Virus record (IMG/VR): IMGVR_UViG_3300034524_000090
Span: 55,805-119,804 of that record
Length of the DNA: 64,000 nucleotides
Direction: 5' to 3' (one strand)
Origin: a virus
Positions within the stretch are counted from its first letter, which is position 1. Each line of letters begins with the position of its first letter. The position numbers were made by a program, and so were the translations under genes. The notes under the pieces were generated by a model. It had not been told where the DNA came from. It did not search any database and saw only the letters and a program-made list of their open reading frames with translations. Shown here piece after piece: positions 1 through 64,000 of the stretch.

Positions 1-1
1 A

Positions 2-637
2 AAAGTTCCTGCTACTAATGAGGTTATGGATCGGGAGGCTGTAAAATATAAAATCGGAAATTATGCCCAGATATGTGCTTCTAATGATAAAGAACGCAAT
101 GAAAATACAATAAAATTAATTAAACAAGGTATTTATGCTAATGGTGCTGTTGTTGTTGCTGTTGTAGTTGCCGAGAATTTTAACAACTATGACAAAAACT
201 ATATTATACCTTTACCTGAAGGTTATTTATTGGGTTTACATGCGGTTGGCCTTGTAGGATGGGATGATAAAAAACAGGCGTTTAGACTGCGTAATAGTTG
301 GGGTAAATGGGGAGATAAAGGTTATGCTTGGTTACCTTATGACTTTGTTACTAAGGGTATGGATATTGACGGATATGGTCATATAATGTGGTATCTTCTA
401 GAAGCTTGGACAGCATTAGATGAAATTGTTATCGATGATGCCAAAGAAATTAAACTTATTCCATATAATACTCGTGCCGTAGTTGATGGAGTTGAATATT
501 ATGTTGATCAACCACCTATTATTGATCCTACTACGAATAGAACACTTGTACCGATACGGTTTGTCAGTAACCATATGGGCCGTATTGTAAGCTGGAATGA
601 AGCTACTAACGAGATTATAATTAAAAAACTTAATTAA
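2..637 (+). CDS. Papain-like (C1) cysteine peptidase with C-terminal copper-amine-oxidase-like stalk domain; 5'-truncated by window edge
   Basis: Catalytic His/Asn motifs GLHAVGLVGWDD and FRLRNSWG..WGDKGYAWLPY; C-terminal PPIID..RTLVPIRFVS; frame open from window start. Confidence 0.8.
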   Translation, partial: KVPATNEVMDREAVKYKIGNYAQICASNDKERNENTIKLIKQGIYANGAVVVAVVVAENFNNYDKNYIIPLPEGYLLGLHAVGLVGWDDKKQAFRLRNSWGKWGDKGYAWLPYDFVTKGMDIDGYGHIMWYLLEAWTALDEIVIDDAKEIKLIPYNTRAVVDGVEYYVDQPPIIDPTTNRTLVPIRFVSNHMGRIVSWNEATNEIIIKKLN

Positions 638-661
638 GATTAAGTTATAGGTATTACTGGT

Positions 662-690
662 GGCGGGTAGGTAATACCTACCCGCCTTTT
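662..690 (+). terminator. Intrinsic terminator
   Basis: GGCGGGTAGGT-aat-ACCTACCCGCC 11-bp stem followed by TTTT. Confidence 0.8.
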
Positions 691-711
691 AAATATAAAG
701 GAGGAGGCTTT

Positions 712-3700
712 ATGGATTCTAACGTCTTAGATCTGCTACAAAGGCGTTATTTTCTAAAAGATGAAAATGGTAATCTTATAGAAAATTCTTGGGAAGAACT
801 TTGCGCTAGAGTTGCCGAAAATATTGCCAGCGCAGAGACTTCTCTTGAAAATAAAGAGCGATATAAAGATTTGTTTTATAAGGCGTTAGTTAATATGGAT
901 ATGCTAGCTTCCAGTCCAGTATTGTTTAATGCCAATACTCCACTACAGCAATTAAGTAGTTGTTTTGTGGGCGAACAACCAATTTTAACTTCTGAAGGGT
1001 TTAAGCTAATTAAAGATATTAAGGTTGGAGATTTAGTTGTTACCCATCAAGGCAGATTACGTTCAGTTTTAAAGACTTCTAAGCGTTATACCGAAGAGAC
1101 ATTATATACAATTTCGGTTGATAAAATGTATAAAGATACTTTAAAGGTTACTGGTGATCATCCTATATTAGGGATAAAAAGAAAAGATCTTATATGTAAG
1201 CGTGCCCGTAATTTAATCTGCACAGGTAAATTAAATAAACGTTGTTTATCTCAACCTAAACAATATAAACATGATTGTGAAAGACTAGGTGAGCAATTAT
1301 TACCATATTGGATTAAAGCGGAAGATTTAGAAGTAGGCGATTATGTTGTTGTTGGTACTATAAAGGAAACCAAAGATATTGATTATATTCGGATTAGTGA
1401 TTTTATACCTTGTGATGTGTATATTAAAGATGGAGACTTTATTAAAGTTGCAGGACGGCCAAATTATGGTAAAGAAATTCCAGATAAAATACAGATTGAT
1501 GAAGATTTTATGTATATTGTTGGCTTATATCTTGGCGATGGTAGTGTAGTTCATAAAGATTATAATGTATCAAGTTGTGTAGGCTTTAGTATTAATTCTA
1601 ATAGGAATGATGTAGTTGATAAAATATGTGATTGTATGTATAGGGTATTTAATCTTAAACCCAATATTCATAATTATCCTGAACAGAATACTATCCAGGT
1701 CAGGTATCATTCCTTAATACTTGGATTATTTTTTGAACAATTATTGGGTTCTTTTTGTGATAAAAAAAGAATTCCTGATTGGATTTTATATTTACCCGAA
1801 TCTAAACTAAAAAGTTTATTGGAAGGAATTATGGATAGCGATGGTTATCATTATAAAAATGATGTTTATATTGTCATGTGTAATCGTGACATTATAGAAA
1901 AGTTGTGGCTTATTTTGTTGCGTTTAGGGATATTGGCTAATATAAAAGAATTACCTATTCCTAAAGGTGGCAACAAGACTCCTTACTTGCTTAATTATAA
2001 AGTAAGTCATAATTCTCAACATATTAAACTTGATGATTATGTACTTTTTAGGGTTAATGATATATCTACAGATATTATATCTGACTATGTTTATAACCTT
2101 GAAGTAGAAGAAGATAACACATATGTTGCCAATGGGATTGTTGTGCATAATTGTTTTATTATAGATATAGATGACAATATGGAAAGTATAGCAGAGGCAT
2201 GGAAAGAAGCGAGTCTAATCTTTAAATCGGGCGGGGGTGTAGGTTTTAACATTAGTTCTTTAAGGCCCAAAGGGGCTTTGGTTAAATCTTCTAATGGCGA
2301 AGCATCAGGCCCTATATCGTTTATGAAGGTATTTAATACTATCGTTGAACAAGTTAAACAGGGTGGTCGTCGAAAAGGTGCAATTAAAGTTGATCTTAAT
2401 GTTGAACATCCTGATATAATTGATTTTATCCATTGTAAAGATAATACTTCTGAACTTAATAATATGAATATATCGGTTTCCATTTCTGATGCTTTTATGG
2501 AAGCTGTTAAAAATAACAAAGATTGGCCTTTAGTGTTTAATAATAAAGTATATAAAGTAGTAAAGGCCCGTGATCTTTGGGATGAAATTATTAAGTCGGC
2601 CTGGGCTACTGGCGAACCTGGATTATCTTTTAGGGATACAATGGATAGGGCTAATCCTAATCCACATTTGGGGCATGTGTGGGCCACAAATCCCTGCAGT
2701 GAGTTTGTTAATATCCCTTATTCAAGTTGTCTAACTGGAGATACTAAAGTATTAACATTAGAAGGTGTTCGAGAAATAAAAGATTTAGTAGGTACAAGTG
2801 GTTTTATTTTAAGTGAAAATAATAAGTTTAATAAGTATCAAAATGTAGTATTTAAAGGCGTAAGGCCAGTTTATGAAATTATATTAGAAGGCAATTTAAA
2901 AATACAGGCAACAAAAGATCATAAATTCTTTACTAATAATGGATGGAAGCCTTTAGAGGAAATTAAAAAGGGAATTAAAATTAAAACTAGATCGGGTTAT
3001 CCGTTAGTTAGTATAGAAGATTATGATGAAGAATATGAGATGTATGGATGGATGCATGGTGACGGGTGGTTTACAGAAAATAGTGTTGGCATTTCTTTTA
3101 ATGGTAAAGATGGAGATTTTGATGTAAAAGAACGGTTGTTGCCGATATTTCGTTCTGTTTTTGAAGCTAATAATATAAAACCATTAAAAGATGATTTATG
3201 TTCTTTTCAACTTCAGATAACCAATAAAAAGGCAATAAAAAAGTGTGAAGAATTGGGATTTGTTAAAGGTCATGCTGATAGTAAAAGGTTGCCAATTAGT
3301 TTTTATACTTGGAATATTAAACAACAAATATCGTTTATAAGAGGTTTGTTTACGGCTGATGGGTATATTGGCAAGGGGAAAAATAGGGGTATTATTTTAT
3401 GTTCTACTAGTCTTGTTTTACTTGAAGAAGTTCAAAAGTTTTTAGCATCTATTGGTATTCAAAGTAGAATTACTACGGCCTCATTTAAAACTTGTAAGAG
3501 GAAAGATCAGCATAAATTGATAATTAATAAAGAATCATCTTATATATTTTATAATGTTATTGGATTTTCTGGTACAGCAAAAAGAAATAAATTTAGTAAT
3601 GAAGTTGTCTCGAAAATATATAAAGACAAAGACTTTTTAGAGGTTATCGATATTAGATATGTTGGCAATAAAAGTGTTTTTGATATTATAGAAGTTGAAC

Positions 3701-5112
3701 AAACTAATAGTTTTTATGCCAATGGTTTATTAGTTCATAACTGTAACTTAGCCTCAATTAATCTTGAAAATATGGTTGAAAATGGTGAACTTAATTGGGA
3801 AAAGGTTGAATATTATACAAGACTAACGGTACGCTTTTTGGATGATATGATTGATGTTAATAAATTACCATTGAAAAAGATTGAAGAAGTTACTAAACTT
3901 ATTCGGCCTATAGGTTTGGGTACTATGGGCTATGCCAATATGTTATATAAGTTAGGCATCCCTTATGGCTCCCAAGAAGCTGAAAATCTAACAAAATTAC
4001 TCTATGAATTTATCTATGAGACAGCTCTAGATGAATCTCAAAAGTTGGCTGAAGAAAGAGGTGTTTATCCTGGTTGGAAAGGCTCAGTATGGGAACAAAA
4101 AGGCATTAAAGTACGTAATGCTAATTTAATGTCGATAGCTCCTAATGGCTCTATTAGTTTTATTGCCCAAACTACAGGTGGTATTGAGCCTGAATTTGCT
4201 TTAGTTTATCAACGAACTACTAACGAAGGGGTTAAATATTTTGTTTGTAATAAGGTCTTTAAGAAGGTATTACAGGAAAATGGTTTGTATTCTGAAGAAC
4301 TTTTAAAAGAAATTTTTGAAGCAGGAGGATCAATACAGGAACTAGATTTGCCTCAACAATTAAAAGATATTTTTGTTGTAGCTCATGATCTTGATCCTTA
4401 TAAACATCTAAAGACATTGGCTGTAGTACAGAGATATGTCGATATGGCTTGTTCGAAAACTATAAATCTACCCTCCTCTGCTACACCTGACGTGGTAGGA
4501 GCTATTTATATGAAAGCCTGGGAATTGGGCATTAAAGGGGTTACTGTATATAGAGATGGTTGTAGACCCAATCAGGTTTTAGCTACTGGTGCAACTACTA
4601 AGGTTGAACAAGAAAAAGGTCAGGATAATAATAGTCGTGGTTACATTATTCCTGCTAAACAAAAAGCCAAAGGAATTAGAACTAAACTTTCTACAGGTTG
4701 CGGTTCTTTGTGGCTTTCTGCTTTTGCTGATGAAGATGGTAATATAATTGAAGTGTTTACAGATATTGGCCGTGGTAATTGTATTAGTAACACACAGGCA
4801 CTTTCCAGAATGATTAGTCTTGCTTTGAGAGGAGGGATTAAATTAGAAGATATTATTGAGCAGTTACAAAGCGCTTGCACCTGTCCAAGTTATGCTGTTG
4901 CCAAAGCTACAGGTAAAGGAGTTTCTCCTGGCAAGTCTTGTCCTTCTGCTATTGCTGTTGCTTTAAAAGAATTACAAAAAGAATTTAAGCCCAATATTGA
5001 AAAAGAAACTAAAGTTGTTGTTAAAACTTTATGTCCTCAATGTGGTAATGAATTAGTGTCACAGAGCGGATGTTGGCAATGTAATAACTGTGGTTATAGT
5101 AAATGTGGTTAA
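712..5112 (+). CDS. nrdJ: Class II (adenosylcobalamin-dependent) ribonucleotide reductase precursor with two inteins; ~731 aa after splicing
   Basis: SPVLFNA..QLSSC, GGGVG, QGGRRKGA, TNPCSE (thiyl Cys), CNLASINL, IAPNGSIS, KGVTVYRDG, C-terminal SCP domain and CPQC..CNNC Zn ribbon; no NrdB in window. Confidence 0.9.
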   Translation: MDSNVLDLLQRRYFLKDENGNLIENSWEELCARVAENIASAETSLENKERYKDLFYKALVNMDMLASSPVLFNANTPLQQLSSCFVGEQPILTSEGFKLIKDIKVGDLVVTHQGRLRSVLKTSKRYTEETLYTISVDKMYKDTLKVTGDHPILGIKRKDLICKRARNLICTGKLNKRCLSQPKQYKHDCERLGEQLLPYWIKAEDLEVGDYVVVGTIKETKDIDYIRISDFIPCDVYIKDGDFIKVAGRPNYGKEIPDKIQIDEDFMYIVGLYLGDGSVVHKDYNVSSCVGFSINSNRNDVVDKICDCMYRVFNLKPNIHNYPEQNTIQVRYHSLILGLFFEQLLGSFCDKKRIPDWILYLPESKLKSLLEGIMDSDGYHYKNDVYIVMCNRDIIEKLWLILLRLGILANIKELPIPKGGNKTPYLLNYKVSHNSQHIKLDDYVLFRVNDISTDIISDYVYNLEVEEDNTYVANGIVVHNCFIIDIDDNMESIAEAWKEASLIFKSGGGVGFNISSLRPKGALVKSSNGEASGPISFMKVFNTIVEQVKQGGRRKGAIKVDLNVEHPDIIDFIHCKDNTSELNNMNISVSISDAFMEAVKNNKDWPLVFNNKVYKVVKARDLWDEIIKSAWATGEPGLSFRDTMDRANPNPHLGHVWATNPCSEFVNIPYSSCLTGDTKVLTLEGVREIKDLVGTSGFILSENNKFNKYQNVVFKGVRPVYEIILEGNLKIQATKDHKFFTNNGWKPLEEIKKGIKIKTRSGYPLVSIEDYDEEYEMYGWMHGDGWFTENSVGISFNGKDGDFDVKERLLPIFRSVFEANNIKPLKDDLCSFQLQITNKKAIKKCEELGFVKGHADSKRLPISFYTWNIKQQISFIRGLFTADGYIGKGKNRGIILCSTSLVLLEEVQKFLASIGIQSRITTASFKTCKRKDQHKLIINKESSYIFYNVIGFSGTAKRNKFSNEVVSKIYKDKDFLEVIDIRYVGNKSVFDIIEVEQTNSFYANGLLVHNCNLASINLENMVENGELNWEKVEYYTRLTVRFLDDMIDVNKLPLKKIEEVTKLIRPIGLGTMGYANMLYKLGIPYGSQEAENLTKLLYEFIYETALDESQKLAEERGVYPGWKGSVWEQKGIKVRNANLMSIAPNGSISFIAQTTGGIEPEFALVYQRTTNEGVKYFVCNKVFKKVLQENGLYSEELLKEIFEAGGSIQELDLPQQLKDIFVVAHDLDPYKHLKTLAVVQRYVDMACSKTINLPSSATPDVVGAIYMKAWELGIKGVTVYRDGCRPNQVLATGATTKVEQEKGQDNNSRGYIIPAKQKAKGIRTKLSTGCGSLWLSAFADEDGNIIEVFTDIGRGNCISNTQALSRMISLALRGGIKLEDIIEQLQSACTCPSYAVAKATGKGVSPGKSCPSAIAVALKELQKEFKPNIEKETKVVVKTLCPQCGNELVSQSGCWQCNNCGYSKCG
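961..2151 (+). mobile_element. Intein 1 in NrdJ (397 aa) with LAGLIDADG homing endonuclease
   Basis: Starts CFVGEQ after QQLSS, block B VTGDHP, LAGLIDADG motifs VGLYLGDGS and LEGIMDSDG, ends YVANGIVVHN followed by Cys. Confidence 0.92.
2728..3741 (+). mobile_element. Intein 2 in NrdJ (338 aa) with LAGLIDADG homing endonuclease
   Basis: Starts CLTGDT after IPYSS, ATKDHKF, YGWMHGDGW and IRGLFTADG, ends FYANGLLVHN followed by CNLASINL. Confidence 0.92.
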
Positions 5113-5696
5113 TTAAAAGTTGGGAGGGATTAGGTTTGAGTATTTTTCAAGAAGGTAGATTAGGCATAGGCGTACAACCTTATCACATTAAATGGGCCAA
5201 GGTTAGACCTAATGCAATAATTCCTTCTAAGCGTCCTGGTGATGCTGGTTTTGATGTTTATGCTTGTATAGATGAGGATATTTGGATAGAGCCTGGGGAA
5301 ACAGTTCTTGTCTCTACAGGAATTGCTTATGAAATTACTCCAGGCTGGCATCTAATTGCTAAAGAAAGAGGAAGTACGGGCAAAATAGGGTTAAAGACTA
5401 GTGCGGGCGTAGTAGATGGGAGTTTTAGGGGAGAGATTTTTGCTTGCCTATATAATGCCAATGAAGAAAAGACTATTATACTAAGTGTTAATGAAGAACA
5501 GACTAAAGCTAAACTTCGTGCTGATGGTTTTACAGTTGATGATTATGATGAATTCTTTATTATCTATCCTATTACAAAAGCAATTCAACAATTAATTCCC
5601 GTATACAGTCCAGATGGCACATGGGAAGAAGTTGACTATGAAAATTTGTCAAAAACTGAACGCGGTGATGGAAAATTAGGTAGTACAGGCAAATAA
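5103..5696 (+). CDS. dut: Trimeric dUTPase (probable start TTG 5136)
   Basis: AGFDV, ERGSTG, GVVDGSFRGEI, IQQLI, RGDGKLGSTG motifs; GGGAGG upstream of TTG at 5136. Confidence 0.9.
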   Translation: MWLIKSWEGLGLSIFQEGRLGIGVQPYHIKWAKVRPNAIIPSKRPGDAGFDVYACIDEDIWIEPGETVLVSTGIAYEITPGWHLIAKERGSTGKIGLKTSAGVVDGSFRGEIFACLYNANEEKTIILSVNEEQTKAKLRADGFTVDDYDEFFIIYPITKAIQQLIPVYSPDGTWEEVDYENLSKTERGDGKLGSTGK

Positions 5697-5699
5697 ATC

Positions 5700-5728
5700 T
5701 TGACAAAATAATCTCTAAGTGCTACTAT
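5700..5728 (+). promoter_or_regulatory. sigmaA-type promoter
   Basis: TTGACA (5700-5705), 17-nt spacer, TGcTACTAT extended -10. Confidence 0.7.
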
Positions 5729-5734
5729 AATAGT

Positions 5735-5807
5735 AGCTAATTACCCTTGTCATTGTTGTATTCCTCCCTCGAGGCCCTGCTGTTCAGGGCAGGGCCTACT
5801 TTCTTTT
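5735..5807 (+). ncRNA. Candidate trans-acting antisense sRNA (anti-RBS)
   Basis: Lies between a sigmaA promoter and an intrinsic terminator; contains CCCTTGTCATTGTTGTATTCCTCCCT, matching 45758-45779 at 21/22 nt (antisense to a minus-strand RBS and ATG). Confidence 0.65.
5772..5807 (+). terminator. Intrinsic terminator closing the candidate sRNA
   Basis: AGGCCCTGC-N8-GCAGGGCCT followed by actttctttt. Confidence 0.75.
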
Positions 5808-5823
5808 AAAATAGGAGGTTAAA

Positions 5824-6624
5824 ATGCAGTTAAATACAGTTTATAATATGGATTGTAGGCAAGGATTTTGGGAATTAGAAAAAGAAAATTTAAAATTTGA
5901 TCTTATTCTGGCTGATCCGCCTTATTTTTTAGACCGCAGTAAGACTATTAAGTTTAAAAATCGTAAAGATATAAACTCTCCTATTGAGTGGGATACTTTT
6001 ACAAGTGAGGATGAATATTTAAAGTGGACTGCCGATTGGCTAAATGAAGCTATTAATCTTCTTTCTCCTACTGGTCAATTAATTTGTTACTGTCGTGCTG
6101 AGTATATAAGCGATATAATTTCAATGATAAAGCAAAAAATAAACCACAAATGTACTATGTACTATGTAAAAACTAATCCTCCCCCTTCGGTGCGTAAACG
6201 TAATTACGTGTCAACGGTGGAGACTCTTCTTTGGTTCGTTAAAAATTCAACAAAATATACGTTTAATTTTCAACGACAACAAGATATGCGTAATGCTTTT
6301 ATATTACCAATCCCAGGAGGCAAAGTAAGAAAGCAATATCCTCACCCTACCATGAAACCTTTACAACTTAGTGAGCATCTTATTAAAGTCCATACTAATG
6401 AAAATGATAATATTTTAATTCCGTTTGCTGGTGTTGGTACTGAATGTGTGGCCGCAAAAAGACTAAATAGGAATTTTGTAGGTTTTGAGATTGACCCTTA
6501 TTATTATGAATTATGCCTTAAACGGCTTGGTATTAATAATATTGGTATCAATAATAATACGATAGAAAGGGCTGATACCAATGAACGACAAAAAAATCCA
6601 ACTAGGGAGGCATCTGTTGGTTGA
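5824..6624 (+). CDS. Orphan beta-class N6-adenine/N4-cytosine DNA methyltransferase
   Basis: N-terminal ADPPY, HPTMKP, C-terminal PFAGVGT and GFEIDP. Confidence 0.88.
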   Translation: MQLNTVYNMDCRQGFWELEKENLKFDLILADPPYFLDRSKTIKFKNRKDINSPIEWDTFTSEDEYLKWTADWLNEAINLLSPTGQLICYCRAEYISDIISMIKQKINHKCTMYYVKTNPPPSVRKRNYVSTVETLLWFVKNSTKYTFNFQRQQDMRNAFILPIPGGKVRKQYPHPTMKPLQLSEHLIKVHTNENDNILIPFAGVGTECVAAKRLNRNFVGFEIDPYYYELCLKRLGINNIGINNNTIERADTNERQKNPTREASVG

Positions 6625-6952
6625 GGTAGTTTTAAAAGAAGAAAATGCTGATATTCTTGACAACATTAATCAAATTAAAAAGGAATTAATTGAAGCTGTA
6701 AGTTATACGGGCGCAACAATTAAAGATGTTAGTTTTGTAAGATTTGAGCCTCAAGGAGTTAGTGGCGTAATTGTGATTTCTGAATCTCATTTTTCTGTTC
6801 ATACTTGGCCTGAATACAATACAGCCGTATTTGACTTTTTTACCTGTGGTAATTGTAATCCTTGGAAAGCCATATCGTATTTAGTTGAATCATTGGAGGT
6901 GAAAGATTTGGTTGTCCATGAAGTGCCGAGGTATATGCCAATAGCTGTTTGA
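6581..6952 (+). CDS. speD: S-adenosylmethionine decarboxylase proenzyme (class 1B)
   Basis: LGRHLL, FEPQGVSGVIVISESHFSVHTWPE (E-S pyruvoyl cleavage), DFFTCG. Confidence 0.9.
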   Translation: MNDKKIQLGRHLLVEVVLKEENADILDNINQIKKELIEAVSYTGATIKDVSFVRFEPQGVSGVIVISESHFSVHTWPEYNTAVFDFFTCGNCNPWKAISYLVESLEVKDLVVHEVPRYMPIAV

Positions 6953-6986
6953 CTGAAACAAAGTAAGGAGAGGATGGGATGGGGGC

Positions 6987-8147
6987 ATGTATGTTCCTTT
7001 ACACGTCCATACCGAGTATTCGACATTAGACGGCATAGTTAAAGTACCAGATTATGTCAATAAAGTTAAAGAGTATGGATTGGAAGCTTGTGCTGTAACC
7101 GATCATGGTAATCTTGGTAGTGTTGTTAAATTTTATACTGAGTGCCGCAAAAATAATATTAAGCCTATTATTGGCTTAGAAGCTTATATTGTAGATGATG
7201 TCAATGTTAAAGAACGTGATATGGCTCATATTGTCCTTTTAGCTAAGGACAAAGAAGGTTATTTAAATCTATTAAAGCTTAATAACTTATCTTTTCAGTA
7301 TTTCTATTATAAACCACGCTTGGATTATAAGATTTTAAAAGAATACAGTAGTGGCCTTGTATGTATGTCAGCTTGTATGGCTGGACATATTCCTTCTGCC
7401 CTTCTACAAGGCGAGCATGATCGGGCCAGATATTATATTAACTTACTTTTGGAGATTTTTAAGGATGATTTTTACCTGGAAATCCAGGACAACAATCTAG
7501 AAGATCAGTTCCTTGTTAATTCTCTTTTAGCCTCTTTGGGCAAAGAAAAAGGTGTACCTTTAGTGGCTACCAGTGATATACATTATCTTAATCCTGAAGA
7601 ACAGGAAGCACATTTGGCGATTTTAGCCATACAGACGAAAAAAACCTTACAACAAATTCTTGATGGCAAAGATTTTTCAGGATTTGTTAATTCAGCCGAT
7701 TTCTGTTTAAAGCCTTATGAGGTATTTAAAAATAACCTACAACAGTATCCAGAGGCTATAGCTGCCACTACCGTTATAGCTGATAAATGTAATCTTACTA
7801 TAGATGAGTTAGAAAATCCTAAGCCACTTTTTCCTGTTATTCAGTTGCCCAATAATATCACACCTGAAGAATACTTAACTAGATTAGTTAAATCATCTTT
7901 ATTACAACTAGATTTGCCGATAGACGATTACCAGAAATATTTTGATCGACTTCAGTATGAGTTGGAGGTTATTAATAAGCAAGGATTTGCTCCTTATTTT
8001 TTGGTATTGAAGGATATAATTGATTTTTGTAGACGTGAAGGGATAAGGGTCGGACACGGCAGGGGTTCGGCCAGCGGTAGTTTAGTGAGTTATTTATTAG
8101 GGATTACAAGAGTAGATCCGATTAGGCACGGTCTGTTATTTGAGCGT
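6987..8147 (+). CDS. dnaE: DNA polymerase III alpha subunit, exon 1 (PHP domain and start of polymerase domain)
   Basis: LHVHTEYSTLDG, TDHGN, GRGSASGSLVSYLLGIT, DPIRHGLLFER; ends at CGT (8147) where the conserved FER|FLNP motif breaks. Confidence 0.9.
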
Positions 8148-9176
8148 AGTGTAGGTTGCGCTCGTTAAATCCCGTGAATTCGGTAAAAGCCCAAACCGTC
8201 AAGGTCGGTGGGTAATACCGAGCCAAGCCTGTCGAATGGTCGAACCAAGTAGACAGGAAGGTGTAGAGACTAGAGAGTGAGGATGACCTACCAATAAACT
8301 CTCCACGAGAGCGGGACATAAAAGCGTTGGTATTATTGGAGGGACAGTATTGCCCATAATTAAATGTCAGTATTGCGGAAGGGAAGTATATAAAGATCGA
8401 CAACAAAAATTTTGTTCAAAAGAGTGTGCTGTTAAATTTAAACGAGAAACTACTCAAGAGATTGATTTTTTAACTAGCCCTAAAGTAGATACGGAATTAA
8501 AATATTATCTTATAGGTTTAATTTGGGGAGATGGTTGTTTAGTACAACAAAAAAATAAATCGCCCCATATTGTATTGGCCTTAAAAGATAAAGAACTACT
8601 TGAACAGATACGTTTATTATTATGTCCTCATCGTAAATTATATATTAATAAAAAACGAAAACCCCATCATTCTAATTCATATGTACTTGTTATTAGAAAC
8701 TATTTTACGATAAAAGGCTTACAAGAATTGGGTCTAACACATCAAAAATCTAAAAATATTAGTTTTCCTAAAATAGAAGAACCTTTTATTATAGATTTTA
8801 TACGTGGATATTTTGATGCTAATGGGGCAATTTATTATGATGTTAGAGAAGAGGGTTATATATACAAATATGTCAAAATAACAACAGGAAGCAGAGATTT
8901 TGCTTTAGGGTTAAAAGAGGTTTTAAAAAAATTAGGTTTTAATCCTGTTTTTTTTAAAGATAAAAGACATATGGCATACTATATACAATTAAGCCGCAAA
9001 CAGGAAGTAGAGCAATTTGGCAATTTAATTTATTCTAATAAACAATGGTACTTAAAACGAAAATACCAACGCTTTTATGAAGATATAGTCCAAACTGGGC
9101 TGGAAATGACCAGCCGATGAAAATGAGGGAAACCTCCAGAGCGCAGGATAAAGAGCCTGCGGATAATAACAATTTG
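8148..9176 (+). mobile_element. Group I self-splicing intron in dnaE (1029 nt)
   Basis: Removal restores LLFER-FLNPDRVSMPDID in frame; 5' exon ends in U pairing in P1 (GAGCGU with GCGCUC); P7 elements AGAGACTA (~8265) and GAAGATATAGTCC (~9079); intron ends in G (9176). Confidence 0.9.
8350..9120 (+). CDS. Intron-encoded LAGLIDADG homing endonuclease with N-terminal Zn finger
   Basis: CQYC..FCSKEC, IGLIWGDG and IRGYFDANG motifs; GGAGG RBS before TTG. Confidence 0.85.
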   Translation: MPIIKCQYCGREVYKDRQQKFCSKECAVKFKRETTQEIDFLTSPKVDTELKYYLIGLIWGDGCLVQQKNKSPHIVLALKDKELLEQIRLLLCPHRKLYINKKRKPHHSNSYVLVIRNYFTIKGLQELGLTHQKSKNISFPKIEEPFIIDFIRGYFDANGAIYYDVREEGYIYKYVKITTGSRDFALGLKEVLKKLGFNPVFFKDKRHMAYYIQLSRKQEVEQFGNLIYSNKQWYLKRKYQRFYEDIVQTGLEMTSR

Positions 9177-11195
9177 TTCCTTAATCCAGACCGTGTTTCC
9201 ATGCCCGATATAGATGTAGACATCGAAGAAACTCGCCGTGGTGAGGTAATACAATATTTATACGACAAATACGGCACTGATAAAGTATGTCACATAGGCA
9301 CTTACGGCACTTTAAGCCTAAAAGCAGTTATTAAAGACGTAGCTAGGGCTTTAGATATTAGTTTTGAAATCGTTAATAATATAACCAAAAATATTCCTGA
9401 TGAAATAGAAAGTATAACAGATATAGAACAAAGTGATCTTATAATTCAGATTGATAACCTTTTAGGTGAAGAAAAGCGTAAACAACTTTTAAGCATTGCC
9501 AAAATCTTATATGATTTAAAACGTCATCCAAGTATTCATGCAGCTGGTGTGGTTCTATCTCCTATTCCACTTGATCAGATTGTGCCTGTACGGATTCAGG
9601 ATGGAGATATTGTTACTCAATGGGAAATGGAAGATATTGAACATATAGGGCTAATTAAGTTTGACTTACTTGGCTTGCGAACTCTTAGCGTTGTAGAAGA
9701 ATGTGTTAAAATGTGTAACATTGATCTTGACCAAATATCTTTTGAAGATGAAAAGGCGTGGGAACTAATTAGAAATGGTAGCACAATAGGATGTTTTCAG
9801 TTTGAGTCGCCTGGGATTAGAAAATTATTGAGGGATATGCAGGCTTCTACGTTTGAGGATTTAGTGGCAATTAATGCTTTATATCGCCCAGGGCCGCTTA
9901 ACGCTAAAGATGAACAAGGCAAAACTATGGTAGAGCATTATGTAGATAGAAAATTAGGTTTTGAACCTGTAGAGTATGATCATCCTTTGTTGGAATCAAT
10001 ATTAAAAAATACGTTCGGCATTATAGTTTACCAGGAACAACTGATGGAAATAGCCAAGGTTTTAGCAGGTTATACAATGTCAGAGGCAGATGAACTCCGC
10101 AAAGGCGTGGCAAAGAAAAAAACCGATATTGTTGTTCATCATCATCAAAAGTTTGTGGAAGGGTGTGTAAAAAATGGTATTAAACAAGACGTAGCTGAAA
10201 ATATTTGGGGGCAGATAGAAACGTTCGCCGAATACGGCTTTAACCGCTCGCACAGTTGTTCGTATTCTTATCTCTCTTATTTTACTGCTTACTTGAAAGC
10301 CAACTATCCTTTACAGTATATGACTTGTGTGCTTAATTCGATTATAGATAAGCAGGATAAGATAGCCTATTATCTGCAAGAATGTTTACGTATGGGATTA
10401 AAAATTTTACCGCCTGATATAAATAAGAGCTATTTTAACTTTAGTTTGGAAGGTGATGCTATTCGTTACGGCTTAGGCGCAATCAAAAAGGTTTCATCGC
10501 AGTTTGTAGACGTATTAGTTAAAGAACGCCAGAAAGACCCTATTAGATCTCTGAAGGATTTAATTATAAGAATTAATCGTTCTGTAATGCGTAAAGATCT
10601 CTTAATCAACCTTATTTTGGCAGGAACTTTAGATAGTATAGAGCCTTATACCAATAAATCTGCTCTATGCCAAACTGTAGAGGATATATATAAGTACTTA
10701 ACAAAATCACAACAAAAATTAAAAAAAGGCAAGATAACTGAAGAACAAATTAAGACATATATAGAAGACTATTCTTTACCTGATAATTTAAAACTATATT
10801 CTAAACAAGAATTAGAGGCTTATGAGAAAGATATTTTGGGTTTTCCTTTGACTAAATATCTAATGTCAACAGAAAAACTTAGAAAAACACAGTCAAAATG
10901 CACTAATTTGATTGCTGATGTTCCTGCTTTGAAAAACGGTAAACAACTTATAGTAACTGGTATTGTAGAAGGTTTAAAAAATTATCCAGTCAAAACTGGT
11001 AAATACAAAAACAAGCCTCTATATACTTTTTTCTTAAATGACTTGGATAGTAGTGTTAAATGTATAGTTTATCCTTCACAAAATATAAAAGTTAATTTCA
11101 AAGAGGGTGATTTAATTGCTGTAAAAGCTCAAAAAACAACAGAAGAAAATGGCAGGCCATTATTGATCATTAAACAATATCGTAAAATTTCTTAG
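9177..11195 (+). CDS. dnaE: DNA polymerase III alpha subunit, exon 2 (spliced product ~1059 aa)
   Basis: FLNPDRVSMPDIDVD, HAAGVV, IKFDLLGLRTL, FQFES, ALYRPGP, VYQEQ, YGFNRSH, C-terminal OB-like region. Confidence 0.92.
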   Translation, partial: FLNPDRVSMPDIDVDIEETRRGEVIQYLYDKYGTDKVCHIGTYGTLSLKAVIKDVARALDISFEIVNNITKNIPDEIESITDIEQSDLIIQIDNLLGEEKRKQLLSIAKILYDLKRHPSIHAAGVVLSPIPLDQIVPVRIQDGDIVTQWEMEDIEHIGLIKFDLLGLRTLSVVEECVKMCNIDLDQISFEDEKAWELIRNGSTIGCFQFESPGIRKLLRDMQASTFEDLVAINALYRPGPLNAKDEQGKTMVEHYVDRKLGFEPVEYDHPLLESILKNTFGIIVYQEQLMEIAKVLAGYTMSEADELRKGVAKKKTDIVVHHHQKFVEGCVKNGIKQDVAENIWGQIETFAEYGFNRSHSCSYSYLSYFTAYLKANYPLQYMTCVLNSIIDKQDKIAYYLQECLRMGLKILPPDINKSYFNFSLEGDAIRYGLGAIKKVSSQFVDVLVKERQKDPIRSLKDLIIRINRSVMRKDLLINLILAGTLDSIEPYTNKSALCQTVEDIYKYLTKSQQKLKKGKITEEQIKTYIEDYSLPDNLKLYSKQELEAYEKDILGFPLTKYLMSTEKLRKTQSKCTNLIADVPALKNGKQLIVTGIVEGLKNYPVKTGKYKNKPLYTFFLNDLDSSVKCIVYPSQNIKVNFKEGDLIAVKAQKTTEENGRPLLIIKQYRKIS

Positions 11196-11205
11196 GGGGG
11201 GTTCG

Positions 11206-12015
11206 ATGTCAGTAATTAAGTTAGGGCTAGATCCTGGTCATGGTGGTAGTGATCTAGGAGCTATAGGCCAGAAAGCTAAAGAAAAGGATGTAGTGCTTAA
11301 AATTGCTTTGAAGGTCAGAGATATTTTATCTCAATATGAAAATGTAGAGATATATATGACCCGTACTACTGATGTTGATGTTTCTCTAGAAGAGAGAGCA
11401 AAATTTGCTAATTCTGTAGGTGCGACAGGTTTTATTTCTATTCACGCTAATGCGGCATCATCGCCTAAAGCTCGTGGTACGGAAGTATGGGTGTGGAAAA
11501 AAGGCTATGAAGCCGAGAAGATGGCTCTTAGTATATTAAGAGCTTTGGCACAGATACCCTATCCTTCTTTGCTTCCAAGATACTGTATAGCAACAGAAGG
11601 AAACCAATTTGAAACTTATCTTTTACAAGATGATGTACTTCAGGCAACAATACCTTTGGCCTATTATGAACTAGATAATAGAGGTGTTAAAGAGGCTAAT
11701 TTCTATGTACTGAAGTATACTACAATGCCTGCTGTTCTGGTAGAAACTGCATTTATTACTAATCCTGAAGAGGAAGATATGTTGATTAATCGTTACGAGG
11801 AATTTGCCCAGGCTATTGCTGACGGTATTGTAAAGTATTATGGTTTAACGCCTAAACCAAAGGAAAAAACCTGGGAGGAAATACAACAGGAAGCTCTTGT
11901 GTGGGCCAAAACTGTAGGTTTATTAAATAGCCCACATGATATAAATGAGTCAATGACGGTAGGATTATGGGCCGTTTTGGAAAAACGCAAAAGAGAGGAT
12001 TTAAAATGGTATTAA
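11206..12015 (+). CDS. N-acetylmuramoyl-L-alanine amidase (Amidase_3)
   Basis: LDPGHGG, EKD, SIHANA, PAVLVETAFITN. Confidence 0.9.
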   Translation: MSVIKLGLDPGHGGSDLGAIGQKAKEKDVVLKIALKVRDILSQYENVEIYMTRTTDVDVSLEERAKFANSVGATGFISIHANAASSPKARGTEVWVWKKGYEAEKMALSILRALAQIPYPSLLPRYCIATEGNQFETYLLQDDVLQATIPLAYYELDNRGVKEANFYVLKYTTMPAVLVETAFITNPEEEDMLINRYEEFAQAIADGIVKYYGLTPKPKEKTWEEIQQEALVWAKTVGLLNSPHDINESMTVGLWAVLEKRKREDLKWY

Positions 12016-12067
12016 AGCCAGAGGGGTTTATCCCCTCTGGTATCTTAAAAGTCATAGGAGGATAATA

Positions 12068-13189
12068 ATGCAGATCGAATATTTGTCTGCTTCCAGACTG
12101 GAGACATATTTGCAATGTCCTAGAAAATACTACTATGTCTATGAAAAAGGCTACGATACCAGCAGTGACAATACTCGTTTCGGTTCTTTAATGCATAGTA
12201 TTTTAGAACATATACTAACAGTTGAGCCTGCGCCAGCAGATCCCCTTGAGTATGCTAAAGAAAAATTTAAAAATAATTGGCCGCAGTACGGCATAATGAC
12301 CGCTGATTATTTTACTACTGGCTATGCTTTATTGGAAAAGTTTTTCTTGGAAAACGATTATCTTGATTGGCGGCAGAGGATTATTGATACTCCCGAAAAA
12401 CAGTTTGAGTTAAAACTAAACGATGAGGCAAAGGTAATTGGTTTTATTGATTTACCAATGCAAAAAGATCCCGAAACGCTATTGATTCTTGATTTCAAAA
12501 CCTCTGTTGTGCCTAAAACCGAAGATGAGGCAAAAGCAGATGTTCAGATGAGTATTTATTATCTTGCTGGCAGGGAGCTTTATCCTCAATATAAAAACAT
12601 TGAGCTTACCCTGTATTATCTTCGTCATGGCCCTGTTACAACTACCAGGCCAGATGATTTTGCTTTAACGTTTAAAGATTATCTGCTGGCAAGATATTAT
12701 CAGATTAAGAACGATACTGAAGCTAGACCTATTCCTTCTGCTCTAGCCTGCGCTTACTGTCCAGGCCGCCATGAATGCGATGCTTTGACCAGTAGCATAC
12801 AAATTCCTTCAACTATAGAAGAAATGGTGGCAACCTATGAAGCCATAAAAGCTCAGATTAATGCTTTAAACAGCCGTAAGGAAGAAATTAGTAAATTAAT
12901 TCAACAACATCTAGATTTTATGGATGTGCATAATCTACAGGTTGAGAATAAACAGGTTAGTTTAGTTACTCCAAGGCAACTAAAGTATGATGTTTACAGT
13001 GTCTATAAGGCTTTGGGTTTAAATGATTTTCTTAAAGTTGTTTCAATCGAAAAAAAGGCACTGGAAAAATTACTTAAAAACGATAATAAACGTTTGGCAA
13101 AAGCACGTGAGGGAGCCAAATACGAATACAGTACACCTTACATTAAAATTAGTAATGTAAAAAACTTTGATGTGGTTAACGACAATTAA
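12068..13189 (+). CDS. PD-(D/E)XK RecB/Cas4-like exonuclease
   Basis: LSASRLETYLQCPRKY, GFIDL, ILDFKT, QMSIY, CAYCPGRHEC Cys cluster. Confidence 0.85.
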   Translation: MQIEYLSASRLETYLQCPRKYYYVYEKGYDTSSDNTRFGSLMHSILEHILTVEPAPADPLEYAKEKFKNNWPQYGIMTADYFTTGYALLEKFFLENDYLDWRQRIIDTPEKQFELKLNDEAKVIGFIDLPMQKDPETLLILDFKTSVVPKTEDEAKADVQMSIYYLAGRELYPQYKNIELTLYYLRHGPVTTTRPDDFALTFKDYLLARYYQIKNDTEARPIPSALACAYCPGRHECDALTSSIQIPSTIEEMVATYEAIKAQINALNSRKEEISKLIQQHLDFMDVHNLQVENKQVSLVTPRQLKYDVYSVYKALGLNDFLKVVSIEKKALEKLLKNDNKRLAKAREGAKYEYSTPYIKISNVKNFDVVNDN

Positions 13190-13790
13190 TCTTGATATTT
13201 TAGAAAAACAAATCGCAAGGCTCCCTCCTGTTGAGCAAGTGCATTTGTCTAACACTAGTGAGGCCAATAAAGAATTGCCTAATTTGCCTTCTTTTAGCTA
13301 TACTTTTGATGAATTATGTAATTTATTACAAACTTTGCCCACTCAGGATGTTTATGGGGCTTATTATTTAAAGAGTGCTGTCGATAATGGCTGTATAGAA
13401 CCTGATCTTTTCCTTAGAGCTAAACGCAATTATCTCTCACTGTTACGTGAGTATCACTTATTCTTACTGTTACGTGATAAGATTAAAATTAAAAAACTTT
13501 ATTTTAATCGCCTGTTGGACGCATTAGGGTATGATTTAGTCATTGAGAGTAGACATAAAAAATACGGGATTAGGAGTTTTGTTGGTACGCCCTTTTCTTA
13601 TCAAAAGTATGGTTTCAAATATGGTGGTAAAAGAGCAAAATTAATTCAATCTTTTTTAGGCATTAGTGAAATTATTGACTTACCTATCACCCGCTCTGAA
13701 GCACGAATTGTTAATGGCTATTGGCTCTATGATGAGCAAGAAGTTTATAATATATTAGCTAGGAGGGGTATTATCAATGGACGACATTAG
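13167..13790 (+). CDS. Possible TaqI-like/PD-(D/E)XK endonuclease
   Basis: RNYLSLLREYH and FNRLLDALGYDLVI resemble restriction-endonuclease-like proteins; recognition from memory only. Confidence 0.35.
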   Translation: MMWLTTINLDILEKQIARLPPVEQVHLSNTSEANKELPNLPSFSYTFDELCNLLQTLPTQDVYGAYYLKSAVDNGCIEPDLFLRAKRNYLSLLREYHLFLLLRDKIKIKKLYFNRLLDALGYDLVIESRHKKYGIRSFVGTPFSYQKYGFKYGGKRAKLIQSFLGISEIIDLPITRSEARIVNGYWLYDEQEVYNILARRGIINGRH

Positions 13791-14343
13791 AAAAAATCTT
13801 GTTGAAACAGATAATGGCAGTTATTTGCCAGTGGTAGAACGCCTAAAACTTTTTTTAAAAATGAACAATAATTTTCAGTATGGTATTACGACAGTTTGTT
13901 TGGCTGAAAACGAGGATTATGTCACTTATAGTGCTTCATTTGTTACTCGTGAAGGTATACATCTTTTTACTATTGAACATTCGGAGCCTGTCAAAAAGAA
14001 TTATGCTAAAACTAAAAACAAAGCACAATTGGGTGCGATTGCCAAGCTTTTAGCTATGGCGGGATTTGGCATTGATTTTGCACCCGAACTAAAAACGGAT
14101 GTTTTGGTAGACAAAAAAGTTGTTGATTTAAAAGACAATACTGAGCCAACGTCCGAAATAAGTAAATTATTAATTAAAAATCTTAATACCATGATTCAGA
14201 CCTTAAATGACCTGTATCCAGATGAGAATTATACTTTGGAAGCAATATCGCAGGAGGTTCTTAATAAAAAGATGCCAGAAAATGAGGCCGAAGCAAAAAA
14301 AATTAAACGATATATTCAGCAGGTTTTAGCATCAGAAAAATAG
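13777..14343 (+). CDS. Possible single-strand annealing protein (Rad52/Sak-like)
   Basis: YLPVVERL start and AIAKLLAMAGFG helix; next to a phage exonuclease. Confidence 0.4.
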   Translation: MDDIRKNLVETDNGSYLPVVERLKLFLKMNNNFQYGITTVCLAENEDYVTYSASFVTREGIHLFTIEHSEPVKKNYAKTKNKAQLGAIAKLLAMAGFGIDFAPELKTDVLVDKKVVDLKDNTEPTSEISKLLIKNLNTMIQTLNDLYPDENYTLEAISQEVLNKKMPENEAEAKKIKRYIQQVLASEK

Positions 14344-14365
14344 CAGAATATGTGAAAAGATTATC

Positions 14366-14394
14366 AATCCCCTCTTTCGAGGGGATTATTTTTT
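14366..14394 (+). terminator. Intrinsic terminator
   Basis: AATCCCCTC-tttc-GAGGGGATT followed by T-tract. Confidence 0.75.
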
Positions 14395-14470
14395 GTGTAG
14401 GAGGTATAAAATCACTTGTAAATGGATATAAATTATGATAAGATAAAGTTACAAAAACTAAACAATTAAA

Positions 14471-14500
14471 AAGGAGGTTAATAAGAAGGAGGTTAATAAG
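14471..14500 (+). repeat. Perfect 15-bp tandem duplication of the RBS
   Basis: AAGGAGGTTAATAAG twice, directly before ATG 14501. Confidence 0.9.
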
Positions 14501-15019
14501 ATGGTAAGAAACTATGATTTTTTGCCCAAAAGGGTTTCCGAAGAGACTTTTTACAAAGTCTTGAACTTTCTTGCCAAATATGTCCAGGCGGCTGGTAAAA
14601 CACGTATTACTCTGTCAATGGATGAGATTGCCGAAGAAACTAAATTGAATCGAGCTACGGTAGTAAAAGCAATTAAAGATTTAACAGAAAATGGAATACT
14701 AACGATCAGAGGAGGTGGCGGTCGTGTTCCCTATGTTTATGACTATAATGGCCCTCCAAGTCAAATAACTTCTGAATTTACACTGGAAGCAAAGCTAAAT
14801 TATGCCAAAAGAATGTTGCGCCTTTACTACAATGCCTTAAATCAATTTTATGATTTTGCTAATAGGATATTTGAAGTCGAAGAAAAAGATGATCACTTTG
14901 TTGTTAAAGTCTATAAAAATGTTTATGGGGGTTTAGGTATAAATTGGGGAGATGCGAATTTATTAAGCGATTTTCAGGCACAATATATGGAACTAGAGGA
15001 AGAATTAAAACAAGATTAA
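14501..15019 (+). CDS. Winged helix-turn-helix DNA-binding protein
   Basis: LSMDEIAEETKLNRATVVKAIKDLTENGIL helix-turn-helix. Confidence 0.75.
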   Translation: MVRNYDFLPKRVSEETFYKVLNFLAKYVQAAGKTRITLSMDEIAEETKLNRATVVKAIKDLTENGILTIRGGGGRVPYVYDYNGPPSQITSEFTLEAKLNYAKRMLRLYYNALNQFYDFANRIFEVEEKDDHFVVKVYKNVYGGLGINWGDANLLSDFQAQYMELEEELKQD

Positions 15020-15180
15020 AGATTTTACAATTAAATAAACGAAAGTTTTCCCCTGGCAAAATGCTTTAGCGGCCAGGGGATTTATTTTTTTACCAGAAAT
15101 TACATGACATACTTCTATTTTGACCCCAATAGTATTTAATAAAAAGTTTAATAAAAAAATGCACCAAAGGAGGCGGTGAG

Positions 15181-16032
15181 ATGCAGTTTATAGGTATCGA
15201 TGTAGGGCGAGACAGCGTTAAAGTAGCATCGGAAAATAAAAACTTTAAATTTAAAAGTAAAGTTAGCGAATGGAGGCCAAGGAGGTTGGTTAATGATGAC
15301 AAATATGAAGTCGAATTAGATGGACAAAAATATTTTATAGCGGATTTGGCTGATGAGGGTTTTTATGAGCGAGAAATGATGTTAGAGAGTAAAATCCATT
15401 TTGAAACTAAACTATTATTTTTAAGTGCTTTAGCTTTAACTGTAAACAATAGCAATGAAAAATATTGTATTGTTACTGGTCTGCCCGTGAAACAGCACGT
15501 AGATAATACAAAAAAAGAATTAAACGACTTACTCAAAGGCAGTTATTCAGTAGTGATTAATAATCAGGCAGTTAATTTAAATTTAGGTGAAGTATGGGTT
15601 GTTCCTGAAGGTGCGGCTTCGGCCTGGGATTTAGTTTTAAACGAGCAAGGCAAACTTCTCCCCTCTCCCCTGTTAGTGGGTAAAGTACGAGTGATCGATA
15701 TTGGTAGTAGGACAATTAATTACTGTACCCTGGAGAAACTGAAGTACATTGACCGTGAAAGCGGCACATTCGACTATGGCTGTGTGGTACTACAAAACGC
15801 TGATATAAATAGTTATGAAGAGTTTGTAAGAAAGTTAATTGGGGATTTGTCAAAAGTATGGCTTACTTTAAAACCCACGGATACTGTAGTTATTACTGGC
15901 GGCGGGAGTGTTTTGTTGCGGGAATACTTAAAACCACATTTTCCAGTTGTTTATTTTGGTGATGAGTTTAGCAACGCTAGAGGATATTATAAAATGGGGC
16001 GATTACGATGGAACAAGGAAAACGGAAAGTAG
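15181..16032 (+). CDS. parM: ParM/StbA-family actin-like ATPase
   Basis: GIDVGRDSVK, VTGLP, VPEGAA, VIDIGSRTIN, ITGGGS, NARGYY actin-fold motifs. Confidence 0.88.
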   Translation: MQFIGIDVGRDSVKVASENKNFKFKSKVSEWRPRRLVNDDKYEVELDGQKYFIADLADEGFYEREMMLESKIHFETKLLFLSALALTVNNSNEKYCIVTGLPVKQHVDNTKKELNDLLKGSYSVVINNQAVNLNLGEVWVVPEGAASAWDLVLNEQGKLLPSPLLVGKVRVIDIGSRTINYCTLEKLKYIDRESGTFDYGCVVLQNADINSYEEFVRKLIGDLSKVWLTLKPTDTVVITGGGSVLLREYLKPHFPVVYFGDEFSNARGYYKMGRLRWNKENGK

Positions 16033-16295
16033 TATGGTTTAATATTGCAACTGAAAAAGATATTTTAAGTCATGCTGAAAATCAAAGTAATTTTTCACGT
16101 TATGTTAAAAAATTAATTAAAGACGATATTACCTTTCAACAGACAGGGGTTGATCCTAAAGTGTTAGAGCATATTGAGATGATTATTGAAAGCCGTTTGG
16201 CAAATATTACAAATACGGTCTTACCTTTGCATGGTTCTTCTGTTAATAAGGAAATAGAACCCAAAATTTCCGACAATATTTGGGGATATTTCTAG
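16008..16295 (+). CDS. ParR-like ribbon-helix-helix adaptor
   Basis: Small ORF overlapping parM stop; VVWFN..NFSRYVKKLIKDDI pattern. Confidence 0.6.
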   Translation: MEQGKRKVVWFNIATEKDILSHAENQSNFSRYVKKLIKDDITFQQTGVDPKVLEHIEMIIESRLANITNTVLPLHGSSVNKEIEPKISDNIWGYF

Positions 16296-16502
16296 CTTGT
16301 CCTCTAAGCGATAAAAATAAAAACCCTCTATGGAGGGTTAATAGAAAGATAGTTAGACTTCTCCCGATACACTTGCTAAAGCAAGTGTATGCGTGAGAAT
16401 CCTAAAATATTCTTCTTGGGCATAAGATTTTTACTAGAATATATTGCCAAAGACCTCCTTGGGTAATTCATGGGAAAATTGGCTTGTTGTTGGCAAAAGT
16501 TA

Positions 16503-16586
16503 TTAGCTCTTTGAAAAGATTAATAAAGCAGTACCAATTAAAACCCAAACAATCGGGTGCAGGAAGATACTGTTAAAATACTTCAC
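16503..16586 (-). CDS. 27-aa hydrophobic peptide MKYFNSIFLHPIVWVLIGTALLIFSKS (not in ORF track)
   Basis: GGAGG RBS before GTG, directly downstream of a sigmaF-consensus promoter. Confidence 0.5.
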   Translation of the reverse strand: MKYFNSIFLHPIVWVLIGTALLIFSKS

Positions 16587-16605
16587 GTTATATCGCCTCC
16601 ATTTG

Positions 16606-16635
16606 TATTGTGGCCGAAATCAATAGTTTTTATAC
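16606..16635 (-). promoter_or_regulatory. sigmaF/sigmaG-type (forespore) promoter
   Basis: Minus strand GTATA-15 nt-GGCCACAATA, full match to GYATA-N15-GGnnAnAHTR. Confidence 0.6.
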
Positions 16636-16667
16636 GTCTAATTAAAAATTTTTCAGGAGGGTTTGAT

Positions 16668-17024
16668 ATGTATTTAATTATCATTGATGCCCGTTCAGAA
16701 GAAAAGAAAAAACGCCACCAGAAAATTTTTGCTCAAATAGGTACAATTGCGGCAGTAACAGCCTGCTGGAGTATAGGTAGTCCTGCTATGGCTTTAGCTT
16801 ACAAGAAAGGCGAAGTGGCCGTTAAAGCTCAACCGATTATTGATCTGTTAAAGGATGTGGCTGAACCTGTTGCGTATGGCTGTTATGTGTATGCCTTTAT
16901 CCGCTATATGTTAGGACAGGAAGCGGAAGCAAAAAGGATGTTAAGAGGTACTACCTGGGCACTTTTGGGTATTAATCTTCTTCCCTGGTTGTTCAACATA
17001 ATTAAAAGCATAGGTGATCAGTAA
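16668..17024 (+). CDS. Pilin-like (TrbC/VirB2-like) membrane protein
   Basis: AGGAGG RBS before ATG 16668; leader ending AMALA, then two hydrophobic segments separated by EAEAKRML. Confidence 0.5.
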   Translation: MYLIIIDARSEEKKKRHQKIFAQIGTIAAVTACWSIGSPAMALAYKKGEVAVKAQPIIDLLKDVAEPVAYGCYVYAFIRYMLGQEAEAKRMLRGTTWALLGINLLPWLFNIIKSIGDQ

Positions 17025-17275
17025 TGAGTATCTTAAAATTATGGCATATTCTAACTACTCCTGGTACTGAATTATTGGAAGAGGTCGTGGGTAGCGGCAA
17101 AGAAGCGGCATGGCAAAAATTATTAATCTTTTTATCCGAATATCTAGACCCTGTAGCAACAATTATTGCTCTAGTTTGTTTACTTTTGATTATGCTAGGT
17201 TCTCGCACAGCAGGTAAAATCTTGTATTGGGATATAGCCCTATTTATCCTGCTTAAACTTTTAATAATAGTGTAA
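17024..17275 (+). CDS. Small two-TM membrane protein
   Basis: Translationally coupled; two hydrophobic helices. Confidence 0.7.
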   Translation: MSILKLWHILTTPGTELLEEVVGSGKEAAWQKLLIFLSEYLDPVATIIALVCLLLIMLGSRTAGKILYWDIALFILLKLLIIV

Positions 17276-17287
17276 GGAGGAGATAAA

Positions 17288-19573
17288 GTGTTTAATAGGG
17301 TTAAAGTCATACCTTGGCAGGAGTTTTTTAAAGGGGAGGAAAAACTCCAAAAAACTAGAAAACCCCTTCTTCTCTCCCCTTTTTCCCCCTTTTTAGTGGT
17401 TAAAAATTTACCTTTAGTTTCATTTCAGCTTATACCGAATAAGCACACCAATAATGAAAATAATTTTATGCTTTTAAAAGCCCTTGATGAGCTTTACACG
17501 GTTCCCCTAAACAGGATCAGTTTGACCCAAAAACAAATAAATTATACACCCCTGCCGTATTTTGTTTGGGAAGTATGGTTTATAAATAAAAAAATTTATT
17601 TCCTGGCCCATATTCGTTCTGATTGGCGGGAATATATAGAACACAAATTGACCCTGGCATGGCCTAAAATTAATATCAATTATATGGAAAATATTCCTGT
17701 TTTACCTGATGAAAGCCGTATTTTTAATGTCACCTTAAAAAACCATTTTATTTTCCCCCTGGGAGTCAATAGACTTTTTAACCACCTTGAAACCTTGCTT
17801 GAAACGGTTAGAATAATGGATAACGAAGATAAAGCGGTTTTACAGTTTATTATTACGCCTTTAGGCCCTTCTTGGCATAGTAAAGCGGAATATTGTTATC
17901 AGCAAATTCGGCAGGGTAATATACCGCAAAAAATAGAACTTAAAACGCCGTTTTATTATGCGGCGGTAGCTTTGGAGCCTGTTATGCGGGAACTGTTAGA
18001 TTTTACTACTTTTCTTTTTGGCGACACAAATAGCCGTGAAAAAGACTCTAACCATATTAGAGAAAAGGTGAGTTTTTCACTGTATCAGAGCGTGATGAAT
18101 AAAATTAGACAGCCTGCTTTTGATACTACCATCAGGATAGGCGTTTACAGTATTAATACAAATAGGATACAGGCTATCAGTTATAATATTTTTGCCTTTT
18201 TGAACTTACTGGCGGGAGAACATAATGAGTTTAAACTGAAGCCTTTACCTGCCGAAACCGTTAAAAAATTAAACAACAGAAATCAGGAGTTTAGACTTAA
18301 CCATGATATTTTAACCCTTATGGAGTTAAATAAGCTGATTTTGTTACCTAATCTGGCTTTACAAAATGAATATAAAGAGATCGAAAAGGTAAGTAAGCAC
18401 GAGGTAGTTTTGCCTAAAATTTTGACTCAGGGAGGGCTTTTAATCGGCCATATGAATTACCAGAATGTCAGGCAGGAAGTGTATTTGCCTATTAACAATC
18501 ATGATGAGCTTTGTCTGCCTCATATTGTGATCGGCGGCATGGGCACAGGTAAAACTTCTTTTGGGGCCAATTTAGCCATAGAAGCCATACGGAATAATAT
18601 GGGGGCCATAATTATTGATCCCGCCAAGGGAGAAGCAGGCGATGAAATAGAACTGGCAGTGTCGAAAAACTTAATTAAAAGGATAAAATTCGGTCAGGAA
18701 ATAGTTTGTCTGGACTGGCGAGAGGCTTTGCATGGTGAGAGGAGTAAAAATAGATTTGCTAACGAACTTCTTAATTTCTTTGAGGTAGCTTCGGACGAGA
18801 TAGGTTTTCAGACGATCCGTTATTTAAGGGCGGCGGCTAAAGCCGTACCTTCCAATCGTCTAAAAGATATTATTGAGCTTATGACCAACAGTAGTTACAG
18901 AAAAAAAATAACGGCTAAAATGCGGGAGCAAGAAAAAGAGGTATGGGAAAATTTTAATACATTAAGCGATGCACGTCAGAATCAAATCCTGCATCCGATA
19001 CTAAACCGTTTGGATATTATTTTAGGAGATGATTATTTAAGTGAATGTATGGAGGCCGAAGAGGGCTTAGACTTTGTGGAACTGTTAAAAACCCCTAAAG
19101 TAATTGTTCTTGATGTGCCTAAACGTGAGTTGGGTGCTGAAGCTGTAGATGTACTGGCTACTTTATTAATTACCAAAATTAATCTGGCGATGGTTTTAAG
19201 AAATACTGATTTTCCAGTTTTTGTTATTCAAGACGAGCCGCATCAGTACATGAAGAGCTACCGTATCTGGAAATCGGCGGCGATTGAAAGTAGAAAATGG
19301 AAATTCAGTTTTGTATGGATGTTTCATGCCTGGGAGCAGTTGCCAAGAGATTTAATTAGTATAATCAGATCGGCTAATCCTCATTATCATTTATACACTT
19401 CATCAGAATTAACATATAGAGCTTTGGCTGAAGAAATAAAGCCGTTTGAAATACAGGAGGCGATTAATACCCCTACCCATTATGCCATTAATATTATCAG
19501 GGCCAACAATAAGACTTTAACACCTTTTATGGCGAAGATGCTTCCACCTCCTTCTAAAAGAAAAAGGGGTTAA
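17288..19573 (+). CDS. VirD4/VirB4/HerA-like P-loop ATPase
   Basis: Walker A GGMGTGKT, IIIDPAKGE, Walker B FVIQDEPHQ, ESRKWKF. Confidence 0.75.
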   Translation: MFNRVKVIPWQEFFKGEEKLQKTRKPLLLSPFSPFLVVKNLPLVSFQLIPNKHTNNENNFMLLKALDELYTVPLNRISLTQKQINYTPLPYFVWEVWFINKKIYFLAHIRSDWREYIEHKLTLAWPKININYMENIPVLPDESRIFNVTLKNHFIFPLGVNRLFNHLETLLETVRIMDNEDKAVLQFIITPLGPSWHSKAEYCYQQIRQGNIPQKIELKTPFYYAAVALEPVMRELLDFTTFLFGDTNSREKDSNHIREKVSFSLYQSVMNKIRQPAFDTTIRIGVYSINTNRIQAISYNIFAFLNLLAGEHNEFKLKPLPAETVKKLNNRNQEFRLNHDILTLMELNKLILLPNLALQNEYKEIEKVSKHEVVLPKILTQGGLLIGHMNYQNVRQEVYLPINNHDELCLPHIVIGGMGTGKTSFGANLAIEAIRNNMGAIIIDPAKGEAGDEIELAVSKNLIKRIKFGQEIVCLDWREALHGERSKNRFANELLNFFEVASDEIGFQTIRYLRAAAKAVPSNRLKDIIELMTNSSYRKKITAKMREQEKEVWENFNTLSDARQNQILHPILNRLDIILGDDYLSECMEAEEGLDFVELLKTPKVIVLDVPKRELGAEAVDVLATLLITKINLAMVLRNTDFPVFVIQDEPHQYMKSYRIWKSAAIESRKWKFSFVWMFHAWEQLPRDLISIIRSANPHYHLYTSSELTYRALAEEIKPFEIQEAINTPTHYAINIIRANNKTLTPFMAKMLPPPSKRKRG

Positions 19574-19584
19574 CCCCCCTGTTT

Positions 19585-20496
19585 TTATATATTCCTGATT
19601 CTTTTGCGTGAAAACATTCGTTGAACAACGCTGGCTGTAGTATGTTTGTCTTTTATGTCCTGCTCAACCAGATGAACATATTTGATAGCCATCTCTAAGC
19701 CAGAATGTCCAAGTAAATAACGTAAGGAGTGGATGTCACCACCGCCACGTAAGAATTCTGTAGCGGCTATATGCCTTAAACTGTAGGCGTTTATTTTTAA
19801 ACCTAGTTTTCGGCTGTATTTTTGTAATTTATGGTTCCATGAAGTTTCCAGCATAGGTTGTCCATCTTGGTTGCAGAAAACAGGTGAGTGGAGCCATTCC
19901 CTGGGTCTAACTGCCAGGAGTTTATTTAGTGCTTCGGCGGTAACGGGCGTAATGGGCAGGATGCGGGTTGTTCTGGTTTTGGAAATTTCGGCCCTGACGG
20001 TTACGGTAAGATTTTTGAGATCAATATCGGCTGGTATAAGCTGTAATGCTTCGCTTGGTCTGATGGCCGTATCTAAAGTTAATAGTATCAGTGTATAATC
20101 CCTTAAACCCGCATAGGTTTTACGATCAGGTAGTTTTAGTAATTCTTGCAGGGTATCGGTATTGATGTTGATAAATTTTATTTCCGTTTTCTTTCTCTTA
20201 AATTTTTTTAAGGGGTTGTCGTCAATATATTCTTCTTCGACGCAGTAATTGAAAAAGGCTTTTAGATAGACCAGTCTTAAATTATAGGTGGCGGGTTTAA
20301 CCCTTTCGGCCATATAAATGTTTATGGCTTCTTTCAGTTTGTCGGGCCATGCGTCTGGAAATCGTTTAAAAAAGCGTTCAACATGATTCTGGTAATCTTT
20401 TAAAGTTTTTTCAGCTAGTCCTTGAGCCGTTTTATGCCAGATAAATTGTTGTAACGCCTGTCTCCAGTCTACCTTTTTTAGATTTACGCTGTGCAT
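19585..20496 (-). CDS. int: Tyrosine recombinase / phage integrase
   Basis: SAM-like N domain, AIRPSEAL (Arg), YSLRH, LLGHS, IKYVH (catalytic Tyr); next to tRNA-derived att. Confidence 0.92.
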   Translation of the reverse strand: MHSVNLKKVDWRQALQQFIWHKTAQGLAEKTLKDYQNHVERFFKRFPDAWPDKLKEAINIYMAERVKPATYNLRLVYLKAFFNYCVEEEYIDDNPLKKFKRKKTEIKFININTDTLQELLKLPDRKTYAGLRDYTLILLTLDTAIRPSEALQLIPADIDLKNLTVTVRAEISKTRTTRILPITPVTAEALNKLLAVRPREWLHSPVFCNQDGQPMLETSWNHKLQKYSRKLGLKINAYSLRHIAATEFLRGGGDIHSLRYLLGHSGLEMAIKYVHLVEQDIKDKHTTASVVQRMFSRKRIRNI

Positions 20497-20599
20497 AAAA
20501 AATAGCCTCCTACTTTTTCAGTAGAAGGCCATTTTTAATAACAAAGGATTCGGTCTAACTTTTTCTTTTTTGGGGCCTATAAGCCCTTGATTTTCCTTC

Positions 20600-20647
20600 T
20601 GGTGCCTCAGGGCGGAATCGAACCGCCGACACGAGGATTTTCAGTCC
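20600..20647 (-). other. attP core: 3' part of tRNA-Phe(GAA) including CCA
   Basis: Minus strand GGACTGAAAATCCTCGTGTCGGCGGTTCGATTCCGCCCTGAGGCACCA; 5' half absent; ~100 bp upstream of int; phage genes on both sides. Confidence 0.85.
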
Positions 20648-20922
20648 GACTAATACGGCAAAAATCCTCCAAGGCTTGATATTGCTTAATTCGGCCTTCT
20701 ACTGATTTTTTATTGACAGCGGATTTCCTTATGAAAAAAGGATTTTCTACTGTCGTAGATATATTATACGCCATTCCGACAAAAAATCCTTCTTGGTAGC
20801 CATATTTTTTTATCCACCCCCAAACCGATAGAATAAAGGATACAAATAAAAAAATAAAAAATAAAAATCGGCAAAGGCCAAGGGTCAAGATGACAAACTA
20901 GATTAAAAAAGGGCAATAAAAA

Positions 20923-20956
20923 AACCCCTTACGGGTGGTTATTCCCGTAAGGGGTT
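20923..20956 (-). terminator. Terminator ending the minus-strand early array
   Basis: AACCCCTTACGGG-N8-CCCGTAAGGGGTT with T-tract on minus strand. Confidence 0.8.
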
Positions 20957-20971
20957 ATACATCTATAATAT

Positions 20972-21895
20972 CTAAGCGGCTAAAAGTTCATAAGTCTGAT
21001 CCAAAAGCTCTGCGCCGTTAATAATATTTACAAAGTGGCGTTCCTTAAATGTCTTTGATTTTCTTAAAGGCTCTTTATGTGTAACATGATCTGCAACAGC
21101 ATTTAAAAAGCCCCAAGCAGTGCCTTTAAACTTCTGTAAATCAGGGGCTTTATCATAGCGATACAAAATATCGTTTCTTAGTCTTATTACGTTTTCTTTG
21201 GCTTTTTCGCTCATATCGTTTTTAGTTGGCAAAATAGTGTTGATAATCTCTTCTATATCTTTTTCTTTCAAAGAAATATTAACCATATTTTCAGCGGTTT
21301 TTTGTAGATTTTTTAAGTAAATATCAGTTAATTCTAATGTTCTTCTGGCTTCCTCTAATCGGCCCTGAATATCTCCTCTGTGAATTACACTCCAAGACCG
21401 TTGAGCAGTTTTTAGTGCTAAATTTAATGTATTATTACATACAACACGTACTGGTGTTAATGCGACTTTTACTGGACTTTTGCCGTCATGACTATTAGTA
21501 AAAACTATATAAGGTATTGTAACATCATCAATAAGTTTTATTTCTGGTAAGCGGCCTAATAACCATATTTGTTTACCTTCTTTCAACGATCCTGCTGTTT
21601 CATATTTTAGTCCTTCGCCGATCAAAGAATCTGTAAAAACGAAGGCTTCTTTGTTTTGAATAATTTTGTAACGGTTGCTTACAATACCTAAAACTTTTCC
21701 ATTATCGCTTCTCACGTTGGCCCAATAATTGGGCACTTTCCTTCCTTGCACATAAATTTCTTCAGGTATAACTTCCCAGTCTAAACCTGCTTGTTTAATC
21801 GCTTCTTCTGAAGTTGGGGGTTCATTAAGGATTCTACTCAGGCCATGCCAGGGCACTTCACGAACTGAAAACATAGTTTCAACTAATGCGCTCAT
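20972..21895 (-). CDS. DUF932/DUF945 phage/plasmid protein
   Basis: VETMFSVREVPWHGL, AGLDWEV, YETAGSL, NSHDG, TPVRVVCNNTL, GTAWGFLNAV. Confidence 0.85.
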   Translation of the reverse strand: MSALVETMFSVREVPWHGLSRILNEPPTSEEAIKQAGLDWEVIPEEIYVQGRKVPNYWANVRSDNGKVLGIVSNRYKIIQNKEAFVFTDSLIGEGLKYETAGSLKEGKQIWLLGRLPEIKLIDDVTIPYIVFTNSHDGKSPVKVALTPVRVVCNNTLNLALKTAQRSWSVIHRGDIQGRLEEARRTLELTDIYLKNLQKTAENMVNISLKEKDIEEIINTILPTKNDMSEKAKENVIRLRNDILYRYDKAPDLQKFKGTAWGFLNAVADHVTHKEPLRKSKTFKERHFVNIINGAELLDQTYELLAA

Positions 21896-21945
21896 TTTTA
21901 TTTTATCCTCCTTGTGTTTTATTTTTTATGTTTAATTTTTGATTT

Positions 21946-22215
21946 TTAATTTACATTTATTTCGTGTATATATTTTGTTCCTTGTACTATTTGAAATCTA
22001 CAATGCATACACACAGGTTTGCCATAAAAAATATCATCAGTAGCATTGCCACAGAAAATACAAGAGTATTCATAGGGTTTTAATATAATTTGGTTTTTAT
22101 CTATTATAAATTCTATCTCTGTTCCTTCTTCCCAATTTGCCGCTCTAACAATTTCAGGTGGCACAACTAATTTACCTTGTTTAATTGCACGTCTAATATT
22201 AGTTTTTTTACTCAT
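21946..22215 (-). CDS. AbrB/MazE/SpoVT-family regulator with C-terminal CxxC pair
   Basis: GKLVVPPEI..IEF..IILKPY then CIFCG..VCMHC as in clostridial AbrB. Confidence 0.8.
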   Translation of the reverse strand: MSKKTNIRRAIKQGKLVVPPEIVRAANWEEGTEIEFIIDKNQIILKPYEYSCIFCGNATDDIFYGKPVCMHCRFQIVQGTKYIHEINVN

Positions 22216-22382
22216 AATTTAACAAATACCTCCTACGTGTGTCCAAGGGTTATAAATTTTAAATACCCAAATTTCTTTACCAGAATTGGTTTTTATCCTT
22301 CCTGAAGGTATTCCCATAACTGCGTGAAATCCCATAGTTTTATTAGCCTTTTTTATTTGGCCCTTAATTTGTTTTCTATTTT

Positions 22383-22646
22383 TCATTGTCTCACCTTCTT
22401 TAGTCTTTGTTGATGAACGGGATTAGGCTTATTTACCCAACCTCCTTCGTCTTCTCTATAATCTAATTCGCCACGTAATATTTTTGTTTCAGTTTCATAA
22501 TCAACAATTTCACCAGGACAATCGGTTGTCAACGAACCTTCAGCGAGCTTGCAAATTTTACACATTGCTAATCCACCTTCACAAATAGGACAATGGATTT
22601 TCTCTATGCAATTACAATCTTCAGGCTTATAAAATATATGCTTCAT
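22383..22646 (-). CDS. Cys-rich hypothetical phage protein
   Basis: CPICEGGLAMCKIC..EGSLTTDCPG; AGGAG RBS. Confidence 0.7.
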   Translation of the reverse strand: MKHIFYKPEDCNCIEKIHCPICEGGLAMCKICKLAEGSLTTDCPGEIVDYETETKILRGELDYREDEGGWVNKPNPVHQQRLKKVRQ

Positions 22647-22689
22647 TAATAATCACTCCTACGTTTTTTCTTTGAAGTGTGAAGTAAAG

Positions 22690-23115
22690 TTATTTGTTTC
22701 TCTGGGTGGCTTCCCGATAAAGATAATACTTGCCTGCCCAAACAGCAAAATCATGTATGTCCTCTAGTTTGCCAGCCTCAAAAAGAGCATAAAACTCATC
22801 AGAACTCATCTTGTATTTGCGCTCATAACTTTGAAGTTGCTGTTCTAGGAACTTGATTATACTTCCCCGATCACCAGTTAATCGATATACAGTTCGCTCA
22901 AAGTCGTTATAGGACATCATCTTATCCTTATTAAGCCTAACTTTTACCATATTGTTCCACCCTTTGATGTTAAGCTTTTCGCATTTTAAACATGATGCGT
23001 TTTCTCTTTGAAATTCGAGGCTTCCCCATGCTTGTTCTCTTATCTGCTCCTCTATTTTCCGCACAAGAATTCGAGCTTCGTTAATCCATTGCTGATGTAA
23101 AAAACTGTTTGCCAC
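22690..23115 (-). CDS. TumA-like antitoxin-type protein (probable start 22950)
   Basis: LQSYERKYKMSSDEFY..FEAGKLED..DFAVWAG pattern; AAAGGGGTG RBS before ATG 22950. Confidence 0.5.
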   Translation of the reverse strand: MANSFLHQQWINEARILVRKIEEQIREQAWGSLEFQRENASCLKCEKLNIKGWNNMVKVRLNKDKMMSYNDFERTVYRLTGDRGSIIKFLEQQLQSYERKYKMSSDEFYALFEAGKLEDIHDFAVWAGKYYLYREATQRNK

Positions 23116-23154
23116 TTCGATCTACTCCCTCCACATTCTCTTTGGAATGTGTAG

Positions 23155-23343
23155 TTAGCGATTAACACTTTCTTCTAACTCATTTTCTAAATCGTGAAGA
23201 TATATACTAACTCCAAACGCAAATTCGGTTACTTTGGGAGCACGTTCCTCCACCTGTTCTGCCATAGGTAAAAGTTCATTTAAATGTCTGCGTATGGTTT
23301 TGCACTTTTGTTTCATAAACCTATATTCATCTTTGGATAACAT
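23155..23343 (-). CDS. Hypothetical protein
   Basis: GGGAGG RBS; bounded by R2 motifs. Confidence 0.7.
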   Translation of the reverse strand: MLSKDEYRFMKQKCKTIRRHLNELLPMAEQVEERAPKVTEFAFGVSIYLHDLENELEESVNR

Positions 23344-23405
23344 AACAGTCCTCCCTTTTGCTTCACATCCTAAACATGATGTGTCTCATCGTTTGTTATG
23401 TGTAT

Positions 23406-23663
23406 TTACCTAAAAAACTCATTATAAAGCTCATTATATGCTTTTTCGTAGTTTTGAGGATTACCATCTCTTTTGACCCATTCATCATAGCAAGCATCTA
23501 CCTGCCAATGGAAATCAGACCGTGGATTGTTATTTGCATATGCTGATAGCCATATTTTATCTTTGGTTTCTTTAAACAATTCTTCTTTTGTCATTTGGGC
23601 TAGTTTTTTTAGATACAAAGATCTAGGTTTTCCATGATTGTCATTCCCGCTATATTTGTCCAT
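23406..23663 (-). CDS. Hypothetical protein
   Basis: AAGGAG RBS; bounded by R2 motifs. Confidence 0.7.
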   Translation of the reverse strand: MDKYSGNDNHGKPRSLYLKKLAQMTKEELFKETKDKIWLSAYANNNPRSDFHWQVDACYDEWVKRDGNPQNYEKAYNELYNEFFR

Positions 23664-23704
23664 TTCTTTTTTCTCCTTCGCATTTTCTTTGGAATGTGTT
23701 AATC

Positions 23705-23971
23705 TTAACTGCTGCTGACTGTAATATAAGCCTTATAGTTTTCAGGCAATTTTTGACCACAAATGGGACAATATGTGAACCTTATGTGCTCAGTAGTTCC
23801 ACGTTTTGATACTCGTAATTCTTTTCCATTTTTTAAATACTGTTTTTTGGCAATCACAAACGGCCTAATATATGCCTCAATAACAAAATTTAAACTTACT
23901 GTAGCATTTCTACCATATTTCACATATTCTTTTGATAAACTGCTTGCTAATTCTGTTGCACAATTACACAT
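23705..23971 (-). CDS. Hypothetical Zn-binding protein
   Basis: MCNC...YCPICG. Confidence 0.65.
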   Translation of the reverse strand: MCNCATELASSLSKEYVKYGRNATVSLNFVIEAYIRPFVIAKKQYLKNGKELRVSKRGTTEHIRFTYCPICGQKLPENYKAYITVSSS

Positions 23972-24019
23972 TTATATTACCCCCATACATCTTAATAATA
24001 TTGTTCCTTTTTTATTATC

Positions 24020-25039
24020 TTAGTACACATAATGAGGTGTTTTTCCATCGTATATTATTTCTTCTTCTTGTTGTTCTTCCTGTTGTTCTTGTTCTTCTTG
24101 TTGTTGTTCAAGGTATTTTGTTAGAATTTCAATGCCTCTTGGGGTAATTTCACGTCCTCGACTGGTTTTTTTGATAAGCCCTAAAGTATACAGCCAGGGT
24201 TCTATTACTTCTTCAACAGTCGAAACAGGTACACCTAACAGGTTAGCTATACTTTTAGCGCCAACTGGTCTTTCAGCCCAAGCTAATTGCATAAGATAAA
24301 AATAATCCCTATGTTCTAAACCCATTTCGTCTAATCCTAAGACCTCCATTGTTTCTAAGACAATATCAGGAGGTATTTCATTTGTTCCTTTTATTACTGC
24401 CATATCAATAACACGGTATAAAAGATTTAAGGCTATTCGGGGTGTTAGTTTAGACCGTTTAGCAAGTTCAAACGCACCTTCAACACTAAGTCTAAAACCT
24501 AATTCTTGTGCGGCAAGGGTGACTATCACACCGATTTCTTCAAATTGATAATCCTCCATTTCAATTATTAAATCAAACCTGTCCCGTAACGGCTTTGTTA
24601 CATCGCCTAAACGGGTTGTGGCTCCTATAATAGTAATTATAGGTGTTCTGGCCTTTTTAATTTCATTACCTACTTTGACATCAATCATCCAATCTTCTAA
24701 AACTGTATATAATTTTTCTTCGACCTCTAAAGGTAATGAATGGATTTCGTCAATGAATAATATTTGTAGTTTATCATCGTGTTCAAAACTAATAAGTAGC
24801 TGAATTAGATCCTGTTCTGTACGAAGACTAGGCGCCATTACAACTTTAAATTCAGCTTCTAGTTCTTCAGCCAGAGCTTTAGCTAATGCTGTTTTTCCAG
24901 TTCCAGGTTTACCTACAAAAAGCATATGCGGGGGCACTCGTCCTGATAAGAGTGCCCCTCTAACAGCTAGTCGTATTTTATTTTTAGCTTTTTCTTGGCC
25001 TATATAGTAAGCTAAATTTTTAGGAGTATATAACTGCAT
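24020..25039 (-). CDS. ruvB: RuvB-like Holliday-junction branch-migration AAA+ ATPase
   Basis: YIGQ, GKPGTGKT, FIDEIH, GATTRLG..PLRDRF, TPRIA, IEPWL, TSRGR; acidic Q/E tail. Confidence 0.88.
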   Translation of the reverse strand: MQLYTPKNLAYYIGQEKAKNKIRLAVRGALLSGRVPPHMLFVGKPGTGKTALAKALAEELEAEFKVVMAPSLRTEQDLIQLLISFEHDDKLQILFIDEIHSLPLEVEEKLYTVLEDWMIDVKVGNEIKKARTPIITIIGATTRLGDVTKPLRDRFDLIIEMEDYQFEEIGVIVTLAAQELGFRLSVEGAFELAKRSKLTPRIALNLLYRVIDMAVIKGTNEIPPDIVLETMEVLGLDEMGLEHRDYFYLMQLAWAERPVGAKSIANLLGVPVSTVEEVIEPWLYTLGLIKKTSRGREITPRGIEILTKYLEQQQEEQEQQEEQQEEEIIYDGKTPHYVY

Positions 25040-25042
25040 CAG

Positions 25043-25522
25043 TTAGGCCCCCTTTTTATCTTTTTTGTTGTTGCGTTCAACTTTTATAACTAATGCTTTT
25101 TCCTTATTATCCCAGGTGGCTAAATATTTTTTCAGCACTACATCAAAACTACTTAACCATTCGACAAATGTTCTACTAAAAGCCCTACCTGATCTGCCGT
25201 TATTTATAATATCTAGTTTCAAAGCACCCTCATTATCAGGTTTAAATTTTAATTCATTGGTTTCGTCATCAAAAATAGGTTTTAGTCTTATTGCAGATTT
25301 TATATCGGGGCCTAAAGCACTTACAGCGGCTAAATTAAAATGTATAGCGCCTTTTGGAGTAATATTAATTGTAGGGTCTAAAAACCTGGTATAACTACCG
25401 CCTTCAAATACGTGTTGCATTTTGGTTACACCTCCTTTGGTTTTTACTAGTATGCCCGTTTCTTCATCTAAATTATACATTTTATTTTCTCCATAATCAA
25501 GAGTTTTATTTTGTACTAACAT
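25043..25522 (-). CDS. Hypothetical protein
   Basis: Co-oriented, tightly packed ORF. Confidence 0.65.
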   Translation of the reverse strand: MLVQNKTLDYGENKMYNLDEETGILVKTKGGVTKMQHVFEGGSYTRFLDPTINITPKGAIHFNLAAVSALGPDIKSAIRLKPIFDDETNELKFKPDNEGALKLDIINNGRSGRAFSRTFVEWLSSFDVVLKKYLATWDNKEKALVIKVERNNKKDKKGA

Positions 25523-27188
25523 ATTGTTTTAACACCTCACAAATAAATTTACTAACTTTTTTCGATTTTTGTTCTTCCAATATCGCTGAAGAAATTTCGG
25601 TTTTCTGTTGTAAAACCTGATAAATATGTTCGTCTATAGTTTCATTTCCTATCATATACCAGATATTAACAGTTTCTTTTGAGCCAATACGGTGACATCT
25701 TGCTTCTGCTTGTTCGTGTAAAGCAGGTATCCACATTAATTCTAAAAATAAAACATTACTTGCGGCTGTAAAATTAAGACCAACCCCTGTTGCACCAATA
25801 CTTGCTATTAATAGCCTCTTATCTCTATTATTTTGAAATTCTTCAACTATCCTGTTTCGTTTTTTCATATTCGTATCGCCAGTTATAATTAATGCTTCTG
25901 GAAAATTTTCATGCAAGGTATATAAATTCTTTTTATAATGACCAAATACAACTAATTTCCCTTGCTCGTTTTCTAAAAAATTATTTATCCATTCAGTTGT
26001 CGCTTCTAATTTACCCCTTCCTGCTAACTGTTTTAAATAATTCAATTGCGTTAACGCTTCATTGTAGGTTATTTGCATAATTTTTCTCATATCATAACCT
26101 TGCTGTTTGAGCCATTGAATAAAATCTTTTTCAGCAAGATCGTATTCTTCCCTGTTTGATATATCGACAACTAATGATGTTCTAATTCTATTAGGCAAGT
26201 CTTTTAAAACCATATCTTTTGTGCGCCTGATCATAATAGTTGCCCGTAGTTTTTTATTAAGTTCTTTTAAATTACTTGCGCCGCTATAATCCCACCCCCA
26301 AGGCTTTTGTTTTGCATCACAATATCGTTTAACATAATATCTGAAATCATTAAATTCGTGTGGGGCTAGTAAGTGTACTATTGACCACAATTCTATTGGT
26401 TTATTTAAAATCGGCGTGCCAGTTAAGGCTAATATATGAGGAGTTTTTTTACCTAAAGATATTACACTTTTTGCCCGTTTAGTCCTTGTATTTTTTATAT
26501 AATGAGCTTCGTCCAAGATAATAACTTTTGGATTAATTTTTTTAAGTGTTTTTAGCCAGTAACTTATAATATCGTAATTGATAATTATTATCGGCTTATT
26601 TATATCAACTTTTTTTCGCCCCTCCAAAATAACATATTCATTATATTCCTCATCAGGTAAAACTTTTTGTATTTCTTTGGCCCAATTGTATTTTAAAAAA
26701 GCAGGACAAACGATTATAGCTGGTCTTAATTCAGGATGTAATTGTAACCATGCAAGTGATTGTGTTGTTTTCCCTACGCCTAGATCGTCTGTTAATAAAA
26801 CTCTACCCGAGCGTTCTTCAATTAAATACACGCCTGCTTGTTGAAACTTAAACAGCTCTCTTTTTAATACAGGTAATTCAATTTGTGCTTCTGTAATATT
26901 AGAGCTTTGATATAGAGTGTTATATCGTTCTTTAAGGTTTTCAATTTCTTTATAAAGATTTATATCAACAGCAAAATCGTTAATAAAATTACTTAGTAAC
27001 CTTATTGTGTCAAAATTTAATGGGGCCACCCAATTTTTAGTTTGTTTATTAAATTTACGCTTAGGCAGTTCTTTTACCAGTTCTAATAGGTGTTCATTGT
27101 ATTTGAAGCAAATAATTATATGTTTTTTATCGTCTGCTAGTTTTATACAGTTTTCTGGTTGTGATAAAGAAGGATTAAATAATTGCAC
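25506..27188 (-). CDS. SNF2-family helicase with HARP-like N-terminus
   Basis: DDLGVGKT, ILDEAH, LTGTP, GVGLNFTAA, QAEARCHRIG. Confidence 0.9.
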   Translation of the reverse strand: MQLFNPSLSQPENCIKLADDKKHIIICFKYNEHLLELVKELPKRKFNKQTKNWVAPLNFDTIRLLSNFINDFAVDINLYKEIENLKERYNTLYQSSNITEAQIELPVLKRELFKFQQAGVYLIEERSGRVLLTDDLGVGKTTQSLAWLQLHPELRPAIIVCPAFLKYNWAKEIQKVLPDEEYNEYVILEGRKKVDINKPIIIINYDIISYWLKTLKKINPKVIILDEAHYIKNTRTKRAKSVISLGKKTPHILALTGTPILNKPIELWSIVHLLAPHEFNDFRYYVKRYCDAKQKPWGWDYSGASNLKELNKKLRATIMIRRTKDMVLKDLPNRIRTSLVVDISNREEYDLAEKDFIQWLKQQGYDMRKIMQITYNEALTQLNYLKQLAGRGKLEATTEWINNFLENEQGKLVVFGHYKKNLYTLHENFPEALIITGDTNMKKRNRIVEEFQNNRDKRLLIASIGATGVGLNFTAASNVLFLELMWIPALHEQAEARCHRIGSKETVNIWYMIGNETIDEHIYQVLQQKTEISSAILEEQKSKKVSKFICEVLKQYVSTK

Positions 27189-27461
27189 TTAATCACCTTC
27201 TTTAAGCATCATATTCTCTATACTTTTTATGTCATCATAACGGGCCATTTCTACTACAATAAGTTGTTCTAAGAATCTATCTTTGGGATTAATCGCTTCT
27301 ACATACCATCTGCTTTTCTTTTTAGATATTTTAACTAAGTTAGGTTTATAGCCGTATTTTTGTAATATTTCATTTGCAATTTCGTTGATTCTTTGACGCC
27401 GATAAAATAACGGTATATAGGCTTTTTTAATCTCTTTAGGTATACGTCCCAAAGCTCGCAT
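27189..27461 (-). CDS. Hypothetical protein
   Basis: Co-oriented, tightly packed ORF. Confidence 0.6.
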   Translation of the reverse strand: MRALGRIPKEIKKAYIPLFYRRQRINEIANEILQKYGYKPNLVKISKKKSRWYVEAINPKDRFLEQLIVVEMARYDDIKSIENMMLKEGD

Positions 27462-27463
27462 AC

Positions 27464-28786
27464 TTATGCCTCCAAATATTTTGCAAAATGAAATTTACCA
27501 AAAAGCAATTCCTTTACTAACCTTTGCCATTCCATTTCAAATTCTCTGGTGCTATCAAGAGTTTTTGTGTGTTTATGCAGAGCTTCATGTAATAATGTCA
27601 TTGTTACGTTTTCTACGCTGGTAAAAATTTCTATTGTTAAATAAATCGTATCCTTGATCTTATCATAGAAACCATCAATATTGCCACAATCAATTTTATT
27701 TATATAGCATTGTTGAGTAAGTTTTACAGGCTCTACTGGCCCTACAATTTTCTCTACAATATTTTTAGCAATCCTAAACATTTCTTTTTGTTTTTCATCT
27801 AAACAACTAAATGGTATATCTACCTCATTAAATTTTTGTTCTATTATTTGTTGGCTATAGGGTACTCCTATACGTTCTAAAAATGCTTGAATTGCCCAAG
27901 GTAAATCCAATACCTGAAAACCTAAATATTCAGCAGTATTATCAGCTTTTGTATTATAACTTAAACATTTATTCTGGAATAATTTCATGACAATTGATTT
28001 CCATAGTTCCCGATTTTGGGGCCATATTGATACTCTACTTTCGACATAATCGCTAAATTTATTTCTCATTTCTAGTATTTTTTCTAGAAAATATGTTATT
28101 ACTTTTTTGCTTTGCGTTTCTTCTAAAGCGTTACGCATCATCTTTTCTAATTGTTGCATATCAACTACAGTCCGATCACGATTTTGAGCTTCTTTACCAA
28201 CTCCTTGAAAATTATAAGAGAATAATAAATTAGGCATCTCGGTTGCTAAAACACCATTAATAAAAACTTTTCCTCCAGGCAAACCGATAACAGGATCAAG
28301 TTGTTTTATTTTTTCTTTCCGTAATTCTTTAAAATACTGTTTAGCCTGTTCCACTTCTTCAGGAGTGCATTCAATTTCAAACCTAGTTCCAACTTCTCTA
28401 GAAATCGATCTAATATTAAATGCTAAAACTTCACAACCCAATGCCTTAGAAAAGATTATTTCTGGTCTAATACGATAACCTACAGTATCTATAATCATTT
28501 CCCTGCCTAATCTGGCTATAACCAGCATAGCCAATTTAAGTCCTTCGCCAAATTGTCCAATCAAATTATTATCGTCTCTTTTACTTGATTTGCCCAAAGC
28601 CAAATCTATAGTTGAAATACCAGGGCCATCATCTTCAATAATAAATTTATTTTTACCTCTATGAAAACGAATATTGCAATTGTATTTAGTTTTTGTGTCA
28701 AAGGCTTCTTGTAATATTTCTCGTAAAGCCTCTACTATTCCCCAATGAGGCACATATTCAGTAGAAATTGCAGTTTCAATACGCAT
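27464..28786 (-). CDS. GHKL (HATPase) ATPase with C-terminal HExxH motif
   Basis: EALREILQEAFD, IEDDGPG, GQFGEGLK, GTRF; LLHEALH near C-terminus. Confidence 0.75.
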   Translation of the reverse strand: MRIETAISTEYVPHWGIVEALREILQEAFDTKTKYNCNIRFHRGKNKFIIEDDGPGISTIDLALGKSSKRDDNNLIGQFGEGLKLAMLVIARLGREMIIDTVGYRIRPEIIFSKALGCEVLAFNIRSISREVGTRFEIECTPEEVEQAKQYFKELRKEKIKQLDPVIGLPGGKVFINGVLATEMPNLLFSYNFQGVGKEAQNRDRTVVDMQQLEKMMRNALEETQSKKVITYFLEKILEMRNKFSDYVESRVSIWPQNRELWKSIVMKLFQNKCLSYNTKADNTAEYLGFQVLDLPWAIQAFLERIGVPYSQQIIEQKFNEVDIPFSCLDEKQKEMFRIAKNIVEKIVGPVEPVKLTQQCYINKIDCGNIDGFYDKIKDTIYLTIEIFTSVENVTMTLLHEALHKHTKTLDSTREFEMEWQRLVKELLFGKFHFAKYLEA

Positions 28787-28810
28787 TGTTGTATTTCCCC
28801 TCCTTAATAA

Positions 28811-28993
28811 TTATTCTTCCACTTCTTGATTAGATATTTCCCTGAATAATTGGCCGCACTTAGGACATTTAAACCAAGTACCCTTATATTCTAAGTCACC
28901 TTCATAATCACAAAAAGGACAATAAACAGGAGCTAAAGAAGAATAATCTTGATAGTTAAAGTTATCTGTAGTAGAATAATTAATTTCCAACAT
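28811..28993 (-). CDS. Small Zn-ribbon protein
   Basis: CPFC..CPKC. Confidence 0.55.
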   Translation of the reverse strand: MLEINYSTTDNFNYQDYSSLAPVYCPFCDYEGDLEYKGTWFKCPKCGQLFREISNQEVEE

Positions 28994-29228
28994 AATAATA
29001 ACCTCCTTTGTCTTCCCAGTATTTATCTATTAGTTTTTTTATTTTTTGGATTGCCTCCTCTTTTGTATCTGCCCAATCTACTCCAAGAGTAGTATCGTCT
29101 TTATATGCCTCCCCTTCCCATTTACCAAGAAAAGGAGTGAATTTGCCCATTACAGGAGCTACCCAAAATTTAAATCCTTTATACTGATGATTTTCGCCCA
29201 TAAAAAACTCTAAACATTTGCAAGGCAT
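28980..29228 (-). CDS. Hypothetical protein
   Basis: GGGGAG RBS; co-oriented. Confidence 0.6.
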   Translation of the reverse strand: MPCKCLEFFMGENHQYKGFKFWVAPVMGKFTPFLGKWEGEAYKDDTTLGVDWADTKEEAIQKIKKLIDKYWEDKGGYYYVGN

Positions 29229-29244
29229 TATTTACTCTCCCCTT

Positions 29245-29637
29245 CTATATATCCATTTGACAGATAAATTGTGTACCACAACGACATTCATAAGTAAAAA
29301 CAAATGCGCCCTTATCTTTATTTTCTTTGGCAATATCATAATCTACAACATGCATATCTTTTGTTTCCCCACAAGCAGGACATTTTCTTTCAAAGTAAAT
29401 ATTGTTTTTATCAGTTAGTTTTTCTCTTTTCTTGGTCTTTTGTTTGGCTTTATCTTTTTTCATATCGGCTTTTGTTTTTCTGTCCTCATAACATTCTTTA
29501 CATAATTTTACACTTGTACCAACTAAATAATATTCCTGCCCAACCTTTAATAAAGTTCCACACTGCCTGCATTTAACACTCTTTTGTCTGACAGTCTGTA
29601 TTGTAGCATTATTATAATCCAAAACGGTTCTAGCCAT
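29245..29637 (-). CDS. Multi-CxxC Zn-finger protein
   Basis: CRQC, CKEC, CPAC, CRC; AGGAGG RBS; own promoter. Confidence 0.75.
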   Translation of the reverse strand: MARTVLDYNNATIQTVRQKSVKCRQCGTLLKVGQEYYLVGTSVKLCKECYEDRKTKADMKKDKAKQKTKKREKLTDKNNIYFERKCPACGETKDMHVVDYDIAKENKDKGAFVFTYECRCGTQFICQMDI

Positions 29638-29677
29638 AGGCTAGCCTCCTTTTTGGTTGTTTAATTATTGTACCCCT

Positions 29678-29706
29678 ATTATAATTCATAAAATCTTTAT
29701 TGTCAA
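29678..29706 (-). promoter_or_regulatory. Perfect-consensus sigmaA promoter
   Basis: TTGACA-17 nt-TATAAT on minus strand, just downstream of a terminator hairpin at ~29726-29756. Confidence 0.85.
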
Positions 29707-29778
29707 TTTTTCTTTATAGAAAATTAAAAGGGAAAGGGGCTACCCCTTTTCCTTTATTATTTCAATAACAAGCCGAAT

Positions 29779-30312
29779 TTATTCTTTTATTTCAATCAAG
29801 TAAGGCCAATTACGTTCCAATGTGCCACCATTTCCGTATCCCTTATATGCTTTACTGACAGCCTCAATAACTTTTTCCCATTCTTGATCATTAATGTCTA
29901 CTATCGTATAAAGTTGCATTGTGCCTCCAAAAACGTCTCGAAATATGCGGGCATTTCTTGTAACAGGACTATATTTACAAGCTATTTGGTCAATAAGTTT
30001 TAAAATATCGTCAAGCTCATTATCATCTTCAATTTTTAATGCTAAACGGTTAATTAAATCAGAAATCAATTCTGAAGGATAACAAAAAGGCGGTTCCCAA
30101 TCTCCATATTGGCTTTCGCTTCTAGGTAAATAGAAATAAATTGGTATTTCTTTGTTGTTCAGTCTTGCAACACAATTGGGTTCTATAATATCTTCCAAAT
30201 TCGTCATATAACTTTTTACTTCTTCTTCTAAAATATTCAATTGGGCTTGACTAAGGGCCATTTGTAATCCTCCTTTACGCTTCTCCAAATATTTTTTTAC
30301 GTCCTTCTTCAA
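29779..30312 (-). CDS. Hypothetical protein (probable start MALSQ after AAGGAGG)
   Basis: Co-oriented ORF with internal strong RBS. Confidence 0.65.
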   Translation of the reverse strand: MKKDVKKYLEKRKGGLQMALSQAQLNILEEEVKSYMTNLEDIIEPNCVARLNNKEIPIYFYLPRSESQYGDWEPPFCYPSELISDLINRLALKIEDDNELDDILKLIDQIACKYSPVTRNARIFRDVFGGTMQLYTIVDINDQEWEKVIEAVSKAYKGYGNGGTLERNWPYLIEIKE

Positions 30313-30766
30313 TTACCTTATCAATTTCTTCTACATTTTGTTTCCCAAAAAGAAAAGCAACCAAAAACTTTCTTGCTGGCGGTATTACATTTTCTATAAA
30401 CCATTTTCTTATCCTGCCAGGATTTGGCTTTTCTTTTATATCAACCAACATTTTAGAAATTGGCAACGCAATAATGGATTTAATACCAATTAAGGGGTCA
30501 AAATAAGCCTGCTTAAAGGCTTCATCATAAACTTCTGACTTAAATTTTTCAAACTCAAATTCTCTGGCGGCCATAATTTTGCTGGCTTTTTCTAGTTCTT
30601 TTTCTTCATAATTTAACACATCATTCATGCCACCACAGTCTTCATATATATAGAATAAAATTTCGTCTATTTCTTTATCCAGTTTATTGCCATCGTCATC
30701 ATATATCTCAGCTCTAATTATTTTATTATTATCAGTTTCAATAATAATTGAATATCTTTCGCTCAT
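30275..30766 (-). CDS. Hypothetical protein
   Basis: AGGAGG RBS. Confidence 0.7.
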   Translation of the reverse strand: MSERYSIIIETDNNKIIRAEIYDDDGNKLDKEIDEILFYIYEDCGGMNDVLNYEEKELEKASKIMAAREFEFEKFKSEVYDEAFKQAYFDPLIGIKSIIALPISKMLVDIKEKPNPGRIRKWFIENVIPPARKFLVAFLFGKQNVEEIDKVIEEGRKKIFGEA

Positions 30767-30790
30767 TTATTTAACCTCCTACTAAAATAG

Positions 30791-31186
30791 TCAGATATTA
30801 TTTTTGTTAATAAGATTGTGCTGTTTGGCAACTTTAATTGCTTCTTCATAGGCTTCATCGAAGCTATTATAACCCAATTTTTCTTCTGTTTCAAATGCCC
30901 TTTTGTTGTCAAAAAATATAAAGCAAAAACCCCAACTGTTTTTAATATAATTATAAATTACCTTAAGAATACACTGCGAAATATTATCTTGCGATAGAAT
31001 TTCTTCTATAGCTACATAGTTAGAAGGCTCTATATTCATAATTTCAACATCTTTTGTGCATATATTACACCAAACATTTTTGCCAATAAATGGCAGATCA
31101 GCTCCTGGGTCTAAAGGCTGGTCATACCAAGAACTAATATGACCACAAGATAAAATTATATTAGGGGAACCTTGTCGTTTAAACAT
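30791..31186 (-). CDS. Hypothetical Zn-binding protein, paralog of 35020-35355
   Basis: LSCGH..W.DQP....DLPF.G....WCN.C shared with 35020-35355. Confidence 0.7.
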   Translation of the reverse strand: MFKRQGSPNIILSCGHISSWYDQPLDPGADLPFIGKNVWCNICTKDVEIMNIEPSNYVAIEEILSQDNISQCILKVIYNYIKNSWGFCFIFFDNKRAFETEEKLGYNSFDEAYEEAIKVAKQHNLINKNNI

Positions 31187-31392
31187 AATTTAAACCTTCT
31201 TTAATATTATTTTAACTAAACACGCTCCTAAATTAAAGCCCCCCAAATACACTTTCTGTTCTAGATATTATCAAAAACGTCTAAAAGATAGAAAAACATT
31301 AACAGAAATATAGTCCAAAATGTTAACCATTTAAACCCATAAAAGTCAATAAACAAATATTTCAATAAAACCAAACTAATAGACCTCCCTCC

Positions 31393-31647
31393 CTACCCCA
31401 CTTTTTTCCTTTGTGCAACATAAGAGGCCAGCTTAATACTGGCCTCCCAATCTCCCTTAGTATTACCTGCTATATAGTTATATGTTGCAAAAATATCAAA
31501 CGGTTTATAGCCCAAAGGTACTAACATTGCTTTTAGTTCTATATATTCCCTTGATTTCTTCACTCGTCTTTCTCGTAACATTTTTAAACAATTTTGTATC
31601 CGCAAAACCAAATTAGGATCAGGATTTTGCCGTTTCATGTTATACAC
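31393..31647 (-). CDS. Hypothetical protein
   Basis: Co-oriented ORF, GGGAG RBS. Confidence 0.6.
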   Translation of the reverse strand: MYNMKRQNPDPNLVLRIQNCLKMLRERRVKKSREYIELKAMLVPLGYKPFDIFATYNYIAGNTKGDWEASIKLASYVAQRKKVG

Positions 31648-31789
31648 TCCCTTTTTCGTTTAATTATTCTGTTGTTGTTTTTATAATTCAATATATAGCC
31701 CCATATCAGCTTCTTCTCGTAAACATTCTTCACAGCCTGTACACCAAGGATCATTACATATTGGGCATGGATGTACGTCATATCTTGCA

Positions 31790-32050
31790 TCAATATTTCT
31801 CATAAATAAACCTCCTTAGATTTTTTAAGGCTTCTTCGGCCTCTCTTTTATGTTCATAAAAGTTTTCTGTATAATCCACTATTAAACCATTTTCTTCTGG
31901 AGTTTCTCCTACTATTGTATAACCTTTTTTGAAATTTACTGCTTCTTTAGTATCAACAATAGCTTCTTGAGCTTCTTGAAGAGTATCAAATATATCAATA
32001 TAATTCCCATTTTTGTCAATTGTAGCCCAACAAGTTTGAATAGTAATCAT
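31790..32050 (-). CDS. Hypothetical protein
   Basis: AAGGAG RBS. Confidence 0.65.
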   Translation of the reverse strand: MITIQTCWATIDKNGNYIDIFDTLQEAQEAIVDTKEAVNFKKGYTIVGETPEENGLIVDYTENFYEHKREAEEALKNLRRFIYEKY

Positions 32051-32074
32051 TTTTCTCTCTCCTTTATTTTTTAA

Positions 32075-32443
32075 TTAAAGTTCATATAAACTTAAGCTCC
32101 AAGCATAACCTAGCTCATAAAAATATCCATAACTCTCTAGTAATCTATAAAATTCTTGTAATAACTTAGGACACTTACCATAATTTATGACTTCATAAAA
32201 CGGCCCTTCAAAAGTCATAGTGATTGTTTTATCATTGGCGTATTTAGTATAGTCACTTCCTTTGTATCCTTCTTCCAATACCCATTTACCTTCTGTAAAT
32301 GTAGACAATCTTTGATTGTTAAAATAAATAGTTACGTCTTCTTGACAATTATATTCAGTTAAAAGATCCGCAATAGCAAAAGCCAATTCTTCAAGATTAG
32401 TTTGCATTTGTGTTTTTCCTCCAATCAAATGATTTACAGGCAA
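32075..32443 (-). CDS. Hypothetical phage protein (probable start MQTNL after GGAGG)
   Basis: MTFEGPFYEVINY..YELGYAWSLSLY. Confidence 0.65.
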   Translation of the reverse strand: MPVNHLIGGKTQMQTNLEELAFAIADLLTEYNCQEDVTIYFNNQRLSTFTEGKWVLEEGYKGSDYTKYANDKTITMTFEGPFYEVINYGKCPKLLQEFYRLLESYGYFYELGYAWSLSLYEL

Positions 32444-32579
32444 GTTGATGAGGTTCGGAATTATGACCTAATTTACAAAATCCACCTTGTTCTATTATAT
32501 CTTGAAAAGTCATATTACCTTCACATAGAAGACAATAAAAACCAATTTTAAAAAATTTGCAATCAATACATCGCTTCAT
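32397..32579 (-). CDS. Small Cys-rich protein
   Basis: CIDC..CLLC..FC..AC; AGGAGG RBS. Confidence 0.6.
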   Translation of the reverse strand: MKRCIDCKFFKIGFYCLLCEGNMTFQDIIEQGGFCKLGHNSEPHQLACKSFDWRKNTNAN

Positions 32580-32792
32580 TAATAATTACCCTCCTTTATT
32601 ATAATTAAATCATTATACTTCCTTCTTCTTCGTAACCACAACTAGGACAAATGTAATAACCATATACATACATTTCATCGCCATAACCTACTTCTTTATC
32701 TTCCACTAAAAACCAAAGTTCACTACCACATTCATCACATTTCTCAAGGGTTTTAAATCGTTCGGCTACCATATTTTAACCTCCCTTTGTTT

Positions 32793-33002
32793 TTATAGTC
32801 TATAATAATCATAACTATCATCAGGAAGGGGTAAAATTCCACAAGAACTCAATTCTTCAAGTCCTAATTTAATTATTTTTTTATCAGCTATACTTATTTT
32901 TTCTGTGCTTCCACTTTCTATTTTATCCCATAATTCGCTTGGAACATTAATTCTTGTACGGATTTCGTACTCGGGTCGCTCAATAACAAATACTAGCTCC
33001 AT
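32793..33002 (-). CDS. Hypothetical protein
   Basis: GGAGG RBS. Confidence 0.6.
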   Translation of the reverse strand: MELVFVIERPEYEIRTRINVPSELWDKIESGSTEKISIADKKIIKLGLEELSSCGILPLPDDSYDYYRL

Positions 33003-33021
33003 TGTTTTACTTACCTCCTAT

Positions 33022-33207
33022 TTATTCTGCGGTTATTAAATTTTCCCATAAATTTTGTATATCAACTAACATAGAATAAAGTTCTTCAGCCCCATATTCT
33101 CCTTCTTCGTACTTAGTAAGAACCCTACACAATCTATCATAGATTATTTTTAAAGCTAAATTCTTTTCCATTTTGTAAAGAAGTTCTTTCTCGTAATTAT
33201 CAAACAT
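33022..33207 (-). CDS. Hypothetical protein
   Basis: GGGAG RBS. Confidence 0.6.
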   Translation of the reverse strand: MFDNYEKELLYKMEKNLALKIIYDRLCRVLTKYEEGEYGAEELYSMLVDIQNLWENLITAE

Positions 33208-33241
33208 AGTTCTGCTCCCTACCTTCAGTTCTAATCTAATT

Positions 33242-33976
33242 TTATATTCTCAAACCAGAATAAAAAGGTGGAAACTCCCTTAGCCATTCTGCGGCCTGTT
33301 TTTCTTCTTCAGTCCAAACATCTTTATTAAATACATCTTCAGTTCCTTCTACTCTTTTAGGGTAAACATAATACCCAAAATCAAAAACATTTCGGGCCAC
33401 CATCCTGACAACATTGCCAGTAATATTTGATTTTATTTCTAAATCTGCGTAACCATCAACATCATCTTCACCGCCTCTAGGATTAATTAATTTATGTGTG
33501 TATACCACACTAAAACGGTTGTTTCTTTCAAGTTTAGTAAGTTTTTCTTTATTCTCTTCTTCCTCTGCTTCTTTTAAAAGCGTTTCCAATTTTTCAAGCC
33601 AATCAGTTAAAAATACTATTATTTTTTCTTGATAATAAGGTTTAACAGTAAACTTATAATAATATTTTCCAGTTAATTCTCGATTACGCCATTCACCCCA
33701 TTCAACATCCTCTTCACAAATTTCTTCAGCTATTTCCCATATATTATCCAAACCAGTCATTTTTCTTAACTCAAAAACTAAAGCCCTATAAACATCAATA
33801 CTATCTAAGCTTGGGCTAATATTAAAAAAGTGATTTTCTAATGTGCCAGCATTAAAAATAAACGGTTGATCTAAGTTTTGTATTATCTTTCTAACACATT
33901 TTATATCGTCCTGAATTTGAAACATGAAATCATAGATAATTTTTTGTTCTCCCAAAAAGACTTCTTTGGCTTTCAT
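33242..33976 (-). CDS. Hypothetical acidic protein
   Basis: AGGAGG RBS. Confidence 0.7.
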   Translation of the reverse strand: MKAKEVFLGEQKIIYDFMFQIQDDIKCVRKIIQNLDQPFIFNAGTLENHFFNISPSLDSIDVYRALVFELRKMTGLDNIWEIAEEICEEDVEWGEWRNRELTGKYYYKFTVKPYYQEKIIVFLTDWLEKLETLLKEAEEEENKEKLTKLERNNRFSVVYTHKLINPRGGEDDVDGYADLEIKSNITGNVVRMVARNVFDFGYYVYPKRVEGTEDVFNKDVWTEEEKQAAEWLREFPPFYSGLRI

Positions 33977-34121
33977 CTTTATTAAACCTCCTTTTCTTGT
34001 TATTTATATACTTCTATACCTCCCGTATAAGGAAGAATAGGTCGCCAAGAGTTTACCTCTTTTTCTCCCGACGCCTTTCCCCCGCACGGGTAAGAAAGAT
34101 TTAAGATTAGGTAGAATTAGG

Positions 34122-34418
34122 TTACAAGCCCGTTTTATTCCTCCCTCTATTACAAATGTGTTCAAGGTCGTCAAAGTCTACTCGCCTGCAAATGTTCTTG
34201 AGGTTATCAAAGTCTAGACGCCCAAAAGCGGCTAGCGGTCTGATATACCACCCCGCATATTTCCTTCCTCCTCCTAGTAAGAAAGACAAGACCCTTTTAC
34301 GAGTTATAAAAATTTCATCAGGTAAAAGATAAACCTCCCCATCTTGTTTAAGTATCTCTAGCCCTTCTTCGAGTTTGGCAACTTTTTGAAACTCTTCATT
34401 CTCCCAAAAGTTCTTCAT
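34122..34418 (-). CDS. Hypothetical protein
   Basis: AGGAGG RBS; hairpin downstream. Confidence 0.65.
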   Translation of the reverse strand: MKNFWENEEFQKVAKLEEGLEILKQDGEVYLLPDEIFITRKRVLSFLLGGGRKYAGWYIRPLAAFGRLDFDNLKNICRRVDFDDLEHICNRGRNKTGL

Positions 34419-34693
34419 GCAATATCCCTCCTTATTTAATCATGTTTTTGGAAATTTTTGCCAAGATTAAGGCTCTCGGCGGATCGTATAGCGGTTATTT
34501 CTGTAAGTAATCAAAATACCTTCCAAACGTTGCAAGAAGATTACCTTCTTTGTCTTTAACTCTAACACATTTTTCGCCATGAGTTGCTAATCCTGTAGAT
34601 GTGAAAAACTCTACAACTTTATTACTTCTAATGCGTTTTTTGATAGATATTCTTTATGTTGGTTTATAGCCATAATTATTACCTCCTTTTTTT

Positions 34694-35023
34694 CTATTCT
34701 TCTTCTATACCTGTTAACTCCCTAGCAACTTTTTCGGCCATATACCAAACTAAAAGGTTTTCATGTTGAGTACAATTACCAACATCGGCTCCATTAAAAG
34801 TGGCTATAAACTCATATACATTTTTATATCCATATTCTTCCGCTTCATCAATCAGACTTTCCCAAATTTCATCCTTAAATTTTTCGTATAGTTTAGTGGT
34901 ATCACTGTAATAGGTTAAACCAGGAAAGCCTCCCTGTACCCCATATTCGGCTAAATCTCTAAGTGTTTGTTTATCAAAATTGGCCTTCATCCAATCCCGA
35001 AAAGTTTTGGCCCGAATAATCAT
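34694..35023 (-). CDS. Acidic phage protein (G..GG..LTYYSDT motif), possible DNA mimic
   Basis: YGVQGGFPGLTYYSDTTKLYEKFKDEIW; D/E-rich. Confidence 0.65.
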   Translation of the reverse strand: MIIRAKTFRDWMKANFDKQTLRDLAEYGVQGGFPGLTYYSDTTKLYEKFKDEIWESLIDEAEEYGYKNVYEFIATFNGADVGNCTQHENLLVWYMAEKVARELTGIEEE

Positions 35024-35355
35024 TTTAAACCCCTCCTTAATAAAATATCTTCGATTTCCTCTACAGACTCAAAACCGCTTTCCCAATTATTTTCGTCTAT
35101 TATATCTTCTATCATTATTTGATACCCCCAAATACCATTCTGAAAATCATAAAAAACCATAGCGGCTTCTTTTTCATTAAGCGTTATAATATCAACAACA
35201 AAGCGTTCAGGAAAAATATCTACTATATTACGGTCAGTATTACAAACATTGCACCAAGCATTTCGGCCAACAAATGGTAAATCACTTCCAGACCATCTAG
35301 GTTGATCATGCCACACAATCTCATGTCCACAATCAAGAGTAATATTAATTTTCAT
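35020..35355 (-). CDS. Hypothetical Zn-binding protein, paralog of 30791-31186
   Basis: LDCGH..WHDQP..DLPFVG..WCNVC. Confidence 0.7.
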   Translation of the reverse strand: MKINITLDCGHEIVWHDQPRWSGSDLPFVGRNAWCNVCNTDRNIVDIFPERFVVDIITLNEKEAAMVFYDFQNGIWGYQIMIEDIIDENNWESGFESVEEIEDILLRRGLK

Positions 35356-35443
35356 CGTTAAAACCTCCCTTTATTTTGTTTTGATAAATATAAAACCTTC
35401 CTCTTTTATTTGTGTTAAACAAAGTTATAATGTCACCATCTTT

Positions 35444-35836
35444 CTAGTCTATCTTTTTTGATTGTTGTTTTAATTTTATCTCCCAATTCCTTAAATATTC
35501 AGGATCAAGTTGCCAGTTGTCTAATTTTTCAAAGAAAGATTTCTGTCCCTCTTGCGTAGACAAGTCTACTGTTCCAAAACTAGTAGAATACTCCAGGTTT
35601 TCAACTGCATGTTTTATTGTTATACCTTGTGCAACTTTCCATAATAAAGGTTCTATATCACTCTTATATATGGCTGATATAATCCCTCTCAGCCATTCTA
35701 TATCATCATAATCGGTTGTAATAAGCACTTGACCTTTATTTTGAGGGTATTTAATAAGAACAGCATAACTCATAACTAATACCTCCTTTTTGTAGGTTAT
35801 TCCTAAAATTTTCCACCGCCAAAAACTATTCTTCAT
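35444..35836 (-). CDS. Hypothetical protein (probable start MSYAV after AGGAGG)
   Basis: Internal strong RBS. Confidence 0.6.
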   Translation of the reverse strand: MKNSFWRWKILGITYKKEVLVMSYAVLIKYPQNKGQVLITTDYDDIEWLRGIISAIYKSDIEPLLWKVAQGITIKHAVENLEYSTSFGTVDLSTQEGQKSFFEKLDNWQLDPEYLRNWEIKLKQQSKKID

Positions 35837-36098
35837 GTAAATATTTAAATAATATTTTCCCAGGCTCTTCTCTTAATCTCTCTAAATAAGAAATAAACTC
35901 TCTAAAAGGTAATAATTCGTCTTTGTCTAATTCATTTCCATATTTATCTAAGACTTGATAAGGTAGATTTAATTTATATAAAGCACACATAACTCTCTTA
36001 ATATCTTCTTCTCCTACTGCAATAGTTTTATATTGATCATACTTAAGCCGTCCTTCTGTAAAATGTAAAGTAGAAGGAAAAACGACAGTGTAAATCAT
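35826..36098 (-). CDS. Hypothetical protein
   Basis: AGGAGG RBS. Confidence 0.65.
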   Translation of the reverse strand: MIYTVVFPSTLHFTEGRLKYDQYKTIAVGEEDIKRVMCALYKLNLPYQVLDKYGNELDKDELLPFREFISYLERLREEPGKILFKYLHEE

Positions 36099-36631
36099 AT
36101 TAATTACCTCCTTTTTAATTATATTATACCTATGTCTTTAAGCACAATTTTCGCCGCTGTCTTTTCTTCACACTAATTACAAGAACAATATTGAGAAGAA
36201 GCCAGATCCTTTAAAAACCTAATAATATCTTCATCAGAAGCCCCAATAAGATTTCTTGCTGTTTCACGGATAGAATTATTATGTCCTTTTTGAGCTAATT
36301 CCTTAATAAATTGACGATGCATTTAACCAACCTCCTTTTTTTCACACATATCACAAATTCCTTCAGGTTCCCAATCAAGATAATCATACTCAATTATTTG
36401 GGCTAATTTTTCTAAACACTCATCACATACCCATTGGTAATGAGGATATAAGGCCATACTCATAATTTTATTCATGTTTCATACCTCCTTTACCTTTTTG
36501 TCAAGAAAGACACAAAGAAATAATTTACACTAAGAAGCAATAATGCGGCAAATATAGCAAATATAATTTCCATTATTCACCTTTTCCTTTTTTTAAGTTG
36601 TTTTACTTAATTATCTATAATTATTACCTTC

Positions 36632-36967
36632 TTATAATCCACTTTTAATTTCACAGTTCTTATCCTTTTCCGCTTCCTCTAATATTTTCTCTAGTTCTTT
36701 TTCAGTAATTATAATTGGCCCCGCTAAACATTCATCATTTTCCTCATCATATTCAGGACAATTAATACAGTCCTGGAAACGTCCATATATAGGACAATAA
36801 TCAAAATCAGCAGAAGTAGCATAGGTTACTTCCCAACCTTGATTAGTTCTTAAATATGTCTCATAAAAAATATAATCACCACCATTTCTTTCCTGCCCTA
36901 ATTTTTCAGGGTAACGAATAATTGTAATATATTTTTCAGTAGAATTAATCATTGTAAATACCTCCAT
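36632..36967 (-). CDS. Hypothetical Cys-containing protein
   Basis: YCP..DC.NCP..C; GGAGG RBS. Confidence 0.65.
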   Translation of the reverse strand: MEVFTMINSTEKYITIIRYPEKLGQERNGGDYIFYETYLRTNQGWEVTYATSADFDYCPIYGRFQDCINCPEYDEENDECLAGPIIITEKELEKILEEAEKDKNCEIKSGL

Positions 36968-37006
36968 TAATTTTAATTATGAATATCTATATGATCTACT
37001 AGTTAT

Positions 37007-37243
37007 TTAATCTTCTTCTCCATAAGCACTCGGAATTTTACAACCACCTTCACAATATAAATCCTCATCCTCCCAATTAATTTCATATTCCAATTTTAAC
37101 AGATTTTCTTCGTCATTAGCACAAATAGAACAAAGAATTTCGCCCTCTGGAGTAATATAATAGACAGGATACCCTCCAGGCCAAACATGAGAGGGCAATT
37201 TACCACCATATTCTTCTAAAAATCTTTTTGTTACTTTTGCCAT
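37007..37243 (-). CDS. Small phage protein (WPGGYP motif, CxxC)
   Basis: WPGGYPVYY..LCSICAN..INWED..YC..SAYG. Confidence 0.7.
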   Translation of the reverse strand: MAKVTKRFLEEYGGKLPSHVWPGGYPVYYITPEGEILCSICANDEENLLKLEYEINWEDEDLYCEGGCKIPSAYGEED

Positions 37244-37294
37244 TGTAACTTCCTCCTTTATTAATTTTTATAAACTAAATCTGATAGATATTCT

Positions 37295-37543
37295 TTAACC
37301 TAAATATTCTTCAGGAGTGTAAAATCCTTTTGAAGCCTGGATATATTGTTCTCTCGTAATTTTACTACATTCTTTTAGATAGTCTCTATCTAATGCCCCA
37401 TGTTGCCCAATTGGACAATAAGCAGTAATATATTTTCCTGTATAATCCCAAGGTTCATCTATAGCTACAAAGACTGAATCAGGGCTAAGGGGTTTATCCT
37501 TATCCGCATCTTTATCTGAGTAATAACCGATAATATTATTCAT
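37295..37543 (-). CDS. Hypothetical phage protein (IGQH motif)
   Basis: ITAYCPIGQHG; flanked by R1 motifs. Confidence 0.7.
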   Translation of the reverse strand: MNNIIGYYSDKDADKDKPLSPDSVFVAIDEPWDYTGKYITAYCPIGQHGALDRDYLKECSKITREQYIQASKGFYTPEEYLG

Positions 37544-37625
37544 AATATCTCCTCCCTTTGGTTATTTAAAACCCAATCCGATAGATATTATAGCAGAAAG
37601 TGAAGAGATATATCACTTCCGTTTT

Positions 37626-38027
37626 CTAGAACCATGACGCAAATACAGGCCCAGGCTGGCCTTTTCTTACTTCTTCTACTAATTTCCTAGCATAGTTATA
37701 ATCAGCCATATAACCTCTATGGTTTTTTCTTCTTAAAATAGCATCTTTTATTACATCTTTATTAATTTTAAGCAAAGTATCCTGTAATTCCCCTTTTCTA
37801 AAACCCGCCATATGCATATACCATTCGCAGAAAAATGGCGTATTTGTTTTATAAGCTATTATTGCATTAACTGCTGATTTAGGGGTAAAATAACCAAGAG
37901 ATTCACAAATTAAATGGCTAACAATTCTCGGCCAACGATTTAAAATAAACTCCTGCATTTTTTCCTGTCTTAAAAACTCCCAACCCTCTTTTCCATATTG
38001 TTCAAATATATTTTGTAAGTTGATCAT
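37626..38027 (-). CDS. Hypothetical protein
   Basis: GAGGAGG RBS preceded by R1. Confidence 0.7.
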   Translation of the reverse strand: MINLQNIFEQYGKEGWEFLRQEKMQEFILNRWPRIVSHLICESLGYFTPKSAVNAIIAYKTNTPFFCEWYMHMAGFRKGELQDTLLKINKDVIKDAILRRKNHRGYMADYNYARKLVEEVRKGQPGPVFASWF

Positions 38028-38241
38028 ATAAATCCTCCTCTTTTAGTTATTTAAAACCCAAACTGATAAATATTATACTATAGAAAAGGAAGGGGTATTA
38101 GCTCTTCCTTTTTCTCGACAAAACTGTTTCTTTAAGAGTGCCCGTTTATTGGGCCTGATAAAATGATAAGATTTACGTGTCCAAAAATTTTGGGGCAAAG
38201 ACATTTTCTTTTTCATGTGTACACTCCTCCTGTCTAAAACA

Positions 38242-38685
38242 CTAAAGAGTTTCTTTTGCAATTTCTAAAATCACATCATCAATATAAATAGCCTGCCCTG
38301 TACAAGTCCTTCCCCACCAAATACCATATTCATTTTTTAATATCGGTTCGCCTTTTTCCTCTAATTTTTCGGCTAACCAATTCGATACCACCCACCATTC
38401 ATATATTTCTTGGGGTTCATCTCGCAGTGTATCTATCGTTAAAGATAATTCGTCAATTTGTTCTTCTATTTCTGCGGCCTTATTATCATCATCTTCTTTG
38501 TCAAGTAAATCATATAATTTCTCTTTTGCTTTTTCTAATTCCTCAATTTGTCTTTCGTCATATAAATTGATAATATCATCGTAACTAAATATATTCTTAT
38601 TTAACAAATCGTCTACTAATGTAGTTTGGCAAACATATACGTGATTTTCATCAATTTTTTTAGCTTTTTCCATAATATCCCTCAT
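38242..38685 (-). CDS. Acidic phage protein
   Basis: EIYEWWVVS.WLAEKL..GE....WWGRTCTGQAI. Confidence 0.7.
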   Translation of the reverse strand: MRDIMEKAKKIDENHVYVCQTTLVDDLLNKNIFSYDDIINLYDERQIEELEKAKEKLYDLLDKEDDDNKAAEIEEQIDELSLTIDTLRDEPQEIYEWWVVSNWLAEKLEEKGEPILKNEYGIWWGRTCTGQAIYIDDVILEIAKETL

Positions 38686-38867
38686 TTTCTATTCCTCCTT
38701 AATTTAAATTCGTTTCTTTTAAATATAGGCAAACTATCTGTCCCACCTGCTATTGCGATATAATAATATTCTCCATCATAATCCTTAATAATTCCCCATT
38801 CCCCATAATAAATTGATTTCTTATCTGTAATATAAACCTTTTCCCCAATTAATTTACTTGTTTTCAT
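38682..38867 (-). CDS. Small SH3/KOW-like protein
   Basis: IGEKVYI....YYGEWGII..YD..YYYI. Confidence 0.55.
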   Translation of the reverse strand: MKTSKLIGEKVYITDKKSIYYGEWGIIKDYDGEYYYIAIAGGTDSLPIFKRNEFKLRRNRK

Positions 38868-38901
38868 ATATAATACCTTTAATTCTTTTCTTCCTGGCTT
38901 A

Positions 38902-39123
38902 TTAACTCCCTTTTCCTAATATTTTACCAGCATTTCGACCAAAATAAAGTTCTAATTTAGCTTTATTCAGATACCTAATAATAAAATCGTTACCAGATTT
39001 TTTTAAGTTCAATACTTCTACCCAATAACTATCTTCTCTCATTTGACGCAAAAACGCCTGTAAGTGAGGAAACATATTATTAATATTATTACAGATTGTA
39101 GTAGCTTCTTTTTCGGTTAGCAT
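38902..39123 (-). CDS. Hypothetical protein, paralog of C-terminal half of 39961-40428
   Basis: MLTEKEA..ICN.IN..FPHL.A. Confidence 0.65.
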   Translation of the reverse strand: MLTEKEATTICNNINNMFPHLQAFLRQMREDSYWVEVLNLKKSGNDFIIRYLNKAKLELYFGRNAGKILGKGS

Positions 39124-39571
39124 TTTTTATCTCTTCCTCATTTGTAATATATTTAATACACTCACTAACAATTTTATAACTTTTTATTCCACCTATCACC
39201 CAAAACTCAATTAGATTATGTTGAGCATCAGTTAAAACAAATCCATGTATTATATATTTATTTTTTCTGTGATGATAAAAACAATACAAGATAGCCTCTT
39301 TATCTTGAACATAATTTTTAATTTTTGCTTTTATTTTTTGTGGCAGTCGAAAATATTCCACAAAAGGTCTTAAATCATATTCAGTCAAATACCCATAAGG
39401 AACTTGTTGTCCAACAGGATTTTTTAATAAATTCATAGGTCTTATATAACTACTATATTGAGTATTACTGATAACATTACCAATCGAAATCACATTTGTT
39501 TGACGGTCAAAGGTTTTATGACCAGTATTTATGAACATTTTATTAGGATTTATCCATTCTTTTGTTTTCAT
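39089..39571 (-). CDS. Hypothetical protein
   Basis: GGGAGG RBS preceded by R1. Confidence 0.7.
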   Translation of the reverse strand: MKTKEWINPNKMFINTGHKTFDRQTNVISIGNVISNTQYSSYIRPMNLLKNPVGQQVPYGYLTEYDLRPFVEYFRLPQKIKAKIKNYVQDKEAILYCFYHHRKNKYIIHGFVLTDAQHNLIEFWVIGGIKSYKIVSECIKYITNEEEIKNANRKRSYYNL

Positions 39572-39617
39572 TAATCTATTAAACCTCCCTTATTTTAATT
39601 AAACCCAAACCGATAGA

Positions 39618-39932
39618 TTAAATAGGCCCATCAACCTCGCTATTTAAATATAAAGTACATATATCACATTGACCCCCGCATTTCTTAATTTTATATTCAT
39701 ATTTTGGTGGCTTGATAATTTCTGTAATTGGTCGATTTAAAAATTTGGCCTCAGTAGAAAAATCAAACAAACAATCCATTAGCTCATTCAATCTTGTCTC
39801 CATATAGTCATCAACAAATTTTTGATTCTCTTCTTTTAGTATTTCAATATATTTTTCAGCCTTTTCCCTGCCTTTGAAACATCTAATAAACCCCATGCAA
39901 TTATTTTTAAAATAACTGCATACTGCAAACAT
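39618..39932 (-). CDS. Hypothetical protein
   Basis: AGGAGG RBS; stop abuts R1. Confidence 0.65.
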   Translation of the reverse strand: MFAVCSYFKNNCMGFIRCFKGREKAEKYIEILKEENQKFVDDYMETRLNELMDCLFDFSTEAKFLNRPITEIIKPPKYEYKIKKCGGQCDICTLYLNSEVDGPI

Positions 39933-39960
39933 ATTTATTACCTCCTTTGAAAATTATATA

Positions 39961-40428
39961 TTATAGACATCCTATTATCATTTTTTCAGCATGTTTGCCA
40001 AAATGATCGAATAAATCTTCGATCTTCCTGATACGGAAATCACAGTTTTCATCTTTATTAAGATTAATAACATCTACTTCATACCTATATCCCATTTCTC
40101 TTATTGTGGCTTCCAAATGCGGGAAAAGTTTATTTATTTGGTTGCAAATATACCGTGCTTGTTTTTCTGTTAACATATCAAACTCCTCCTTGTACCAATC
40201 AGGATATTCTTTTTTCGTCTTGAATTGAACATAATATTTCTTTTTATTATAATAAGGTTTATTAGCACTTATATTGACGTATTTCTGATCGCCTCTTTTT
40301 CTAGCATTTCTTGCCACTATCTTAGCCTCTTCTAAACTATCACAGATAAATACTAATTTATTTATTTTACCTTCAGCTAATCCCCAACCTGACATAAATT
40401 TATCAGTCATAGTAACATAATAAGGCAT
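39961..40428 (-). CDS. Hypothetical fusion protein with internal RBS and ATG at 40176
   Basis: YVTMTDKFMSGWG N-domain; internal AGGAGGAG before MLTEKQ. Confidence 0.7.
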   Translation of the reverse strand: MPYYVTMTDKFMSGWGLAEGKINKLVFICDSLEEAKIVARNARKRGDQKYVNISANKPYYNKKKYYVQFKTKKEYPDWYKEEFDMLTEKQARYICNQINKLFPHLEATIREMGYRYEVDVINLNKDENCDFRIRKIEDLFDHFGKHAEKMIIGCL

Positions 40429-40497
40429 AAAAATACCTCCTTTGATTTTTTATAAAAACCCAAACCGATAGAATAAAGAGGCAAACAAAGGGCCATT

Positions 40498-40950
40498 TTA
40501 CACGGCCCTTAATTCTTCTATTTCTTTTCTAATTAATTCTACCGCTTCAGGGGCCGCAGTTTTTGTTTCAGCGGCCCATTTAATTAACTCGTCTAGACTG
40601 ATTCTCTTTATATCCTGTTCCATACTGCCCTCTGATGGAGCAACATAGAACTTAATAAAATCTTCTCCTCTATTGTCGTACCATGAATTATTTACATACA
40701 CTGCTTCCTGCTTGGTGACCGAAAAAATTCGACCACCAAGAGAAACGTATTTAGTTTCATTATGGTAACGGTAGCCCTCTATTCCACCCGAATTGGGGCC
40801 ACCATACCAATCAGTATCGTCCACAAACGGATCAAATACTACAGGATGATCCAATACTTCTACATCTCTCAATACAGTCCTTGCCTCTAATAGATTAGAG
40901 GCAAAACCTGCTTTAACCAACAAGGTGGCGATCTCTAATCCTTTTAACAT
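40498..40950 (-). CDS. Hypothetical protein
   Basis: AGGAGG RBS; TTTACA-N16-TATAAT promoter upstream. Confidence 0.7.
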   Translation of the reverse strand: MLKGLEIATLLVKAGFASNLLEARTVLRDVEVLDHPVVFDPFVDDTDWYGGPNSGGIEGYRYHNETKYVSLGGRIFSVTKQEAVYVNNSWYDNRGEDFIKFYVAPSEGSMEQDIKRISLDELIKWAAETKTAAPEAVELIRKEIEELRAV

Positions 40951-41029
40951 TTAAATCATCCTCCTTTAATTTTTATTATAATATCCTATATTCAGTTGTA
41001 AATAATCGCCAGGAAAAAATCCTGGCGAA

Positions 41030-41416
41030 TTAATTTATTTTATTTGTTAAGGCTTCATAATACATTTCACCCAAATAATCCTTTAAATCCTGATGTTTCC
41101 CAAACCTTCCCTTGACGTCCAAATTAATACCATTTGCCATCAAGGAAGGTCTAATAACTACCTGAAAATCAATCCAGCCATCATAGAAACCATTTTCGTC
41201 CATTCTATGATAGCTGGAATTAATAACCAATCTATCTTCTCGGCTACTTTCAAAATCAAAACGGTTGCCGCTATCGATGCCGCTACCATGCGGCAAATAT
41301 TTTTCAACAATCTCCTCAATTTTTGCTTTGTGTTTTTCCTGCCATTCTACATTATTTCTTTTAATACAATTCAGATACGCAATAAAATGTCCAGCTAAAG
41401 CTTGATAAACACGCAT
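41030..41416 (-). CDS. Hypothetical phage protein (LPHGSGID motif)
   Basis: LPHGSGIDSG..YHRMDENGFYDGW. Confidence 0.7.
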   Translation of the reverse strand: MRVYQALAGHFIAYLNCIKRNNVEWQEKHKAKIEEIVEKYLPHGSGIDSGNRFDFESSREDRLVINSSYHRMDENGFYDGWIDFQVVIRPSLMANGINLDVKGRFGKHQDLKDYLGEMYYEALTNKIN

Positions 41417-41600
41417 ATTAAATTCCTCCTTCTAAAATTTTTATTTGGCCCAAACCGATAGAATCGGCGGGCCGCCCTAAAAAATTAATACTTAATTTTT
41501 TTCCTACAGGCCGTTTTATTTAATTCGGCCTTTTTATTCTGTTTAATGCGGGTACGGGGATTAATTCCCCATACCCGCCGATCTTTGAGTAAGATAATTT

Positions 41601-41888
41601 TCATGGGATCACCTCTATATATTCTGAATCTTGGACAGCCTGTAAGACCGCCCTATATATATTTTGTTCCTCTTCATATATGAAGAGGAAACTGTTCATA
41701 ATATCTGTTATTTCTTCTGTTTCTAGGCCGAAAATTTTCAGCCCGAAACAGAAAAACGTAGCGAACAATTTATTATTTACATCTATTTTTTCCATCCCCG
41801 CCGCAAAACGGCGAAGATGGTCAAAGGAGATACGGACTGGTTTTTCTTCAAGCACGATACCGTTTTCATGATCAATTATTTGAAGCAT
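41601..41888 (-). CDS. Hypothetical protein
   Basis: AGGAGG RBS. Confidence 0.65.
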   Translation of the reverse strand: MLQIIDHENGIVLEEKPVRISFDHLRRFAAGMEKIDVNNKLFATFFCFGLKIFGLETEEITDIMNSFLFIYEEEQNIYRAVLQAVQDSEYIEVIP

Positions 41889-41921
41889 ACCATATTCCTC
41901 CTTTAATTAATGTATTATATA

Positions 41922-42251
41922 TTATAACGTAATTATATACCATACAATTTTATCTCTATATTGTTCTAACTCTGCAAAGTCTAAGACCTTGCCTTCAGGT
42001 AGTCTGCAATTCAGACTGCCTACTACAACTATATCGCCCTTTTTTAACTGCAAGAATTGCCTGTTAGGTTGAACAGGTAATTCTAATAACTGCCCAAATA
42101 ATTGGGCAGTTCCTTCGTGCCCAATTACCGATACAAACCCTTCTTTGAGAAGGGTTTGTACTTCTTCTAATGTAACTTTTTTTACGTTGATATTAATTTC
42201 ATCAAATAGAGACAGCATAGTGATAGAAAAGGCATTAACTAAATAAAGCAT
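41922..42251 (-). CDS. acrIII-1: AcrIII-1 / DUF1874 viral ring nuclease (anti-type III CRISPR)
   Basis: YLVNAFSITML, VSVIGHEGTA (catalytic His), NR, RLPEGKVL: hallmark motifs of SIRV1 gp29/YddF family; 109 aa. Confidence 0.88.
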   Translation of the reverse strand: MLYLVNAFSITMLSLFDEININVKKVTLEEVQTLLKEGFVSVIGHEGTAQLFGQLLELPVQPNRQFLQLKKGDIVVVGSLNCRLPEGKVLDFAELEQYRDKIVWYIITL

Positions 42252-42362
42252 AATTTTCTCCTCCCCAAATTTTGTTCTCGCCCAATCCGATATATATTAT
42301 ATCAGATTAGGCTTCCAACCAATAAAAAAACCCAGGCAGAAAATATCTGCCTGGGTATAATT

Positions 42363-42581
42363 TTATTCGTAAATTTCAAACTCATCCCTATTTTCCTCTA
42401 TCCAGGGAACTAACTCCCTGGAAAAAGGAAAATCAGAAATTAAAAGTACATTTTCAAGTTCTTTTTCTGTAATGGGACCATAGGTCCCAATGATTTCCCA
42501 ACGGGGTATAGATCCAACAGCTTTCATTTCGACGGCGTACAATTCGCCGTTTTTCCTTTGCCAAATCTGATACTTAATCAT
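42363..42581 (-). CDS. Hypothetical protein
   Basis: GAGGAGG RBS; terminator hairpin at ~42329-42357. Confidence 0.65.
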   Translation of the reverse strand: MIKYQIWQRKNGELYAVEMKAVGSIPRWEIIGTYGPITEKELENVLLISDFPFSRELVPWIEENRDEFEIYE

Positions 42582-42843
42582 TCTTTTCCCTCCTCTTCTT
42601 TATATTCACTACAGACGGGAACTTTGCTCCCGTCTTTCAAAATAATATAGCAGTCACAACCACAACCATATTTACACATATTTTATTCCTCCTCCTCCTT
42701 ATAGCAATTTTCTATTGAAATGTCGTATCCACAGAAGGGGCATAAGGCCCCTTCTGCTAACTCTAAGACAATATCTAATTTAATACCGCAACAATGTTTT
42801 AGTAGCATATTATATACCTCCTTTATTATGTATTAGGGACTGG

Positions 42844-43206
42844 CTATTTCGCCAGTCCTTTAAGCAAATTAAAGAACATCTTGGTCTGGTAAACGCCTTT
42901 TACCAGACCATAATAACCATTCTGGTACCTTTTCAGTACCAGAATTTTTTCTGTATCCGAAACTAGAGCATAATGTATTCCATTATGCTCTGTAGCCGAC
43001 AGTATTTTAATACTATCAACATCAAGGAATGTTGCAAACCGTTCCTTAATCACAGGCAAATCCTCTTCAAATAATTGAAGAGGATTCTTCTTGATATTAA
43101 TTGATTTAATTACTTCTTTCAATTCATCGACGGTATATTCTACACCGTCGATAATAATAACGTTATTCACGTTCTCACTAACAATATTCTTCTTTTTCCT
43201 TGCCAT
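42844..43206 (-). CDS. Hypothetical protein with basic N-terminus
   Basis: AGGAGG RBS. Confidence 0.7.
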   Translation of the reverse strand: MARKKKNIVSENVNNVIIIDGVEYTVDELKEVIKSINIKKNPLQLFEEDLPVIKERFATFLDVDSIKILSATEHNGIHYALVSDTEKILVLKRYQNGYYGLVKGVYQTKMFFNLLKGLAK

Positions 43207-43354
43207 TATTATTCCTCCTTAATTAGTTTTTTTAGCAAGTAGCTTACCGCTACCTGCTGTCACCCAAAATGGGCACGAAGACCCTTCCGTTTAGGCGTCC
43301 CAACGCTTCGCGGGTTTTGGGAATTTTTGCCAGCCTATTAGAACCAATATTATT

Positions 43355-43450
43355 CCATATAGAGCCAAATATGAACCATATAGAACTATATAGAACCATA
43401 TAGACTATTTGGGCCAAATAGATAGATATAAGCCAATATAGTCCAAATAA
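43355..43450. repeat. Degenerate ~10-bp tandem repeats (CCATATAGAA-like)
   Basis: atgaaccata tagaactata tagaaccata tagactattt... Confidence 0.7.
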
Positions 43451-43512
43451 AAAAATACGGCCCAATAAGGCCGCATAGAAAAAAAACAAAAAAATAAAGG
43501 GGAATAATCCCC

Positions 43513-44085
43513 TTAGTCGAATGTATATTCAACTCCACGTCTATCTACATTGAAGTAGATAGACGCCACTAATCTCACATTACTTATTATATTGGATATT
43601 TCGCTCACAGACTTTTTAAGCCTATGAGCGATCTCGTATCTATTATATCCAAGCAGTAAATATTTTATTACTGCTCGGTATTCGGCCCCAAATAACTCCA
43701 TAAACCCTTTTATTTCTTCGACAGTATCATCTTCAATAGCGTCAAAGAGATTATCAACCTTAATTTTATCAATATATGCTCCTACGAACTCGCCGTCATT
43801 ATTGGCGAGTTCTTGTTCTAAATATATTTCTATCCGTTCCATTTCCGTCAATCTTTGACGGACAATAGAACGTATTTTATTCTTTATTGTCCTCCATTCT
43901 TTCCCTGGTGTTAACTTTACCAGGGAAACCGCCAATTCTTGATATATATCGGCCTTTTCCCAATCGAAAAGGCCGTAATAATTCAATACCTCAGTTATCA
44001 TCCTGTAAATTAAACCTTTTTGAGCCTCCATAAAGGCCCAAAGGGTCTCATATTGTTTTCTTTGAGTTTTTGTTAACATTTTCAT
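43513..44085 (-). CDS. Sigma-70-like (region 2 + region 4 HTH) phage transcription factor
   Basis: EKADIYQEL region-2-like segment; LLLGYNRYEIAHRLKKSVSEISNII HTH. Confidence 0.6.
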   Translation of the reverse strand: MKMLTKTQRKQYETLWAFMEAQKGLIYRMITEVLNYYGLFDWEKADIYQELAVSLVKLTPGKEWRTIKNKIRSIVRQRLTEMERIEIYLEQELANNDGEFVGAYIDKIKVDNLFDAIEDDTVEEIKGFMELFGAEYRAVIKYLLLGYNRYEIAHRLKKSVSEISNIISNVRLVASIYFNVDRRGVEYTFD

Positions 44086-44104
44086 ACTGTATTCCTCCCT
44101 TATT

Positions 44105-44353
44105 ATATTCTATATTCAATTGTATTTCCCTCAGCCGTTTTTCGGCTTCATAGGGAATTTATATTATTATAATTCATCAATTACTCTTTGAACTTTATTG
44201 TAAAACTCATCTAACAGAATTACTCCTTTGTTATAATCCTTTAGTATTCGTTTTATTCTTTCAATGGCTTGTTTACATTTTTGTCCTTCTTCAATTGCTT
44301 TAATTAATTCTTCCATATCTCATTCCTCCTTAGTATATTCCATATTCAATTGT
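44105..44353 (-). repeat. Motif R3: ACAAYTGAATATRGRATAT just upstream of RBSs (44105, 44335, also 40981)
   Basis: 19-bp near-identical copies read directly. Confidence 0.7.
44167..44316 (-). CDS. 49-aa helical protein (not in ORF track)
   Basis: AAGGAGG RBS; MEELIKAIEEGQKCKQAIERIKRILKDYNKG... Confidence 0.65.
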   Translation of the reverse strand: MEELIKAIEEGQKCKQAIERIKRILKDYNKGVILLDEFYNKVQRVIDEL

Positions 44354-44479
44354 TTGGTAACGCAGTATTCCCGATGGCGTACTGCGTCCAAGGACAATAA
44401 TATTAATATATTTTTATTGCCCTTGGATTTTTTCGATATTAACTTGTCAAAGAGCAACGCAGGAAAATCCTGCAAGTAT

Positions 44480-44508
44480 ATTTTAGCACGTGTCAAGGTT
44501 GTTGTCAA
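44480..44508 (-). promoter_or_regulatory. Strong sigmaA promoter within a cluster of four TTGACA hexamers
   Basis: TTGACA-17 nt-(TG)cTAAAAT; further TTGACA at ~44445, 44491, 44527. Confidence 0.75.
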
Positions 44509-45182
44509 GTAGGTTAGCAAGATGCCTGTCAAACCTTGAGTCCCAACGGTTTCTGGTTTTGACGGAATTTTCTGTCTTTCCAGCTTTTGCCAGACATTAT
44601 ATACAGACGTATATATAGACTGATTAAGATTAAGACGATAAAAGGCAAACCGATAGAATATAAGGCGTTATATATAGAAAAGACGCCGTAAAAAATAGCC
44701 TATATATTTTTTATATAAGCCAAAAATTCGCCGCAGGAAAAATTCGCCGCAATAAAAAACAACCACATATAAAAACTAATACAAATAAAAATCTAAACCG
44801 ATAGAATACCCAGGTATATATATAAAACCCATATAAAATCTTTTTCTCTTCCAATTTATTCTATATTCAGCCAATCTGATAGAATAATAGGGATTTTATT
44901 AATCCTTTTTACCAGGCATTTTTCCCCTATATAAAAAAATATAGGAATTAATATTAAGCCTAATTATAATATTCAGACTATATATATAACCTTAATTGTA
45001 AGAATTATATTATATTACAGTAAAAAGAGTGCCCAAAAATAACATATTTTTCCAGTAAAAATTCTTCCGAAAGATTTCCTTTTTCTTCCAGTAAAAATCT
45101 ATGCCAAAGACTTTTTCCAGTTTTTTCCATGTAAAAAGACAAAAAAAGAAGGAAGGGAAAAACCCTTCCTAGAAGTCCTTTT

Positions 45183-45521
45183 TTATTTTATTATTTCATT
45201 TAAGAGGATAACATCCTCTTTCGTCATTTTAGACTTTATATATAATCTTTTTTGTATGGCATTCAATGTCGCTATGCTTATATATCCTTGATCTGTAATA
45301 AATGCTACTGTATTATTCTCTGTCAGGTATTTAACTATTTTAATCTTTAAAGCATCCTCCGCTTTTTTGATAGCATTCTTTATAATGTCTTCTGTTATTT
45401 CATTGCTTTTTTTGGCCTTTAATTCTTTGTTTTCTTGTTCTAATACTGCAATTTTTGCTTTTAATGCTTGTAATTCCGCTAAAATAGCATCATTAATCTG
45501 GTTAGCTTTTTTTGTAGCCAT
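45183..45521 (-). CDS. Hypothetical coiled-coil protein
   Basis: GGAGG RBS; terminator hairpin downstream. Confidence 0.7.
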   Translation of the reverse strand: MATKKANQINDAILAELQALKAKIAVLEQENKELKAKKSNEITEDIIKNAIKKAEDALKIKIVKYLTENNTVAFITDQGYISIATLNAIQKRLYIKSKMTKEDVILLNEIIK

Positions 45522-45602
45522 TACAATCTACCTCCAATAATTGGGATTTATTAACTTGTTTTAACGTCCTAGCCAGATAGCTGGCTGTGGACGTAAATAT
45601 GT

Positions 45603-45767
45603 TTACGCAAGTTTAGCTAAATATAAACTTACTTTTCGTTGAATCTCTTCCATATTACAGTATTTACAATTCCTGAAACAACTATCACAGAATTTTTCCC
45701 AGTTAATTGGCTTATTCATGCGTATTTGCTTTGCTACATACTGAAGGATTCTTTCTTCCCTTGTCAT
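45603..45767 (-). CDS. 54-aa CxxCxxxCxxC protein, first gene of the early array (not in ORF track)
   Basis: AAAGGAG-7 nt-ATG; MTREERILQYVAKQIRMNKPINWEKFCDSCFRNCKYCNMEEIQRKVSLYLAKLA. Confidence 0.7.
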   Translation of the reverse strand: MTREERILQYVAKQIRMNKPINWEKFCDSCFRNCKYCNMEEIQRKVSLYLAKLA

Positions 45768-46037
45768 TGTTGTACTCCTTTCTTTTGGACTTGCGCTTTA
45801 TTCACTTGTCAAAGAACTCGCTTAATATATTCGACGTTTTTTCATACATTCCTTCTTTCCGCATAAAAATTTTTGTTGTTTTTTTATCGCTTGTCAGCTA
45901 TTGATATATCTATGTTTGAAGTCTTTTTTTCAATTGTCTGAAGATAAAAACTTTGAGGCATAAGATGCATAGTTATGCAGTATAATGCTGGGTTTATACA
46001 AGCTACCTTATTATATATATATAAAACATATATAAAT

Positions 46038-46128
46038 GTATTAGACGCATTGACGTATTAATGTATTGGACGTATTGACGTATTGAGGTATTGATGTATT
46101 GTTGTATTGTTGTATTGGACGCATTGTT
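46038..46128. repeat. 11 tandem 8-9-bp GTATTGNN repeats (iteron-like)
   Basis: gtattagac gcattgac gtattaat gtattggac gtattgac gtattgag gtattgat gtattgtt gtattgtt gtattggac gcattgtt. Confidence 0.85.
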
Positions 46129-46661
46129 GGTTTCCTTATTTTCCCATGATTTCATTGTATATATTGTATATACACACTATATATTTATTATTCCGATGAG
46201 TTTACTAGGATTTCGTATAAAAGATATTATACGAAATACGTTCCTGGCTTTGTTTATCTATACTGTATTTATTCTCTATATGTTTTAATATGGTTTATAT
46301 AGGGGCGGTATTTTCATCACTATTTATGCTTGCATATATACGCATCCTAGCGCACACCCACACATTACTCGGCCCCCAAAAAACACAATCCAACCGTCCA
46401 AAAACGGCCTAATTGATCCTTAGTAGACATAATATAATAAGACCTATATATGCGACATATTACACTTGACAATTTAGGCTTTCCTGTTGACAAAATAGGC
46501 TAATACGTCTACTGCTGTATAGGGCCTATAACAGAAAAGGCTAAATAGAAAAAAGCTAGTATTCGATAATACCAAATGGGTTTTAGATCATATTAAGCAT
46601 AAAGGTTTTTAGACACAAAAAAGGCCCAATTAAAACTTCTAATTGAGCTTAAATAAACTAT

Positions 46662-47183
46662 CTATATTGGGTTATCTTTGATAAATTTGGCTTTAGCTTT
46701 ATTAAAATCTCCTGGGCCATAACGGGCTAAAATATCTTTGGCTGTATTGATTATCTTTTTGGCTTCCTCTCTTTGTGATTTAGGCCATTTGACGGCTGAT
46801 GAACGGATATATTTTAGATTTTCATTATACCAATGGAATACTATCCATTCTTGTTCTGTTAGGGCTTCTATTTCAGGTATTTGATGTTCATCAGTAATAT
46901 TTAAAAAGCAATCCATATGCAAAGGATCATCTAGGCGATCATATATCTTTATATCTAATCTTATCAAAGGAAACTTTTCTATCTCGTAGAGTTCTAATCT
47001 TACTGAGTGGATGGCATTTTTACAGGCTTTTATTGTCTTATTGTCTATATGGATAAATAAACTACACCCCATATTAGTCCATATAGGTATAACGCCATAA
47101 CCTATTTGGTTAAAGGCTTCTATTATTTCAGGTGGTAAATAATCAGGAGGGGCTATTAGGATTTCTGGCGGGATTTTTTGCAC
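46662..47183 (-). CDS. Hypothetical protein
   Basis: Stand-alone ORF, AGAGG RBS before GTG. Confidence 0.7.
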   Translation of the reverse strand: MQKIPPEILIAPPDYLPPEIIEAFNQIGYGVIPIWTNMGCSLFIHIDNKTIKACKNAIHSVRLELYEIEKFPLIRLDIKIYDRLDDPLHMDCFLNITDEHQIPEIEALTEQEWIVFHWYNENLKYIRSSAVKWPKSQREEAKKIINTAKDILARYGPGDFNKAKAKFIKDNPI

Positions 47184-47317
47184 AACAACACCTCTTTTGA
47201 TATTATAACCCTAAATCCTATAAAAATAAAAGGCCCTATAGGGGCCTATTTAACTAAAGTTTAATATTAAATTTATTATTATATTTTAAGGGGATTAAAG
47301 TTTAATAAAATCTTAAT

Positions 47318-47833
47318 TTATTCTTTCAAGGTTACAGTTATGCCCGTTTTAGGATTATCTTTAGGATAATACATTATAGCTTTAGGCATAGATGTGATAT
47401 ATTTACTGGTTCTGTATTTAGAAGAATACCCAGGAGGTATTAGATCCTCTTCTTTAGAACCTATAGTAGAAACATTTCCATTGGGCCAAACTATTTCAAA
47501 GCTAGAAGGATAAAATTTAATTGGTTGATTTGACGGATTAACAACGTCTACAATATATTGTTTTTCTAGTTTATCATATATAAAATTTATAAAGGTAAAA
47601 GGTCTCTTTCTTTCTATAACTGTTATTACACGATATTGTTCATTATCAATATCAGGTATATTTTTCGCCACTCTAAAACTGGAAGCATTACTATTATATA
47701 TAAAAATAATAATAAAGAATAATGCTATTAAACCTGTGATTAAACCTATTACAAGACGTTTATTATTTTTTGCTGTTTCTGTTGTTTTCTCATTTTTCTC
47801 TGCGGCCAGATTTTTTTCAGGCGGTAAGGACAT
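47318..47833 (-). CDS. Membrane-anchored protein with own promoter (moron-like)
   Basis: Single N-terminal TM, beta-rich ectodomain; TTTACA-17-TATAAT at 47868-47896. Confidence 0.7.
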   Translation of the reverse strand: MSLPPEKNLAAEKNEKTTETAKNNKRLVIGLITGLIALFFIIIFIYNSNASSFRVAKNIPDIDNEQYRVITVIERKRPFTFINFIYDKLEKQYIVDVVNPSNQPIKFYPSSFEIVWPNGNVSTIGSKEEDLIPPGYSSKYRTSKYITSMPKAIMYYPKDNPKTGITVTLKE

Positions 47834-47946
47834 CGCTATAACCTCCTTAGTTTTGTTTTACAAGGAAATTATAGCATATCCTGACAGAACTGTAAAGGTA
47901 TTTTTTAATTAACCACACAATGACGTACAAGCTCTTTAGGATTATC

Positions 47947-48453
47947 TTAATAATATTTTTTTACAATTTCTTCATCAGATAATGCTTTTGGATTTAATTT
48001 TATATTAGCTATAGAACTGTTATTTTTGTTTTTCAAAATGCCCAATACAGCTTCTCCTAAAGCTTCAACTAAAGTTACCCCACTGTATCTCTGATTTTTT
48101 TCTCTAATTATCACTTCCCATCCCCAATAGTAATGAATTTCAAAAGGGATATTCCAGTCTATCAGTATCTCAATTAGATCTGTCACAGTAGGCGCCCAAA
48201 TACAATGTGAAGAAGGAATAGGTATTATATTTTTAGCTCCTAGACTTTCTATATAAAGACATTTTTCATCTTCAAGACTAATTATCTTTGATTTTACATA
48301 ACATGGTATTAATGAAGTATGCTGTTTAATATGTGATACATATCTATACGTGTATCTTAAATGATAAGTATAATCACCTATTTTGGGCTTCCATTGTAAA
48401 CCTTTTTTGTTTAATTTTTCAGCCAGCGATAAATTAACTGTTTCTTGAGGCAC
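47947..48453 (-). CDS. Hypothetical protein
   Basis: LAEKL..GLQWKPKIGD..WAPT. Confidence 0.65.
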   Translation of the reverse strand: MPQETVNLSLAEKLNKKGLQWKPKIGDYTYHLRYTYRYVSHIKQHTSLIPCYVKSKIISLEDEKCLYIESLGAKNIIPIPSSHCIWAPTVTDLIEILIDWNIPFEIHYYWGWEVIIREKNQRYSGVTLVEALGEAVLGILKNKNNSSIANIKLNPKALSDEEIVKKYY

Positions 48454-48456
48454 TAG

Positions 48457-48918
48457 TTATTTCCCCCTTTCTTCTAAAAATCTATATCCCGTTTCCTCAA
48501 TTAAATTAAGAAGCCTTATATATTCTTCTTCTGTTATATCATGTCCATTTAATTTAGCTACCTCGGTCTGCCCCCGATGTTTATACCAACTGAAATAATA
48601 GACATCATGATGTTCTATTTGGCCGTTTTCCCAATATTTATCAACATCGTCATGAATAATAACAGCATAAGCCTGATCCTCATAGTAATAAAAATTAACT
48701 ATAAGATAACCACTACTAACTTCATATCCTCTCTGCCAGGAATCGCTTGTTTCGATTTCATAAAAATAATGTCTGATTATATTATCTCCACCAGCCCAAT
48801 TATCAGGATTAAATTTGCCGTTAATAAACATCGGAGAGGGTTTACTATTTGTGCCACGTTTATTAAATTCTTCATATTGCCTAATTCTTAGTCTTTCTAA
48901 ATCGTCTTTTGTAATCAT
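48457..48918 (-). CDS. Hypothetical protein
   Basis: AGGAGG RBS; SWYKHRG motif. Confidence 0.65.
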   Translation of the reverse strand: MITKDDLERLRIRQYEEFNKRGTNSKPSPMFINGKFNPDNWAGGDNIIRHYFYEIETSDSWQRGYEVSSGYLIVNFYYYEDQAYAVIIHDDVDKYWENGQIEHHDVYYFSWYKHRGQTEVAKLNGHDITEEEYIRLLNLIEETGYRFLEERGK

Positions 48919-48986
48919 TCAGTTAAACTTTACCCTCCTTTTTATGCTGATTTTTATTGCGTTTTATTGTGATTATTATTGTGTTT

Positions 48987-49865
48987 TTACTGATAATGTA
49001 TACCTAAATAATTTAAAACATCTTTTAGGCCCAATTTATAAATGCAGTATTCCCATAGTTGAGGATGGGTTTCTTTTAGTTTTTGAAATCTATTAGGTTT
49101 TTTGTCTAGGTGGATACCAAACATGCAAAAAATACAGCCTGTACGTTCATAACCCATATCATATACTTTAGAATAAGGAATATTATACTTATGAATATAA
49201 TCCCATATATCTTGTTCTAGCCAAAAACTTAGAGGCTTGGATAAAGGTCTTTTTGAATCGTAAATATTACATCCAGTTTGTAGATATATCTGTTTCCTTC
49301 TAGCACTGTCAGCGGCCAGTAGGCCAATATAAGGTTTTAGCCCTGTTCTTCTTTCAAAATTCATCACTGGTCCCTCTTTTAAATGATAACAACATTGTTC
49401 TGATATTTTAAAAGGAGCGTCTACAAGGTATTTCCACCTGTCGCTGATTTTTCCTGTCTTATACTTCCCTACCCCGTTCCACCTTTTTTCTCTTAGTTGT
49501 TCTGATTTGGATTGGCGGTATTCTCTTATATATTGAGCCTGTTCTTTACTTATTACAGGATAACCATATTTTTCAATTATCTCTTTAAAGGTTTTTTTGG
49601 GTCTAATCCAGATAACATTATCTAAGGTCTTTACAAATTCTCTGTTTTCAGGAAACTCTAGGCCAGTATCTACAAAAATAGCATGCACATCAGGATAAAT
49701 AGTTCTTACTAAGTGTAATAGAACTGTACTGTCTTTACCGCCGCTTATAGAAACATATACATCTCCATTCCAGTATTCATACCACTCCTGAATCCGTAGA
49801 AGTGATTTTTGTATTTTTAATTCTAAGGGTAAAGATTGTAGTTGTTTTAATTCCCAAGCTTCCAT
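48987..49865 (-). CDS. PAPS-reductase-family (PP-loop) protein
   Basis: SISGGKDS, DTGLEFPE, CCYHLKE, RTGCIFC. Confidence 0.88.
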   Translation of the reverse strand: MEAWELKQLQSLPLELKIQKSLLRIQEWYEYWNGDVYVSISGGKDSTVLLHLVRTIYPDVHAIFVDTGLEFPENREFVKTLDNVIWIRPKKTFKEIIEKYGYPVISKEQAQYIREYRQSKSEQLREKRWNGVGKYKTGKISDRWKYLVDAPFKISEQCCYHLKEGPVMNFERRTGLKPYIGLLAADSARRKQIYLQTGCNIYDSKRPLSKPLSFWLEQDIWDYIHKYNIPYSKVYDMGYERTGCIFCMFGIHLDKKPNRFQKLKETHPQLWEYCIYKLGLKDVLNYLGIHYQ

Positions 49866-49884
49866 TTACATTTCCCCTTTTAAG

Positions 49885-50121
49885 TCATGAAAAAATCCTC
49901 ACTATAAGCGAAAGAAACCAGTCTATTACCGCCAAAATACACAAGATAGAAAAAGCTAGAAGAAGCCCGCCTATACCGCCCCATAATCCACCAAAGAAAA
50001 CATTACCACTTTTGAATTCAATTTCAGAACAGGATAAAATAGAGGCCCCTATCGCACCCACAAAAAGTCCTACAATAAGACAGGTTAAAATTGTTAACAT
50101 ATATACTCTCCTTTTATCCAA
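49885..50121 (-). CDS. Small membrane protein
   Basis: Two Gly-rich hydrophobic helices. Confidence 0.55.
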   Translation of the reverse strand: MDKRRVYMLTILTCLIVGLFVGAIGASILSCSEIEFKSGNVFFGGLWGGIGGLLLAFSILCILAVIDWFLSLIVRIFS

Positions 50122-50142
50122 TATGACATATTTTGTTTCTCC

Positions 50143-50430
50143 TTAACAATTATACTTCTTTCTGATATACATTTCAAAAGAAGTTATATGTGGCGTTATT
50201 GCAAACCAAACAATTACTAGAACAAAACCTGATACAATACCTAATACTGCTAAAGAATAACTAATATAATGGGTTACAAATAAAATTAGACTGATTAACC
50301 ATATACTATGACAACATACTAATATTAATACCCATATTATATCTAGTAGGGTTAATAATTTTTTTCCTGTTGTTTGGGTTTTGTTGTAGGAATTATATTC
50401 GTCTATTAGTAGACGGGCCAAATTCAGCAT
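50143..50430 (-). CDS. Small membrane protein
   Basis: Two hydrophobic helices. Confidence 0.6.
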   Translation of the reverse strand: MLNLARLLIDEYNSYNKTQTTGKKLLTLLDIIWVLILVCCHSIWLISLILFVTHYISYSLAVLGIVSGFVLVIVWFAITPHITSFEMYIRKKYNC

Positions 50431-50478
50431 AACAACACCCCCTGTGGGAAACTAAAGATAGTAATTTATACAATATAA

Positions 50479-50937
50479 TCATAGACAACCTCTCACCATT
50501 TTATTAATCATAATCTCATAGATCTGTTCAGCCAGATCTGTTAGAGTTTTTCTATTATTGTCTACCCAACAAATTTGCGGGTGGAAATACATCGGAGGCA
50601 ATTTAGCTAGTTGTTCTGGTATATTATTCAATAGTGGTGTTACATCATCAATAGCAATTACTATCTTTTTCAACGCCACAGCTATACCTATTTCTATATG
50701 TGTGCCTTTTCCACCTGGAAAAAGCACTATCAATACATCCGAATCTTCTATTGCATATGCTTCATTTACAGCAATATCAATATAATTGTCATATACAGTG
50801 CAAGTAGTCCAATCATAAGTCCATTTCCAACCATAGTTTTTTACTAATAACTCGGCCAATTTACGTACTTGTTCTTTATTATCCCAACCAGAAGCAATAT
50901 AAAATTTTACTTTATCAAAAACGAATTTTTGCTTCAT
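50479..50937 (-). CDS. Nucleoside 2-deoxyribosyltransferase-like protein
   Basis: FYIAS, TYDWT, AIEDSDVLIV..GGKGTHIEIGIA. Confidence 0.75.
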   Translation of the reverse strand: MKQKFVFDKVKFYIASGWDNKEQVRKLAELLVKNYGWKWTYDWTTCTVYDNYIDIAVNEAYAIEDSDVLIVLFPGGKGTHIEIGIAVALKKIVIAIDDVTPLLNNIPEQLAKLPPMYFHPQICWVDNNRKTLTDLAEQIYEIMINKMVRGCL

Positions 50938-51827
50938 ACAACTACTCCTTTTCTGACAATGTTAAACATATCTATAATATTATCTAACATTTTATATCGT
51001 TGACCAGATATTGAGTTGGCCGCAAATTCGCCTTTAGTTAAATCTATATACATCGTAAACTGTCCATCATCGCCCATATAGAATTCATTCCAATCTTTTT
51101 CTGTCAGTATTCTTTTAATGCCTAATTGTTTAATCGCCAAATTATCAAAGCTAATAATCCTGAATCCTTTAATTATCTCAGTGATATTTTGGTAAAATTG
51201 TTTTTTATTATTTTCAACATCAGAGGAATAATAAGTTCTACCCCTGCCGATTTCTTTGTATCCTAAAATTAATATTTTAAGATTTTTATTATATAGTTTT
51301 CGCAACTCGTCTAACGAAATAACACCATTGATAATATGAATTACTGCATTTGAATATTGTTTAACAAGATTAATAAATTCATCTGTCACTTTGACCAACG
51401 ATACACCTAAACCTTTAATTAAATCATTACTGATCAGGTAACGAATTAGAGCCTGATTAGTCATAAAGTGGTTCTGGTTAACTGTAATATTGGCAATTAT
51501 ATTCTTAGATTCGAGCTTAGTTAAAAACGGTATCAACTGTGGATGACTTAAAGGATTGCCACCACCTATAGCAATTTCCGTATAGGGGTGTATACTATCT
51601 ATAAGTCTTATAACTAAATTGGCATCTAAATTAGCATGTTGACCATTTGGTGTAGAATCCTCATAGCAGTGGAGACATCCCATATCGCAGTAATTTGTAA
51701 TTTTAAGATCAATACTTTCAGGAAATATAGGTATAAAAACTTCTGCTTTTGTTTCTCTTATTTTAGTACCGTCATCGAATATTCTCACTGTATAGTTACC
51801 ATTTTGATACTTACCAAGTAATTTCAT
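50934..51827 (-). CDS. Radical SAM protein
   Basis: CDMGCLHC (CxxxCxxC), IAIGGGNP, ANITVNQ. Confidence 0.88.
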   Translation of the reverse strand: MKLLGKYQNGNYTVRIFDDGTKIRETKAEVFIPIFPESIDLKITNYCDMGCLHCYEDSTPNGQHANLDANLVIRLIDSIHPYTEIAIGGGNPLSHPQLIPFLTKLESKNIIANITVNQNHFMTNQALIRYLISNDLIKGLGVSLVKVTDEFINLVKQYSNAVIHIINGVISLDELRKLYNKNLKILILGYKEIGRGRTYYSSDVENNKKQFYQNITEIIKGFRIISFDNLAIKQLGIKRILTEKDWNEFYMGDDGQFTMYIDLTKGEFAANSISGQRYKMLDNIIDMFNIVRKGVVV

Positions 51828-51841
51828 AACAAAACCTCCAA

Positions 51842-52141
51842 TTAACCATCATAACTATATTTTCCAAACGCCACTATTTCATCGCCTTTAGGAGTAGTAT
51901 ATTCAACTTCAAATGTATAGTAGTCATTAAAATAGTCATCATAAGTAGCGTAGTCGTCTTCATAATAAATCACAAATTTATCTACAGGTTCAGCCTTCTC
52001 TTTTGGGATAAATTTTTTATTGTAAATATCAAATAGTAGTTCACCCTTCTTCCATTTCTCATATTCTTCTTTGGTACATATTGTGATACTATGCGTCATA
52101 CTACTATTGGTTTCAAAAACGCCCCTGCGAATTACTTTCAT
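51842..52141 (-). CDS. FETNSS-motif protein 2
   Basis: MKVIRRGVFETNSSMTHSITIC. Confidence 0.75.
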   Translation of the reverse strand: MKVIRRGVFETNSSMTHSITICTKEEYEKWKKGELLFDIYNKKFIPKEKAEPVDKFVIYYEDDYATYDDYFNDYYTFEVEYTTPKGDEIVAFGKYSYDG

Positions 52142-52158
52142 AAATTATTCCTCCTTTG

Positions 52159-52653
52159 TTAATTTCCTTTATAATACTCTTCGTGCGGATATGACACATT
52201 AATTTCTACATCATAATCGTCATTATCATTGCCTGTAATAATAAAGCTTTGAGAGGAAAATAGATATTTTAGTAATTTATCGTCGTCATAGCAAATATTA
52301 ATAAAATCATCTAGTGCATAAACATGATCGATATAACCATAATCTAAATATTTATAGCCATTATTGTCAATCACATATTTAGGTTCTTCAAAAATACATT
52401 CAATGCCTTTACGTTTCAATATTGATCTTATATTGCTAAGTAAATCTTCTCGCCCCATTTCAAGAATAGCTGTATAGAGATAACTAGCTTTTGTTTCAGG
52501 GTCATTGTATTTTCCATATTCCCATCCAAATTCTCCCACTCTGAATACAATTTCATCCCTTAATTGATCAAGCAAATCAGTTTGAGTTACACAAATAGAG
52601 TGGGTACTGCTTGAATTGGTTTCAAAAATATTCCTTCTAATTTTTACTCCCAT
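52159..52653 (-). CDS. FETNSS-motif protein 1
   Basis: KIRRNIFETNSSSTHSICV, GYIDH, GNDN. Confidence 0.75.
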   Translation of the reverse strand: MGVKIRRNIFETNSSSTHSICVTQTDLLDQLRDEIVFRVGEFGWEYGKYNDPETKASYLYTAILEMGREDLLSNIRSILKRKGIECIFEEPKYVIDNNGYKYLDYGYIDHVYALDDFINICYDDDKLLKYLFSSQSFIITGNDNDDYDVEINVSYPHEEYYKGN

Positions 52654-52792
52654 AAATATCCCTCCAACTTTCTCTGTAATATGGATTTTCTACCCGTATG
52701 TATCCACAATATGGACAGGTTACATAACGTTCTGATGCGTCATAAGTACCATAAAATACATTATTACAACGTGGACACCAACAAGAAACCAT
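52637..52792 (-). CDS. 51-aa Zn-ribbon protein (not in ORF track)
   Basis: MVSCWCPRC...TCPYCG; AAGGAG/GAGG RBS preceded by R2. Confidence 0.6.
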   Translation of the reverse strand: MVSCWCPRCNNVFYGTYDASERYVTCPYCGYIRVENPYYRESWRDIYGSKN

Positions 52793-52870
52793 TTGCCTCT
52801 CTCCTTAACCACATATCTTCTTTGAAATGTACATTATCTTTCATTTTCAATACTCCTACCTTTGCTTTTT

Positions 52871-53575
52871 TTATGAAGCTAAAATTAGTTGTGCATAGTG
52901 TAGGTTTTTATTTTGTACTGTTTCTAGCAGATTATTGCCATATACTCTAACTTTATAAACTAACTTTTGATATAGCTTACTAAAAGACTTGCCCAACAGT
53001 ATACCGTAGGCTTCATACAGTTTCGCCATTCTAGCCAAAGTGTTTAAATAGTATACTGGTTTGATAACATTGCTTTCATTAAGCTCTACTGCTCGTAAAA
53101 ATATTGGCGTCTTGATCAAACCAGCATCTAGAGTATACATAGCTGTACAAATGTCTAAATCAAATATCTCTGGTATTGCTCTTGTTATATCTTCACTTTT
53201 TATTTTTAAAATAGTTAAATCTACTAATAGACTATCTGGTATATTTAATAAACAGGTTCTATCTACATATTTAGATAAATTAGTAAAGCTACATGGCGCA
53301 TAAGGATCATCTCCCAAAGGCGGTCTAGGGTATTCACCAGAATTATCGGAGTTCCAATGTATTTTTGGTACGCCATACATAGCAATTAATTGATTTACCT
53401 GTTCGGCCTCTTCAAAAGAACAGAAAACATCTATATCCCTGATTTCTTTTTTGTTTATCAGACTAAGTATCGATCCGCCAGAAATTACAGCAGTATTCAA
53501 TTGTAAATTGGATAATACTTTGTCTAATACATCAAACCTCATATTAAACTCCCCTTCTTTTTCTTCTTGTGACAC
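52871..53575 (-). CDS. Nucleotidyltransferase-like protein (probable start MRFD, 53543)
   Basis: ISGGS..RDIDVF and FDLDIC motifs of CCA/poly(A)-polymerase head domains. Confidence 0.6.
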   Translation of the reverse strand: MSQEEKEGEFNMRFDVLDKVLSNLQLNTAVISGGSILSLINKKEIRDIDVFCSFEEAEQVNQLIAMYGVPKIHWNSDNSGEYPRPPLGDDPYAPCSFTNLSKYVDRTCLLNIPDSLLVDLTILKIKSEDITRAIPEIFDLDICTAMYTLDAGLIKTPIFLRAVELNESNVIKPVYYLNTLARMAKLYEAYGILLGKSFSKLYQKLVYKVRVYGNNLLETVQNKNLHYAQLILAS

Positions 53576-53602
53576 ATTCTAAACATAATGCGGTATTATC
53601 TA

Positions 53603-53926
53603 TTAGCCCAACGGGAACTTCCGATCATCTAACCATTCGCTTAATAATTGTCTTCTTTCGGCATTACTGTCAGCACACAACCATTTTTTACCTTGTTCTT
53701 TATCAAGTATAAGTAGCACTCTCCCATCTTGTAGACAAATGTGACCAATTGTATCACCATGACCGCAACACGAACCCCTCATGTCAATCCCACCGTTTTG
53801 AAGTGCCTGTACTAAATCAGCAATACAACCATCAATAGGTTTCCATTTAAAGATGTCTATACCCTCTGCAGATAAGTCTGCTGGAACTTTTACCCATACC
53901 AGTTTCTCATTGCCATGTTTGCACAT
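53603..53926 (-). CDS. Hypothetical phage protein (ID.CI..SCCGHG motif)
   Basis: IDGCIADLVQAL..GI....SCCGHG. Confidence 0.7.
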   Translation of the reverse strand: MCKHGNEKLVWVKVPADLSAEGIDIFKWKPIDGCIADLVQALQNGGIDMRGSCCGHGDTIGHICLQDGRVLLILDKEQGKKWLCADSNAERRQLLSEWLDDRKFPLG

Positions 53927-53955
53927 ATCTAATCTCCCGTGTGTTTTTTTAATCT

Positions 53956-54441
53956 TTAACTGGCATGTTCTTCAAGTATTTTATAGAACTCACTAGCCTT
54001 AATTTCTTTCATACCAACAGGAATTTTTTCACTATATAACGGCTCAATCGAACAATATACAGTTCCTTCTATGTCGAACAATCTTGTTCTGTATCTACCA
54101 CACACACCTTCAAAGTAAAATATAGGTGCAGGCTTGGGTAAAATTTTAAGTTTACTATCTTCTAAGGATTTAATCCATGCTTTACCAATTTTAGAATTAC
54201 GTTTAAAGGGTCTTAAACCATTACCAATATCTTTTCCGAGTGCTTTGCCAAATTTATCTAAGTCCTCTTGGGTGGGTACAATGTAAAATAGATTCTGCGA
54301 AGCGTGATATTCTTGAGAGGCGATATTATAGTCAGTCATAAATTTTTTAACGTGTTCGTATACTTTTTTACGATTTTCTTTCCAAGCAAAATAATCATGA
54401 TATAACGGCGATTCCTGGGTAACTATAAAATATTTTTCCAT
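53956..54441 (-). CDS. Hypothetical protein
   Basis: Co-oriented, coupled ORF; EIKASEFY end. Confidence 0.7.
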   Translation of the reverse strand: MEKYFIVTQESPLYHDYFAWKENRKKVYEHVKKFMTDYNIASQEYHASQNLFYIVPTQEDLDKFGKALGKDIGNGLRPFKRNSKIGKAWIKSLEDSKLKILPKPAPIFYFEGVCGRYRTRLFDIEGTVYCSIEPLYSEKIPVGMKEIKASEFYKILEEHAS

Positions 54442-54870
54442 TTAAACTTCCTCTCCTTGATAATCAAATTGTTCATATAGGCTATCTATGGTTAACTTTA
54501 CATCTTTCAAAATATCTTCAAGTGTATAAAATTGTCCTATATCGTCAATATGAGAATAATCACAACCTAATTCTACACACCGCTTATCATCCAAAGTAAA
54601 TATTTTTCTATACCAACTACATCCTCCATGAAAATATAAATTCATAATAGGTTTGCAAGCAGAGTAACAATAAAATTTCCAGCCTTCTTCCGTTATTGTA
54701 GGCTCTAACCATAAAGAATTTGCTAATTCTTTATCGGAAAATTTATCAAGGATTAGATAAATATAATAACACCAGTTATACTGTTCAAAAGGGTAATGTA
54801 TTTTAAAACTAATACCACGATACCTGCCAAACGCAATTTTTGTTTCTTTACATTCAATTATTTGTTGCAT
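54442..54870 (-). CDS. Hypothetical protein
   Basis: FHGGC..LGCDYSH motif. Confidence 0.7.
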   Translation of the reverse strand: MQQIIECKETKIAFGRYRGISFKIHYPFEQYNWCYYIYLILDKFSDKELANSLWLEPTITEEGWKFYCYSACKPIMNLYFHGGCSWYRKIFTLDDKRCVELGCDYSHIDDIGQFYTLEDILKDVKLTIDSLYEQFDYQGEEV

Positions 54871-54890
54871 TATTATTTACCTCCTATGGA

Positions 54891-55421
54891 TTATATATAA
54901 ATATTTATATTACCATTCTTTAGTTCTTCTAAATTTTCCTTGACTTTTTCTAGTTTCCACGTTAAATATCTAATTTGGGCCTCTATATTTTCAATTTCTT
55001 TATTTAAAACACTTTCCATCTTAGTAATAGACTTTTGAGCACCTTTTCTTTTAAACAATAATTTTTTACAACCATGTTGATATGACAAATCAAATATATC
55101 TTCGTCTGCATAATAATTTGTATCATATTCAGAAATCATTTCTACATCATCTAAATTGCATTTATAAAACAATTTTCCTTGTTTTAATGCTTCTTCAAGA
55201 GAAAACCTTTTACTGCAACTATTACTCTTAAAAACGTTATTTTCTTTATCGTAAAAAGACCAATAAGTATCTTCTAAATACATATTACCGTTTTTATCTT
55301 GTTTAACAATTAATTGCCCATCAAAACACCAGTATGGTTCATATATTTTTTCAAGTATTTCATTGTGATAAATAAACCTATATACATCGTTTAATTTTAA
55401 TTCCATTCTATTGCCCTCCAC
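54891..55421 (-). CDS. Hypothetical protein with C-terminal coiled coil
   Basis: Co-oriented ORF. Confidence 0.7.
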   Translation of the reverse strand: MEGNRMELKLNDVYRFIYHNEILEKIYEPYWCFDGQLIVKQDKNGNMYLEDTYWSFYDKENNVFKSNSCSKRFSLEEALKQGKLFYKCNLDDVEMISEYDTNYYADEDIFDLSYQHGCKKLLFKRKGAQKSITKMESVLNKEIENIEAQIRYLTWKLEKVKENLEELKNGNINIYI

Positions 55422-55436
55422 AAATTTATTTAGTTT

Positions 55437-55625
55437 TTATACTTTTTCTACTGGCAAATCCCAATGTATCCAATCCAATAACTTATCCCCTATAACCTTA
55501 TTGCGTTCATAATCAACCTGTGTAATTTCAATTATTGTATCTTTAGGTATAATTCCTGTCGAAATTGAATTTCTTGTTTTAATATCTTCTAGTAATCTAT
55601 ACTGTCCTTTTTGAGTAATAATCAA
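55437..55625 (-). CDS. Hypothetical protein
   Basis: AGGAGG RBS before TTG. Confidence 0.55.
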   Translation of the reverse strand: MIITQKGQYRLLEDIKTRNSISTGIIPKDTIIEITQVDYERNKVIGDKLLDWIHWDLPVEKV

Positions 55626-55662
55626 GATTTATTCTACCTCCTTATTAATAAATTATATAGTT

Positions 55663-55986
55663 TTATATCTTATCGTCAAGTAGTAAATCTAATTCCCATT
55701 TATACTGAATTGTTTCTTTACTACTGCATTCTAATGCTAATTCTCTTAGCCAGGGCATTTCTTTTTTTACTTTTTCTTTTGTATAACCCCCAAGATAGAT
55801 TAAATTATCTCTTTGTGCGCCCAAAAATCTGTTTAAAGGCAACAAATGCAGGTCAATATACTCTCTATAATCTTCTTCGCTGAATAGCTCTACCTCTTCT
55901 AACAGCTTTTTAAATTGTTCTTTATAAGGCGATTGTTCTACGATATTTAAATCAAAAACCATTGTTTCAGGCAGATATTGATCCAT
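55663..55986 (-). CDS. Hypothetical protein
   Basis: Co-oriented ORF. Confidence 0.6.
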   Translation of the reverse strand: MDQYLPETMVFDLNIVEQSPYKEQFKKLLEEVELFSEEDYREYIDLHLLPLNRFLGAQRDNLIYLGGYTKEKVKKEMPWLRELALECSSKETIQYKWELDLLLDDKI

Positions 55987-55997
55987 TTTTGATCACC

Positions 55998-56357
55998 TTA
56001 ATTAAAATGTAAAGCCCTTAAAATTAATCGGAAAGCATAATAATCAGGATTAACTAATGCCCGTATAGAATCCCCCATTAAAACGGGAAATACTAATATG
56101 AAAACTAATATTGATATAACTACTAATGCTATACCCCCCAAATCTAAATCATCATTATTATCTTCCTTGGCTCTTTTTCTTAAATATTTACCATACCTGA
56201 TACCTAAAGTACAAAGTATAAAAACTACAATACTTTCAATTAAGCCCAATATCCCATCTATATATGCCTGTTTAATCATAGCTCCCCATAGATAAGTAAT
56301 TGTAACTCCTAATTTATCAGCCAAATTCTGCAAAACCTGCATAATTTGATTTTCCAT
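55998..56357 (-). CDS. Two-TM phage membrane protein
   Basis: LADKLGVT..LW..KQAY, two TMs, NPDYYA. Confidence 0.7.
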   Translation of the reverse strand: MENQIMQVLQNLADKLGVTITYLWGAMIKQAYIDGILGLIESIVVFILCTLGIRYGKYLRKRAKEDNNDDLDLGGIALVVISILVFILVFPVLMGDSIRALVNPDYYAFRLILRALHFN

Positions 56358-56389
56358 ATATAACCATCTCCTATTATTTAAATTTTAAG

Positions 56390-57001
56390 CTAAATTTTCC
56401 CCATTTCTTCAAGATGTCTTGATATTATTTCAAGATCATTGTCTGATATTGTAAAATGACAACTCTTACAATGCCAATATATTTCTTGCTCCTCTTCTTC
56501 ATAGATTTTTTCAAGTGCTTTTTGACAAAGTGGGCAAAATTTATTTTGTTCAACATATTCATTGATAATTTCTATATACCGTTTTAATAATTCCTCACGT
56601 TGTTTTGCAATTATTTCCTCGTCAAATCCATAAAACGTCATTTCCCATAAAGTATGGACTACAATTTCAGCCAAAGAAAACTGCTTTATTAAATCTCTAT
56701 CTATTTCAAAACCTGCCCATTCACTAAAAAGACTAAGTTCTAAAGCGTAAGTATCATTATCAAAAGGTTTTTGCCCATACACATCATAATATTCTTTTAT
56801 AACACCTTCTTCGTTCTCTTTTATAATATCTATTTTAATTATTGTTTGATCTTCATTTTTTGCTGGCTCGCATCGGCAAACAAATTCATACACTTTTTTA
56901 TAATCGTCTAAATCCTCTCCTATACCCACTCTATAAAATTTTAATAGTTCTTTTTTAACATCTTGCCAGGTTGTTGCCCTATAAACTTGTTGTAATATCA
57001 T
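56390..57001 (-). CDS. DUF6557-like protein, paralog of 60108-60524
   Basis: YALE..FSEWAG..LWEMTFYGFDE. Confidence 0.6.
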   Translation of the reverse strand: MILQQVYRATTWQDVKKELLKFYRVGIGEDLDDYKKVYEFVCRCEPAKNEDQTIIKIDIIKENEEGVIKEYYDVYGQKPFDNDTYALELSLFSEWAGFEIDRDLIKQFSLAEIVVHTLWEMTFYGFDEEIIAKQREELLKRYIEIINEYVEQNKFCPLCQKALEKIYEEEEQEIYWHCKSCHFTISDNDLEIISRHLEEMGKI

Positions 57002-57031
57002 TTTTATCGCCTCTTCTTAAAAATATTGTAA

Positions 57032-57262
57032 CTAATATCTAACATATATTTTATCAATCAATAATTCCAATAGTTTTTTAAGAAACGCTTTATCTGTATT
57101 TGTATCCATAGCTTCACTATTAGCTACTAAATTATTCCCTTCTTGCTTAATAATATATTGTCCGAAACCTATACCAGAATTCCATTCAATAATAACTGCT
57201 CCATCTAACAAGCTTATATCGGTTATTTCTAAATTAATTTTATTTATATCATGCTTCCTCAT
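57032..57262 (-). CDS. Hypothetical protein
   Basis: WNSGIGFGQ..SEAMD. Confidence 0.65.
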   Translation of the reverse strand: MRKHDINKINLEITDISLLDGAVIIEWNSGIGFGQYIIKQEGNNLVANSEAMDTNTDKAFLKKLLELLIDKIYVRY

Positions 57263-57336
57263 TTATACGTCTCCCTGATACTATTATAACCGTTTTTTTA
57301 TCGTTTTGCAAATAAATTTTTATCGTTTTTGTTAAT

Positions 57337-57795
57337 TTAATTTTTTTCCCATCTCCATTTATCATGTTTTTGTACTGGCGTTTTATCTATACGTGGTCTG
57401 CTTGGAGTGTTCCATGATCTTCCACGACAAATGCCTGTTAAATTAAATCCTGCCGCACGTAAACTTGCTCCTCCTTCTTCGGGCAAAGTATAAGTTATTA
57501 CTTTTTTATATCCTAAGATTTTTGCAATCCTACATGCTGTTCCTAATAGTTTAGAACACGCATTATAAGTACCATCAGTACATAATCTTGTAATCTCTAA
57601 TGTCCAACCATCATCTAACATTCGTGCTACTGGTCTACCTATAACAGCTACGCCAACTAGTTTATTACGCTGAATATCTTTTATACCTAATAAGAACTTA
57701 TAACCCTGAGGAGGTTGGTGATGACGATGATATTTTTTAATAAACTCACAGACAGTCTTAAAATCTACAGGAATTATTTCTAAGGTTTTACTCAT
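57337..57795 (-). CDS. XF1762-family / Mom-like GNAT-fold protein
   Basis: HRHH.PP.G, GVAVIGRPVARMLDDG.TLEITRLCTDGT.NACS, ITYTL..EGGASLRAAG. Confidence 0.75.
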   Translation of the reverse strand: MSKTLEIIPVDFKTVCEFIKKYHRHHQPPQGYKFLLGIKDIQRNKLVGVAVIGRPVARMLDDGWTLEITRLCTDGTYNACSKLLGTACRIAKILGYKKVITYTLPEEGGASLRAAGFNLTGICRGRSWNTPSRPRIDKTPVQKHDKWRWEKN

Positions 57796-57899
57796 AACTC
57801 AACCCCTTTTGACAACTTTTTCTTTAGAACGTTTTAGGTTATTCCATTTTATTATAGTTGTTTTTTCATTGTTTTGCAAGCGTTTTTTTATTGTTTTAT

Positions 57900-58187
57900 C
57901 TATATATGAGTTATCTCCCTTGGTAGCCAACCATCTAAACGTTCAACTAAAATAATTGGGCAATTATATCCCATACCTGCCATTTCCCTTGTGGCAACTT
58001 CAAAAACTATAACCCTGTTGTTAGAATACTGCCATTTATGTTGATAAACAATCTCAGGTTGCCCTATATATTTAATCACTATTTGTTTAACTAGCTTTAA
58101 ATCTTGATAAGTTGGGGCTTGTATTACTACCATTGAATCTGGTTCATCTATAAAACTTAGAGCTAATCTTACTTGATCTTCTCTCAT
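57900..58187 (-). CDS. Hypothetical protein
   Basis: Co-oriented, coupled ORF. Confidence 0.6.
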   Translation of the reverse strand: MREDQVRLALSFIDEPDSMVVIQAPTYQDLKLVKQIVIKYIGQPEIVYQHKWQYSNNRVIVFEVATREMAGMGYNCPIILVERLDGWLPREITHI

Positions 58188-58525
58188 TTTATATCACCTA
58201 TCACGCCTCTTTTTTCTATCCCATCGTAACGTATCCTATATTTACTTTCTTCAAGCATTTCTTTTAAGGCCCTCTCTAATATTCGCCTTTTTGTTTCTAG
58301 ACTATAACTATAATCTAAAACAGCGCAATATTGTCCCCAATTTTTCTCGCAATCACAATAACCAAAACAACCTATTTCTTGTATACAAACTCTTATAGAA
58401 TTATTATTATCTACAACATCTAAACATATTTGATAAGAAATTGGTATAGTATTATCTAATTCCCCTAAAATACTATCTACCATTTTTATCAAAGATGGGT
58501 TAGCAGGCAAAACAAAAACCTTCAT
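58184..58525 (-). CDS. Hypothetical protein
   Basis: Co-oriented ORF. Confidence 0.6.
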   Translation of the reverse strand: MKVFVLPANPSLIKMVDSILGELDNTIPISYQICLDVVDNNNSIRVCIQEIGCFGYCDCEKNWGQYCAVLDYSYSLETKRRILERALKEMLEESKYRIRYDGIEKRGVIGDIK

Positions 58526-58528
58526 AAT

Positions 58529-59209
58529 TTATTTGTTACACCTCTTCTCTTCAGGACATTTACCTAAATATTTACATTTGGGTACAAGAAAATCTTTTAA
58601 TTCAGGTAGATATACTTCTATACTTTTCTTCATTTTGTTTGCCAATTCCCTTATTTCCCATTGGGCCTTATTACATAATCTTTGATGCATAAAATTAATA
58701 AGGGCTTCCCATGTTAGAGCTAAAGTTAAACTAGTATGGCAGGCATTAGGTAAAATATATCTAGCATCTTCTACAGGTATTCCTTCTTCAATCATTTCTT
58801 TATAAAAATCCCATATAATCATACTTAAGATATAACAGTATTTATTTTTTAAATGACTATTATTTATTGTCGGCGGTATAATATAATTAATATTTTCTGT
58901 TACATAGCGTTGACTACGTTGATTTGGATAAAAACCTATGCTGTGGCGAACTAATTGATTAGCACATGCTCTACTTATTCCTTCGACATAAAATTTAAAC
59001 GTAAATCCCCGACTAGGAGAATTGTGACCTGAACGGATACAATGCCATCCAATTTTAGCTAGTTTCTCTACTTTTTCTTCATCATGTAATACATCTTTAA
59101 AAGAGTTATCTCGAAGATAATCATAGCTATCATAGCAAACAGCAGCCATATATCCTACATAGACTGGAAAATATTTTACTTCTTCAGGATTAAGAAGTTT
59201 AACAAGCAT
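58529..59209 (-). CDS. thyX: FAD-dependent thymidylate synthase
   Basis: SGH.SP, EGISRACANQLVRH....NQRSQRYV, EDARYILPNA, RLC..AQWEIR. Confidence 0.9.
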   Translation of the reverse strand: MLVKLLNPEEVKYFPVYVGYMAAVCYDSYDYLRDNSFKDVLHDEEKVEKLAKIGWHCIRSGHNSPSRGFTFKFYVEGISRACANQLVRHSIGFYPNQRSQRYVTENINYIIPPTINNSHLKNKYCYILSMIIWDFYKEMIEEGIPVEDARYILPNACHTSLTLALTWEALINFMHQRLCNKAQWEIRELANKMKKSIEVYLPELKDFLVPKCKYLGKCPEEKRCNK

Positions 59210-60107
59210 TATTCTCTCTCCCTCTAATTAATTTCTGAATTAATTCGTCCAGATAGTTTTTACATCTATTATAGTTATCTCTTGAATTTTGATAGGGCTT
59301 AATCTGTAACAATAACTCTTGTAGCTTCTTTAAATTAGTTACTATATCAGCTAAATTTGGGGCATAGTTTAACATCATTAAGTAATTTTGCATTGTATTT
59401 TCTATATAGTTTTTATCCTTTTCATACAATTTTTGTATGACATCTATATTATCTGTGACATCATAAATTGTATTTTTCAGATCTATAACTATATGTTTAT
59501 CTATATAAACATAAAAATCGCCACGACTAAGATTGTAATCATAGATTTTACATTCAGTACCAGGCGGTAATTGTGTTTTAATTTTATTAAAAACTTCGTT
59601 AACATAATCATGATAAAATTTTTGTCTCTTATACAAGACTTTTTGACAACAAACATCTTTACCTAAATGTCGCAGTGGAATCAAATAAGGATTATCTTCT
59701 ATGACTACTTTGGGTTTTATATCAACTGCAACATCACCTATTTTTTCATGTCTCTTCTCATAAAAAGGTACATATTGAAGTTTATATCTCTTATACTGAT
59801 ATTCTTCTTCAAGATCAGTAAAAAAATAATCCTTTTCTATGTCATCATAGACAGCGTTTTGAGTTAATCGTTCTATATTTGCATTATATTCTTCAACAGA
59901 AGTTTCCTGCCCATTTTCTACTGAAATATATTTTGTTATAACTGATATTATCTGCCATAGTTCCACAACAGGTTCTTCTTCTGTGGTAATAATTTCGTCT
60001 TGATTACAAAAAATTATTTGCCCATTGACTTTGTAATATTTATTCGTCCCTGTATAATTTAGTTTTAAAGTATACCCTTTTTCGTCCTTTACAGCCTCTA
60101 AAATCAT
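59199..60107 (-). CDS. Hypothetical protein
   Basis: 302-aa co-oriented ORF. Confidence 0.7.
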   Translation of the reverse strand: MILEAVKDEKGYTLKLNYTGTNKYYKVNGQIIFCNQDEIITTEEEPVVELWQIISVITKYISVENGQETSVEEYNANIERLTQNAVYDDIEKDYFFTDLEEEYQYKRYKLQYVPFYEKRHEKIGDVAVDIKPKVVIEDNPYLIPLRHLGKDVCCQKVLYKRQKFYHDYVNEVFNKIKTQLPPGTECKIYDYNLSRGDFYVYIDKHIVIDLKNTIYDVTDNIDVIQKLYEKDKNYIENTMQNYLMMLNYAPNLADIVTNLKKLQELLLQIKPYQNSRDNYNRCKNYLDELIQKLIRGRENNAC

Positions 60108-60524
60108 CTAGTCTTCTCCTTCCCAAAAAGAATCAGTAAAATTTTGAAGTGATTCTTGAAGATCAAGATCATAAACGATTTCTTTTAATATATATGCGGC
60201 CAATTTTTCTGGTTCCCATAACTGTAAAAGCTTATCAGATACATAGAACCCTGCCCATTCCTCAAAAAAAGCATATTGAGGTAGATATTTATTAGAATCA
60301 TTAGGTTTTTGTAATACAAAATTAAGATCTTCTTCATAAGCAGGCACAAGTATCCAGTTTTCTTTATTAAAAGGTTCAATTTTTATTATACTTTCATAAA
60401 CATCTTCTAAGTCTTGTAATGACAAATCTGTTATTGTTTCGGATTTAATTAGATTACAATATTCTTTTTCTATATTTCCCCAATCGCATTTCTTGAATAG
60501 CTCTTGTACTGTTATTTTTCCCAT
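60108..60524 (-). CDS. DUF6557-like protein, paralog of 56390-57001
   Basis: FFEEWAGF....LAAYILKEI. Confidence 0.6.
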   Translation of the reverse strand: MGKITVQELFKKCDWGNIEKEYCNLIKSETITDLSLQDLEDVYESIIKIEPFNKENWILVPAYEEDLNFVLQKPNDSNKYLPQYAFFEEWAGFYVSDKLLQLWEPEKLAAYILKEIVYDLDLQESLQNFTDSFWEGED

Positions 60525-60542
60525 AATCTTGTCTCCTTTTAA

Positions 60543-61079
60543 TTACCACGTTATTCCCCATAATTTAACAATTAATGCCGTTTTTATATATTCTATATTA
60601 GGAGTCTCTGTTTTATCTTCTTTTTTCTCTATAGTTACTAAAGTTCCCTGGCGTATTGGATCATTAATTTTATCCCAAATACCAATTTGCGATATTAATT
60701 CTTTCCCTATATCATATAAAGCCTTGTTAAAACAATATTTTTGTATATTTTCATCCTCATATTCTTGAGGAGATAAGAGATACTGGTTTATTAATCTTTT
60801 ATTTACGTAACATTTTACTGTCGGCATTATTGTCTCGGTTAAAGGATATTTAATAGTATCAAATAATTCTCCTGCCAATTTTTTTGTTTTATCTTCAAGA
60901 TAATTAATAGTATAATAGTCCTGCATAGTATAACAGCCTGCATATACTTTTTTGCGTAGTTCTTGTAATTCTGCCAATATGTCCTGTACAGTTAATTTTA
61001 AACCGCAATATTTATTTATAAGTTTTTCATAATCTTTTTGTGATATAATTTCATTCATCTTCTTCTTCTCCTTTTTCAT
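60543..61079 (-). CDS. Hypothetical protein
   Basis: Co-oriented ORF. Confidence 0.6.
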   Translation of the reverse strand: MKKEKKKMNEIISQKDYEKLINKYCGLKLTVQDILAELQELRKKVYAGCYTMQDYYTINYLEDKTKKLAGELFDTIKYPLTETIMPTVKCYVNKRLINQYLLSPQEYEDENIQKYCFNKALYDIGKELISQIGIWDKINDPIRQGTLVTIEKKEDKTETPNIEYIKTALIVKLWGITW

Positions 61080-61344
61080 TAATAAAATTTGTAGGCATCA
61101 TACCGCCACTAAGAAACAATAACATATAGGCATCAAAATCGAAACCTAACATATCGTAAATAAAATACCTAAAACTACCGCCTTCTCTGATTAAGTCACA
61201 AAGGCTTTTTATTATATACATAGTGGTAAACAATCTTATATTATAATCTAACTGGCCCCATATCTCTTGTGCTTTAATGTTCTGTTCGTTATGCCATCCA
61301 TTCTCGATAATATTTTGGATAAATTCATCAAGTTTATTATCCAA
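61051..61344 (-). CDS. Hypothetical protein
   Basis: GGSFRYFIYDMLGF motif. Confidence 0.6.
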   Translation of the reverse strand: MDNKLDEFIQNIIENGWHNEQNIKAQEIWGQLDYNIRLFTTMYIIKSLCDLIREGGSFRYFIYDMLGFDFDAYMLLFLSGGMMPTNFINEKGEEEDE

Positions 61345-61524
61345 TAAACATCACCCCTATAAAGTTTGTTATTTTTTTCTTTAAAATTTAATTGTTTTTG
61401 GTGTTTAATAGCCTGCTCTTTATCAAGAAAAATACTGCCATCGGTACATTGAAATCCTTTAACTTCTTTTATTTCTCCCATCCTATTTTGTCTCCTTTCA
61501 TTTTTAAAAATCTATGCCACTTCC

Positions 61525-62082
61525 TTAGTCTTGCTTTCTTTTTTTATTCTTAGAAGTTAATTCCTCCAATCGCCACCCAATCGAATAAATAAGTTTTTTG
61601 GCTATACCGTCTATCTCTGCCTGCATTGTTTGAGCTTCTTTTTCTAGGGCCTCAATTGTGGCACGCAATTTATTCTGTATGGCCTCTAAAGATTTAATTT
61701 TGGCCTGCAAAGTCTCGATTTCAATATCACTTATTTTGAGCTGTCGTTGTAATTCAGATATTTCATTCCGAATTTCTTTATCTCTATGTTCTTTAGTTTC
61801 TTTGGCTTTATTAAGCTCTCCTAGTAATTTATTAACTATTGTTTTATTAATTTCATCGCTAAAACCATAGTCTGCTTTTACTATTGTTATTACCACTTTA
61901 TCATCGTCGTTAACAACAAAAATTACATCATCTTTAAGGTAATAAACAATCTCTTTATTATCTTTTATTTCGCTCCATATCTTTTGGGCCTCATTCAAAT
62001 TATTAAGTATTTCTTGTTCGGCATTATCAACATTAGAAACTCTTTCCTGCCACCGTTGTACAGCATGACTTGTTACTTTCAA
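61525..62082 (-). CDS. Protein with N-terminal TxHAxxRxxER domain and long coiled coil
   Basis: VTSHAVQRWQERV; heptad-rich C half; GGAGG RBS. Confidence 0.7.
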   Translation of the reverse strand: MKVTSHAVQRWQERVSNVDNAEQEILNNLNEAQKIWSEIKDNKEIVYYLKDDVIFVVNDDDKVVITIVKADYGFSDEINKTIVNKLLGELNKAKETKEHRDKEIRNEISELQRQLKISDIEIETLQAKIKSLEAIQNKLRATIEALEKEAQTMQAEIDGIAKKLIYSIGWRLEELTSKNKKRKQD

Positions 62083-62105
62083 TATTTTACCTCCTCTCTA
62101 GAACT

Positions 62106-62176
62106 ATTTTATTGCTTTTTTGTTGTACTGTCAATAGGCAATTTGCCTTTACAATCTTTTTTAATAAAAGTATAAT
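62106..62176. promoter_or_regulatory. Back-to-back divergent sigmaA promoters
   Basis: Minus: TTGACA-17-TAAAAT (62134-62106); plus: TTTACA-17-TATAAT (62148-62176). Confidence 0.8.
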
Positions 62177-62194
62177 ATAGATGGGTGATTAGTA

Positions 62195-63466
62195 ATGGAC
62201 ATTACTAAAATAAAAAAATACCGCCTAAAAGCTGGAGCCTATGCGGTACTAAGAGAGCTACAAGATATAAAAACAGAAGATCTAATTTTTCAACTTTACT
62301 TGCCTGTTAAAGATGATGATACCAGAAAACTAATTACCTTCTTTGAAAAACAATTGATTCTAGCAAAAGTTGATCAGGAACGTTTTATGAAAACACGTTA
62401 TCAACAAATTCAAGAAAAAGTGCAATGGATTAAGAAAAACAATAAATACCGTTTATTTGCCGATTTTTCTATGTATGTGATGCGTAACCTTGATAAATGT
62501 CATAATGTCTTATGTGCTTATCAAGATATGTTAATGGATGTTTGGACTAATCTTTCCCCTTTTGAAACTTATTGGTATGGTTTAGATAAAAATGATAAAC
62601 CTCTTATTATGCCAAGCTTATATTGGGCTTATGATGCCGAACTATATGATTTATTAGAGCGACACAAAAAGGCTTCATTACAAGAAAAACTAATTATTGA
62701 ACAAAGAATGTTAGAATATGATCTTAAAACTAACCCCATTGCTATGAACGAAAGAAACATAACTAACATCATATATGCTATGATCGGTTTAATTAACGAA
62801 GAAAATCAGGATTTTATTTTTCCTGGGCAAAATTGGTTTAATCATTATGAAGTAGTTTACAATTTCCCACAAAAAATACATGATAATAATTATTATTTAG
62901 ATTTACTTGATCAAAGACATTATTTTTTAGACCCCGAAGGAGTAATTATACAATGTTTTAATACAGGCATATTTAAAGAGATTAGGTTTAAAGAAGAGTT
63001 TTTAGAAGATGGGATGCTAGTCTTGTTTAGGGTTACAAACGAAGAAGATAAACATACAATGGGTTTTATCGATCTGCGTGATAAATTTATTTATTGTATT
63101 GGAACATACGCCGAAGAAGCGCACCCCATCTTCGGCTCCTACAAAGAAAATTTTATTAACTTTATTCTTGAAGTCTATTGTCTTTTAACACATGATAACA
63201 AAATTACGCCGCTAAAATTTTTAAAAGAACCTAATACAACAACTGATGAGCCTGCTATTTATGTTTATACTAAAACCACTAAATCTGGCTCACAACGACA
63301 GGGTTATAAAAGCGGCCCCAGAAGTCTACATTATGTTAATGCTTTCCTAAGACGTGGAAACGCTTCCGAAATGGCTAAAGCTAATGCAAGATTATATGGT
63401 ATTATTGTGCCTCAAGGATATACTTTTGTTAGACCACACTGGAGAGGGCGTAAAAAAGAAACCTAG
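62195..63466 (+). CDS. Hypothetical 423-aa protein, lone plus-strand gene
   Basis: Own promoter; C-terminal HYV..FLR...FVRPHWRG motif. Confidence 0.75.
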   Translation: MDITKIKKYRLKAGAYAVLRELQDIKTEDLIFQLYLPVKDDDTRKLITFFEKQLILAKVDQERFMKTRYQQIQEKVQWIKKNNKYRLFADFSMYVMRNLDKCHNVLCAYQDMLMDVWTNLSPFETYWYGLDKNDKPLIMPSLYWAYDAELYDLLERHKKASLQEKLIIEQRMLEYDLKTNPIAMNERNITNIIYAMIGLINEENQDFIFPGQNWFNHYEVVYNFPQKIHDNNYYLDLLDQRHYFLDPEGVIIQCFNTGIFKEIRFKEEFLEDGMLVLFRVTNEEDKHTMGFIDLRDKFIYCIGTYAEEAHPIFGSYKENFINFILEVYCLLTHDNKITPLKFLKEPNTTTDEPAIYVYTKTTKSGSQRQGYKSGPRSLHYVNAFLRRGNASEMAKANARLYGIIVPQGYTFVRPHWRGRKKET

Positions 63467-63660
63467 ATTTTATTTATTTTTTCCTATATGGTTGCCATCT
63501 TTTAACCAGTTCATCTTCTTTAACTTCATACTCTATTTCTGAAAAAATCCGAAAACATCCCATACATCTCCATCGTCTAATTTCGTCACCAAAAAATACT
63601 TCATGCAAAGGTGTTTGACAATTAGGGCACAACATATCAATACCTCCTCTTTGATTTACT

Positions 63661-63699
63661 ACTAAGCCCTGGCAAACTACCAGGGCTTAGTTACTTTTT
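63661..63699 (+). terminator. Intrinsic terminator
   Basis: ACTAAGCCCTGG-N6-CCAGGGCTTAGT followed by T-tract. Confidence 0.7.
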
Positions 63700-64000
63700 T
63701 CTCTAAAACTGCAAAGAAAGTAGCTAAAAATTCATCTGGTTCCATCTTGAATAATTTCATACTAACAAAGCATATAACACAATATCCTGCAAAACCTCCA
63801 AGTAAAATTTCTATTAACTGCTTCATACTTTTCTCTCCTGCTTCAACACCCACAATATCGCTTTAACGGTTAGGATTTAACTTTAAATATGTTGCAACTT
63901 GCTAAATTATCTTCATCGCAAAATTCCCGAAGGATAAAATCAAGGAATTGATCATCTACATAACCAAACTCTTTAATCTCAATCTCTATATACTCATTAT

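What the first reader, a model, noticed from the sequence alone, without database searches (positions are those of the whole stretch)
5700..5807. Trans-encoded phage sRNA antisense to the RBS and start codon of the first early gene 40 kb away
Seen: a sigmaA promoter (TTGACA-17-TGcTACTAT) and a strong terminator bracket only ~70 nt between dut and the MTase. The core 5744-5765 CCCTTGTCATTGTTGTATTCCT matches 45758-45779 CCCTTGTCATTGTTGTACTCCT (17 nt exact, 21/22 overall; the mismatch would be a G-U pair). On the minus strand 45758-45779 is the SD, spacer, ATG and first codons of an unannotated 54-aa CxxCxxxCxxC gene (45603-45767) heading the early array. Inference: a small RNA blocks translation of that gene, acting either as a distant type-I-like antitoxin or as an RNA lysogeny/early-to-late switch. 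I know of no description of this pair.
Basis: partly seen in the sequence, partly recalled or inferred. Interest (0 to 1): 0.88.

Follow-up and report, generated by a model that had tools for sequence, protein, structure and literature searches.

The report
Candidate phage antisense small RNA
A 73-base promoter-to-terminator unit in an uncultured phage carries a 22-base stretch that could pair with the ribosome-binding site and start codon of a small cysteine-rich phage gene 40 kb away; the match is better than chance, but no RNA or comparative data yet show that it is made or acts.

Summary

**Confirmed in the sequence**
- 5744-5765 and 45758-45779 are identical at 21 of 22 bases, 17 of them exact. 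The mismatch would give a U-G pair.
- A TTGACA-17-TG-n-TACTAT promoter (5700-5728) and a 10-bp terminator (5772-5807) bracket about 73 nt between dut and the DNA methyltransferase.
- On the minus strand, the distant copy is the SD, spacer, ATG and codons 2-4 of a real 54-aa Cys4 gene, which has one homologue.

**More than chance?**
- A 17-mer repeat alone is expected by chance in this window. A 21/22 direct match is expected 0.07-0.17 times per window.
- The RNA's 5' tail is the reverse complement of a typical ribosome-binding region. Even against that stricter null the match stands out: 0 of 11,325 real pairs reach 21/22, and 0 of 48 antisense controls reach its pairing energy.
- The flanks share nothing.

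**Still open**
- No RNA run holds the phage.
- A roughly 93-95% identical relative exists in other runs, but its substitutions at the unit could not be read.
- In the closest fetched relative, the same post-dut promoter drives dnaE directly, with no terminator.

**Verdict**
- Best reading (0.38): a promoter-proximal terminated RNA that also acts in trans, as StxS does.
- The type I antitoxin reading is rejected.
- "First early gene" is not shown.

The parts
5700..5728 (+). Sigma-70/sigmaA-type promoter: TTGACA, 17-nt spacer, TG-n-TACTAT. The predicted start of transcription is about 5735-5738.
   Evidence: 10/12, TG yes. It is one of the few intergenic TTGACA-17 sites among 115 promoter-like sites in the record. 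A promoter sits at the same place in relative L015.
5735..5807 (+). Predicted RNA of about 73 nt: a 37-nt unstructured 5' tail followed by a terminator hairpin and a U-rich tail.
   Evidence: Folds (MFE -21.4 kcal/mol, z -2.36; only the terminator pairs). No Rfam family is matched. No transcript data exist.
5744..5765 (+). Antisense core: 22 nt complementary (21 Watson-Crick pairs plus 1 U-G) to the start region of the 54-aa gene mRNA. It contains an anti-SD and an anti-AUG.
   Evidence: Mean unpaired probability is 0.84.
5772..5807 (+). Intrinsic terminator: a 10-bp stem (7 G-C), a 6-nt loop and a T-rich run. It also lies at the end of the RNR-dut operon.
45758..45779 (-). Predicted target site: SD (AGGAG), 7-nt spacer, ATG and codons 2-4 of the 54-aa gene.
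   Evidence: The cofold shows the 22-bp intermolecular helix. Mean unpaired probability in its mRNA context is 0.62.
45603..45767 (-). 54-aa CxxCxxxCxxC protein gene of unknown function. It is a real gene.
   Evidence: One homologue (60 aa, 49% identity, E 4e-6) with the four Cys and the C-terminus conserved. No Pfam or PHROG family. The AF2 model is helix-loop-helix at pLDDT 78 with no PDB match.
44088..44100 (-). Weaker candidate second site: 13 nt identical to the RNA core, covering the SD and spacer of the 190-aa gene 43513-44085.
   Evidence: longest shared run 13. Its ddG of -25.3 is within the range of controls.
28784..28795 (-). Weaker candidate third site: 12 nt identical to the RNA core, covering the ATG and spacer of the 440-aa GHKL-type ATPase gene 27464-28786.
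   Evidence: Pfam HATPase_c_3. It is not among the 12 best by ddG.
5103..5696 (+). dUTPase gene, the upstream neighbour.
5824..6624 (+). N6/N4 DNA methyltransferase gene, the downstream neighbour. It is followed by an AdoMet decarboxylase gene and dnaE.

Best explanation
Host RNA polymerase starts at the consensus promoter directly after dut. Most transcripts stop about 73 nt later at the strong intrinsic terminator. The resulting short RNA has a free 37-nt 5' tail that is the reverse complement of a ribosome-binding region (anti-SD, spacer, anti-AUG). It pairs over 22 contiguous base pairs with the SD, start codon and codons 2-4 of the mRNA of a 54-aa Cys4 protein gene 40 kb away. That gene sits next to the iteron-rich non-coding block. 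Pairing would occlude the 30S binding site and keep that protein low whenever the promoter is active.

The unit probably arose when a terminator and a short copy of the target's start region came to lie behind the ancestral dut-dnaE operon promoter. If so, the RNA is at the same time the terminated leader of the methyltransferase-speD-dnaE operon. This is the arrangement shown experimentally for StxS of Stx phages.

Shown: the sequence match, the consensus signals, the predicted accessibility and the specificity against controls. Inferred: that the RNA is made, is stable, meets the mRNA and represses it. The biological role of the target is unknown.
For: - Match and signals.
- Unique architecture: 1 of 15 strong terminators in the 119.8-kb record has a promoter of 10/12 or better 25-160 nt upstream.
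- Open tail and target: the tail is unpaired at 0.84 and the target at 0.62.
- Specificity against shuffles: ddG is -33.7 kcal/mol for the 54-aa gene start against -27.0 for the next of 151. For 25 shuffled tails the best ddG had mean -21.6 and minimum -28.2.
- Specificity against antisense copies of real gene starts: 48 of the 151 were tested with the same terminator. Best non-self ddG had mean -22.7, sd 3.1, minimum -30.3, and 0 of 48 reach -33.7.
- 0 of 11,325 real start-region pairs reach 21/22.
- The identity is sharply bounded. Both 120-nt flanks align no better than shuffles (score 14 against 15.4 +/- 2.5). This argues against a decaying longer duplication.
- The target is a real gene.
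- The unit is unchanged in a near-identical strain from another study. The X2 contig over 5017-8000 differs only at 6114, 6572 and 7647.
- Precedent for terminated-leader sRNAs acting in trans: StxS (PMC7547250, abstract read).
Against: - No RNA data. No listed holder is an RNA run.
- No co-variation test was possible.
- The finding was made post hoc. Window-wide, a direct 21/22 match turns up in 7-17% of simulated windows, and a 17-mer repeat in 60-80%.
- In relative L015 (dut 74% identical) the promoter at the same place drives dnaE with no terminator, no methyltransferase and no antisense tail. The promoter is therefore not dedicated to an sRNA. Relative L014 has only a terminator-like hairpin there (read by eye).
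- No convincing promoter was found for the target gene, so the timing of co-expression is unknown.
- 22 contiguous pairs is unusually long for a trans-encoded sRNA. It looks more like a copied fragment, which need not be functional.
- The tail pairs fairly well with many gene starts simply because it is an anti-SD/anti-AUG sequence.
Confidence: 0.38

Rival explanations
1. The unit is an operon leader or attenuator only. The promoter is the dnaE-operon promoter. The terminator ends the RNR-dut operon and attenuates, or is antiterminated for, the methyltransferase-speD-dnaE operon. The short RNA is an inert by-product, and the 22-nt identity is a non-functional short copy of a ribosome-binding region.
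For: L015 has the promoter at the same place driving dnaE (PHP and pol3 alpha) with no terminator. L014 has a terminator-like hairpin there (read by eye). No other plus-strand promoter of 10/12 or better lies between 5808 and the plus-strand terminator at 14366, apart from a TTAAAA-17-TATAAT site lying over the methyltransferase start. Lambda-type PR'-tR' units give such by-product RNAs (PMC7547250 abstract; PMC12197685 section 4 mentions 6S).
Against: It leaves unexplained a sharply bounded 21/22 identity that no real start-region pair reaches. The leader shows no alternative antiterminator fold, since only the terminator pairs. This reading and the best explanation are not exclusive, as StxS shows.
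Confidence: 0.3
2. The stretch is a minus-strand relic or micro-ORF. It would be a leftover, or still used, ribosome-binding region on the minus strand (SD, 8-nt spacer, ATG, 12 codons), copied from or sharing ancestry with the start of the 54-aa gene. No plus-strand RNA function would be involved.
For: The minus strand of 5735-5771 reads as a first-rate start region. It resembles many real ones: 13 nt shared with the 190-aa gene start and 12 nt with the GHKL ATPase gene start. The 10-mer CATTGTTGTA occurs 3 times in the record, and the other two copies are at real start codons.
Against: The ORF is only 12 codons. No minus-strand promoter was seen upstream of it, and the only minus-strand promoter-like site in the gap (5753..5724, 10/12) overlaps the micro-ORF start and points away from it. 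The flanks show no trace of the 54-aa gene. The stretch lies exactly in the single-stranded part of a promoter-terminator unit on the other strand.
Confidence: 0.1
3. The identity is a chance similarity between two AT-rich, SD/ATG-constrained sequences.
For: 17-mer repeats are expected in this window. A direct 21/22 match occurred in 2 of 30 and 5 of 30 simulated windows.
Against: 0 of 11,325 start-region pairs reach 21/22. 0 of 48 antisense controls reach the pairing energy. One copy also falls in the only promoter-terminator unit of the record.
Confidence: 0.08
4. The identity is a DNA-level protein-binding site. On this reading, a phage DNA-binding protein recognises the shared sequence, which overlaps the 8-nt iteron-like unit of the array at 46036-46126. 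It would bind both just downstream of the post-dut promoter and at the start of the 54-aa gene.
For: By eye, 11 nt of the core recur twice inside the tandem array, which has period 8 and 10 copies. The end of the array resembles the core at 13 of 17 positions, counted by eye.
Against: The shared 22-mer is not palindromic. The resemblance to the array is short and was not tested against a null. All four sites are equally well described as minus-strand start regions, because a 27-aa ORF starts at 46126.
Confidence: 0.06
5. The pair is a distant type I toxin-antitoxin system, with the 54-aa product as toxin and the RNA as antitoxin.
For: Only the general pattern of a small protein gene whose start is covered by an antisense RNA.
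Against: The protein is hydrophilic, with 17 of 54 residues charged and no hydrophobic segment longer than about 6 residues (sequence). It carries a conserved Cys4 motif. The RNA gene is 40 kb away. There is no PADLOC, Pfam or PHROG support, although PADLOC was not run.
Confidence: 0.02

Closest known systems
StxS of Stx (lambdoid) phages (Sy, Lan and Tree 2020, PMC7547250; abstract read)
   Same: Both are short RNAs (74 nt against about 73 nt predicted) produced because a phage promoter is followed almost at once by an intrinsic terminator upstream of an operon. StxS acts in trans by base pairing, including on a phage-borne mRNA.
   Different: StxS comes from the late promoter under Q antitermination, binds Hfq, is RNase E-processed and is experimentally proven. 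Here no antiterminator, chaperone, processing or transcript is known. The host is probably Gram-positive-like, and the operon is a replication/modification operon.
c4 antisense RNA of phages P1/P7 (Citron and Schuster 1990, seen only as a reference in PMC12197685; role described in passages of PMC8201110)
   Same: A phage-encoded small antisense RNA that controls synthesis of another phage regulatory protein at the RNA level, in a plasmid-prophage.
   Different: From recall, c4 is cut from the same operon transcript that carries its targets. Here the target is 40 kb away on the other strand. The Rfam scans gave no match to any family.
24B_1 and VpdS (review PMC12197685, section 4 read)
   Same: Trans-encoded phage sRNAs reported to act on phage mRNAs (d_ant for 24B_1; phage and host mRNAs for VpdS) and to bias the lysis-lysogeny decision or replication.
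   Different: Both are Hfq-dependent and come from Gram-negative hosts. Their pairing is short or imperfect, or the RNA is processed to microRNA size. Here there are 22 contiguous pairs over the SD and AUG.
sar (P22) and OOP (lambda) antisense RNAs (review PMC12197685, section 4 read)
   Same: Small phage RNAs that pair with the start or coding region of a phage regulatory gene and lower its expression.
   Different: They are cis-encoded, transcribed from the opposite strand of the target itself, so their complementarity is automatic. Here the two loci are separate.
PeSL cassettes (promoter-early stem-loops) of T4-type phages (recalled; no paper fetched)
   Same: A strong sigma-70-like promoter followed by a terminator stem-loop within a few dozen bases, lying between genes.
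   Different: PeSLs are many-copy cassettes that mediate module shuffling. This unit is single-copy in the record.

Membership tests
Trans-encoded base-pairing sRNA that represses translation by occluding the ribosome-binding site | A discrete small transcript with its own start and a Rho-independent terminator | tested here: inconclusive
   Consensus promoter and terminator are present and the fold shows a terminator hairpin plus a free tail. No RNA run holds the phage, so the transcript itself is unobserved.
Trans-encoded base-pairing sRNA that represses translation by occluding the ribosome-binding site | Complementarity to the SD/AUG region of an mRNA from another locus, beyond chance | tested here: met
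   22 bp cover the SD to codon 4. 0 of 25 shuffled tails, 0 of 48 antisense-of-real-start controls and 0 of 11,325 start-region pairs equal it. Window-wide, chance is 0.07-0.17.
Trans-encoded base-pairing sRNA that represses translation by occluding the ribosome-binding site | Seed and target are accessible | tested here: met
   Predicted unpaired probability is 0.84 for the seed and 0.62 for the target. These are predictions only.
Trans-encoded base-pairing sRNA that represses translation by occluding the ribosome-binding site | Conservation or co-variation of the pairing in relatives | tested here: inconclusive
   No relative carrying the unit could be fetched. Contigs of a 93-95% identical relative span the unit without indels, but the substitution list was cut off.
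Trans-encoded base-pairing sRNA that represses translation by occluding the ribosome-binding site | Repression of the target in vivo | not testable with these tools
   This needs a reporter assay with compensatory mutations.
Type I toxin-antitoxin system | A small hydrophobic, membrane-active toxin peptide | tested here: not met
   The 54-aa sequence has 17 charged residues and no hydrophobic stretch long enough to span a membrane. It has a conserved Cys4 motif.
Type I toxin-antitoxin system | The antitoxin RNA is encoded overlapping or next to the toxin gene | tested here: not met
   The two loci are 40,014 nt apart.
Promoter-proximal terminator under antitermination (lambda PR'-tR' type) | Promoter, short leader and strong intrinsic terminator upstream of an operon | tested here: met
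   The downstream operon is methyltransferase-speD-dnaE. The relative L015 has the same promoter without the terminator.
Promoter-proximal terminator under antitermination (lambda PR'-tR' type) | A dedicated antiterminator (Q-like protein or put-like RNA) | not tested
   No search for antiterminator genes was made. The leader shows no second stem-loop.
P1/P7 c4 RNA (Rfam C4 family) | A match to the curated covariance model | tested here: not met
   No Rfam family reaches its gathering score in the window. In the E<=10 scan of 5650-5860 the seven weak rows do not include it.
PeSL regulatory cassettes | Multiple dispersed copies of the promoter-stem-loop cassette | tested here: not met
   Only one unit exists in the record. 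BLAST of 5690-5830 against the record finds only itself and the 22-mer.

The most novel reading that the evidence does not exclude
The RNA is a multi-target 'anti-start-region' regulator of a plasmid-prophage-like phage of an uncultured subsurface host. It would be made from the replication-operon promoter as a terminated leader. It would silence the origin-proximal 54-aa Cys4 protein fully, and partially silence other genes whose starts share its core: the 190-aa gene at 44085, the GHKL ATPase at 28786 and the 27-aa ORF inside the iteron array. This would couple transcription of the replication module to shut-off of a set of early or origin-linked genes without any protein repressor.
Probability: 0.1. 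Interest if true: 0.62.

Novelty: new member of a known kind. Interest (0 to 1): 0.45.

Why it matters
Experimentally supported phage sRNAs that regulate other phage genes in trans are few. In the review I read (PMC12197685, section 4 and table passages), almost all come from Gram-negative, Hfq-using hosts. A 22-bp trans pairing in a large uncultured phage with sigmaA-type promoters would add a Gram-positive-style example of a terminated operon leader that doubles as a regulator. It would also point to the 54-aa Cys4 protein next to the iteron block as a gene the phage needs to keep tightly controlled. If the RNA is not made or does nothing, the case is merely a promoter-proximal terminator with a short copied fragment, which is ordinary.

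Tried and rejected
**Cis model.** I tested whether the tail sequesters the methyltransferase SD in read-through RNA. The SD unpaired probability is 0.38 with the real tail against 0.28 +/- 0.05 with 100 shuffled tails. The real tail is therefore no better than its composition, and this was dropped as a designed function.

**Longer homology around the 22-mer.** None was found.

**Known RNA family.** None was found.

**Nucleotide relatives in the phage collection.** None was found.

**Other searches for relatives:**
- tblastn of dut finds only phages at 43% identity or less, such as Brevibacillus phage Sundance and Tsamsa-like Bacillus phages.
- The 17-mer found in IMG/VR gave 11 unrelated loci.
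- The 22-mer is absent from genome contigs.
- The 54-aa protein has no match in the phage records, the viral contigs or the genome contigs. Its one homologue came only from the representative library.

**Expression.** No RNA holder is listed.

**Reads.** One search showed the X2 contig identical over the unit. It also showed 93-95% identical contigs in X3-X5 spanning the unit without indels. However, 297 substitution rows were not shown, so the state of 5700-5807 in those strains is unknown.

**Extra targets.** The GHKL ATPase and 190-aa gene starts share 12 and 13 nt with the core, but their pairing energies lie within the controls. Only 4.6% of real start regions have 3 or more partners at 12 nt or more, which is suggestive but not decisive.

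**Structure of the 54-aa protein.** The model has pLDDT 78. The Foldseek PDB search gave no match at E<=0.001, and no wider fold search was run.

**Literature.** Searches found no description of a comparable unit in large Gram-positive phages. The phage itself is an unnamed metagenome record, so no paper on it is expected. Supplements were not consulted.

Full report
**What the window is.** The window is the last 64 kb of a 119,804-base IMG/VR virus record. The record is linear, estimated 86% complete, and 33% G+C. Runs that hold it are labelled subsurface metagenome.

The plus-strand block at 26-19573 carries:
- a ribonucleotide reductase with an intein;
- dUTPase;
- an N6/N4 DNA methyltransferase;
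- an AdoMet decarboxylase;
- a split dnaE.

A long minus-strand array of mostly small genes runs from about 62 kb down to 19.6 kb. The nearest cultured relatives by dUTPase are large Bacillus and Brevibacillus siphophages at 43% identity or less.

5744-5765 and 45758-45779 are co-oriented and identical at 21 of 22 positions, with 17 exact. The one difference would be a U-G pair. No further copy with 5 or fewer mismatches exists in the record.

The promoter is TTGACA, a 17-nt spacer and TG-n-TACTAT at 5700-5728. The terminator hairpin at 5772-5797 has 10 pairs, 7 of them G-C, followed by a T-rich run. Both are found by the consensus scan. The RNA would be about 73 nt. Only the terminator folds (MFE -21.4 kcal/mol, z -2.36), which leaves 37 nt free at the 5' end.

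On the minus strand, 45758-45779 is AGGAG, a 7-nt spacer, ATG and codons 2-4 of a 54-aa ORF with CxxCxxxCxxC.

**Is it more than chance?** The answer depends on the null.
- Window-wide, exact 17-mers are expected. Markov-simulated windows hold 1.0-1.5 direct pairs each, and 60-80% of 40 simulations per order hold at least one. The real window has 3 direct and 3 inverted.
- A direct 21/22 match appeared in 2 of 30 (order 1) and 5 of 30 (order 3) simulated windows.

The tail is not random sequence, however. Its reverse complement reads as a first-rate ribosome-binding region (SD, spacer, ATG), and such regions resemble each other. I therefore used start regions as the null, with three results:
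- Among 151 crudely called genes (my own simple caller, 77% of the record covered), the 11,325 pairs of start regions reach at most 20/22 (1 pair), then 19/22 (4 pairs) and 18/22 (30 pairs). None reaches 21/22. The stretch here scores 21/22 with the 54-aa gene and 16/22 with the next best.
- In cofolding, the RNA gains -33.7 kcal/mol with the 54-aa start against -27.0 for the next of 151. For 25 shuffled tails the best gain had mean -21.6 and minimum -28.2.
- I took 48 of the 151 real start regions, turned them into antisense tails on the same terminator, and cofolded them. Their best non-self gain had mean -22.7, sd 3.1 and minimum -30.3. None reaches -33.7, and 1 of 48 has a second-best as good as -27.0.

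The 120-nt flanks on both sides of the 22-mer align no better than shuffles. The identity is therefore real, sharply bounded, and beyond what shared start-region constraints give. It remains a post-hoc find.

**Context that speaks for an RNA gene.** Of 15 strong intrinsic terminators in the whole record, only this one has a promoter of 10/12 or better 25-160 nt upstream. The phage clearly uses sigma-70/sigmaA-type promoters. Several perfect or near-perfect TTGACA-17-TATAAT sites sit in intergenic gaps, and the site at 5700 belongs to that class. The core is predicted to be 0.84 unpaired and the target 0.62 unpaired.

The target is a real gene. An exhaustive HMMER search of 1.84 billion representatives found one homologue of 60 aa (49% identity, E 4e-6) with the four Cys and the C-terminal EIQRK-SLY-KLA conserved. 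Its function is unknown: it has no Pfam or PHROG family, and a helix-loop-helix model at pLDDT 78 has no PDB match.

**Context that speaks against an independent sRNA gene.** The closest relative I could fetch is L015, with dUTPase 74% identical. It has a TTGACA-17-TAAAAT promoter (11/12) nine bases after the dut stop, followed directly by dnaE (PHP and pol3 alpha). It has no terminator, no methyltransferase and no AdoMet decarboxylase. A more distant relative, L014 (55%), has only what I read by eye as a terminator-like hairpin after dut.

The post-dut promoter is therefore ancestral and is an operon promoter. In the window phage, the antisense tail, the terminator and the methyltransferase-speD cassette lie between it and dnaE. 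This makes the unit a promoter-proximal terminator, and the short RNA could be a mere by-product.

The two readings are not exclusive. StxS of Stx phages is exactly such a by-product that acts in trans (PMC7547250, abstract). I tested one cis alternative, that the tail masks the methyltransferase SD in read-through RNA. The real tail does no better than shuffled tails (0.38 against 0.28 +/- 0.05 unpaired).

**Other candidate targets.** I confirm 12-nt and 13-nt identities there. I also confirm that the 10-mer CATTGTTGTA occurs just three times in the record: in the tail and at two start codons.

Only 4.6% of real start regions have 3 or more partners sharing 12 nt or more. However, the pairing energies of these extra sites are within the controls. 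They are possible secondary targets, not evidence.

- The type I antitoxin idea fails two defining features. The protein is hydrophilic (17 of 54 residues charged), and the RNA gene is 40 kb away.
- 'First early gene' is not shown. The gene and a 112-aa coiled-coil-like neighbour form a two-gene unit between two repeat-rich non-coding blocks, ending at a terminator at 45170-45150.
- The block upstream holds an 8-nt-period tandem array at 46036-46126 and AT-rich runs, and may be an origin.
- Minus-strand genes continue beyond that block. The only sigma-70-like site upstream of the gene within the ~890-nt non-coding block is a weak 9/12.

**What could not be done.**
- No listed holder is an RNA run.
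- Laying contigs of four DNA runs on 4000-8000 showed the X2 contig identical across the unit (3 differences in 5017-8000, at 6114, 6572 and 7647). Contigs 93-95% identical in X3-X5 span the unit without indels. This is the most direct missing test.

**Verdict.** The anatomy is that of a terminated leader whose free tail is an antisense copy of the 54-aa gene's start region.
- A functional trans-acting repressor RNA: 0.38.
- An inert leader or terminator by-product carrying a copied fragment: 0.30.
- A minus-strand relic or micro-ORF: 0.10.
- Chance: 0.08.
- A DNA-level binding site: 0.06.
- Type I toxin-antitoxin: 0.02.

If the RNA is real, it is a new member of a known kind: phage sRNAs that regulate phage genes, with StxS, c4, 24B_1 and VpdS as the nearest cases. 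It is not a new kind.

Noticed in passing
window 46036-46126 (within the non-coding block 45768-46661): A tandem array with an 8-nt period and about 10 copies (consensus ATGTATTG), flanked by TATATA-rich runs. On the minus strand it can also be read as a 27-aa ORF starting at 46126, with an SD-like AAGGAAA. It may be an origin or an operator array.
   Followed up: partly
window 20808-20842, 37260-41472, 44640-44827: A co-oriented intergenic motif family (plus-strand core AAACCGATAGA) lies between minus-strand small genes. The repeat finder gives families D1, D2 and D6. Its function is unknown.
   Followed up: no
window 5824-6952 against L015 5502-5576: The methyltransferase and AdoMet decarboxylase pair is absent from the nearest relative, where dnaE follows dut directly. 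It therefore looks like an inserted cassette. In the 93-95% identical strains, 6870-6987 is replaced by 95 other letters (joints table).
   Followed up: partly
window 712-5112: The 1466-aa ribonucleotide reductase carries intein-splicing, LAGLIDADG and Hint domains. In L015 the gene before dut is instead an anaerobic NrdD-type reductase.
   Followed up: no
window 46488-46523 (+): A second TTGACAAAATA... site shares its first 11 nt, and a CTACT at the same spacing, with the promoter at 5700 (21 of 36 by eye). Its -10 box is poor and no terminator follows.
   Followed up: no
window 45823-45846 (-) and 45522-45602 (-): A 7-codon mini-ORF with its own SD lies about 55 nt upstream of the 54-aa gene. 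A G+C-rich hairpin without a T-run lies between the 54-aa gene and the 112-aa gene. Both were read by eye.
   Followed up: no
window 19585-20496 (-): A tyrosine recombinase (Phage_integrase, E 2e-27). Earlier notes report ParM/ParR at 15-17 kb. Together these hint at a temperate or plasmid-prophage lifestyle.
   Followed up: no
window 4923-5252: Runs X3-X5 show strain variation and contig breaks at the 5' end of dut, including a joint from 4989 to 5179 with 146 other letters between.
   Followed up: no
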